A DNA stretch of 55,890 nucleotides, counting the filler, from Dugesia japonica (lineage: Eukaryota): assembly GCA_001938525.1 (NCBI GenBank). It is 4 parts of 4 records of this genome, joined end to end, with 100 filler letters (N's around TTAATTAATTAA, not from the genome) between each part and the next. Parts side by side here need not be neighbours in the genome. Positions count along the whole stretch, not along the records: positions 20,493 to 36,661 come from MQRL01588508.1; 3 more parts are not named here. One strand, 5' to 3'. Numbering within the stretch: the stretch's first letter is position 1; every line of letters starts with the position of its first letter. Below are positions 1 to 55,890 of the stretch, one piece after another. The position numbers were made by a program, and so were the translations under genes. The notes below the pieces were generated by a model. That model was not told the origin of the DNA and did not search any database. It saw only the letters and a list, made by a program, of their open reading frames with translations.

Positions 1-597
1 ACTTGTGTCTACCATTTATTAATCAATCTTTAACAATTAATAATATTGTGAACAAGGATTTTCTTGAATTGTTTCTTTTTGAGGTATAGAAGTCTCTTAA
101 TGATATTTCTTGTTCGAGAATTTCCTATTGATTTCATGATTTTAATGTTGGTTTATTTCATTTATAATTAATTAATTTTCATGTTAAATTTTCTAATTAT
201 TTAATTTGATATTTTTGGTTTTCTGATTTATTATTAATTTTAGTTATTATTAATACTGATGTTCACTATTTATTTTGTTAATAGTGTATGGAGCACTTCA
301 TTTCTTATTATTTATATTTTTCTAAATATTCGTGTTACATTTTTATCATTAATACTAATTCTAAATACAATGGAATCAGTTTATATGACCCATGTTTATC
401 AATACGGTTTACACACATATTTATATAAATGCACATGTGAAATTCAATATATTTAAATTAACTTTGAATTAAATTTTATGAACGTTTTTTATATTTTAAA
501 ATTTTACTTCACTTAAGTTTTTTCTTCATTAAATTAAATTTTCATACTACCAATGGTTAAGACCAACAATTATTCTCGCAATAATTGTAATTGTAAA
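1..597 (+). mobile_element. Penelope-like retroelement 3' remnant (degenerate GIY-YIG region and 3' tail)
   Basis: LCLPFIN at the window start and YLYKCTCEIQYI (~417-453) resemble the Penelope linker and GIY-YIG. Bases 552-597 nearly match the tail of the clearer Penelope at 41355-41400. Confidence 0.45.
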
Positions 598-1083
598 GCT
601 TAAGTTTTCATTTATATTTTAATATTTGTGCTGTTCAATTTTGCAAATATTGGAAAATAGTATAATTATACACGTTTTTCGATGTGGAATCAATATCTTA
701 GAAAATTGTGTGAAATAATAATTAGATGATCAATAAGTCATAAAACGAATTCATTACATATATTATGCAGGTGCATGTGTGAAATGGATATGTCAATGAT
801 GACATGATAATATCTAAAATCGATCTTCATATTGAAAATATATACAGATTTCATTAATGTTACAATGAAATCGTTGAGATTCTGATGGCGTGTTAAAAGT
901 TTTTTAATTTATTTAAGTTTTTTTTATAAGAATTGAAATTAAATACGAAAAAAATGTTTAATCAAAAAAATAAAAATTTCTTTAATTAATAATTTCATTT
1001 ATTTAACTTTTATATTTGAATAAACTTTTATGGATACATTTAATTACTGAATATTCGAACACCAACAAGCATTTCGTCTAACA

Positions 1084-2460
1084 TGGTGGCAGCGGTAAAA
1101 ACAGATNNNNNNNNNNNNNNNNNNNNNNNNNNNNTTTTTTTGTCGAGGAAATGATTTGGAGACGCTTAATAAAAGGTATGACATGTGTTTCAAAGCGAAT
1201 GGCATCGCGCAAAAGAGAGATTTACAGCATGCATTACCGATAAATATCAATTAGAAATGTATGCAAAAACATTAAAATAGAAGAAGGATTAAAACCCATA
1301 CTACGAATGGCATTTGATAATGAAAGAGACGTAGTCAACAATTTAGAAAATTTGTTGAATTGAAGAAGAGGCGAAGATATCGAAACATACTTTAAGAGAT
1401 ATGGAAAAGTATGTGCAGAATAAGATTCAGGAAATTGTTTGCAGATGTGAGAGATGTCAAAAATCTAGGACTACAACAAAAATGAAAAAACAGTAAAGAA
1501 ACTAGAAGCGAGCGAGATGTTGGAAATTATATTTGTGAACAAGAAAGGAAAAGACGAAAATAGTACATACTACGTAAAAAAGGCCAATATCGAATAATTA
1601 TCGAATTTTGACATACATATCAACACAAGATGGTTAAACAATAAAGAAAATGATTTTTGAATTATGAATTTTGAGATTNGGCTGCTCAAAGAAAATAAAA
1701 CTAGATTCCGAGAAGACATTAAAGTCACAAATAATGAGAGAATTCATAAAGAAGTTAGATATGAAGTTATGTTTTGCGAGTCCATATTATCATTAAACAA
1801 ATGGAAAAATGGAAAGTCAATTATAGAAAGTTTGAGAACTAATAAATAAAACTTCATAGGACAGAAGGAAAACGGATTGGGTAAATACACTTTTAGAGAT
1901 AAAATTCACATTAAACGTAACTAGCGATTGGAATAAGAATTCAGAGAAATACAGATAAAAAAGAAACCAGAAGAACAAACAAAGAGGAAATTCAATGTGT
2001 TAGTAAAAATAGTAACACGTAACAATAGGCAAGCCTAATCGAGAAAGTTTATGAAAGACGATTTATCTTAAAAAATGAAAATGAGAAGCCAATCAAAAGA
2101 AGTATAGAAAATTGAAAGCAAAGAGCAATGAAATTAGAGGGATGCAAGCAGAGTTAGGCCGATAAAAACAACAGCGGGTGGAATAACTTAAACAGATTTA
2201 TGTGTTAAAAATTTGTATTGATCAGCAGGAACAGTGCAATGAACACCGACTGCGAGAAATCACCAAGTGGCAGGAGAAGCGGGAGAAAGATCTCGTCAAG
2301 TTACTCATACGAACGACAGAATTAGCCAAACAGCAGCAGCATGTAATTCAATTGATGTGATCAACTCAGTTGTAAGCCGAAGAGTATACGAAGCAATCGG
2401 AGAAATTGTCAGACAAGGTAGAGACAGTTCTACAACAAGTGCTTGCACCATTGGATGAGA
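1084..2460 (+). mobile_element. Degenerate Gypsy LTR-retrotransposon gag-protease remnant
   Basis: PBS-like TGGTGGCAGCGG follows ...AACA at 1084. Next come gag-like FCRGNDLETLNKRYDMCFKANGI and protease-like IDVINSVVSRRVYEAIG. Many stops. Confidence 0.5.
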
Positions 2461-3999
2461 CAGATATTGTTAAATAGACAGTTGTGTGATCAAATCTTTC
2501 TTGAACCGCAATATGGTTTTATACTTGTGATTTTCTTTATTCTAATTAGTTGATATAAATAAAAAAATTAACAAACATTATTAATCTTAATATTCATGGA
2601 TAATATTGCAAAGAAGTTCAAATTTATTATGAAAAATAACTCGTTAATAATTTAACATAAATTTAATAACCGAATTTAGGTATTGGCAAACTTAAAGGTT
2701 TCTTATTATAAACTTATCAGGAAGCAGATTGCAAATTGTATTAATAATACCAACGTGATCATAAAATAATATAATATCTCTAATTAGTTGCAGTGTCTAA
2801 CGCAAGGAAGATGACTAACATTGGTTTTACAAATTTCATACGTTTATAAAAAATACCTTGGAGATTTCTAACTTAATTTATATATTTTTTCATCTCTTAA
2901 AAATGTATATTATTATTCGATGGTTTGTTAACTAAGGAATCAATGTTTACTTTTTCATGGGTNCAATATAGTGTTAAATACAGAAAGTATCTCGTGTAAA
3001 AATCGAATATTGTGTAGTGGATAAGAGGTGGTATATAATTAATTAAATATAACAATTACATTCACAAAATTTATAATAATTATAATGTATAATTCCATAC
3101 TTATATGGTCTTTTATTTTACTAATAATATACTCATTAGAGGAGTCTTTCGTTATTTGAATAGTATAATTAGCTCCAAGTTGTTTGCTACTTCTAATCGA
3201 CATTCATTTATTTTTGTCATTAATAAATAATTATAAACCATTGTAAATTCCTCACCAACAGTAATAATATCATCAGCTCCAAGAGATTGGCTACTAATAA
3301 ACTAACTAACCCAATAGTTCCTGTTAACATGATTTATATATAGATATGTATTTCTAATTACGTAAACAAATGCCTCCCAGCACCAATTATAAGAACTTTG
3401 GATCCTAAAGTAACATTTCGACGCCTATAAGCATGGACTCTTACAGACAATGACTCTAAGAGAGTCCCTTCTTCGTTTGATACATTATCAGGTAATCTAA
3501 AAAATATTTTATTTTATAATCACAAAATGAAATTCGAATGAAATAGAAATCAAGTTTTAAAAAATTACCATTTGAAATTTTTAGTAGTAAAATTGTTGTC
3601 TAAATAGATAAATTGAAATAAGATCAAAAATAATTTAGTAAATGTGAGAATGGATATTTTTACTCAAAGATATTTAGTTTATTTATAATTTCCTTGAGAA
3701 AATAATGAATCAAGGATAACGGTCATATATAGAATGTGAATTAAACTGGTTAGAATCCTATATATTTGAGATGCAATTGAGGCAAAATAATAGCCATCTG
3801 CCAACAATCGATCGTATAAGGCAACAAGCAACTGCTGACTTAATATTGTTTTCTAATATCCGTTGACTTGGCCAACCAAGTTTAGCAAAGTAAAAACCGA
3901 AATTAAGTGACTAAATTGTATTGAGTTATAATTTAATAAAGAAGATAAAGATATAATTTGATTACATCGCAAATTGTTAGCTATCCCAATTCTGTGAAA

Positions 4000-4950
4000 A
4001 ACAAACATCTTCTTTCTTGATTTAGGCACTCAAACATGTAATCGCTTCAACAAAAAAATTAAGAGAAAATAATGATGACAAGGAAAGGTCTTGGGAGCTT
4101 CATAAACTCAACAAAGGTCGGTGGAAGGCACGTATGATAGAAGCTTGTGCTAGAATGTAACGATATAAAAGACGTTACATTGACTATCGGCAACAAGCCA
4201 AAAAAGAGCATATCATCAAGAACGGGTTTGGAAGACTCAAATAACTACGCTTGTTGAGTTACTCCAACAATCTACTGTGCATGAGACTCAGTTGTTCCAA
4301 AATATCAAAGAATTGAGGAAATTCATACTATCTGCATCGGTAATGGTTGATATGACCACGTAAGCTCATTCCGCGAAAAAACAATTTTTCTTACTGCGAA
4401 TACATTTTTATACCTTTGCCTTATATTAATGTTATCTATGCTTATAAATAAAGTAATTATTTTGAAAGCTCGTGCTAATAAGTAAGGACTTAGGTTTAAT
4501 CATTCAGTTTTAACATGAACGATGACAAGTTATCCAACACTCTTGAAAAATACCATCAAATAATTCAAGGGCTGCGATGAGACTGGTCACAAAATGAGTG
4601 CAGCATAAAAAGACCTCTATAGAGGAAGGAAGCTCTTCTTCAGAAAGTGGAAGAGACTGGAAAACAACAATATGTGCTCAGACACACATCAACCGATTAC
4701 ACTACTAAGTGGAATTCTTAATAGGTTAAATATACTATCTAATCAACACCTACCATCGGACACTAATTTCATGATCTTTTCCGGTTACCAAGTCACTAAC
4801 TGAACCAGAAACTTGGGATGAGGTAGCTAACTGCCATCTATTCAATTTAGAGGACTCTTAGAGCCTGTACTAATTGACCAAAGGCTGATACTAACAATCA
4901 CACTGATCTAAGGTAAAAAAGACTAGATGTCTTGAATCGAGTTATTTATT
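4000..4950 (+). mobile_element. Highly decayed LTR-retrotransposon gag/protease-like remnant inside the SORD intron
   Basis: Zinc-knuckle-like IK*FKGCDETGHK..EC near 4560-4600, followed by weak protease-like sequence. Confidence 0.3.
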
Positions 4951-5333
4951 TGTTCAAAGTGAATAATAATGGGGGAAAATAAACTCAAACCAAACGAATA
5001 TGAGCATATACTTGAACTGTGCAAGTCACCGACTATATTCTGAAAATCTATTATATAACACTAGAATAAATTCTTCAAAGGGCGTTCTTCTCCATGCCAA
5101 GCCAGTAATCTACTTGACTTAGGTGACTCCAAAAATAATTTTATTTTTCAAAATCGTTAATTTTATTTGCCAAAAGTTTTTTTTATGTGAAAGACACTGT
5201 ATAATTATAATTATGTATTTATTATTATAAGTTATTACAAAACGTTTATCTGAATAGATCCAAAATGTGTGTTTTTATAACGAAAGTAAATTTTTGGTTT
5301 TCAAAATGACAAACAAAGTACTTTTATAAATTA

Positions 5334-6340
5334 TTAGGTTGTAACATATGAAATGTCTGAATTTAATAACTCATATATAAGATAATGTAAGTCATGTAAT
5401 AATTAATATATAGAAATTATTTATATATCATTTTGAGGCTTGAAATATGGATTATCTTTGAATAATATTTTTTTTTAAAATAACATTTTTTCAAATAATT
5501 TTTGAAAGCATGGAAAAAAAAGTAACAAATACGGAAATGCGTACCATTTTTTTATATGAATGGAAATTGAAGCATAATGCTACAGAAGCTGCCCGAAACC
5601 TTAAGTTTCCATTTGAAAATGCTTCAGCTAATAAACTAACTATTAAGCTATTGTTTAAAAAATTTGAAAATGTTGACAAAAAAACCCTGGTCAATGAGTC
5701 CAGGGGGCGACCTGGTCTCGTCATTAATAATGAGAAATTACGATGCTTGGTTGAGCTAAATACAAGTCAATCAGTTAGAGAACTTGCAAAAACGTTCAAT
5801 GTTAGACTATCTCTCGTCATTTAAAAGAGATTGGTAAGAAGAAAAAGATGGACCAATGGGTTCCTCATTTTATGAATAAATCCCAAAAATTTCAAAGATT
5901 GGATATTTGCCGAAAGCTTTTGAAGCGCAATGAAACGGACTCTTTCTTAAATTGCATCATCACATGTGATGAAAAATGGGTTATTCATCATAATCGTGCA
6001 CGTTCTGCTCAATGGTTAGATGCTGATGAAGCTCCGTTACACTGTCCAAACCAGATTTGCATCCGAAAAAGACAATGATAAAAGTTTGGTGGTCTATGGC
6101 TGGTGTTATACATTATTCTTTCTTAAAACAAGATGAAACTATTACCTCAGACAAATATTGTTCTGAAATTGAAATAATGTATAAAGAAATATGCATTAAA
6201 CAACCATCATTGGTCAACAGGAAAGAAATCATCCTGTTGCATGACAATGCCCGCACACATGTTGAAAAGAAGAAGTTGCAAAAGCTGATCGACTTAAATA
6301 TTGAAACTTGGCGACATCCTCCATATTCGCCAGACTTAAG
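5334..6340 (+). mobile_element. Mariner transposon (cecropia/Hsmar1-like), 3' truncated, with stops and frameshifts
   Basis: TA followed by TTAGGTTGTAACATATGAAATG at the left end. The transposase starts at 5510 and carries WVPH, TCDEKW, HPKK..VWW, HDNAR and HPPYSPDL. Confidence 0.93.
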
Positions 6341-6653
6341 GCTCACTCAAATGTTGACAAAAACAATGTTGAAAAGTTCAATGCCTTTGGAATCAGTCTA
6401 ATTCCAGCAGTCACTGTTATTAACCAGCCAGCTCAATCTCCTTAATTAAACATTAATGATCTTTGTTTGTTTCAATCCTTGAGTAAGCGATGTCAAAAAA
6501 ATGTGGAAGGACCTAGATGTTTTGTGGACCACACTTTAAGCTAAATTCTGGTCTACTAAAGAAGAAACACTAACTTCTCTTTCCAGCACTATGTCTTGTA
6601 TCATAAATCAGATTATTGCTACCAAAAGAGTGGCTGTTGATATTTAAGCATAA
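6341..6653 (+). mobile_element. C-terminal fragment of a DD39D-like (plant/Stowaway-type) Tc1-mariner transposase
   Basis: VTVINQPAQSP*LNINDLCLFQSL...KDLDVLWTTL...TMSCIINQII matches the QPPNSPDLNVLDLGFF pattern of DD39D transposases. Confidence 0.65.
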
Positions 6654-7329
6654 CAGATCTTATTGTATCATGTATATATTAGATAATATGCATTATCATT
6701 CTTATTTACCTTAAATTTACAAATCTAAACATTTCGACAATATTAAATTTTACTTATTAAATTTGTTTTTCAAAATATTTGTTTAANTTACAGATCAATG
6801 GAAAAGTTAATTTTTAGAAAATAAATTTTGAAATGGAAATTTTAAAATTTTAATTTTTGAAATGAAACTCTAAATTTTTAAGAATTGAGATTATTTTTTG
6901 TTAATTAAAATTTTGTATAAAAATATTTTTTTTGGATTATTAGACTAATGAAATCTTAAAATTTAAAAAAAATATTCGAATAATTTGATTCGCATTTATT
7001 CGAATGGGAAACTCTACTTACAAAATATCATAAATTTTAATCAAGTGATTCTCTAAAAAAATTGAAATAAAAAATTATAATAAAGATATCAAAGAGATAA
7101 GTTACGAAACATAAAATCAAAAAATAAATATTCTAATATTTACTTGAAACAGGGGTGAGTAATATACTTGCATAATGTTCCATCAACTGGTGGAGTAGCG
7201 TGGAATACAACTTTCGAACACAAATTATATCGTCCTGTTATGCAAAGCGTGCATCGAAGACAAGGTACTCCAGGTTCAATGGCAACTCTTTTTCACTAAT
7301 GTATTGATAGGATTTAATGATTTAAAAAA

Positions 7330-8110
7330 ACTTAGCGAGGATATTTTGAAGTGATTAAAGTGGATATTAAAAGTTATTCGAGATATTGAATTGTAGTGAA
7401 ATAATTGTTGTAATGAAATATGAAGAGTATGGTGAAAATGTTGAATAGAGTATTGTGGAAATATGTAGTGTTATAATGATAATAATATGTACTAATGTGA
7501 AGTGTAGATGGGATAAGTATGACCGAAGTAAACAAAAAATAATATAAAGATTGTGATAAAGTAAATAAAGTGTAAAATAATCAGTCGACAAAGTAGAGAT
7601 TGCGTGTGCAATATTAAAAATAGTTAAACGTGTGTGAATAAAGTATAAAAGTTAATTTAGAGTGTGTGGAGTAGTAAGCAAAAGTGTGAAATGAATAAAG
7701 TTAACTGTGTAAGGTTAAAGGTGTGCATAACGAGTTAAGTGAGTAAAGCAAGGTAAATAAATCAGACAAGTGTCAAATAAAACTTGGTAGGTATAGACGT
7801 GAATTATAGGTAAACGCATGTATGTGTGTAATAAAGTAAACGATAACAAGTGTTAATGAATTGATAAAGTACGTAAAGGGAACTAATGAAGTGTTTATTG
7901 AGAGTTAAAACAAGTATGAGTTATGAATTAATCAGGTATGTATTGAGAGTTTAATAGGTATGTATGGTGAATTAACGAAGTATGTAGTATGTGAATAAGT
8001 AATGACGAGTGTGTGTATCGATAACAAGCTAAAGCAAATTAATGATAAATGCATAAAGAACTAATATAATTGGAGTGTAGAAGCCAGGAGGCTATCATAT
8101 TTTACTTTCA
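7330..8110 (+). other. C-poor, strand-biased non-coding leader of the downstream retroelement, ending in a splice acceptor
   Basis: About 780 nt rich in GTGT/AATAAAGT with very few C. It ends in tttactttcag, 60 nt before the gag ATG at 8171. Confidence 0.4.
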
Positions 8111-8170
8111 GGTTATTCACTAAATCAAACGATCGAGAACTCAATCAGATAATTCACCATTGATAATTCA

Positions 8171-11100
8171 ATGGACAGATACAATCTACGAAATACGACA
8201 AAGGATCAGAAATCTCCTTCGAAAAAAGTCACATCCAATCAAGACAAAAAGATCAGTATCGTTCAATCCGCAAAGCAGAAATCCATACGATAAATAATTT
8301 TTAAAGACGCCAGGAACTCCATCAACTTCAGCGAAATCAACAGACAATTTACAACAGACTAGCGAACCAGATTCAAATTTGATCGACAATTTGAAATATA
8401 ATTACAGTGTGATATCATTGAGCAAATCGAATTCAGGAAGATCAAGTCCTACGACATTAGAGCAATCAGAAGAAATCAGTGCAATTACAATTTATCGACC
8501 AGCAAGTCAGTTGGATAATTCCAGCAGTGACAGTTTAGAATCAAGTGACGACTCAAATATGTCAGAGCACGAGATAAATAATGTAGATCAAACAATAAAC
8601 GAATGCAGTACTAGTGTAATCGGACACAAAAGTAAACATGGAAATGGAAAACGGAGTTCAATGACGAAAATTTTTCGGGCATGCTAGAGAAATTAGAGAG
8701 TTTCATAGCGGCTTATGAGATTCATCGAAAGGCATGTAGATGGAGAGTAGAGCGGGCGGTAGATCGACTACCCATTTATTTAAAAGGATCGGCAAAAACG
8801 ATATATTGGAATAAAGCTAAATGGGTCAAAGATAAAATAAATACGTAGGAAGCATCGAAGAAGCTATTAGAAGACAATTTCAAACCATTGACATTACAAA
8901 GACAGGAAGTCCAAGATTTTACAGTGGGACGACAATTAAAAGACGAATCATTACAAGCTTATGCAACAGAACTATGGAGACTTGAAAAATTAGCGCTTGG
9001 AGAAGATGTGCCAGATAAAGTAATGAAGAAACCTTATTACGAAAGGACAAAATTCTAAAGCAGTCATATTCGAGGATGATGAATTTAACATTGGACGAAC
9101 GTTATCTACATCTGAGGGGAGACGAAAAACGGAGTATTCACCCATAACTAATCAAGATGTACAAAGAGTAGATATTAAAGAAAACCGTAGGAGTAGATTT
9201 TGGAGTTAAAATTAATTATCCAACGATAAATGGTGATTTAGTGACAACAATGCAAACAAAAGTGGTTAAAAGATTTGAGACGACAACTGTTGGTGAATTA
9301 AAAGATATTCTTAGTGAATTACCACTGGAACATTGATTGGAGCGATATAGAATAATATGTGATTACATGATAATTGAACGAGATAAATTGAATAACCGAG
9401 AAGTGCATTTAATTGAGTTTAAGTTAAGATCTGGAGAGATTACCGAATTAACGTTAGAATAAGATGATGGACAACCGAAAGATTTTGTGAAGCTATCAGT
9501 CAGTAAAATGCGAACAAAGATGATAAAAGGTTATCAAGAGGGAATAGACCAATTCGAGTATTTAAAGTTAGTACATGATGATCAAATTGCGTTGACAGCC
9601 GCAACAGGAAACGAAGTGGAACCGTGGAAAACGTTAAAGTGGAATTTAACAAAAATCAGATTAGTAATACTTAATCATTTTCATTATATTAAAAGTGGAG
9701 AAAGAAAAGAGGTAATTGATCGAATGAATCAACTAGGATTGATATTCGGAGAACATTTTAATGAAGCAGTGAGAGCAATAGTTTATTTAAAGGCATCACA
9801 AAACAAGAGGTGAAAGTGACAGTTCACTTTTCAGATGAATTGAGTAAAGAATTTGAAGTGAAGACGATGACAAAATGGGAGAAATTGATAAAAAAAATAC
9901 TAAGATATGTGAATAAACAATCGTTAATAGATAAAGAGAATATGCCAGTAGTAAAGAGAGAAGATATCATAATTTATTGTGGAGAAGAGATCACGGGATA
10001 TCTTGACGGTGATGCGGTGAAATTATCAGGTATATGACCAGGTCATATTATGAATATATACGTATTTGCAACAGGTGACGGAGAAAGGAATCCGTACACT
10101 GGAAGAGAAATCAGAGAGAATTTATGTCGAAAAACAATACAATATTATGTAAATAATGTGAATCCATTAATGCCATGGGGATTACAGGTACATCCCGAAG
10201 ACCTAAATTTTGAATTAACTGAAAGAGTTACAATGTTACAAACAGGACAAACATCGAATCGACAATACAGGGCAAATCAAGAGTTAAGCAGATCAGCAGA
10301 ATTATTAGTAATGAAGAATCGTAAAAAGAAAACAAATGAAGATGAGACAGATCCAGTAGCACAGTTCATATCATTAATCAACGAAGAGCAGATTTTGAGA
10401 GTAGATGTTCAGAACTTTCATGGATCAGATATTATTAAAAAGAGATTTATTAATAGACGAATTGAGAGATTTAACATTCGAAATATCGAGATATAAAGAG
10501 AAATTTACGTGGAGACCGAAGCAATTCAAACAGATTATAAAACGATGCCATGACAATGAGATAGATGAAATTGAACCAAGGCAGTATCATTTTTGAGTAA
10601 CAGATCTAGAAGGATACGAAACCAGGATATCTGGTCTTGCATACGAAACAATTGAGGAAATAAAGGAGAAAATACCGTTTGAACCACCGTATATATTGAC
10701 ATTAAATGACAAAGAATTGATAAGTGATGATATAATCGGAACATTAAACGTTAGGTGGAAGCAGACAGTTAAATTGTATATTAAACCGGAAGTGGGAAAG
10801 AGATTAATAAAAAAGATTATTGAACGGTAAAACGTTACCAACTGGAAAACAGATTCAACCGCAGATCACCAAGTATACAAAACCAATTGTAATCGACAGT
10901 GAAGAAGGTACGAGTAATACGACATTGAAGTCAACAAAGAGTAAATCAATGAAATCAAAATGACATATATCGTCAAGAGAAATTACAACAGAAGAAGATG
11001 ATGTTATTGAACAAGTATTTAGATTATCAAGTAACGATGATAAAGAGAAGTTACAGATAACTAGAATCGATCCAGAAACAATGAGACAAATGCCAATGAA

Positions 11101-11596
11101 AAAGAAAAGAGTAAAATTAAAGAGTAAATTTAATCCTAGAGAAGTAGACATTGATATTGAAGATGAATTATTTGTATTACCAAGAATACCAAATTTAACA
11201 AGACAAAAGTCACCTTCATTGATAGAATTCGAGCATAATGAGAGAATGCCGACTTCATTAGAATATGAATTTGGAAGAGAAAAAATATGTCTACCACTAG
11301 AATTTGAAGAAGAAATAACGACAACAGATAATGCTATCAAAACTACGCATAATCAAGAGGAAACGACAGATCAAGAAATATATCAGAGAATAATGGTTGA
11401 TGTGCAAACAGAAATTTAACGAAAGGCGTGAGGACTGCCAAGAGGATCTATTACGACAAAAGTAGCAACAAGTCGAAAACCAACGCAAGATGAACAATTA
11501 GCATCAGTATCGCAGGAAATTACGGAGGGATGCGAACCATCAGAATTATCAACGGAAAAGAGAATGCATCAAGTAGTATTAATATTATATCTGGAA
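8171..11596 (+). mobile_element. Decayed giant-Gypsy-like Gag polyprotein (~1100 codons) with a capsid domain followed by tandem ubiquitin/SUMO-like domains
   Basis: Starts MDRYNLRN, then a Ser-rich tract. Gag capsid at ~8670-9060: FIAAYEIHRKACRW..RAVDRLPIYLKGSAKTIY...RQLKDESLQAYATELWRL. Ubl-like segments at ~9199-9460, ~9813-10070 and ~10585-10785. Scattered stops and frameshifts; no pol in the window. Confidence 0.7.
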
Positions 11597-12005
11597 TTAC
11601 AAATTTGGATTGCAGCAACGCTTACGAATGGCATTTGTTACTGCTGCCCCCCGTTCTTCGTAGTTTGCAACATAAGATCCGCCAGAGCCTTGTTTTTTTG
11701 TGATTATCCGACGTTCAAAAGAATTTCCCCGCAAATTTCTAACATAGTTTTTATTGACATTGAATGCCTGACATAATTCTTTGACCGTTGAGTATTTTGG
11801 TTCTACCTTTCCTATCTTAAAAAGTAATATCTCATAATTTAATAATAAAATCATTTTTTCGTCTTCGGATAGAGTTGACATTTTAAAAGTCTTCCTAAAA
11901 TTTAACAAAAACAGCTATTATAGTTATAACCAAATTTAAATGACTTGGTGAAATTTGATATATTGATAAAATTTATAAATTCACCTTTTTATGGTTTGGA
12001 GGTAG
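11597..12005 (-). mobile_element. 5' end (TIR and N-terminal HTH) of a DD39D-like Tc1-mariner element
   Basis: TA followed by CTACCTCCAAACCATAAAAAGGTG resembles the Stowaway/DD39D TIR (CTCCCTCCGT...). ORF MSTLSEDEKMILL...GKVEPKYSTVKELCQAFNVNKNYVRNL...KKQGSGG resembles DD39D N-termini. Confidence 0.7.
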
Positions 12006-12529
12006 TAACAATTTAAATCGTATTGTATTGATAAAAGTTTTTCTAGTTTAATATTAATGTATGTATATGGCAAAACTAAAACAACGATTTTTGATACTAC
12101 TTATGACAATTTATTATTATTATTATTTCTTGTATAATGGATTAGAGGTTTGGGTTGGGGTATGAGGTTGTTGAGGTCTGGTTTTCCGAATAAGCAAATG
12201 TCTTCTTTCTGATCTAAGTATAATTGCGACTTTTTTTCTTCCTAGAGGCTTTGTTGCATTTAACCTGAATTTCTCTTAGGATTAAGCTCTGGATAGGTAA
12301 TCCGGATATGCTAGATCGTGTAACTGGTTGCCTATTTTCCAAATCTGAATCTATCTTACCAATGCCTTCTTTGACAGTTGCTTTTTGTATTTGGGATTTT
12401 GAGTTTGATACTGTTAAATGTTAGTTCTATGAAATTTGATTAAGTGTTACGATTAACTATAATATTAAATTCCCCATCAACTCAAAGCTAAACATAGAAG
12501 AATCAACACAATTATTGGATGAATATGAA

Positions 12530-12975
12530 CAACTAAAACACATGTTTTCGTCCAAAGAAGATGATAATTACGGTTTGGTGGTATACTACTAAATTAATTT
12601 ATTATAATTTCTTAAATCCTAGTGAGACTATAACTGCGGAGTCATACTCTAAGGAAATTGAGATCATATAGAAAATATTGCTTAAAAACTGCCGGAGATT
12701 GTAAATCAAAAGAAGCCAATTTTTCTGTATGATAACGCCAAACGACATGTATCTCGATTAACTCTACAGCAATTGCATGAATTAAAGTAGAAAGCCTTTT
12801 TTCATTCACTTTATTTTCCAGATCTTTTACCATCAAATTTTTACTTGTTCAAGCACATAAATGAATGTCTTACCAATAAGATTTACCATGATCTAAATAA
12901 TGGCTCCATTCTCAAATCCAAAAGTCCTACTTTGTATTTAAATGGAATCAATGAATTATTATTTCGTTGGCAGTA
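12530..12975 (+). mobile_element. Mariner transposase C-terminal fragment
   Basis: RPKKMIITVWW, ETITAESY, LYDNAKRH, YFPDLLPSNFYLFKH. Confidence 0.85.
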
Positions 12976-13179
12976 CAAGGAGACAATGGACAGCGTTTAG
13001 AAAGAAATGTGGAAAACTTAGGAAATTTCTTAGTAAGGGGGATATGAGGAAATAATTTTTAATTAATAATCTCGCCCAATAGGAATTGATATATCTAAAT
13101 ATTAATATTTAAATACTTGTATTTCATAATTATTTATCTTATGAAATATAGTTTGTAGTAGTAAAACAAATGTCTCACA
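12976..13179 (+). mobile_element. Gypsy 3' end: integrase tail, PPT and short (~137 nt) LTR
   Basis: GDNGQRLERNVENLGNFL, then PPT AGTAAGGGGGA, then LTR TATGAG(13043)...CTCACA(13179). Homologous to the 3' end at 45870-45945. Confidence 0.6.
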
Positions 13180-13254
13180 ATATGAATTCTGATTTGCAAA
13201 ATGAATTAACAATTGGAGATCTACCTAACAGTGTATTAATAGCATTGGAACATA

Positions 13255-14467
13255 TTAGGTAGTTGCATTAATTCTCACTGTTTTTTTATAATAAGAAGAA
13301 AAGTAAATAAAAACTCCAAATATATTTCTTTTTACATAATATCTCATTCAAAGTAGCATCCATCATTCCTAACAACATTTTCTCACTTTTCTAGCAAAAA
13401 ATGAATTTCACTATAAAAGGTTTTTCTTGCTTGGAATTTACCCAATAGTCAAGCCATTTATGGACATCATAATGATTGTTGAAGTGCTGTTTACCAAGGC
13501 CAAGTTGTATTGAGCGAAAAAGGGGGTAATCACGTGATGCAATGTCTGGTGAGTATGGGGGTGAATTAAACCTTCCCATTTAAATTCTGCTATTGTATTC
13601 CTCACTAAAATTGAAGGGTAGGGTAACAACACCGTATTATGTCTATTGGAATAGTCTGGCAGTTTTTTGAGCTATGCTTGTCTCAATTTTATTAATTGTT
13701 TATACAAAATCTAAAAATAAATTATCCCCCTTTGATCACAAAAATGGATAACATTACCTTGTTTCCATGCAAGTCTCATTTTGATGTTGATTTCCCTGTT
13801 TTATCAGGCTTCACTCATGATTTTCTTAGTTTTGGATTTTCATAAAAAATTCATTTTCTATCAAAAGTAACAATGCCATGTAAAAAAAGGCCTTTTCCTT
13901 TGACTGCTGAGCAGCGTCTGACAAATATATGCCTCTTTCAATTGGTGAGGCAATTATTTATCGACTTTCTGTTTGCATCCAATGGCTTTTAATAGTCTGC
14001 TTATTGTAGATGTATTTACATTAATGATTTTTGACATTGTTTCAATTGTTTTAGATCAATCTTTAATCCATTCTTTTTTCAAATCTTCATCTGTAAAGCG
14101 CTTTGGTTGACCTGAACGTTGTTTATCCTGCAAATCAAAGTCACCCATTTTTAATTACCAGCATGTTTCAGACAGAATATGGCTGCCATAAGCTTCTGAA
14201 AGCATCCTATGACTTTCTGCAGCACTTCTTTTGAGTCGAAAACAAAAAAGCAACGCCTCTCGAAAATATGCGTTTTTTGGAATAAAACTAGTCATATTAA
14301 ATGGGTCGGTTTTTGTTTGCTGTACAAATTAACTACATAATATACCATTATTTCAACATTTAAATATTAATACTTAACAAATCCTACCGATTAATTTAAA
14401 TTATCACTGAAATATTTAATAAGTTAATCAATTAAAAGAAACAGCAATAATTAATGCAACTACCTAA
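13255..14467 (-). mobile_element. Full-length degenerate mariner (Mos1/mauritiana-like)
   Basis: TIRs TTAGGTAGTTGCATTAATT / AATTAATGCAACTACCTAA flanked by TA. The ORF starts at 14295 (MTSFIPKNAYFREALLFCFRLKRSAAESHRML) and contains PPYSPDIA. Confidence 0.93.
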
Positions 14468-17394
14468 TATTTTGATTAATTAAATTTTTTTTAATAACTT
14501 TTTTTGACTTGTTATTGTTACTCTTTAAAATTCACAATTCCATATTGGACAGCCTAATATTTTTTACTTTTATGCTTTTATATTACTTAAAAACTTATAT
14601 TTAGCTTTCCATTAAATAATACTCACATGTATACACTAATTTGCAATAAAAAATTTATTTAATGATGATTAATTTTGAATAATACTAAGAAAAGGTTATT
14701 TTAATTGTATAAAAATTATGAAAACCATGCATTTTTATTATTCTTCCGGAATACTTCATAAGTGAGATTTTATAGACCTCTATTCTTGTATAATAATATT
14801 ACCACAGATCTTTTTGGTTAATTTTAAGATTAATCAAAGATAAAACTATTCTATTTAGTGTAAAACATAGAGATAAAACACATCCACTGATACAATATAA
14901 ACAATTGATCGAACTTAACAATTTAGATGTATTGCAACATTACAGTTATTTACGGAGGAACGAAATTATATTACAAGATTGTGGCATAAATTCTTAAATT
15001 TTCGTAAAATTTGATTTCTTCGTGGTTTATATTAATTATGTAGATCAGAAGTCAGCAATCTTTATTATTAGTCGGGCACATTTTTGAAATATAAAATTTC
15101 GACTGGCACAAAAAGCCCAATGACAAGCGTAGATGGTAAATTTCAGAAATCGAATACACCCATACCTCACTATACAGCCGCTCTTTATACGGCATTTCGC
15201 TATAACGGCCCTCTTAAATTAAGGTACGTTTTCGATTTACGGCCTAAATGTTTCGCTATAACGACAAAGAAAACTTTTTTTGATGTCGATATATCTGAAT
15301 GTTGCCAATTTTGCGCAAGTACAATCTCGATGCACACTCTTTTTTATTTCCTCTTGTTTACGAGCGTGATTCAGTGTGTGCTCATAAAGCGGCTGGTTTA
15401 GACTTGTCTGTGAGTGTTTTATGTACATTTTTATTACTGATTGTTACACATTAACTGGAAAAATTGGAAACAATTAAGGAAATTTTTGCTACGTAAGTAC
15501 GTATGTATGTATGTACAAATTAAAACTTTTTAATATGTATTTTTTATTAAACTTATTTTATAATTTCATTATTTTTTAGATAAAATGCCAACGAAACGAT
15601 TATCAACTTCAGAGACTGATAAAAAGAGATGCCGAAAATCAGTCACGCTCGGAACTAAACTAGAAGTATTACGTTGTATAGAAGCTGGAGAGAAAATTGT
15701 TGAAATTTGCAAGACAATGAGACTTGCGAAATCTACCATTCAAATTTTTCGCGATAAAAAAGACATTAAAACATATTTGCAATCTTCTGTACCTTTAAAT
15801 GTCTCAAGATTAACACGCCAAAGAAACTGGATTATGGAAAAAATGGAAAAACAATATGTATTATATGGATTGAGGACAATAACCAACGGATAATGCCAAT
15901 GAGTCAAATGACTATCCAGGAAAAAGCTTTAAGTATTTTCGAAAATTTGGAGAATGGATATATCGATGAATTTGCTGAAGATGCCACATTCCAAACATGC
16001 TGAGGATGGTTTGAAAAATTCAAAAATATATTTAATTTGCATAATTTTAAAATGAAAGGTTAAAAAGCTAGAGCCGATGATACCGCATCTAAGGAATATC
16101 CCAACATTTTAAAGGGAATTATTGAAAGAGGTGGTTATAAACCTGAACAAGTGTTTAACGTAGACGAAACAGGGATTTATTGGAAGCAAATGCCTGATCG
16201 CATGTACATTTCAAAAATCAAAAAAACTGCGCCTGGTTATAAGGTATCTAAAGAACGATTAACTTTGCTACTTGGTGCAAATGCCGCGGGTGATTTTAAG
16301 CTAAAACCACCTTTAATATATTTGTCTGAAAATCCAAGGCCTCTTAAAGGACTAAATAAAAATCAATTACCCGTCATATGGAGATCCAACAAGAAAGCTT
16401 AGATGACTAAAGCTACTTTTGAGGATTGGTTTAAAAGCCACATTTGTACAATTGTAAAAAATATTTGCGAGACCATAACTTAAGCAACAAGGCTTTATTA
16501 TTTTGGATAATGCACCAGGGCATCCTACTAATTTATCCGAACTATCTGAAGATGTCATGATTGATTACCTTCCGAAAAATACAACAACAACCTATGGATC
16601 AGGGTGCAATAGCCACTTTTAAGGCATATTACCTACGCCGAACTTTCCGACAACTTATAAGGGAAACTGATGGTAAATCTTCAATTAAAACATTTTGGAA
16701 AAACTATAACATCAAGGATGCTGTTGACAGCATCAGTGAATCATGGAAGGAATTAAAATTAACAACAATGAACCATGTTTGGAAAAAGATATTGCCAGAA
16801 TGTGTAAAATGTAATGATGCAGAAGTTAATTTCCTTCCTGAAATTAAGCAAAACATTTTTGAAGGTTTGAACGAACGTGATGTGCTTGATCTACTTGAAG
16901 CTGATAGAAAACCCCTTTCATATGAGGAACTCATTCAGTTGTAAGCAGAACCGGCATTTGATGAAGAGATAGAGTCTGTTGTATCCAAACAGCTAACATC
17001 AAAAAATTTGTCGAAACCTTTTTCCTATTTCGAATAAGGAATAAACATCCTCCTTGAAAACGATCCTGACGTCGAACGTAGCGCTAAAGTTTCTCGAAGA
17101 ATTAACTCAGCCATTAGCTGTTATAAGTCACTGAAAAACGAAATAGACAAGAAGGCAAGACAAACAACGTTGAACAATTTTTTTAAGCCAGGCCCATCTT
17201 TACCAGCAAAAAATGATGATGAAAGTGATTTGTAGGTTACCATTTCTTCATTGTCTTCAGATTAAAGCCATTTTAAAAACAATTATGTTTGTTATTATTT
17301 TACGTAAAATTGTATGTACTTGTTATGTATGTATTTTTGATTTAAATGAAATAAAAAGATAAAAGGCATTTTGAATGATAAACCTTGTTACATA

Positions 17395-17540
17395 TGTTGG
17401 GTTAAAACGCAAAATTTTAATGAAGAAGAAATAATAAACATCTCGAAATAATACGAAAATCCGCAGGAGAACAAGCAAAAAAAATAAGTAAAATTTGGTG
17501 CTGGGCCAGAGAATCGACTCGATATTATAATTATTACGTA

Positions 17541-17603
<63 letters not shown>

Positions 17604-17653
17604 NNNNNNNNNNNNNNNNNNNNNNNNNNNNNNNNNNNNNNNNNNNNNNNNNN

Positions 17654-17693
<40 letters not shown>

Positions 17694-18080
17694 CGATTAT
17701 TGATAAAATAAAAGAAATGAAAATTGGGCGTAGAGGACCCAAATCTGGAGATAGAGAAATAACTTTGGAATGTACCAATAGGAAATAATAAACTGAATAA
17801 TAAAAATAATATAAACTACTATAATAAAATACTAATTAGCGTTTGATATTATTAATTAAAATGGCCAGTCACCAAAATCGAACGATAATTTTGGTTTTCT
17901 AAACGATGATTAAGTTGGAAAACCAGACAGTAAAAACAAGGACATTTCCCTGACGACACGAATTTGGTTTTCCACAAAGTCGCGCTGAACCCGTGGAATG
18001 AGGGGCATGTCACAAAAGTGACGCAAATGCTTGTGGTTTTTAATTCGAATTCACGATAACAAAATCCTAAAAACCCAACA
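17395..18080. mobile_element. Solo LTR inserted in the 3' region of the Tigger
   Basis: Termini TGTTGGGTT...AACCCAACA form a perfect 9-bp inverted repeat, flanked by the 4-bp TSD CATA (17391-17394 and 18081-18084). Confidence 0.85.
17523..17692. repeat. (ATT)n microsatellite inside the solo LTR, with an N gap
   Basis: Read directly from the sequence. Confidence 0.95.
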
Positions 18081-19093
18081 CATATTTAACAAATTTGGAA
18101 CCGATCCTATTGAATTTGTATTAGAATAATTGATTCCTTATACTGCTTTTCGCTTAGCGGCCAAGTTTCGTGGAACGTATCTAGAACGTAAAGAGAGGTA
18201 TGTGTGTATTATAATTCAGCATTTTAAATTTGATATTAAATTTAGATAAAAAATCAATTCCTGCAATAATACTAGAAATATTTTCTGAAACATAAAACTT
18301 AATATATTGTTTGATTATTAAGTGTAATTTTTAATATAATACTTCCTGTTATTTTTAGTTGACTTTCATTAGCACAAGTAACATTAATATATTCACATTT
18401 AATTTTAGTAATATTTAATTTTAAAAATATTGCGCACGTATCAAGTAAACAATCAGCATTTAATTCGTAATTTAATTTTAACTTTAAACGGGGTCTTTAA
18501 TCTTTACATTTTAAAAATGTTTACTAAATAGTTTGATATTTTCTTTCAATGAAAAAAAATAAGACAAAGTTATCTTAATAAGTTTATTGTGACTTATTAA
18601 CTTTTGACTATGTAACCACCACGTAAAATAAATAAACTTATATTTCAAAATTGAATATATAGTATATTAAGATTTTACATATATGAGATTATAATTTTTA
18701 TTTCAATTAGATTTTTTAAATTATTTTTTTATTATTACTTTAAAAATTCAGTTTTTTCAATTTTTTAAAAAGATTATATTTTTGTAAAAAAATTATTTTA
18801 GTTCGCCCAAAATTAGGCTAAGTGAATTTTTAAAAACATTGNNNNNNNNNNNNNNNNNNNNNNNNNNNNNNNNNNNNNNNNNNNNNTGCCAATCTAAACT
18901 TTGTTTAAACGAAACAATTTAATTATTAAATGAAAATAATAATAACCAAATATTTAAATATTTCCTTAAATCTTTAATTCATAAAGATCGGATTTGATTG
19001 TTTTACATTTTAGAATGTTATAAGTTCATATTTTGATAAAAATCTGAAATCAATATATTTTCGAGCTATTAAGTGGATTTTTTATTCATAAAA

Positions 19094-19781
19094 ATGAATA
19101 CAACAGTTGCACCATATGCTGTTAAAGAAGATAACAAAAAATTTGATGTAAATTTTAAATTTTGAATGATTTTTTTCTTTAAATAAAATTAATGATTTAA
19201 AATTTTTCACATTACATTTTGATGTGAAATTTACAGTTTTAATATTTCTTTTAAATTAGCTTCCGCGGAATAAATTATACATGCAACAGAAACCTAATAC
19301 AGTTAATAACAAGATCACTTATCGTCCATCACATGTTCCGAATAATTATTCGTCATCTATTAATCCATCGAAACCTCGTAATCAATATAATGCCGTTCCA
19401 ATCAATAACAATCAGCCCAGTCGCATTTATAATGGTCAACAAATCCAACAACCACATTTTAATACCCAACCTATTAATGGACCTAGAAATTATCCGAATG
19501 GAACCTCTGCTAGTCCAAGAGGTTCAGTATCAAACAGAGGTGCTTCATCAAATTCAGGATCTATGTCAGAACGAAATGGACCAACATTTGGAAAATACAA
19601 ATTAATTAGAGAAATTGGAAAAGGAAATTTTGCGAAAGTTAAATTAGCACAGCATTTAATCACTGGGAAAGAGGTGATCAAACTAGTTTACAGTGCAATC
19701 AATTATTTTGTTCTCTTATTTTTATAGGTTGCTGTAAAAATTATCGATAAAACAAAATTGAATGCTTCNGCTTTACAAAAG
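19094..19781 (+). CDS. MARK: MARK/PAR-1 family Ser/Thr kinase, first three coding exons (19094-19147, 19260-19673, 19728-19781); the rest is not in this contig
   Basis: Phase-0 GT-AG introns join [18 protein letters not shown] / [10 protein letters not shown]...[29 protein letters not shown] / [18 protein letters not shown]. These are MARK kinase subdomains I-II. Confidence 0.92.
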
Positions 19782-20392
19782 GTAGAATTTTTTGTTAATG
19801 TTTAAATTATTTCTAAATTATTTTCATTTAAATTTATTAAATTTTGTTAAATTGTTTTAGAAATAATTTTTTATAAATTAAAATTTTCCCAAATTTCGAT
19901 ATGCATACCCAAATTTGGAACGCGAAAAATTCATCAAACAACAAAATATTTAATTGCTTATTAAATTAAATTAAATTGTTTATTAATGAATATGTAAATA
20001 AATATTTATTTTATAATAAAATTAAAGATATTATTAGCATAGATAATAACAATAAAATGCATCATTTCTGTGCCTTGTGTGGTGATGATTAATCCTATCG
20101 ATGAATGTTTGTGTGTCGGAAGTGTGTTTGTCTATTTATTTGGGCAGTTTGCTTAATTGCGTATGTCTACCTGTGTGTGTCAATTTAAAATATCCACGCA
20201 CTCTGCTGGTGTCGCTTCCTGAATTTTGTGACTATTATTATTCAACAATGTTCAAACTGTCATGTTCAATTCTCATTTAAGAAGAGTTAACAATTCTTTA
20301 AGTTCTAATAAACTGAATATCATTTGAAAGTTATAATTATCAAAGATTTACATATAGAAATTAAAATGAATTTATTTAAAATATTTTTTTTT

Positions 20393-20492
20393 NNNNNNNN
20401 NNNNNNNNNNNNNNNNNNNNNNNNNNNNNNNNNNNNTTAATTAATTAANNNNNNNNNNNNNNNNNNNNNNNNNNNNNNNNNNNNNNNNNNNN
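20393..20492. other. Artificial contig spacer N44-TTAATTAATTAA-N44
   Basis: The same 100-nt spacer occurs three times, and the 12-mer has stops in all six frames. Confidence 0.95.
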
Positions 20493-20824
20493 TTAATTTT
20501 AAAAAAATATATTAAATAAAAATCTTTTGTTCATTTCATTTTATATTTCATTCGTTTTAATTTATATCGAATTTTAAAAAAAATTCATTTCAATATAAAT
20601 TTAATATTATATTTTTATATTCAAATTATATTTAATTTAAAAAAAATACTTTACGAAGAAATTTAATATTCAATAATTTAAATTTTAGTCATTTCTATTA
20701 TATAGTTTATTTTCTTGATATATTTTTAAATATACTTTTGATTTTACTAAATTCCGTTTTACAAGACAAAAAATTTTAAATTTGTTCTTACAAAAAACTA
20801 TCTTATACTCGGTATACTCAGTTT

Positions 20825-21090
20825 GAGTAATTTTTAGGTGAATTTGGTTGATAATTTGCTAGTTGTTGTCAAATCAGGATAATTTTTAGGTATTATTGGT
20901 TAATTATTTAATTATTTAATCGGGAATGGTCAATTTGGGTAGTTTTAGGGCGATTTGTTGGTAAATTATTTACTCGGTATGGGCAAATTTGGTTAATTAT
21001 TTCTCACAAAGTAAGTTTTATGGGGAATTCGGTCAATTATTTCCTTGGGCTGGTCAGTTTGGGTTAAACTTTAAGGAAATTCATGGTAAA
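20825..21090. repeat. Degenerate ~55-nt tandem repeat, G/T-rich on the + strand
   Basis: Recurring unit AATTTTTAGG..ATTTGGTTAATTATTT...GGTCAATTTGGGT, about 5 copies. Confidence 0.5.
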
Positions 21091-22198
21091 AGTGGAATTT
21101 GTTTAAATTTTCGATTTTTTAAAGATAATTTAAAATTTGTTGTGGAAATCCGCGTGAACAACCCATTATATTTAAATGCTATAAAAATTTTAAAATTTCT
21201 TTTATGAATTTTTATAATTATCCAGACATACAAAATTTCGAAAATTTTTTAAAAACTTTTTTATCGAAATTTTTACATCAATCGATTCAGAATGATATTG
21301 AAATCATTTCTAGCTAAAAATAATTTATTCGAAAAATATTTTGTTTTCAAATTTAATTTTAAACTAGTCTATTCAACTAAAATTGTCAAAATTAATTTTG
21401 ACAAAGAGAAATTGAAAAAACTTAATCATAAATCCCGAGGATCCTTAACCGAAACAAATAAAAAATGATTTTTAAAATTTTCATCCAAATTTAATTATCC
21501 AAGTACTATTTAATAAAGAAATTTTTACTGATCAAGAATATATACGGTAGAAATTTTTAAATGAAATTTTATGGGAATCCGTGTGAACAACCCAAATTTT
21601 TGAAAAAAATTTCTAAATCTCAGATTTCAATGATTTTTATAATAACTGCTGAGAATTTTACGTAGATCATTTTCCTAATATTTTACAGAATTTTTACGAA
21701 AAAATTATTCTTTCCCAAATTTAATAATTAAAGTCTTCGATAGAGCATTATCGCTGATTCCAAATATGTTAATGTAAAATAATTAAAGATAATCCTTAAA
21801 GATAATTTTGTGGTGAAAAAATATCAAAATTCGGATTTCAGCTTTCAAAGCTCTGTGCGCAGATAACAGCTATAGACTCAAATTTAATATTATTGAACTC
21901 AGGAGTAGAGTGACTGAACAAAAGTAAGATATTGTCTCGACAAAAATGCTTCCTAACTTAAATATACAGCTGTCCTACCAGATTTGACAATTTTTTTCTA
22001 AAAATCAAAACTCAAAATTTAATTAAATTAATATAATTCGATAGAGAATGTTGCGCTCATAGTGAATAACAAAGTTAAAAATCAACAAACATTATAGATA
22101 AAATTTATATAGAAAAACAAACACTTAATATCGTAGTCTCCACCCAGGAACATTAAAATAAAAGAAAAAAAAATTAATTTTTACAAATATATTTTTCA

Positions 22199-22584
22199 TT
22201 AGTCTGTAAATGGAATGTTATATTTTTCAACATTTCTCATATATCTTTAAATGCGTTGTATCGACAAAAATGACATCAGTCTTGGGTCGCATATATAGAA
22301 ATCTAATTAATAAAAGTAGAAATCGTATAATATATCTTCCATGTTGAGTTTTGTCCCGCTTTCAACCTTCAACCAATATTCCTTTTGAGGCCATAATTTG
22401 AATTTTTCTTTTAAATCTGACAAAAACGTTTCCAAGCTACCTATTATGTAACCTAATAAAGAAGAATAAAAGTTATTAATAATTTAAAATTCTTACCAGT
22501 ATTGACTATATCATCATTTTTAAAACGTCTATTAATATATCTATATAATAGATCTATATCTTCAATTTTTATTCCTTCCACAAT
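22199..22584 (-). pseudogene. Small two-exon orphan gene with in-frame stops
   Basis: A canonical 44-nt gtaaga...ttattag intron (22453-22496) joins VEGIKIEDIDLLYRYINRRFKNDDIVNT / GYIIGSLETFLSDLKEKFKLWPQKEYWLKVE in frame. Confidence 0.5.
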
Positions 22585-24088
22585 TTAAAAATTTGAAAAG
22601 TGAACAATAAGTACAATCACAAGATTTGAAAAAACTTAACTGTAGAGATCACATAACACACAACACATCACAAATACAATAGATAATCAGATCTCCGACT
22701 GTTAATTCTCAGAGTAACTATCAATTATCAATCAATCCTCAACGAACTCAAATTCAAAACAATCAGCAAACATTGTGTCAATAAAATTATATTACAATTT
22801 GATCTAAACATTTATTTCACATTCTGTATTATAATCTTGATCCAAACATTAATTTTGATCTAGAAATTNNNNNNNNNNNNNNNNNNNNNNNNNNNNNNNN
22901 NNNNNNNNNNNNNNNNNNNNNNNNNNNNNTTATTTTTGGTGAAATAATAAAGTTAATTGATTTTGTTGAATTAACACAGGTGCAAATTTTATGCAAAAAA
23001 TAATATTAATATATTAATATTAATATTAAAATATTAATATTAATTAATATTTCATTTATCTTGCACATATTTATTATTTTATTTTTATTTTTGGTGAAAT
23101 AATAAAGTTAATTGATTTTGTTGAATTAACACAGGTGCAAATTTTATGCAAAAAATAAACAGGTGAAACAGAACATATATGGATTTCACTAATAATAATA
23201 AAAAAACCAAATTTTTAAGTAATTTTAAAAAAAAAATTTGAAATATATTCTTGAAAATTTTGTAAATATTTTGAAAAACTTTAAGTAATTTTGAATGATG
23301 CTTATATGCGCGTATGTTGTATTCAATTCAGTATAAATACTGATTGTATTTGTTATTTTTTCAGTCATTTTATTTACAGAGACACTGACCTCTCAGGGAA
23401 GCTGTACTCTGATAAATTAAATTACTGCCTATAAGGTTGAATAGTTAAGCTATATTATACTATATACCAAAAATAAAGGATATTAAAAAGGTGTTTGATT
23501 ATTTATTTATTTATTTTACAAAGACACTACATTACCCTATTTATACATTTTCAGTAAAATATTGATTATATAATATTGTATCTACACATACACAGGGATA
23601 AAATTAACGCCCGTAAAATTACAAACCAAGTATTCATTTTTATTAGTCTCAAATACGAACCATAAATCTCTTTGTTGAGTTTAAATACCCAACATAACTA
23701 TTACAATTCAAATCAAAATTAATATAATTTAATTTAAAATAATTTCAATAAGAATGTTCTAGAATAAATTGTTTAAACGTATCAATTTAATTAATTAATA
23801 CACACCTGTTTAAAAACCCATAAAAACTGAATATTTAATTCATTATTCATTATTTCAACTGAAGATGATATAAATTCTTACCAAGTAAAACGCATCTACA
23901 CTAGTATTAACGTGTGAAAAATCAAGAAATTACTTCAACTATGAGATGGTTTTCTTTAGCAGCACAATCAATTATAATTTTCTAGTACTATTTGATTTAC
24001 TAATTACTTTATCAATACTTTTTTATTTAGAACCATGAAAGTAAAACCTTGTCTTTACTATTTTTTCATATCTGAAAACAGTGACAAT

Positions 24089-24267
24089 TGTTGGGGTTCC
24101 ACCTGAGTTGGGTGACACAAAAAAGGTGGCTGGGGAAAAGACAGCCCTTAGGGGAACCCTTTCAAGAATTTACCCTACCGTCCCTGTGGTAGGTCTTCAG
24201 TTTACTGCGGTTGTCCTCACTCTTAATGGGGGTTGCACACCAGTAAACCTTTAGTTCGGGTCCTACA
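24089..24267. other. GC-rich, multi-hairpin 179-nt segment with TG...CA ends (LTR-like or structured RNA)
   Basis: Stems GGGGTTCC/GGAACCCT, CCACCT/AGGTGG, GGCTG/CAGCC, CCTACC/GGTAGG and GTTTACTG/CAGTAAAC. No TSD, PBS or PPT found. Confidence 0.55.
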
Positions 24268-24334
24268 TACTTAATTTAAGAAAATTAAAATTCTTTATAA
24301 TTCTAATTAAAATATTTATTCGGCAGTAACACAA

Positions 24335-24717
24335 TTAGAGCAAATCTAGCGCCTCCGGATCTAGCCATTGGTCCGAGGTAGTGACAATGAAGTTAAAAGC
24401 TGCAATATCGTCATCTTCATCCCACTGAGTTGTGTTTGGATTGCCAAGCTGACGGGATAAGTCAGCAATATATTGTTTTAAAAACTCGATTTTCCGCTGT
24501 AATAAAAGTTTGGTTTCGGATTCCAACGCCTTTGTGTGTGCGGCAAGGTCGCTTTGCTTTTTTATAACAATGTTTAGCTTCTTAATGAGTCAATTGCGTT
24601 GTTTTAAATGCTTTAGTAGAGCCCTATCCGCTTTCCTTTTCAAATGACGTTCGAGGAGTAGTCGACGTAAGATGCGGTGGCATCTTCTAATACTATCTGG
24701 GAATTGAATTCTAGGCA
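24335..24717 (-). CDS. Orphan cassette ORF-D (basic helical protein with an acidic/aromatic tail), one internal stop
   Basis: Acceptor tattttag, then PRIQFPDSIRRCHRILRRLLLERH...KIEFLKQYIADL...DDDIAAFNFI...WLD. Paralog at 28965-29314. Confidence 0.65.
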
Positions 24718-24733
24718 CTAAAATACAAGAACA

Positions 24734-25191
24734 TCAACCGAATANNNNNNNNNNNNNNNNNNNNNNNNNNNNNNNNNNNNNNNNNNNNNNNNNNNNNNNN
24801 NNNNNNNNNNNNNNNNNNNNNNNNNNNNNNNNNNNNNNNNNNNNNNNNNNNNNNNNNNNNNNNNNNNNNNNNNNNNNNNNNNNNNNNNNNNNNNNNNNNN
24901 NNNNNNNNNNNNNNNCCAGTTTATTTTCACGGTCATGGCTGGACCGGATAATCTCCGCGAAAGATTCGACTTGGGCTTTCCAGGCCCGTACTTGTTCTTG
25001 TACGAGTCTCATTTCTTCCCGAATGTTGGTACATTTAGTCTTGTACCGTTTCACCTTAGCATTCGCTGTCGCCACGTCGGCTTCCCAACGCNNNNNNNNN
25101 NNNNNNNNNNNNNNNNNNGTCATCTCTATATCTTCGCTATCCTCGCGAATTTTCTTGGTTGGGGCTGAAGGGCGATTTAGTGATGAGTGCA
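24734..25191 (-). CDS. Orphan cassette ORF-C (coiled coil), C-terminus lies in an N gap
   Basis: Acceptor ctttttatag, then HSSLNRPSAPTKKIRE...REEMRLVQEQVRAWKAQVESFAEIIRSSHDRENKL. Paralog at ~29372-29590. Confidence 0.65.
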
Positions 25192-25417
25192 CTATAAAAA
25201 GACAAAGTCCGATTAATACTCATTAAATTGATATATAAGTAGGTTATGAAAACCATAATGAAATTATTATCCAAGCCAAAGTTAAAAGAAAACCACAAAA
25301 AATAACGCCAATTCAATTTGCAAATACAAAATACAAGGAAGAAGATTACAAGTCCTCCCTGGACACATTTTCATCATTTATATTGCCAAGTGAATTCCGC
25401 ACACTCCATAAGTTATC

Positions 25418-25837
25418 CTAAATGAATGAAGAGAGTTGCGAGTAAGGTGGTGGCTGGGTCGTGGTAAGGCCAACTACAGTTGGGCTTTCCGACCAAACCC
25501 GTTCGACGCGTGGCATTAGTGGAGATGTAGTATTGAGATGGGGTACAGATGGATATCGTGGTTGGTCTCTCCTCGGGCCACACCAATGATAATATGCTGC
25601 TCGATCAGCCGCGTCCCAACTTCGGTCCTCCGCTGCTTGCTCAGGAGGCACGTTAGAGCGTTCTATCAACACTCCTGCGNCCTGGTTNTATGGGTTTCGA
25701 AATTTTTTGAAAGTGGTTAAGCCAGATCGAGTGTCTAAGGTCACATCCCAGACGTAATCCATTAAAAATCTATAATAAGTGAACATTAACCAGGCGACAA
25801 TAAACAAAATTAAGACGTGGATTCTCTCATAAAACAT
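25418..25837 (-). CDS. Orphan cassette ORF-B: 139-aa protein with an N-terminal hydrophobic/TM segment and a C-terminal PPPY motif
   Basis: IHVLILFIVAWLMFTYY at the N-terminus and QPPPYSQL at 25442-25453. The frame is open and GC is elevated. Confidence 0.65.
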   Translation of the reverse strand: MFYERIHVLILFIVAWLMFTYYRFLMDYVWDVTLDTRSGLTTFKKFRNPXNQXAGVLIERSNVPPEQAAEDRSWDAADRAAYYHWCGPRRDQPRYPSVPHLNTTSPLMPRVERVWSESPTVVGLTTTQPPPYSQLSSFI

Positions 25838-25896
25838 TTAGTTTATTGGTTAATCAAATTAAGATAAAGATAATTCACACTAGACAATTATGTAAG

Positions 25897-26082
25897 TCAG
25901 TCCTCCTCATCTATATCGACGGGAGCAACGAACGGAATTAGCTCGACGAAACATTGAAGATCCGTTTCNTCAGGGTGCTCCACCGCTCCGTAGGTCAAAT
26001 AATGGGCAATTAATTGCTTGAGCCTAGCAGATCGCCGTTGTCTCTTAATCCATCTTAACATGTTGCGTAACTTTGCCGGCAT
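25897..26082 (-). CDS. Orphan cassette ORF-A: 61 aa, basic N-terminus and acidic C-terminus
   Basis: Acceptor ttttctgttttag lies 3 nt before the ATG. MPAKLRNMLRWIKRQRRSARLK...DIDEED. Confidence 0.55.
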   Translation of the reverse strand: MPAKLRNMLRWIKRQRRSARLKQLIAHYLTYGAVEHPXETDLQCFVELIPFVAPVDIDEED

Positions 26083-28718
26083 TGGCTAAAACAGAAAATA
26101 TTACGACATTGATAATTAGCATTTTATATTTGCCTAAAGCGAGACGTAATAATAATACCTAGAAATCTAACCGGATGACGTATCCTCTCCCTTTTAGATA
26201 TAAAAAATAATAGCGATGGCCGTTGGAGTAAAATTATAATTGGTTGACTGCTCGTAGTAATTCACCGGATTTAAGCAGATCCCTGTATTTAATAATCAAC
26301 TATATATTAACCTTGTCATTATAATATGTCTAAAAGAGGATTTCATAAATGAAACTTTCCAACGAATGCTTAGCGCTAGTGCACGTGATAATGATAATAA
26401 TAGCCGAAGTAATAACCATCATCGTGATATTACTAATATCAGTCAACGCTGTTATAGACCTAGTGATCAATCATAATAATAAAAATGACAAAAAGAATGA
26501 TTTTGATAATAACAAAATATAATCATAATAATTTATCTTCAGATCATCATTATGAAGAATAAAACGAAGTAATATTGTAATTAATCATTTTTAGATTCCA
26601 TACATTATAGCTATCAGTTACTTAGCCAAGTTTGCCGAAAATAGTTCCTGTAGGGTTTGAACCGAGAGTGTGATTGGGTTTTACTTGGCAGGCAAAAACT
26701 TATCTCATAAATAAGATTGATTAATGCCTTTACATAACGATATGCTCACGAGTCTGGATATTTTCCATGGAGTCAAATAACGCCTATGTATCATGTTCAT
26801 GTCGTAATTCGATGCTAAAGCGATAGTGATTTATCTATGATTTATAAAATTCAAATTATAAATATTTTATTCTCAACGTTGGTCTGGAACCACCGCTCTA
26901 TAACTAAAACAGTATTATTCAGATTTTATCATTTAAAAATTGAGCGTAAGTTGTTGTCATGATTATTGCCAAGGTCATCTCTAAGCAAGGAATATTTCTA
27001 CATGAGAGTGTGTGCGATTTTATTTTACAAACATTACATCTAACACACATTCTTATATCGACATTGCAATCCTGACAAGCAGGTACTGCGGATTTTTGAT
27101 TGTCTCAATTTTAACTTATGTCGGTGACAACAATGCAACATAAACTTCTGTTTACAGGTGAAATTATATGCCGGATGAATCGATGGAAAAGCATTGATGG
27201 AAATCATTGTTGGCAACAATTTGGATAAGTAATTTAATTTTTTCGGTTTTGAGATTTAACTCCTAGTTCAGCCTATTGAAGTAGTTAATTTTACAGCTAA
27301 GCTCGATGGTGATAAAATGCAGCCTAACATTAGTCGGTAAATAGTTTTTTGGACAATGGATTATAATTAATGAATTTTTTTACAAGAACTATGGTGGATT
27401 GTACAGGTAACTACTTTGATTGTTAGGCAAAATTTCTGCTTTATGAATAACTAATCTTAGAACCATTTCCTTTTTGTGTTTGTAAATATTAATTATAATA
27501 AACTGAGACTTTTGTTCATTTTCATCTAATATTTAGTAAGGACTGCTGCATATAAAGTTAAATTGTCATTAATTAACTTAGTAAATGATTTATCGAATAA
27601 AATACTATAATTACTGATACCGGATTTCGCTTTACAATATCTAATTGGGTTAAAAACAAGAATTTTAAGTTAACAATAAACAATCATAACTATATTATCT
27701 GAATACATAGTGAATCAGTTACCCAGAAGTAAATAAGCTTTCATAGAAACTAATTCTTTTATTTTATCATTTAAATTAAAACATGGATAATTTTATTGTA
27801 ATCATTTATTATAACTAATTAATAACAACAAAAATAATAATTACTTATATACGATTCCACAAAATACGGAATAAACTGATTTGATTCGAATCTGTCTGCA
27901 ACGGGTACTCGGTAAAATATTGCCTACTAGCTTTGGAATGGAAAATTTTTTGAATTTGGCTTCCTTATTTCTTAAGTTCTGAAAAAGTAATTAATCGTGG
28001 TCCGTTTAACAATTATCCCACTTTGATACTATTTTTAACTATATTGCCGCCAATTGCGCGATAACTGATATCTAATTATTTTTCTTTCGGTCAAATTAAA
28101 ATGGTCCTCGAAGATTCTTTTTAACGGTACGTGACACTTTATAAGGTTGAATTTAGAATTTATTGTTGTTTTTTCGTCTAAAACCGGGGCTCCTTTTATA
28201 GGATTTTCTTGACACCCCAACTTGTTCTTGATTTGCCGTTTATTTTTAAATTTGAATATCGTGATNNNNNNNNNNNNNNNNNNNNNNNNNNNNNNNNNNN
28301 NTAGACTTTTCTGTAAATCTGTTGGTGGTTATTTTTAGAGTGTCAGGTGAGTTTCTGTTCTTTGTTTTATTTTAAATTACTGGATGCTCATTGGGTAAAA
28401 CTTAGAATCCTTACCATGCCCCTTCAGAAGGTGGTACGTTTTTTCTTTTTTGGCTTTTAGTTGCACCTGATTATTTTCTTTTCAATTTTTCCTGTCCGAA
28501 TTTCCTCCGACTTCCTGGACCGAAGTTATCTGTAAAAAACAGATTTTTGTCTAATTTTGTTTCTTTTTTTTTCTTCAAAATTAATTATTTCTTGTTATTT
28601 CTTTTTATTTATTAAATTTTTCTTAATTTCTAATCATAAGCGGCTTCCATTTTTCCATATCCCTCTTTGATTTAATTTCATTTCTTTTCGTTATTGCTTC
28701 TAGGCTTTGGTTTCCATC

Positions 28719-29917
28719 ATGGTTGATCCGCAAATGTCCAATGATGATTTATTTTCTGCCTTAGTGAGTGTTTCATCCCAACACAATGATCAAAATACTC
28801 TCAATGAACTATTCGTAAGAATCAATGAACGTATGAAAATTGAAGATGCAACATTTTTTATATTTATATAAGATAATGTTCAAGAAAGTAAGTCAATGAT
28901 TACAGTTGAAATTATAGGTTACAAGAAATGGGAAGATATAGTAAAACCAATATGGAAAGTCGAATCAACTCAGCGAGTCTAACCATTCAGCGGGCACGTC
29001 GTTCATAAAGTCGAACGCGGCCTTGTCATCATCATTGTTATAACTCGTCCAAGTGTAGATTTCATATCGTGCGGTCAGGTCTGCAATATACTGAGTGAGG
29101 AAATTGACCTTATTGAAAAGGCGATTAGCAGTTCTATTAGCTATCTCCAACTGCTTTTTTTAAACTATCTGTAATTTTTTAATTAAGTGGTTCTTTTGGG
29201 AAATGTGACGGAGCAGGGTCCGTTCACATCGTTTGGTGTAATGCCGTTCAAGAAGAAATTTTTGGAGAAACTTGTGGCACCATTGTTAACTGCTTGGGAG
29301 ACGAATTTTTGGCACTATACAAAGATATTGAATGAAGAATTAATCGTTAAATGTTATAATAAATTAAGGAAGACAGTTTAATACCAAAAATTTGTATTCA
29401 TTTGGTACAATTCGAATTTGCGTTTGGGTGGCCTTATCTATCATTAAGGGTTCTTCAGGAATGTGCTTACGCATGTTTAATAGATCTATTACCAGTTTAT
29501 TTTCATGGTCATAGAGAGACCGGATTACCTCAGCGAAGGACTCGAGCTGTCTCTTCTATATTCGCTCTTGATCGTGCGATGCTCGGCCTCAAGCCTATAG
29601 TAGTTCTAGATATGTATATCAGCCCTCAAGTAGTTGAAACCACTATACAAAATTATCAAGGAATGACCTTACTCGATGAAAAAGTATGTCCACGAGAAAA
29701 AATCAAATATTTTAACCAACAAACAACTGGTTATCATGACACTTCAATTATCAACTTAGCAGATGCATGCCCAATCATCATTAAAGCTCGACAAATGTTC
29801 TACGGAAAGATAGTCATTGGTTACGACATAGGTAAAAAATTATCCAGTTTGTATATAGACCATCGCCACATTATCGGATTTAGTAGATTTACAAAAAAAG
29901 TAGAAAATTTCTATTGA
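28719..29917 (+). pseudogene. Degenerate REX4/ISG20-like DEDDh exonuclease gene split by a 626-nt antisense insert (parts 28719-28964 and 29591-29917)
   Basis: KPIVVLDMYISPQVVETTIQNYQGMTLLDEKVCPREKIKYFNQQTTG...FYGKIVIGYDI follows the REX4 pattern IVALDCEM..VSIVNY.G..LYD.YVKP...SG...GRILVGH. The catalytic E and the ExoII/III residues are not retained. Confidence 0.6.
28965..29590 (-). mobile_element. Second, diverged partial copy of the orphan cassette (ORF-C 3' part and ORF-D)
   Basis: QLESFAEVIRSLYDHENKLVIDLLNMRKHIPEEPLMIDKATQTQ and PKIRLPSS*QWCHKFLQKFLLERH...KVNFLTQYIADL...DDDKAAFDF...WLD. The splice acceptor is in the same position as in copy 1. Confidence 0.8.
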
Positions 29918-31806
29918 TTTTTAATAAATACAAAATATTTTTATTTATAATTTATTATTTTTATTTGTAATCATATCGATTTTTAACATATGTCAATAAG
30001 TTTTAGTAAATATCAGTGTTTTGTGTACGTGGGTGACAGCTAAAAATTTTGTATAAATAGGTTTGATTTTCAGTAGCTGATCACCCAACTTTTAAACATC
30101 TCAAGTGAAGTAGAAGTTTACCTGAACTGACACTTACGAGATNAAAATACTACCGCCGTATCATATTAAATTGATTTATCAATAAAAATTTTCTAAAAGT
30201 AATTAGTTCATATTTTATTAAATAACTAACTATATAGTATATTTATATTGATATCTTTCATATATATTAACGATATTAGGATTAAATAAGGAAACTATAA
30301 GTCTATTATATATGATTCGGATTGTTTAAGGACACATTAAAAGACTGATAAACTCACGCAATTGCTGATTTGCTTTGGCAACAATCCCCAAAGCATCTCA
30401 ACAATAATATTGCAGGGATATATTTAGACAGTTCCTATAACAATTAAATAACAAAATAGATGAGAAAAATTTTATTAAGTAATTTACGATACATTAATAA
30501 CAATTTCATAGGATTTTTATGAAATCGAAATGCATACTTACTAGATAAAAAATTCTTTTCCGCAACGAGAATATGACTAATTTCTAAGAACTGTTTATAG
30601 ATTTAACTGGTTTTACTTCTATTAAAGTTCAACTAAGACTTGGAAATTTTGAATTAAAATGTTGACTAAATAATTTGATAAAATGTCAAAATTTTAGGGT
30701 GGTTTAATAGCATTCCTGATGCACCCCACTCTATTCTGGTTGCTGGTCTATTTTATTAAAAAAAATTATTAATTACTATTGTAATTTGAATTAGGTTCCA
30801 ATTTTGTAAATAGTATCCATTTATTGTAAACAATTTATTTAATATAATTAGTTTTAAATTGCATCAATGTAAGTAGAATCAAGAATAATTAAAAAAAACA
30901 TTAATAATTAAAAAATATTTAAATAAAATTGTTGGAGAAAACATAAGCCAACCCTAAATACACACGCATGCACGCATCTACAACACATAACAAGACACAA
31001 CATATTCGAATTCGAACCAAGTCAATCAAATCAACTCAAAAATGATTCCATCGAATCCAAAATTATTTGGATATTTGACATCATATTTATGTGATTACTT
31101 GACATAAATTCTTATTTTAATATGTTGACATTATATTATTAATTTTATTATGTTGTTATTAATTTTATTTTATTATGTTATTAATTTTAATTTATTATTT
31201 TATTGTATTCAATTTTATTTTTGCATTATAGATTTTCGGATCTATTTGTATAATTTTACATTTAATTCATGAATTATATTAAGAAATCAATTTTTACTTG
31301 ATTTGTTTGTTTTGAATTCTTGGGTTTATTTATTATTGAAAGAGACAGTTGAAGGAAATAATAATTGATTTTGAATTCATTTCAATCGTTATGTGGAAAC
31401 TATAAAATAAATTCTGTATTTTAAAAAAATTATTTACTTATTTTGTGTTCATTGATTGCATGTTCAAAAGAGTATAAATACACTCACAGAACACATTTTT
31501 ATCACCCTCGAAAAAACTCGTCTAATAGTTTTTAACTTGTATAGTTAAACAACTAAGAGTAAAAATCATAACTTGTGCACATATTTTTATTGACAATATA
31601 AATTTAAAAGTAATAATTTTATTTATTATTTCATAGGAGCTACTATATAGCATATTTATAATTATCGATTTATCTTTAGAAAATATATTAAGATCATAAG
31701 GTGAAGCATAAAACTCGATATATTGGATTGTTAAATTAATAAATTTATATCTAAACTCGCCCGTTGTTGATTTATTTTGGCTAAAATCCCTAAATATCTC
31801 AACAAT

Positions 31807-32472
31807 ATAATATTTACAACTACTAATTTCAAGTCACAATTTACCTATTTTATATTATATTATTTTTTATATATATGGACACCACACATCATATAACATG
31901 TAGTATTTTGTCTTGTTGAATTCTCTCAATTTAATCCATATAGGTAATTTATTAATTTAATTTAATGTATTTATTTTTAGACTGTCAATGCAATCCAGCT
32001 CAAATATAATCCAGAAAATTATCAAAAGTTATAAAAATGAAATAAGTTTTAATATATGTTGTCATTTTAATTGTTACAATTTTGTAAATAGTATCCATTT
32101 AATGTAAACAGATTTATTTAATGTAATTAGTTTCAAATTGCATCAATGTAAGTAGAATCAATAATAAATAAAAGAAACATTAATAATTAAAAAATATTTA
32201 CATAAGATAATATTTACAACTACTAGTTTCAAGTCAAAATTTACCTATTTTATATTATATTATTTTTTATACATATGGACACCACACATTATATAACATG
32301 TAGTATTTTGTCTTGGTGAATTCTCTCAATTCAATCTATATAGATAATTTATTATTATAATTTAATGTATTTATTTTTAGACTGTCAATGCAATCCAGCT
32401 CAAATATGATCCAGAAAATTATCAAAATTTATAAAGATAAAATAAGTTATAATAAGAAATATTGTCATTTGA
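31807..32472 (+). repeat. Tandem duplication (~265 nt x2) of a small spliced gene start; the spacer duplicates 30798-30925
   Basis: 31807-32070 is similar to 32207-32472 (ATGGACACCACAC...ttttagACTGTCAATGCAATCCAGC). 32490-32580 is similar to 32688-32770. Confidence 0.8.
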
Positions 32473-33239
32473 ATTGTGTTTTGAACACAGTAGTAATAAG
32501 AATTATCAAGCGAGACGCGTTCACCGTATGCCCAGATGATTACCACTATCCTTATTATGCCGATTATGCTTTATGCTGTGTGGTTATATTCGGGTAAATA
32601 AATAGCTGAAAATTACAATTCAATCATAATTTGCTAGTTGGCAGAATGTTTTATAATTAGCAGAAATTTTGAAGCAATTAAATTAAAGTAGTAATAAGAT
32701 TAATCAAGCGAGGCGTTTTCACTGTGTGCCAAGATGATGACCAGTATACTGATGATGCTTTATGCTGTTTTATGCTTCGTGGGGTAAATTTATCGATTTC
32801 ATTGCTTGAATATTTGATATAATAATAGGTAGTGCTTTCATAAAATTTTGTATATTTTGTATTTTTATAGTTTATTTTACTGATTTGATTACAAGCAATT
32901 TTTATAAATTATACTTAATAACTCTTAACATATAACTCACAATATGTATTAATTTTAATGGATTTTAAATTCTTTAGTTAAGATGATATGATTCATCTGC
33001 AAAATTTTTACTTTTACAATGGTTTTTTAAGTTGTGATAGTTCAGTGTAAAAATAATGTTAGTTCTTACTAGTTAGTATCATAATGATTAAGTTTAGCAA
33101 TTTTATACGATGTTTAGAATGGAAATTGATAATATTATGGGTTTAAATTGAGTTATAGTAATAACTTAGAATGTTCGAGAAAAACAGGACTCTTGACATA
33201 AGGCAATCTAAATCGTTAACTTTAATAGGCTGTAAAGAA

Positions 33240-34040
33240 ATATGAACCAACTTACAAGATATTAAGTCATTTTGATTTTTTAACTGAAGTGCAAAGAACA
33301 TTTCGAAGTACTTATGGAACACAACTCGCATATCGTGAATCAATTTATATATTGAAAGTTGAGACCGAGAATTTCTAATGAAATGTTTGATCGTATTCGT
33401 CAAAGTTTTTCCAGTAATCATAATAATAAACAATAAACCACATTCCACAGTTATTCGTAAACTCCGTCATTTTTATCCGTATGAAATTCAACTTTTTCGT
33501 AAGTTTCATCGGAATGACAAGATTACTCGCGCTAATTTTGAGTGGATATGCTGGAAACCATATCAGCTGCAAGTCCCTTTACATAGATCCAAAAAAATGT
33601 CGTCAAGCCCACAAGAAAAAAACACTTTCATTCTATAAGATGGTGCACCGCGGTATGAGCCTTTTGGTTTGTACCTTCCTCAATAACTGGTTAACTGGAA
33701 TATGGATGAATGGATGTCTCCATTGCTTGACCATCACTGGATTTTTTTAATCTGGGGTTATATAAAAGACCGCATGTATTCAAGCAAAATAGAAGTTTGG
33801 AACATTTATAGACTAGAATTACAGATACCATTGCAATAGTCACTTCGGAAATGTGCAAAACACCTGGTCTGATATTGAGAATAGGCTTGACATGCTACAT
33901 ACAACAAATTGCTCCTGTGTTAAAATGTACTGATAATAAAGAAGGGGCTACGAATTTGGAACTTTCTGCTATATTGTCTTGTAAATAAATTATGATTATA
34001 ATTATTATTATTGTATTATTCCTTTATAAGCACCATGATT
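33240..34040 (+). mobile_element. Internally deleted rosa/DD41D-like Tc1-mariner remnant
   Basis: HFYPYEIQL, *DGAP, TFLNN..WMNG, IWGYIKDRMY, RITDTIAIVTSEM and NRLDML are motifs typical of this lineage. Confidence 0.65.
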
Positions 34041-34466
34041 GACTTCGTGTTTGATCCAACTTGGTATATGAATTATTAGACATAATTATTCCTTTCGCAT
34101 ACCAGAAAAGAGCTAAGATAGTGGAACCCAAGCCAAATGGAAAGCTCTCTGCAGATTCATAAACACCGCCGTTTCCTAAAATCGAGAAATAGGACACTCG
34201 ATCAAATTTTTGTGGATGTCTTGGAATGTTACATGTACGCCCTACAGAATCCCAACAATAATATTAATTTTCTTATGTAAATTTTCTGAAAACAATAATC
34301 ACATGGCAAAACCAATGCTGATACTTTTAGAACAGTGCATTAATTTAAAAATGAATGTAGAATTAAATTGTTTAATATTTTTACCTATAAGAACAGTGGT
34401 TCATTTATATACACTCGATTATATTATAACTACATCAATATGATATCTGTGATTTATTTTTATTAG

Positions 34467-34795
34467 ATAAAAACATTCAACCATTATGTAGTTGTTTAAA
34501 TAATAATAATCAACTCTTCTTTACAACATTAATACATTCTCCAACTATAAAGAGAATGAAAATTCTACAAGCATTTTCATTTGTTAAATATGATTTACTC
34601 GAGAATATTGTAAATATTGTTTGTGGTAATGTAACTTTAAGCGAAGAGAGAAGAAAAGTATTGGAAAACAGAAATTCACTGTTGTCAATTGTAAATACCA
34701 AGAATAAAAAATTTAACAAAAAGTATTGCATGAACAAAATTATAACAATAATACTACCTATAGCATTAAACTTTTTAAATCTAGCCAAATTTTAA
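34467..34795 (+). CDS. Maverick/Polinton-type small basic accessory ORF homolog
   Basis: KRMKILQ...LLENIVNIVCGNVTLSEERRKVLENRNSLLSIV..KNKKFNKK...IILPIAL fits the R..IL...EI..NIL.GNV.LS...K..L...K..L pattern of a Maverick small ORF. The frame is open upstream to an acceptor at ~34466. Confidence 0.55.
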
Positions 34796-34988
34796 TAAAT
34801 TATGAATCTATGGACAACAGTTCGAAGAATATTATAAAACGTTTGATTATTATTGTTATTAATATAAATTTGAATTAGTTTAATTTCATATAAAAAATGT
34901 ATTAAACAAAAACAATTAAACTTAAAATATTGGTTATTAGAAATTATACACTAAATCGAATTATTATTAGGACATATAATAAAGAATA

Positions 34989-35288
34989 ATGAGTCAACAA
35001 AATGAAAATTTAATGGATAAAGAATCATGGCCAAATAATAGCGAAGATGAAAGAGAATATTTCGATTTTGAAGAGATATCAGATGATGAAAATTGGTATG
35101 TTGATTCTGAAGACGATGAATTTTTATTACCTGAAGAGAAAGGTATGGTTTATTTTAAGTGTATTAAATAATTAATTTATTAATTATTGTGTTTAGAAAT
35201 TATAAGAACCATTTTGCAAAGTAAATATAGAAATCTTAAGAAAATATCACAAAATTGGTATCCAGAAAGATATCCAGTGCGCTACTAA
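34989..35288 (+). CDS. Intact two-exon 81-aa orphan microgene (exons 34989-35142 and 35197-35288)
   Basis: A 54-nt gtatgg...tttag phase-1 intron joins the acidic MSQQNENLMDKESW...DDEFLLPEEK to the basic EIIRTILQSKYRNLKKISQNWYPERYPVRY*. Total length is 246 nt, in frame. Confidence 0.6.
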
Positions 35289-35333
35289 CCCGAGTGTTGT
35301 AATTATATTAATTTTTAAAAAAAAATTTTGATA

Positions 35334-35647
35334 CAGTCAAGTCTCTCTAATACAACATCATCCTTATTAAACTCATAAAATCCTCTAATCTGACCTCTCA
35401 GATACGATGGATTTCTTAAGCTATAGTTGTTATTTTCCCATAACAAATTTACCTCACTAAACCGACATTTTAAATGATTTCGAAATTCTACTTACAGCTG
35501 ATAAATTTGTAAGCATCAGTCAAAAAAGGAATAATAGTTTATTTGATTATATTAAATAATAGCAAAAAAAATTTTCAAAATGCTCTTGAAAGTCGAACTT
35601 CTCCAATTCGGCATTTTAAACTAGTCACTTGAATCTCGATTCGACTG
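35334..35647. mobile_element. pogo/Tigger-type MITE
   Basis: TA followed by CAGTCAAGTCTC at the left end and GATTCGACTG at the right end (imperfect TIRs). No ORF. Confidence 0.45.
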
Positions 35648-36661
35648 CATTCTTTTTTTTATAATTGTAAGGGAAAGTAAAAAGTATATTTTAAGTTGCT
35701 GTTTCTATTTTTTATGTTTTATTCTAAAATATTATGAAGTTTAAATGTGTTTAAATATAGTTTTATTTAAATATGAAAATTTTTAATTGAGTGAATTTGG
35801 AAGCTGTAATTCTTGTGTTAAAAAATTATTCTAAGCTTGATTTTGCAAATTCTACTATGAATCAAACTAATTTGTATAAAGTGTTAGATGTCCAAATAAT
35901 TTACACGCCAAGACAGAAAATTTCTACAAAAAGAAAGTTTCAGGTTTGGAGTGAACTTGGATCATTGATGCATGCAAAGGATCCTCAGTGACAAAAAGAT
36001 GCGAGAATACGAGAAATAGAAACAACTTTAGACACAGAAACATGAATATGAAGTTCGTATGTCTCAGACTGATAAAATCGAAAACGATGAGAAGAAAATA
36101 GCAAATTTCCCAAGTAGTGTGTCGCGGTTGTTCGACCAGCAACCCGTCTTTACGTCAGCAAACCGGCCGACAAGGAAGCAATAAATGGACTTCCAATGTA
36201 TGACGTCGAGAAAGACACACATGTTACTATAGCGACAATTTATTGTTATCGACAGGATGGATGAACTATTATTATATTGAGTACATCTTAAAGATGGAAT
36301 CCGAAACTTAGATGATAATATATTAGAATCTTGGTGTTCAAAGTTTTTAGCATCAACGTTTTGATTTGATTTTCAGTATAACATACTGTTAAGTTTTGTT
36401 TTAAAGATACAATAAGTTCGCTAATTTTTTTCAATTCATCTATATCTGTAATGATTGCATTATGTTACGATCACGTTAAGTTAACGATATAGCATCTTTG
36501 TTGTTTAGAAATGTTAGCCAATATTGGTGAACTTAATCGCGAAGATCAACTTGCAGAACAAGCAGAGCAGAAAACATGCAGCGCAAACAAAGAGATGCGC
36601 GGAACGATTCAGAATTTGAAGAATTGAATTACGGAGTGTTAGTCACATACAAGAGCTAACT

Positions 36662-36761
36662 NNNNNNNNNNNNNNNNNNNNNNNNNNNNNNNNNNNNNNN
36701 NNNNNTTAATTAATTAANNNNNNNNNNNNNNNNNNNNNNNNNNNNNNNNNNNNNNNNNNNN
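36662..36761. other. Artificial contig spacer N44-TTAATTAATTAA-N44
   Basis: Identical to 20393-20492. Confidence 0.95.
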
Positions 36762-36786
36762 TATAATTATTATTATGATTATTATA

Positions 36787-36839
<53 letters not shown>

Positions 36840-36858
36840 TACTATGACTATTATAATT
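36762..36858. repeat. (ATT)n microsatellite
   Basis: Read directly from the sequence. Confidence 0.9.
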
Positions 36859-37018
36859 GGAAGTATTATTTTAAAATTTTCGTTTAGTTAGTATGTAACT
36901 GATCCTAGTTTAAGTGAATAAAAATCTGTTGATTATTAAATTTTTAAATGAAATATATTTAAATTTGAGAAATCTTTATTAAAATCATTAATAATTTTTC
37001 TTACCATAGTGTTACAAA

Positions 37019-38120
37019 ATGGCTAAATTCGTAGCTAACAAATAACATATTCTGACACTGTATTCGTTACGAATATGATTGTAATTTTAATGTGACACAA
37101 GCTGCTAAAAGGATTTGTACAATTTATAGAAATGCCATCAGCGACAGGCAAGCTAGGAATTAATTTAAACGATTCCACGAAGCTAACACGTCTTTTGGAG
37201 ATCGTCTAAGACCTGGCCGTGACATTTCTTTGCACATTGATGCTCTATGGAAGATAATTAAAGTAGATCCAAAATTGGCCATCATAGAAATGGGAATCAC
37301 TCTTGGAGTTAGTTGGTCAACTGTTCAAAAACATCGCCATCTGATTGGTGAAGTATGGTGAAATGAAGCTGAGTTGCCTCATGAACTGACACCGATTCAA
37401 AAAAATACGTCTCTCGATTTTCAATTTATTACTCCTTCACCACGAATTAGAGTTTTTTTGGAAGCAAATAGTGACTGGAGATGAAAAATGGTTGTTTTAT
37501 GACAATACTAAAAGAAAAAGTCAATTGTTTTCTCCAGTTCAAGTACCAATACTTACCTTCAAACCAGGGTTTCGCCGGAAGAAGACTCTATTGTGCATAT
37601 AGTGGAATTAAATAGTAATAATTCATTTAGAAATGTTCAAAGTGGTGAAACCATTAAAAAAGAGTTTTCTGAAAACTATTAAGTCGTTTGACAGCCGTTA
37701 TCGAAGTTGAGCATCCTGCATTAGTCAACAAAGAAAGGATAATATTTCACCAAGATAACGCCGAGCCACATACAACAAAGAAGACTATCCAAAAGTTACA
37801 CAACTTGAAATGGAAGCTCATGACACATCCTTCATATTCTCCCGATTATGCGCAATCTGATTATTATTTATTTCGATCATTGTCCACTTTGTGTAACGAA
37901 AATCATTCACGAACATAGATGCTATGAAATCGGAACTTGAACAGTTTTTTACTGAAAAACCTTCAACGTTTTACAGAGTATTCAAAGTTTGGTGGAAAGA
38001 TGGCGAATAGTTCGCCAATCAGTAGGAAATTACATAATTAATTAACCTTTGTTATCTGTAATAAAAATAAATTTTCATTTGTTTTATATTTTTCGGAAAT
38101 TTTCAAATAATACCCCCCTA
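37019..38120 (+). mobile_element. Degenerate mariner transposase with its 3' end
   Basis: MAKFVANK..., LPHELT, VTGDEKW, HQDNAEPH, HPSYSPDYAQSDYYLFRSL. The element ends at ...AATACCCCCC followed by TA. Confidence 0.9.
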
Positions 38121-40039
38121 TATTATTATTATTGATAATTTCGGTATTTTTCAATTTCTCCATGCGTTTATTGATGCTCAATAGAATTTCACCCTTTCCT
38201 TAATTTAAAATTTATTTTAGGACTGTAGTGCTGTATTTTTTTTTATTTGTATTTATTTAATCAATCCAACTGATTCTTATTTGAAATATTTTTCGAATTG
38301 ATTTATCTGTTTTTCTATTTTATCTTGTTCTTATTTGGTCGATGTTTATCTACAATTTTTACAATTTATTCATTCTATTAATGTTTTGTATTTAATTGAT
38401 TATCTCTATTGAATATTTTCTTCTGTTATAAATTCTAAAATTTTCTTTAACATTTTTCATATTAATTTTTTATATATTTCTACGAATGTTGAAATTTTAT
38501 CTGCCTTCATCTTGGATTTGGTACGATGCCAAATATTATTTTACAGCAGCAATTCTGTTTATTATTTTGACTTTACTGCTTATTATTTTATTACTATTCC
38601 CTTTGATTAATTATGACATTTTAATTATTACCAATTTTAATTATATTTTTATTTTATCATCTATAACAAATATATAACACTAAAGTTACACTTTTTAAAA
38701 AAAAGTGAGTCCAAATTTATACATTAAATAAACAATCCTCAAATCTGCATCTAGAGTCATTTTTAATCGATCGAAAAAGCATAAAATCCGCCCAAACCTA
38801 GGAACATTTTGCTGTAAAATTGAATTGTTTTGATAGTAAATGATTTACAGTTCATTTATCAATGATTACAAATCAAATATTTATATTTTCGATTAATTTA
38901 TTTTTAAATAATTGATTTTTCTTTCTCTCCAAATTTTATTGATTATTATCAAACCATTCAAATTGTCATAGAATCTGCTCCGTATTTAACATATTATGAA
39001 AGGATAACACTTGTCAAATTTTTGGACATAATTCAAAGATTTAACGATATAATTAAAAATATATATAAAAACGATTTGATATTGAGAAGAATGAAACGGA
39101 ACAACATATAAAGATAAATTAGGATGAAAGTAACATAATTCTAGTCGTCAACGATCACTGATATGATATAATTAAGGAATGACTGAATAATATATACAAA
39201 ATTGTTTTGCAGTTAAAATAAATAATAAAACGATCTATTTTGTTACACACGATTTCGTCTAGAAACTTTCAAACCATATTTTATCAAGTAGATCTTGTTG
39301 AGGTTGCTCAAACTTATAAGCGATAGAGAAAATTATTATTAGGAATTTATAAATCACGAAGATTGTATTTAAATCTGTTGGAAACCATTTGATGTAATAA
39401 AAACACACAAATACACACAACATCGAGTCGTCACATGCCATGCAAATCATTATTTGACTCACTTATCCATGGTAAATAACCCGACCAATTATCCTTAGGT
39501 TGTCTACTGTTCACTGAAAAAAATTTCAAATTTAAAACCATTGAAAATCAATCATAACATATGTTTATAGTGACATTATTCAAATATTCTTTTATCCCTT
39601 GTTTCTTGTAGATTAAATATAATTCACTCAATTTTTTCAATAATTTACAATCATCGAACCTGTGACTACATTTTTTGGAAATCTTTTTACTGCACAAGTA
39701 GAAACATTACCGAAACTGCTAAATCTATAACAGAATGTCTTCAAAAATAAAAATAGAAGAGATTTCAAATTTTCAAAATTACATCATATTAAAATCTCAC
39801 GATAAGCATGAAAGCTTTTGAATTTAGTTGACCATAAAAAGTATGAAAAAAAGGTTCGAGACGTTTGTGAAAATCTTTATTTTCCACCATGATTATTAAA
39901 GAATCAAAAATCAGATATTAACTTACTAATGCCAACCTTGATGATTGTTTACGATTGGAATTATTAACTGACACTTCTCAATGTGAGAAATGTCAAAGGT
40001 CGCTCTAATTCGACTTTTATAATAAATATATACTTTGTT

Positions 40040-40205
40040 ATAGCAAATATATGATACAAAATGTTTGTTTTAATAAATATATGATGCATAATGTGTGTTT
40101 TAATAAATGATACAAAATGTTTGTTATAATAAATATATGATGCATAATGTGTGTTTTAATAGATATGATACAAAATATATGTTATTGCAAATATATGATA
40201 CAAAT
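40040..40205. repeat. ~30-nt minisatellite (AAATATATGATACAAAATGTTTGTTTTAAT)
   Basis: About 6 units; a similar unit resumes at ~41401 after the Penelope. Confidence 0.85.
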
Positions 40206-41400
40206 TATTTTCCTATTAATAAAGAAGATCAAGAAACGCTTAATAAATATAAAGAAATAAGTTTTCTTTCCTTTTCTGGACACTTTAATCCAAAAGAAAT
40301 TTGGCTAAATATTAATTACCCAGTTATATATGAAACCATTTCATAGTGGACATATATTACCTTGGAGTAGTAATACTACCCTCAGACAGAAAATTTGAAT
40401 AATCAAGGGAGAAAGAATTCGAGCTGAGAGACATCTTCAAATGAAGAAATGAAAATGATTTCTTTCAAGTTGATAAAAAATAAATTTTTAAATAATGGCT
40501 ATCCAAATAAAATATATCGAAATATTTATCTTTTAATTCCAAACAAAATAAAATCAAACCAAAAACAAACACAGTTATTAAATTACNNNNNNNNNNNNNN
40601 NNNNNNNNNNNNNNNNNNNNNNNNNNNNNNNNNNNNATATCGAAATATTTATCTTTTAATTCCAAACAAAATAAAATCAAACCAAAAACAAACACAGTTA
40701 TTAAATTACCTCATTTTATTAATGAAAAATGTAGCCAAATCATGCAGAATATAATAAAAAATGCTAAACTCAAACACAATCCAAGAATTATTTTCAAAAC
40801 GCAAGTACTTTGGGCATCCAATTACAGAAATCAAGACAAACTTTTTGTGGTCCCAAATGCATTTGTGATGGTAAAAATATATACAATATGCAATGAGAAA
40901 AAGGATATCACTTATAAAATAACATGCACCATTTGTCAAGAAAAATATATAGGTGAAACATGCAGAACCATCCGAACAAGAGTTAAGGAACATTTGAAAC
41001 AAAAAGAAAGTGAAGTCTTCAAACACTTTCCAGACAAACATAATATTTCACCAAAACAGCATCACATTCAATGGAAAACACTAGGAACAGGCTACATTTC
41101 TACAATTCATAGGAAAAAATATGTAGAATTACTAATTAAAGAAGATAATCCTAAAATCAATGTTGTAATTTATAATTATTAAAAAAATAAAATTAACCAA
41201 TTAAAATTCAGTAAATTAAATTTTTTCAAAAAAATATTTCCATTGTAAACATAAATCTTAAATAAATTTAAAAAGTAAATTCCTGACGAAAACTAAATAG
41301 AAAATTCGAAATATTATCAAAAACAAAATAAAATTTGATCGAAGCTTTTATTTTAATGGTTGCGTCCAACAATTATTCTCGCAATAATTGCAATTGTAAA
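40206..41400 (+). mobile_element. 5'-truncated Penelope-like retroelement: RT thumb, GIY-YIG endonuclease and 3' tail
   Basis: HSGHILPWSS, KFLNNGYP and ITYKITCTICQEKYIGETCRTIRTRVKEH...ELLIKEDNPKIN (40742-41182). Confidence 0.9.
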
Positions 41401-41743
41401 ACAAAATGTATGTTATAATAAAAAGTATACAGTATGTTTTATCAAATATCGGATATATCAAATGCTCCCACGCCATAAAAGGTTTATCCCTGGGTTTATG
41501 CATTCCAAATTTTTTTTAATTTCGACTGATGGGCAATATGTTAATATACACACAGTCATGAATCAGTTTTACATGTTTCATTCATTTACTGGATGCATAT
41601 TTAGTTTTCTTTGATTTCTAGGTTTATTGTGAAGATTATAGTTATATATCTCGTGATCTATTAGAATTTAGATACAAATACTGCCAATTTGAACGATAAT
41701 ACTCAATATATATTAAGCGTGTATAATTATTTATCACACTCAC

Positions 41744-42137
41744 ACCCATGATAAGTCACATTTCGAGGACTGGGACATCCAATTTCATCCGATCCGCCAT
41801 CAAAGCATCCGTCAGCTTGATCACATTGCATCTGAGCATTGATACACACCTCTGCTCGAGATCCACACCAGAATCCGTATTGCATTAAGCAATAATTTTC
41901 CTCTGAGTAATATATTTTACTAAATAATCATAGAATCATGTTTGATATACTTTGCCCCTTGCTAAAGTTGCCGCTGAAACTCATGTAGGTGGATAACTGA
42001 ATATCAATCATTTGTTGATCAAGAAAAATATTGTCATCCTCGATTTCTTTATCAGTGGACCAGAATATGAGCAATTTTCTATTGTCTGTGTTCAACATAA
42101 TAGGTTCCATCTGTTTGCAGCTGTAGTTGTGAATCAT
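41744..42137 (-). CDS. Two exons of a CUB-like + LDL-receptor class A domain gene (42137-41951 and 41902-41744)
   Basis: A 48-nt gtatat...ctcag phase-1 intron joins MIHNYSCKQMEPIMLNTDNRKLLIFWSTD... to ENYCLMQYGFWCGSRAEVCINAQMQCDQADGCFDGGSDEIGC (six Cys plus SDE, the LDLa pattern). Confidence 0.75.
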
Positions 42138-42169
42138 CTAAAATCAAGTCACTATCAACTTAGCAAATT

Positions 42170-42235
<66 letters not shown>
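42170..42235. repeat. (AAT)n microsatellite running into an N gap
   Basis: Read directly from the sequence. Confidence 0.95.
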
Positions 42236-42983
42236 NNNNNNNNNNNNNNNNNNNNNNNNNNNNNNNNNNNNNNNNNNNNNNNNNNNNNNNNNNNNNNNNN
42301 NNNNNNNNNNNNNNNNNNNNNNNNNNNNNNNNNNNNNNNNNNNNNNNNNNNNNNNATTATCATTCTTAATTATTAACAAAATGATACCAGAGCATATTTC
42401 ATAATTAATTTTAAAATTTAATAAAAAATCAATAATGAAAAATCAAGAATTGAAATTTGAAAATTATTTTAATTAAATTAAACTATTTTCAAAAAGAAAA
42501 ATAATCGAAATTATTTTGTATAGACTATTTATTAAAATCTAATTTAATAAAAAATATTACTAAAATTAAACAATTAAAAAATTAAAATTATAAATTATAT
42601 ATTTAAAACTAAATTAAACTGTCAACAAATATTTTTTCAAAATTCTCCATTGAAAATTCTCGTAAAATATTAGAAAAACAATTTGGCTTTTCGCATTTTA
42701 ATTTGTTTTATTTTATAAATACAGATCTATAATTAACAAATTAATTAAACTTGTATTTTTATAATGAACTTTGTATTGGGTAATCCGTATTAAATTTACT
42801 AATTATCTTATGATAATTTAATTTAAAATATTTTTTAAAATAGATTAATTATGCAAATTGTATTAACTTATGATAAAATAATTTCTGAAAAATAATCGAC
42901 AAGGATATTTTGTTTGAAAAATAACATTTATTGCAAAAATAATTTATTTCAAACAAATATTTTATATATTTTAATTTTCAATA

Positions 42984-43892
42984 ATGATTCAGAGAGACAA
43001 AATCAAAGAGACAGAAGAAATTAAAGAATTTGTGAAACAGGATTTGTCAACCTGGTTTGAAAAATGGGAAAATGATCATCCTAATGCAGACAATGGCCTT
43101 ATAATGGCTGGAAATACTGACCAATTCACTGATGACTCGATACTTTCATTTAGAAAGTTGATGATCAGATATAATATGATTTATATATTTGGCAAAGAAA
43201 GTAACATTCATGCGAATATTCGATTAACTATGAATAAACAGTTACAAGTTCAAATTAACAGACAAACCACCTTAAATGTTGATCATGAATCCGTGTTCTA
43301 TCCTGTCTGCAATAATTTCGAATGCGGAAAAATATTTAATATCTATCCAGATTTTGTTCTCCATATCAGTATTTCTCCTGATGGATTAGATTGCCTTGAA
43401 AATATTCGTATTAATTCACTGATTGCTGGAGAAGTTCTGTATTCGAACGGGACATTTGAATCTTTGTTATTGAGAGGCATTCTGTTATTGGGTCAATCTA
43501 CAAGATTCCAATATGCCATATTAATTCAAATATCAAAGAGAAATCTNNNNNNNNNNNNNNNNNNNNNNNNNNNNNNNNNNNNNNNNNNNNNNNNNNNNNN
43601 NNNNNNNNNNNNNNNNNNNNNNNNNNNNNNNNNNNNNNNNNNNNNNNNNNNNNNNNNNNNNNNNNNNNNNNNNNNNNNNNNNNNNNNNNNNNNNNNNNNN
43701 NNNNNNNNNNNNNNNNNNNNNNNNNNNNNNNNNNNNNNNNNNNAAATTACAGACATTAACAATGCTGATAATTTGTCATTCAATCTTAACTTAACACATC
43801 CGTTCACCGGACAACAATTCAATATTCCCATTGTTATCACATCTAATTTGATTAGAAACTGGCATGTGATATGGCAACAAGAAAATGTATAA
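42984..43892 (+). CDS. Intronless orphan ORF (~300 aa including a gap), possibly Uma2/PD-(D/E)XK-like fold
   Basis: 188 open codons precede the gap in very AT-rich DNA, the C-terminal part is open, and AATAAA follows the stop. The fold call rests only on DHESVFYP...YPDFVLHISIS...L. Confidence 0.6.
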   Translation: MIQRDKIKETEEIKEFVKQDLSTWFEKWENDHPNADNGLIMAGNTDQFTDDSILSFRKLMIRYNMIYIFGKESNIHANIRLTMNKQLQVQINRQTTLNVDHESVFYPVCNNFECGKIFNIYPDFVLHISISPDGLDCLENIRINSLIAGEVLYSNGTFESLLLRGILLLGQSTRFQYAILIQISKRNXXXXXXXXXXXXXXXXXXXXXXXXXXXXXXXXXXXXXXXXXXXXXXXXXXXXXXXXXXXXXXXXXXXITDINNADNLSFNLNLTHPFTGQQFNIPIVITSNLIRNWHVIWQQENV

Positions 43893-44171
43893 ATTTTGTT
43901 TGTAAATAAAATTGTAGAAAAATTGAAAGAATTGTTATCTTTAAATGTTTTAATAAATTTATCTGAGTAACTTAATTGTTTGGATTTTTATTTTATTTTA
44001 TAGCTTTGTAAAAAATGTTTTCTGTCTAAATAAATTGAAATACCTCGTAACATTTAACAGATAATTCCTTTGTTTATTATGCACAGAATTTTAAATTCAT
44101 AAATCAATATCAAAGGATTCCTTATATAATTGTATTAGATTACATCTTCATTTGATTTATATAGAAAATGT

Positions 44172-44448
44172 CAGAGGCGGGGGACAATTGTATCCCGGCG
44201 CCAGACCAGGGGGCGCCAAAATGGGGTCTGAAATATTTGTATTGTGTATTTTTTTTATCGTTTTAATATGATATCTATCAAGATTGAAGGTTCGTCACTC
44301 TCTTGCAGTCAACTTTTTGTTATGCACTATCAATCTTATTGTGTGAATTTAAAATTGCTGTTACATTGGATGACTCTTAATTTTTCAGTGGGGCTGCGCA
44401 AAATATGAATCTTGTCCCCGGGAGCAAAACACACTAGCTACGCCTCTA
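44172..44448. mobile_element. hAT-type MITE (277 bp)
   Basis: TIRs CAGAGGCG / CGCCTCTA with the 8-bp TSD GAAAATGT (44164-44171 and 44449-44456). Confidence 0.88.
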
Positions 44449-45189
44449 GAAAATGTCGATTTCTTTTCATTTTATCAAAGAAAAAGACTTTTATAGTGGG
44501 TTAAATTATTATTCAGGTTTGTATTTCTAACACATTTACATTCTATGGCTCCTGGAATAATTTCTTCTAGCAAATAATTATGTCTTTCTAATCCAAGTGT
44601 TTTGCCAAGATTTTATCAAAAGTTTTCTTTATCTTTCACTAAAAATTTAAATAATTGATTTTTCATTCAAATATGAAATTTAATTAAATTTTTAAAAAAT
44701 CCCATAAAATAGTTATTTAATTGTTTTATTTTTGTAATATATAATTCATATAATTCATCGATTAACTCTTTCTATAGGATAAGATATTTTAATTTGTTTA
44801 TTGTGTTTATCGATTAATATATTTTAAATGATTGAAAAGAAATATTAGAGTCTTCCTAAGTAAACAAGTCAGACAAATGATCAACTTCCAATCTTTTCTC
44901 GCTTTCGAAATAATTAATTTTCAAGTATATTTTCTCAATTATTTCAACAATGTCGTTCTGTTCGATACTTAACCTTTTTTCTTTGTTATCAACTCTAATA
45001 ATTATTTCATTTGTTTTATCCAACCTTCAAATAAAAACTAATCAAATTGAAATGTTGAAGGATTGGCAGCAATTCTACTTTAAAACTACTTGAAGACTTC
45101 GTCAAATTCGGATGGCCAAACAGTGCTCAAAATTATCATAAATGAAATTATTATACAATTTTGTGCAGTCCTCGCAAATTATGACATTA

Positions 45190-46181
45190 TAATATAAATA
45201 TTATAATAAAATATTATTAATTATTACATAATATTATGATTATTATTATAACAATGTAATAAATGAATAATTTTAATTTTTTAATACATATTTTATGTTG
45301 TAAAATATTAAATTAATATTTTTCTACAAAAGGTAAAGTGCGGTTGAAAGTACAATTAGGAGAGATAATTAAGGAGGTGGAATTTATAGTATTTGAAAAT
45401 ATATGTCGGGATATTCTCCCGGGGATGAACTCTCAAAATGTTTTTGGATTCCGATTATGTCAAGAAATAAAATCTGTGGACAGACAAGTGGGAGATGAAA
45501 AGATAGATACGATTGAAGCGAAATTTGGCAAAGAGATAAAAGCAGGAGAAAAATGGAAAATGAAAAGAGTTACAAATTATCTGTAAGAAACGTGAAAATG
45601 TGTTCATGGCATCCAAGTAGGATGTGGGGCGAACACACATAGTTTAACATCGAATCGTGACAAAAGGAGAACCAATAAATGTGAAACCATATAGAGTACC
45701 GTTACAATTAGAGAAGCAGATTGAAGAAGCAATTCAGAATCTAGACGAGAAGACAGTTTCAAATTGGAAAGTGGGTCTTGATGAAAAGAGAATGAGGAAA
45801 TAAAAGTCAGAGCAAATTCATGGGACCATGCCAAATAAGACAAAAGATCCATAACAGACGATTCTATTAGAAGATGGAATAGGCAAGCAAATAGAAAGAA
45901 ATATGGAAAAGATTAAAAAATTTCTCAAAGAGGGGGATGTGAGGAAATATAAGATTAATTAAAATATTGATAAAATATTAAATATACTATTAACTTGTAA
46001 TTAATTAAACAGTGGTCGGAGTTGATTTCTCATTTTGGGGATTTATTGTGTTTCTGTAAATAACAGATATAACAAATATAATTTAGAAAAGTTCTTAATA
46101 ACAAACTATTACTGGAAGATAAATTATTACAAAATTTTACAATTATTATAACAATGTAATAAATTAATAATTTTAATTTTT
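45190..46181 (+). mobile_element. Internally deleted Gypsy element with LTR parts at both ends
   Basis: 45215-45290 is similar to 46120-46181. Protease tail EFIVFENICRDILPGM, RT start EPINVKPYRVPLQLEKQIEEAI, PPT AAAGAGGGGGA, and LTR start TGTGAG at 45938. Confidence 0.75.
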
Positions 46182-46281
46182 NNNNNNNNNNNNNNNNNNN
46201 NNNNNNNNNNNNNNNNNNNNNNNNNTTAATTAATTAANNNNNNNNNNNNNNNNNNNNNNNNNNNNNNNNNNNNNNNNNNNN
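46182..46281. other. Artificial contig spacer N44-TTAATTAATTAA-N44
   Basis: Identical to the other two spacers. Confidence 0.95.
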
Positions 46282-49105
46282 AAAAGTTTGTAATATATCG
46301 TCACCTTCATCCATATCATCCATTATATTATTATTAAACAATTTTTCTTCTTCATGTCTCTATGTCTCTACTCCAGATGTTTGAATTCTTTCAAATACTT
46401 CTGATAGAATGCAATCAATTTCCTTCCAATTTTTGCAAAGATTAGAATATCATCGATATAAAATACAAAGCCTTTAAATACAATACCTGACAAAATTGTA
46501 CGCATTAACTTTTAAAACGTAGCTGAAGCGGTTGATAGGCCGAATCGCATGCAATTATAGCAGTACTGGCCTCTCTTTGTAAAAAAAGAGGTTTTTATTT
46601 TATCCTTCTCTTCTAGTTTGACTTGATAATACGCTTGGCCTATATCTAGTGCCGAGAATATTGTACACTCACTAAGATGATCGAATAACATTTGAGGATC
46701 TGGCATAGGAAACGAAAACTTATCAGTTGTTTTATTCAATATTCTGAAATCCTGACACATACGAATAGCTCCATTATTTTTGTTAACAATCACCATAAAT
46801 GAGTTTTATGGACTACTGCATTCTTTTATGATGTCGCTTTTGACAAGTGTTTCAATAATCTCATCAATCTTGCGTTCTAGATACATTAGTTGTCGTCTTA
46901 GCTGTTGTAAGACATGATTCCCCGTTGTTTGAATAGGATGTTTAACTAAGTGTGTTTTACCCAGATCAAACGTATGTGCCATGAATATCGAGGCAAAACG
47001 CGTTAACAACTTTTTCAAGGTTTTTTTCATCTCTTGGTTTGAAAACGTTCATAGTAAATCTTAAACGATTCTCATCAGAAACATCACACATTACATTATC
47101 TGATTTGATTAATCCAATCATCTTTAATTGAATATTGAAAACTTTGAACATGTCTATTCCACTGATAAACTCCTGGCTTATACTCTGTACTACCACCAAT
47201 TTGACATTTTCGTTCATATTATGGTACTCAATTTTCACTTTTCCGACGCCTACGCGTTTAACGGCTTCCTTCAAAAATGCTCCTCTCAATTTTATCTCTG
47301 AATTTTTAAATGGAAACGAACCACATCTTTTCCAAGCATTCATATCCATTACTGATATCGATGCTTCTGTGTTCCGTAACATTTTTTCACCTCTGTCTTT
47401 CACTTTAACCACACTCTAGATTCTTCCATTGCTCTACACATACGTTTAAATTTCGATTTTGATTTGTTCTTTCTGTATTGACTCCACAGACGAAATTGAA
47501 ACAGTGAAGTCCTCCCGTTTAAATAGTTCACATCATGCTATACTTCATCCAATTCATCGCAAATTACATTTATTGCATCGTTTTCATTAGTTTCATCCGC
47601 AATAAATCTAACATTGTTTCTGTGGTGATATTTCTCAAGCAGTCTACAACTTCTCAAATTATGACCCGATTTTCCACAAATTAAACAACAATCTTTTAGA
47701 TGAGAATTATTACAGAAATATCCCATTAAACCACAAAAAAAACATACTGGGTTTCAAAATCTCTTTTTTTGGAGGTAAAAAACCTTTGGATTGATTATAC
47801 AGCTTTTTGGCAATGAACTTCATGAATGTCGTCGGCGAATTTCTCTGGATTTGCTTTTGGTATTGAATTTGATAATTTCCTTTTGAATCATTAACAACAG
47901 AAGCTGGCCTTGATGTCAGTGACTTTTCCAAAATTTGCATGTAATTCCAACCGTTGATTTTTCCTGTAGCGGTAATTACCTGCTGCCACTTCACAATATG
48001 ATAATTTATTGACTGATAACGTTTTCTTAATGTCATCGTTTTTTTTCATAATTTGGATAACTGTCGCATATCATCATCATTCAAATCTGGTTTCAGTGTA
48101 AAGGCTTTTTTAAATCTTGATATTTGACTCTTTTTTGAATTATTTGCTTCACAATTTCTTCCATTGATAATCCGGATTTGAATATTTCCTTCAAAGCTCT
48201 TGTAACTCATAATTGAAAGCTTTCATATCTTTCATCAGTTTTTTGACTGATTATACTGAAATCATTCGTAAAAAACATTTATTTTTGACGAATTTTAATT
48301 TAAACCAATCTCTTTTTGATTTGTCGTCCATTTTGGTTCGTGCTTTGCAAGCTAACAATAAATCCTTAGCGTCGTCATCTAATATGAAATCAAAAGCTGA
48401 CATGAAATCGAAGTTATTTGTGGCTGGGAACGTTTCAATCACGCAATCGGATCTTAATCATAATTTCCTGAGAATTTTGTTATTCTTGGAATAACCGTTC
48501 TCGCAATTCTTTTGGTAAAGCTTTCTAAATTCTTTTTGCTTCTACTGCTTAATTTCTTGTTATTCAGTTGACATGGCAGTGGTCACCAGTAAAATCAGTA
48601 ATAACAGACATCTTAAAATTTGAAAATATATTTCTTATTTACACTTTAATATTTAAACAAAACTTCTAGGTCATATCAATTTCCTACTACCAACAACGAC
48701 GATAAGTATAGATACATAAAAACACTAGTCTTCCATATGGACATTGTAGTTTGACCACAATAAATAAGACTTTGGATGAACAATAGAATGTACAAAAAAT
48801 GCATCTATTTGAAATTATTGAACGTTTATTTCATTATTTAGCAATCAAACAAAAAATTCAAACAAACTCCATGTATTCGAACTGGATTTTATTAAACAGA
48901 CTTATATTGCACTGACTTTATTAACTGTAATAAATATGTAATAAATAATTTTAATGTGATTAGTCTTTTGATTTATTATTTTATTGTTAACATTGTGAAC
49001 GATTAATGCTAATGTAAATATTACCGTAGAGCAACTAATATTAATGGAATTGGGAACATCTAATGTTGGGAGCATTCAGTGCTGGCTTAAACATTTGCCA
49101 GTACA
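46282..49105 (-). mobile_element. Gypsy LTR retrotransposon 5' half: LTR (~49105-48589), PBS, gag with two CCHC knuckles, protease and RT (all disrupted)
   Basis: LTR start TGTACTGG and PBS TGGTGACC. Protein motifs CFFCGLMGYF, CLICGKSGHNLRSC, RMCQDFRILN, ALDIGQAYYQ, MRFGLSTASATF and FYIDDILIF. Confidence 0.92.
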
Positions 49106-50500
49106 TTCAGATTATGGCAATCACGTGGAATGAAAGAAATTTTGGAATTTTACCTAAAATATATGCCTGCACTCTTTTATACACTCCTTTCATTTTGGCC
49201 CCATTGTCGTATTATTGATCTCGGCAGTCAGATAGCTTTAGACCTGAGGTATTTAAATCACCCTTCATTGTCTCAAATAAACCCTTTCTCGTAGTGTCGC
49301 CAACTCTTACAAATGCAATAAAATATTCCAGAATTTTTACGTCCCTTTTTTTTATATCAACACAGCGTAAGACAACTGATAGTTGCTCCTGATGACTTAT
49401 ATCAGACGTACAATCAAGTAATATAGAATAATATTTGCAGTGCTTTATCAATTCTATTATTTTGTTTTTAATTTTATTTCCCAAAGAATTAATTAATTTA
49501 TTTTGAATTAAATGAGACAAATAACGGTTCTTCTTATTTTCTTGACGTTTTGAATGGTAGTACAATTAAGATGATCTTTTAAAACCGGATAAAATCAAGC
49601 ACTCAGTTCTAATATATATAACGAGCTGCCATTGTGCGGTGAATATAGCGTATCACTACTTCCTCGGAAAGCTAAATTATGTTCAGATAAATTTAAAATA
49701 GTTCCGATTATACGTTCAAAAACCTTTTTCCAACGAAGTGTTTCAATACCAATTATTCGTTCATGTTATTGATCTATTGTATTATCAATGTTTAGATTGT
49801 GTTGAGTTTAAGGCCACGTTTGCATAGATTTTATAAGATGTACTGATTACTCATGCGCTTTAAGCCCTTAACTCATATGAATCCAATCATTAAAACCATT
49901 ATTTTATAATGATACATCAATTTCGTTATCCATAAACAGTTTACATTGAAAACACCATATTTTGTTCATAGTTTTCGAAAATATTAGCCATCGTCTTTTT
50001 AGAGTTTGGTCGTTTGTAACTTTCTATAATATTTTATAGAAAAAGATCTTTTATTTTTGTCTAAAGGAAAATCGAAATTATTTATTTGAACAAGACCAAT
50101 TCTGATATGTTTCAATATTTTACTTGACCTAGTACCAGGGTCTTCAAAATCTAAAAGATTAATTTCTTCTACGGTTTCAATATCAAATTTTTCTAATTCA
50201 AAATCATTACAGGGTTTTCTTCTTGTGGATCACTTTCAAAAATAATACTATTACTTGCCTCATTATAATTTTTTTCAAGTTTGTCACCAGCACCATTAAT
50301 ATCTGTATCCTCAGCTTATTGCGACTGTGAGCTTCTACTTCTACATTACTACTATGAGCGAATACAGTATTAGACACGTTGACGACATATTTTAGAATAC
50401 TATTACTTTGTTTATTCTCCAGTTATTCACCCTTTAATTTGTTCTTAAGTTTTTCACTCTCACTAAAATATTTTCTTCCTCGATCTCGATATATTCTCAT
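49106..50500 (-). mobile_element. hAT transposase pseudogene (TTF zinc finger/DUF4371 type) interrupted by the Gypsy
   Basis: RRWLIFSKTMNKIWCFQCKLF, AFRGSSD, YYSILLDCTSDISHQEQLSVVLRCV, DNGAKMKG and CHNLN, the last at the insertion point. Confidence 0.9.
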
Positions 50501-52219
50501 TTTGCCACCTTAAATGTATACAATAAATAAATATAGCAAAATCTGCTATTTATACCTAATTACTGAGTATATTTTTAACTATTTACCAATAAGAATTATA
50601 ATATCTATTATATTATAAACACAAATACTAGAAATTAATTATTTTTACACAAATACGTTAAATACAGGACACCAACCAATACGGTAGAATTATTATAATG
50701 TATTGCAAAAAATACAAAGTTAAAATATTCTTTGGTTTTTCGAATATTTAAAAAAAAAGCTAACTGCAACTATAAATTAAAATTTTCTTTCAAAAAAGTT
50801 TGAATTTGAATTTCCACTGTAAGAATTAAAAATTGAAAATTGCAATTTAAAATTTGAAGAAGAAAATGTTTTAAAAAATTTCTAGAATTTTTTAAATTTT
50901 TTAAAAACTTTTTTTAAATATTCAGCTTTTAAAAATATAGTTTTCTTGGAAGATTTGAAGATTTAAAATTTCATTTTTTAAATAAAATTTTATTGAACTT
51001 TATGGAGTTTTCGGAAAGTTTATCTGTAACTAACATGGCGACCAACGCTTCAATGGACTTCATTCGAGAAGCCCTACACCCAAGAATTTACCGATATGGT
51101 GACGATATTGAACAGTAAACAAAAAAACCTCTTGGTGGTTGGCTCAATTGATCGAGAACTAAGAGAAGCATATGAATGCCAAGATGAATTATTAGATTTT
51201 GAGGACCGACTGAGAAATTCGTTCCACAAAAAGACAATTCTAATACAAGACTTGGAGGAAGCTTTAAAATACAAGATAACGGATGAACACGTTTATGTGT
51301 ACAAGAAAAAGATTTTATCACTGGTCGATAAAATCTTTGTACACAAACTAGACAAAGAAGAGATGACAAAAGAATTAATATTTAATAGTTGCTGCTATAA
51401 AAGGATGAAAATAAAGATTATAGGAGGCAAACTAAGCAACTAGGAAGAAATATTTGAAACAATAAAAACAAATGATGAACTAAATTATAAATACAGTGGA
51501 GAGTTACAGCAATGCTGTAAAAAGAGGCATAACAAAAGAATGTTTCTCAAGGGTTAACCGAATTAAAATTGAAGCAAAAAAGACATTATATGTTGGTCAT
51601 GTCTAAAGATAGATCATATCAGCAGAAGTTCAAAATGTGTAAACAATGTACATCAGCCAAAACAATGTAATACTAATTTGAAAATAAAAAATGTGTGGAC
51701 TAATGCAATAAGACCGCAGAATAACGGAATAAGAAACAAAGCAGCACTAAATAGACGAAGAGAGGAAACAAACGGAAGATAAAACAATAATAATAGATTT
51801 GCAAAACAAAATAGGAGGATATCAGCTAATAATAAATAAATAATAATTGAGGACTTTCATCTAAGTTATAATTGATAATTCGAAGACTCGGGAAAAATTG
51901 CTTGAGAGTATTGATTTTCTTTCCATTTACTTGATTATTCACATAAAACAATAGATCATTAGAAATTGCTTGTAAGTCATTAAGAATTCAAATTGAATCA
52001 AATTTACAATCTCTACCAATCAACCCAAGATGATGATGCTCGAGCCGTAAGTACTCATTAGTTTGAGCAGATTTTGATAAACTATTTATTGATTTCGTCA
52101 TGACAAACATGTAATAAAACGGTTGAAGAATATTATACACATCCATTATACATAATTCTTATATTAAATATTCGGCATTATTATCCTAAAAGGCTTCATA
52201 AAAACACAGATATTTTAAA

Positions 52220-52600
52220 TATTTATTGATAATCACATTAACATTGTTTATACTGGCTTTTTTGAGCCATTTAATACAATATTGTCCACATAGAAATGTC
52301 AATGAATTCTGATACATAAATTGATTGTATTCGACACGTTGTTACATACGCTCTGATTTTGTTACTAGCAATGGTGGATAAAACATACCCATCGGATCAA
52401 ATACACGAATAATATTTGATTTGACATGAATAGCAATCCAATGCTCACCATAAAAATTCGAGGTATGTGTATTGATAACATAACATCCGTTTTGTAAAAG
52501 GTCCGGTAAACGTTCTAGTGGATACACTCCTTCAAATCGTTTGCTGCCCAAATCTCGTTTCAATATTGTTTCAATCTGGAAAGTACTATCAATCAATAAA
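52220..52600 (-). pseudogene. Maverick adenain-like cysteine protease
   Basis: FEGVYP..LP, YVINTH, GEHWIAI, FDPMG and YQNSLTFLCGQYC; one internal stop. Confidence 0.9.
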
Positions 52601-52667
52601 TTCCTTTTATAAAAAAAATCAATACATACTTCATACTTTGCAATACACACATACATGCATGTATTGT

Positions 52668-53724
52668 TTATACAACAACTACTCCATTCTTGGTCATTTG
52701 AATTTCCGAATCAAACACTCCATATGTATATATTGTCACTGATTCCGCCAAGACTTTATGAAATTGCACATCCAACTTGAGATTTCTAGTTTTTGGCAAT
52801 TGCGATTTATCCACAGCAAAGTCGGGATAAAATATAAAGGTGAAACACTTATACGAGTCTTTAAATTCCTTATTTCCAATATCATTGTTTCAATCTACAT
52901 TTAACATAGCCATATTACAAATAATCGATTGAACATATGCCTCGGTATAGTCACCATTAAAATCAGTAGTATAAGTTTCTCGATAATCAACATTTCTCGC
53001 ATATTGACTTTACACCGAAAATTGAGAATCTTGAACCAAATAAACCGTAATCACCACTTGCTCGTTTTGATAATTGAAAAGCAATCAAAACAATCTTTCA
53101 GTAATCGTTCATCAGAAAAGAGATTATCTTTGTATTCTCCATGTGAGATTATCTTTGTTTACTCCATGTGAGATTTTCGGGATTGTAAAATGCAAAACAT
53201 TTGTTTTCTGGAAAGGGTATAATGCATTTTAATGTTCCAATTCTTGACGATGTCCACTCATAACCAACTGATCAACACAAACACGCTGCACTACCAATTT
53301 TGCTTTTATAATGTACAGTTGTGGATTCATCTCAACTGTTTCTTTAACGTCTTTAGTGTATTTGTAAATTACCGAACCCACATTTCTCGTCAGTTTAATT
53401 ATCACATTGACTCCATGCAACAAATATTTTGGTTGATCAAAGAAATACAGATTAAGTGCACAACAGAGCGTAAGCTTTGCAGATGTATTAATCCAACCTT
53501 TTCTCTTGTCATCTTCTTTATGATAACCAATAGTTTCAAGTAAAGTGTTTATTGTTTCCGATTGAAAATTCGATTCGGCTGCAATTACCGCCTTTTGCAA
53601 ATAAGTATCATTTGTATCTTCAACCTTTACATTATTTAGTGTTAATGATTCTTTTTTGAATAAAATGTGAAGCAAATAATTGAAAAGACGACTATACATT
53701 GTAATAATAGCTCGATCAACCATT
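52668..53724 (-). pseudogene. Maverick major capsid protein (double jelly roll), with deletions and frameshifts
   Basis: FFDQPKYLLHGVNVIIKLTRN, LYIIKAKLVVQRV and C-terminal YGVFDSEIQMTKNGVV. Confidence 0.85.
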
Positions 53725-53755
53725 TCCAAAATAAATAAAATTGTAATCAAATTGT

Positions 53756-55102
53756 TTATACTTGTCAAAAATGTAGAGTTAAACTTGTTTTTGATCTATA
53801 TCGAAAATCAATCAATCTTCCCGCATCATTACGTCTGTTTACTTCGATTTTATTGATGGAAGAGGATGATACAGGTAAATACATTGGATTTTCAAGTCTT
53901 AAATACACAACATCACCAAACAAATGCTTATTTACTATCATACCATATACTCCTCAAAAGTGTCATGTGTACATCACCAAGTAGAATTGGATCGACTTTT
54001 GATGAGTAAATATATAATTTTCTGATACCAACATGTAATAAAGGTTTATACGAACCCTTTACTTGTTCTGTAGACTTGTATAATTTCGCAGAAGAAAGAC
54101 TGAGTATTAACGAAAGACTCACATCAAATGATACATACTCAACATTATCAAGTAATTTAAACATGATTAGTCCAAATTTTGAATCTATATCAAATTCTTT
54201 TTATCGCATAATTTTATAAATAATGTAACCAGATTATCCAGATCCATAACCATTAAATCACTTTCAAATTAAAATTAATTGATTTCTGTTTTTATTTCAG
54301 TAAATTTTAATCTAACATCGATTTTGGAAATATTATCCAACATTTGAGTATCTGATTCGATAAATGAGTCCATCAGTTTGTTTTTCGTCGTTTGCGAATT
54401 AAATCCCAGTAACCGAGCATCAAACTATGAAATAAACTACAATTCCATATTGCAATCAGATTTGATAATTATTTTCTTTTCCCTATTAATACTAATTTCA
54501 CAATTAGTTTATTTTTCGATTCAGCAAATAACAGGTTTTCCATTTTAAATCTCACCATTTACATTTTTTTCAATTTCTTTTATTCTAGCCTTTTCTTCCT
54601 CAATAGTAATTAAATTTAATTTTAAAGATATTGGTGGCATATTTTCCAGAATCAACTGCTCATCAGATTCAATAACTGAAACTAATGGCTTCTTACTTTT
54701 GGTATTGATTAAATTGAATCCAAAATTCTTTGCATCTGATAACGAATTAAACTCCATTTCTACTTGACAATCTGTTTTTAATATTACTTTATTTTCATCG
54801 GAAAATATATACCAATTATATTTATTGATAGGGATGGTATTATTAAGTTGAAGACTACCATCTACAATACTTAATTGAAATTTATCTTCAATTTCCATCA
54901 ACTCTATTATTTTATATTCAAATTTTGAACACTTTCGGTTAGTTTGTGGACAATAATTGAAAACAAATTCTGTTATGACAACTTACCAATGGTCATATTT
55001 TAAATTGATGGCATTCTCATAGACAACCAAATACTTGTTTGCATTATTATCAGGTCAAGTTCTTGGACAACTTTTGCTTGGTAAAACCATATAGAAACTC
55101 AT
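53756..55102 (-). pseudogene. Maverick minor capsid (penton) protein with a long variable insert
   Basis: N-terminal MSFYMVLPSKSC..PDNNANKY and C-terminal LYIYSSKVDPILLGDVHMTLLRSI...NPMYLPVSSSSINKIEV..RNDAG. Confidence 0.85.
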
Positions 55103-55890
55103 TATTGGATTTAAAATGCTTGAATACCCATGTCTTTCAACCAGATATTGTTTATATTGTCTATGACCTTTGGTTTTGAGAATTGATTTGATTTGATATA
55201 TACTTGGCTTTTCAGGAAAACATTGCAATTCCTGGTCATAAAATTTGCCTTGAATAATATAACCATCTTCATCACGTATTAAATACATGACTAAGGTCTG
55301 TCTCGTATTGATTTCCGAGATTTGAAAAACTTCATCACTCCAATATTATCAAAGTTTTTAATGAATGGCGTAGTACTAATTCGAGAAATCCGTACATGTT
55401 TTCCAATTTTATATTTTGGTTTTGGCTTATTATTGATGAAATATTATGTATAATCACCATCATCTGTAACATCTTCAGGTTTTTGTCTTCCAATACCACT
55501 ATGCTCAGAATGAATGTATGCATAAATCATTTTTGGTAAAACATCTACCTATTTTTTGTTACGTTGTTTGGTAAAGAACTTGTTTAATCGCGTGAGTAGT
55601 GTTCGATTAAATCTTTCAACTAAAGCAGCCTTGTACTGAGAAAAAACTGAATAGTGCAGTATACTGTATTGTTTCAGTAATGATTTGACCTGTGTATTGT
55701 AAAACTCTTTACCCAAATTGGTTTGAATAGCTTTTGGCTCAACATCTTTAAACATTGCTGTCAAAGCCAACCACATATCTTTGGTAGATTTCCGTTTTAC
55801 TAAAACCGCACACGCAAATCGACTAAATACATCAACACATGTCGAAATATATCTATAATCATCATTTATTCTTGTATATAAAATCATTTT
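55100..55890 (-). pseudogene. Maverick retroviral-like (c-) integrase with a chromodomain-like tail
   Basis: CVDVFSRFA, IQTNLGKEFYN, KAALVERFNRTL, GKFYDQELQ and YQIKSILKTKG..KQYLVERHGY. Confidence 0.9.

Follow-up and report, generated by a model that had tools for sequence, protein, structure and literature searches.

A gene for a small membrane protein in Dugesia japonica, very probably element-borne and decayed, and its LPPY-bearing sibling copies

The cassette and its reading frames

The window (the whole stretch of Dugesia japonica DNA that was analysed, 55,890 nucleotides including filler) is AT-rich and contains remnants of mariner-, pogo-, hAT-, Penelope-, Gypsy- and Polinton-like elements, the classes being assigned partly by our own reading. 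An intronless island at 24000-26300, with a GC content of 40% versus 23% and 29% on either side, carries on its minus strand, head-to-tail, an ORF of 61 aa, a membrane-protein ORF and a coiled-coil-like ORF, CC1. The features of this cassette and of its surroundings are the following:

24115-24240, no strand assigned: short non-coding segment, whose summed depth in run X1 exceeds that of the ORF bins about 60- to 400-fold
24335-25219, minus strand: downstream coiled-coil-like ORF CC1, multicopy, with 2 stops in 227 readable codons
25346-25417, minus strand: continuation of the membrane-protein frame, residues 141-163, with synonymous variation to about residue 150 and mixed variation at 151-155
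25418-25420, minus strand: stop codon private to this copy, as judged from sibling contigs
25418-25837, minus strand: ORF of this copy, 139 aa, read as a decayed gene for a small, predicted single-pass membrane protein, multicopy and under selection
25433-25453, minus strand: residues 129-135, a PY motif overlapped by YxxL; this copy reads PPPYSQL and all listed siblings LPPY
25553-25762, minus strand: conserved region, residues 26-95, of no known family, with Trp, Tyr, Pro and Arg positions common with the database homologue P0004 (alignment and model)
25760-25822, minus strand: predicted transmembrane helix or signal anchor, residues 6-26 (Kyte-Doolittle 1.87-1.99; modelled helix at residues 2-27)
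25897-26082, minus strand: upstream 61-aa ORF with an acidic end and no Pfam match; an AATAAA at 25847 lies just before the membrane-protein ATG
28961-29600, minus strand: CC2, a decayed paralogue of CC1, with 8 stops in 213 codons and blocks of 44% and 58% identity with CC1
29579-29917, plus strand: weak remnant of a DEDDh 3'-5' exonuclease-like ORF, head-to-head with CC2; ISG20L2, ISG20 and SDN1 are the top three of four PDB matches (E 0.29-0.64)

The membrane-protein ORF runs from ATG to stop and contains single N bases at 25680 and 25688. When the surrounding 1 kb was shuffled 1000 times, an ORF of equal or greater length appeared twice, so chance is an unlikely source of the frame. The sequence-only reading had described an N-terminal hydrophobic stretch, a disordered Pro/Arg-rich tail and a terminal QPPPYSQL. 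The ORF, the hydrophobic stretch and the motif were all present where it had placed them, but the C-terminal position of the motif turned out to be specific to this copy. The hydrophobic stretch covers residues 8-26 (mean Kyte-Doolittle value of 1.99), and a single membrane span, as in the PY-motif NEDD4 adaptors, is predicted for this copy, the one to which the prediction applies. The AlphaFold model contained a helix at residues 2-27, with a pLDDT of about 92 over residues 1-20; overall it was of low confidence (pLDDT 54.5, pTM 0.26) and confident for the helix only, and the beta-hairpin at residues 29-46 and the short helices that it proposes are low-confidence elements. Residues 25-139 are composed of 11% Pro and 9% Arg, and the pLDDT was below 50 for residues 82-139. 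QPPPYSQL occupies residues 128-135 (QPPPY 128-132) and is followed by SSFI; the ORF protein has no PSAP/PTAP or YPxL motif. PPxY occurred in 6.5% and [LP]PxY in 12% of 20000 protein shuffles, so the motif by itself is weak evidence and could be due to chance.

CC1 gave a weak match to ADIP in Pfam, below the cutoff (E 0.042), and 1039 candidates in the word-indexed protein search, none with E of 0.1 or less among the near lengths that it covers. In the part most conserved between CC1 and CC2 (24916-24996), the contig depth was far above the rest and RNA reads of related families matched. CC2, which is probably an older copy or family, lies about 4 kb from the cassette beside the DEDDh exonuclease-like remnant, for which Pfam returned no match. 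The non-coding segment at 24115-24240 was also matched by RNA reads of more distant families and is possibly a cis element of the family. A hammerhead or other structured RNA at 24080-24270 was considered and found to be unsupported (folding z of +1.4, no meaningful Rfam match). Further upstream, a hydrophobic minus-strand frame at 26051-26590, chosen by eye, contained 6 stops in 180 codons versus 13.7 expected (P = 0.015) and is possibly a further decayed membrane-protein gene. A Cys-rich minus-strand fragment at about 26990-27100, with two CxxC pairs, is possibly a zinc-finger remnant.

Sibling copies, selection and transcription

Part of the segment 25120-26700 was contained in 20 of the 24 listed sequencing runs (10 studies), none of which contained half of its words; no RNA run was found among the listed runs containing part of it. 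Run X1, compared with 23800-25679, yielded 4981 contigs, mostly 90-95% alike; they covered 28 of 30 bins, all except the two that correspond to the N gap. The number and cover of these contigs indicate that the cassette belongs to a repeat family with many diverged members. Sibling copies were compared over 25340-25535 in four runs, X1, X2, X3 and X10 (the last labelled as a second organism, organism B, and from the same study as X1), using contigs of at least 80% identity and 40 of the 50 differences from the window.

The middle base of codon 129 (25452) differed from the window in all 96 listed contigs (24 from X1, 9 from X10, 35 from X2 and 28 from X3), at 100% of the depth in each run, which changes the codon to Leu; frequent sibling changes at 25451 and 25453 leave it Leu. 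Among the differences listed, those at P130 and P131 were synonymous only, and none affected Y132 or L135. The family motif is therefore LPPY(SQL), an LPxY-type PY motif, and the PPxY is a private mutation or a base-call error of this copy. LPPY was present in every listed sibling contig of the four runs at the identity threshold of at least 80%, as expected of a conserved L/PPxY of NEDD4 adaptors, while the canonical PPxY that a viral late domain should keep family-wide was replaced by Leu at its first Pro in 96 of 96. A PPxY late domain is therefore not a feature of the family.

The terminal position of the motif fared no better. The stop at 25418-25420 was missing from 100%, 100%, 99.4% and 99.2% of the sibling depth in the four runs, and synonymous variation persisted beyond it (25412, 25397 and 25394). 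The next in-frame stop, at 25346-25348, showed no difference among those listed. Since the stop after residue 139 is not shared, the motif is internal to a protein of about 163 aa, and 25346-25348 is the likely natural end of the frame. Both the eye-catching motif and its terminal position thus came from the decay of a single copy, and the sibling copies read differently. The frame ends in REDL at residue 163, a possible ER-retrieval-like end to which we gave no weight. An in-frame hydrophobic stretch at residues 169-197, reaching a Kyte-Doolittle value of 2.44, suggested a second transmembrane segment. We did not adopt it, since it lies beyond two further stops, neither of them among the listed sibling differences, and since siblings have a 1-base insertion at 25287 (as read from 40 of 278 differences).

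Third codon positions accounted for 22 of the 26 listed variable sites in 25388-25535, i.e., residues 101-150 (p = 1e-7 versus one third), and for 26 of 35 over the whole of 25340-25535 (p = 9e-7); among the differences listed for the four runs over the latter segment, there were no indels within the frame. This bias indicates purifying selection on the frame in the lineage that gave rise to the copies. Below 25388 (residues 151-155), six of the nine listed differences were non-synonymous, so the constraint drops there. Conservation extended over all of residues 114-150, and selection therefore does not single out LPPY. The exceptions came from X10: a nonsense change at codon 133 in one contig and Q134H in two; one X10 contig was about 80% alike over 186 nt. 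Together, the 4981 X1 contigs on 23800-25679 and the purifying selection in four runs bear out the earlier claim that the ORF is encoded by a mobile element. Judged from sequence, the ORF is an unnamed accessory gene under selection for a predicted membrane protein, and it is very probably a genuine element-borne gene that has decayed in this copy.

To assess transcription, about 25% of one raw RNA run and about 6% of another were used, and reads of at least 85% identity were collected from them on 23800-25679. The 72 and 11 reads obtained were piled on short conserved segments and were mostly less than 90% alike, so they derive from related families. No read in either run fell on residues 54-139, the half of the ORF that was examined, at this threshold. 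The subfamily looks silent in these RNA samples at 85% identity or more, and more distant active families are possible. The low, flat contig cover in run X9 was rejected as a sign of expression, X9 being only guessed to be RNA.

Homologues and the carrier element

A full HMMER search of 1.84 billion representatives returned two matches, P0004 and P0005. P0004, an unnamed protein of 94 aa from a 512-bp ENA contig (E 3e-15), aligned without gaps to about residues 26-114 at 39% identity; W30, NP at 48-49, W74-D75 and W85-x-GPRR are common to both proteins. Since residues 26-113 match P0004, the tail is not simply disordered; its Pro/Arg-rich composition and low pLDDT agree with the earlier description, and the gap-free alignment does not. 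As called, P0004 begins opposite M26 and stops short of the motif, and thus lacks both the transmembrane segment and the PY motif. It points to a conserved region after the predicted helix, and on the helix and the PY motif it is silent, or negative if complete. P0005 was discarded as a spurious match to a repeat-rich protein of 917 aa with a G/W/C-rich repeat.

The other searches added no further relatives. The word-indexed protein search, which covers near lengths only, gave 13 candidates for the ORF, none with E of 1 or less, and with a two-sequence alignment as the query it recovered P0004 alone (1 of 96). Pfam contained no match for the ORF, P0004 or CC2, the PDB sequence search with the ORF reached E 0.8 at best, and the ESM Atlas gave no usable match for residues 54-139 or P0004, a result that shows neither novelty nor absence. 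Foldseek against viral structures, run with the low-confidence model, yielded no match at E of 0.001 or less (best E 0.2), and no related loci were found in viral and metagenome contigs by protein or by DNA motif. Across Pfam, PDB and the Atlas, no sequence homology to a named adaptor family was detected, and the one homologue is unnamed.

Burro giant Gypsy elements have long LTRs and a Gag-Env-Pol polyprotein of about 4900 aa, Terminon/Penelope-like elements have an Athena RT and a 3' hammerhead ribozyme, and Polintons/Mavericks have TIRs, pPolB, integrase and capsid genes. Several single-pass proteins whose function is not known are reportedly encoded by Burro-1 (Grohme, 2018). Giant retroelements of invertebrates are known to carry accessory membrane ORFs, and to our knowledge almost none of these ORFs has a proposed mechanism. 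No core transposition gene was linked to the cassette within the window, and no long direct repeat pair flanked it among the 20 largest repeat families listed. Pfam searches of all six frames of 20500-23500 and 25900-33700 gave no match to Gag, capsid or Env. Terminon/Penelope features were likewise absent, with no hammerhead by Rfam or by the core pattern with stem II and no RT near the cassette, which is possibly an element fragment only. Gypsy PR/RT remnants at 46515-47415 lie 17 kb from the cassette, and a Polinton-like integrase-bearing remnant (about 51000-55890) lies 25 kb from it, both distances being measured along the window and neither linkage being established. The latter remnant, on the minus strand and Polinton/Maverick-like, contains an rve integrase and pieces that, by our own reading, resemble a cysteine protease and capsid proteins.

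Because no core gene is linked to the cassette, the nature of the carrier is a matter of judgement. A giant Gypsy/Burro-type LTR element is the leading candidate, although it falls a little short of being probable; a Polinton-like carrier is unlikely, as is one of unknown type, and a Penelope/Terminon-like carrier is slightly less likely still. The available text of PMC5408684 describes coiled-coil, TM and DEDD exonuclease accessory ORFs in rotifer LTR elements and Terminons, and that of PMC6431247 reports that planarian Burro carries accessory ORFs, as well as domains with links to ubiquitination and apoptosis. In the accessible parts of these papers, Burro/GYPSM1, the ORF3 of rotifer Vesta/Juno and Terminons resemble the present locus in that small ORFs of the coiled-coil, TM and DEDD-exonuclease-like types occur together in an element of high copy number, the host being an AT-rich invertebrate. 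The cassette here differs from those elements in that neither gag-pol nor an LTR pair nor a hammerhead was found linked to it. The same excerpts of PMC6431247 and PMC5408684 describe no PY motif in such accessory ORFs, whereas one is present in the sibling ORFs. One Burro1 domain is reported, second-hand, to act on host cells (PMC13465017, excerpt), and the parts of PMC8532177, PMC10175614 and PMC11410931 that were available hold no accessory-ORF detail.

The missing core gene, together with the lack of RNA reads on residues 54-139, would also suit a chance ORF or a host gene unrelated to any mobile element. Such an origin is very unlikely in view of the third-position bias (p = 1e-7), the homologue at E 3e-15, the hundreds of divergent contigs per run and the intronless cassette of 40% GC set between flanks of 23-29%. 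The chance-ORF reading is largely refuted.

Candidate functions of the membrane protein

A class of short single-pass proteins has been described whose L/PPxY motifs bind the WW domains of Nedd4 and which redirect membrane proteins (PMC5578492, excerpt). Since the sibling sequence fits this layout, an element-borne adaptor is favoured, and our tentative choice, held at somewhat less than even confidence, is an accessory single-pass protein that would act as a Commissureless/PRRG-like NEDD4 adaptor. The helix would serve as the membrane anchor and leave the tail in the cytosol, the conserved region at residues 26-95 would bind a partner, and LPPY would bind a WW domain of a host NEDD4-family ligase; endosomal sorting may be a further function, contributed by the overlapping YxxL. 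The protein would thereby route a membrane or defence protein of the host, and itself along with it, to the lysosome, in the manner of Commissureless, PRRG4 and herpesvirus UL56/UL42/U24. The hijacking of a NEDD4 ligase, one branch of the sequence-only reading, is plausible because the PY-type LPPY is retained in the siblings; what did not survive of that branch is the canonical, terminal PPxY, which is private to this copy and not terminal in the family.

As far as the accessible part of PMC5578492 goes, the protein resembles Commissureless, PRRG4, Rcr1 and Shisa in being short, with one predicted span near the N-terminus and no apparent cleaved signal. The essential motif of Comm is given there as an extended LPxY, GLPSYDEAL, and the sibling LPPYSQL is, like LPSYDEAL, an LPxY with a hydrophobic residue three positions on. 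There is one PY motif here versus usually two or more in Comm, PRRG4, Rcr1 and Shisa, according to the same excerpt. The protein further differs from these four in that no sequence similarity to them was detected, in having no Gla or Cys-rich domain and in being mobile-element-encoded, and its ligase binding is putative. Herpesvirus membrane proteins act as NEDD4 adaptors (PMC5849660, excerpt), and UL56, ORF0, UL42 and U24 are, like the present protein, small membrane proteins that are encoded by a genetic parasite and have a PY-type motif (PMC5849660 and PMC7199950, excerpts). UL42, in the text available, has a C-terminal TM and two PPxY motifs, whereas the TM here is N-terminal and the motif a single LPxY; no homology was found. 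A literature search by title and the beginning of the abstract found no PY-motif accessory protein of a retroelement or transposon, and an earlier annotation as an unknown single-pass Burro ORF is quite possible.

The orientation of the tail is where the adaptor reading meets its main rival, given the ambiguous flanking charges and the conservation of all of residues 114-150. A lone Arg, R23, follows the helix; after it come D27, D31 and D35, all three acidic and all ahead of residue 36, and the next basic cluster is at residues 44-46. With such charges, a luminal position of the tail is conceivable. The product would then be a signal-anchored (type II) or secreted accessory protein with a luminal or extracellular tail, whose LPPY is incidental and never meets a WW domain. 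The hydrophobic core at the very N-terminus, the conservation throughout residues 114-150, a single NxT sequon at residue 102 and the chance background of 6-12% for the motif all agree with this arrangement. Set against it is the tail itself, in which there is one Cys, Pro, Ser and Thr abound and a YxxL overlaps the PY motif; tails on the cytosolic side are typically built in this way. Moreover, Comm and PRRG1/3 have no signal sequences and yet have cytosolic PY tails (PMC5578492, excerpt). We regard a luminal tail as rather unlikely.

That a mobile element keeps both a predicted membrane anchor and a PY-type motif under selection would also fit a late-domain egress protein that recruits NEDD4/ESCRT for the Env-independent release of element particles. 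Orbivirus NS3, a late-domain membrane protein that releases a non-enveloped virus, has two membrane spans and both PSAP and PPxY. The present protein resembles NS3 as a small membrane protein with a PY-type motif, and differs from it in its single span, in the LPxY of the family and in the absence of PSAP. Late domains are usually part of a self-assembling structural protein, which speaks against egress, as do the absence of the canonical PPxY from the siblings, of PSAP/PTAP and YPxL from the protein and of Gag, capsid or Env matches from the six frames of 20500-23500 and 25900-33700. The proposal that the Burro elements of planarians are integrated proviruses would suit egress; these elements also contain an Env-like region, which a Burro-like carrier would thus already have (PMC6431247, excerpt). 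On balance, egress is improbable, and LPPY would more likely recruit a host ubiquitin ligase than drive particle budding.

FAST fusogens have an acylated small ectodomain and a polybasic juxtamembrane tail. A FAST-like minimal cell-cell fusogen spreading the element through syncytia would likewise be small and single-pass with a Pro-rich tail, and small TM ORFs of rotifer LTR elements have been suggested to be fusogenic (PMC5408684, section 3.2, excerpt). Here, however, the N-terminal segment has only about 5-7 residues and no Gly2 for myristoylation, the helix is followed by a single Arg and no adjoining polybasic stretch (the next basic cluster being that at residues 44-46), and the low-confidence model found no viral fold (best E 0.2), so that fusion is highly improbable. 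Nothing that was tested points to budding, particle release or cell fusion, and the Env-independent particle release or cell-to-cell spread proposed from the sequence alone was not borne out.

Taken as a whole, the proposal of an undescribed protein family comprising a giant-element-borne Commissureless-like adaptor or NS3-like egress factor, with LPPYxxL commandeering NEDD4/ESCRT, is doubtful. If true, the element would strip the host of a surface or defence protein, or would leave the cell without a conventional envelope. The strong purifying selection and the short, testable motif offer a handle on how an element manipulates host membrane traffic.

Elsewhere in the window, several long ORF pieces at 8300-11800 (plus strand) show a strong skew in G and A, gave no convincing match in Pfam and may be another unclassified element. 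A plus-strand ORF of 302 codons, without a Pfam match, spans an N gap at 42984-43892. At 19260-19760 (plus strand) there are kinase exons, separated by a short intron and coding for an Asn/Gln-rich N-terminus, with no later exon found within the window; we take them to be MARK/PAR-1-like.
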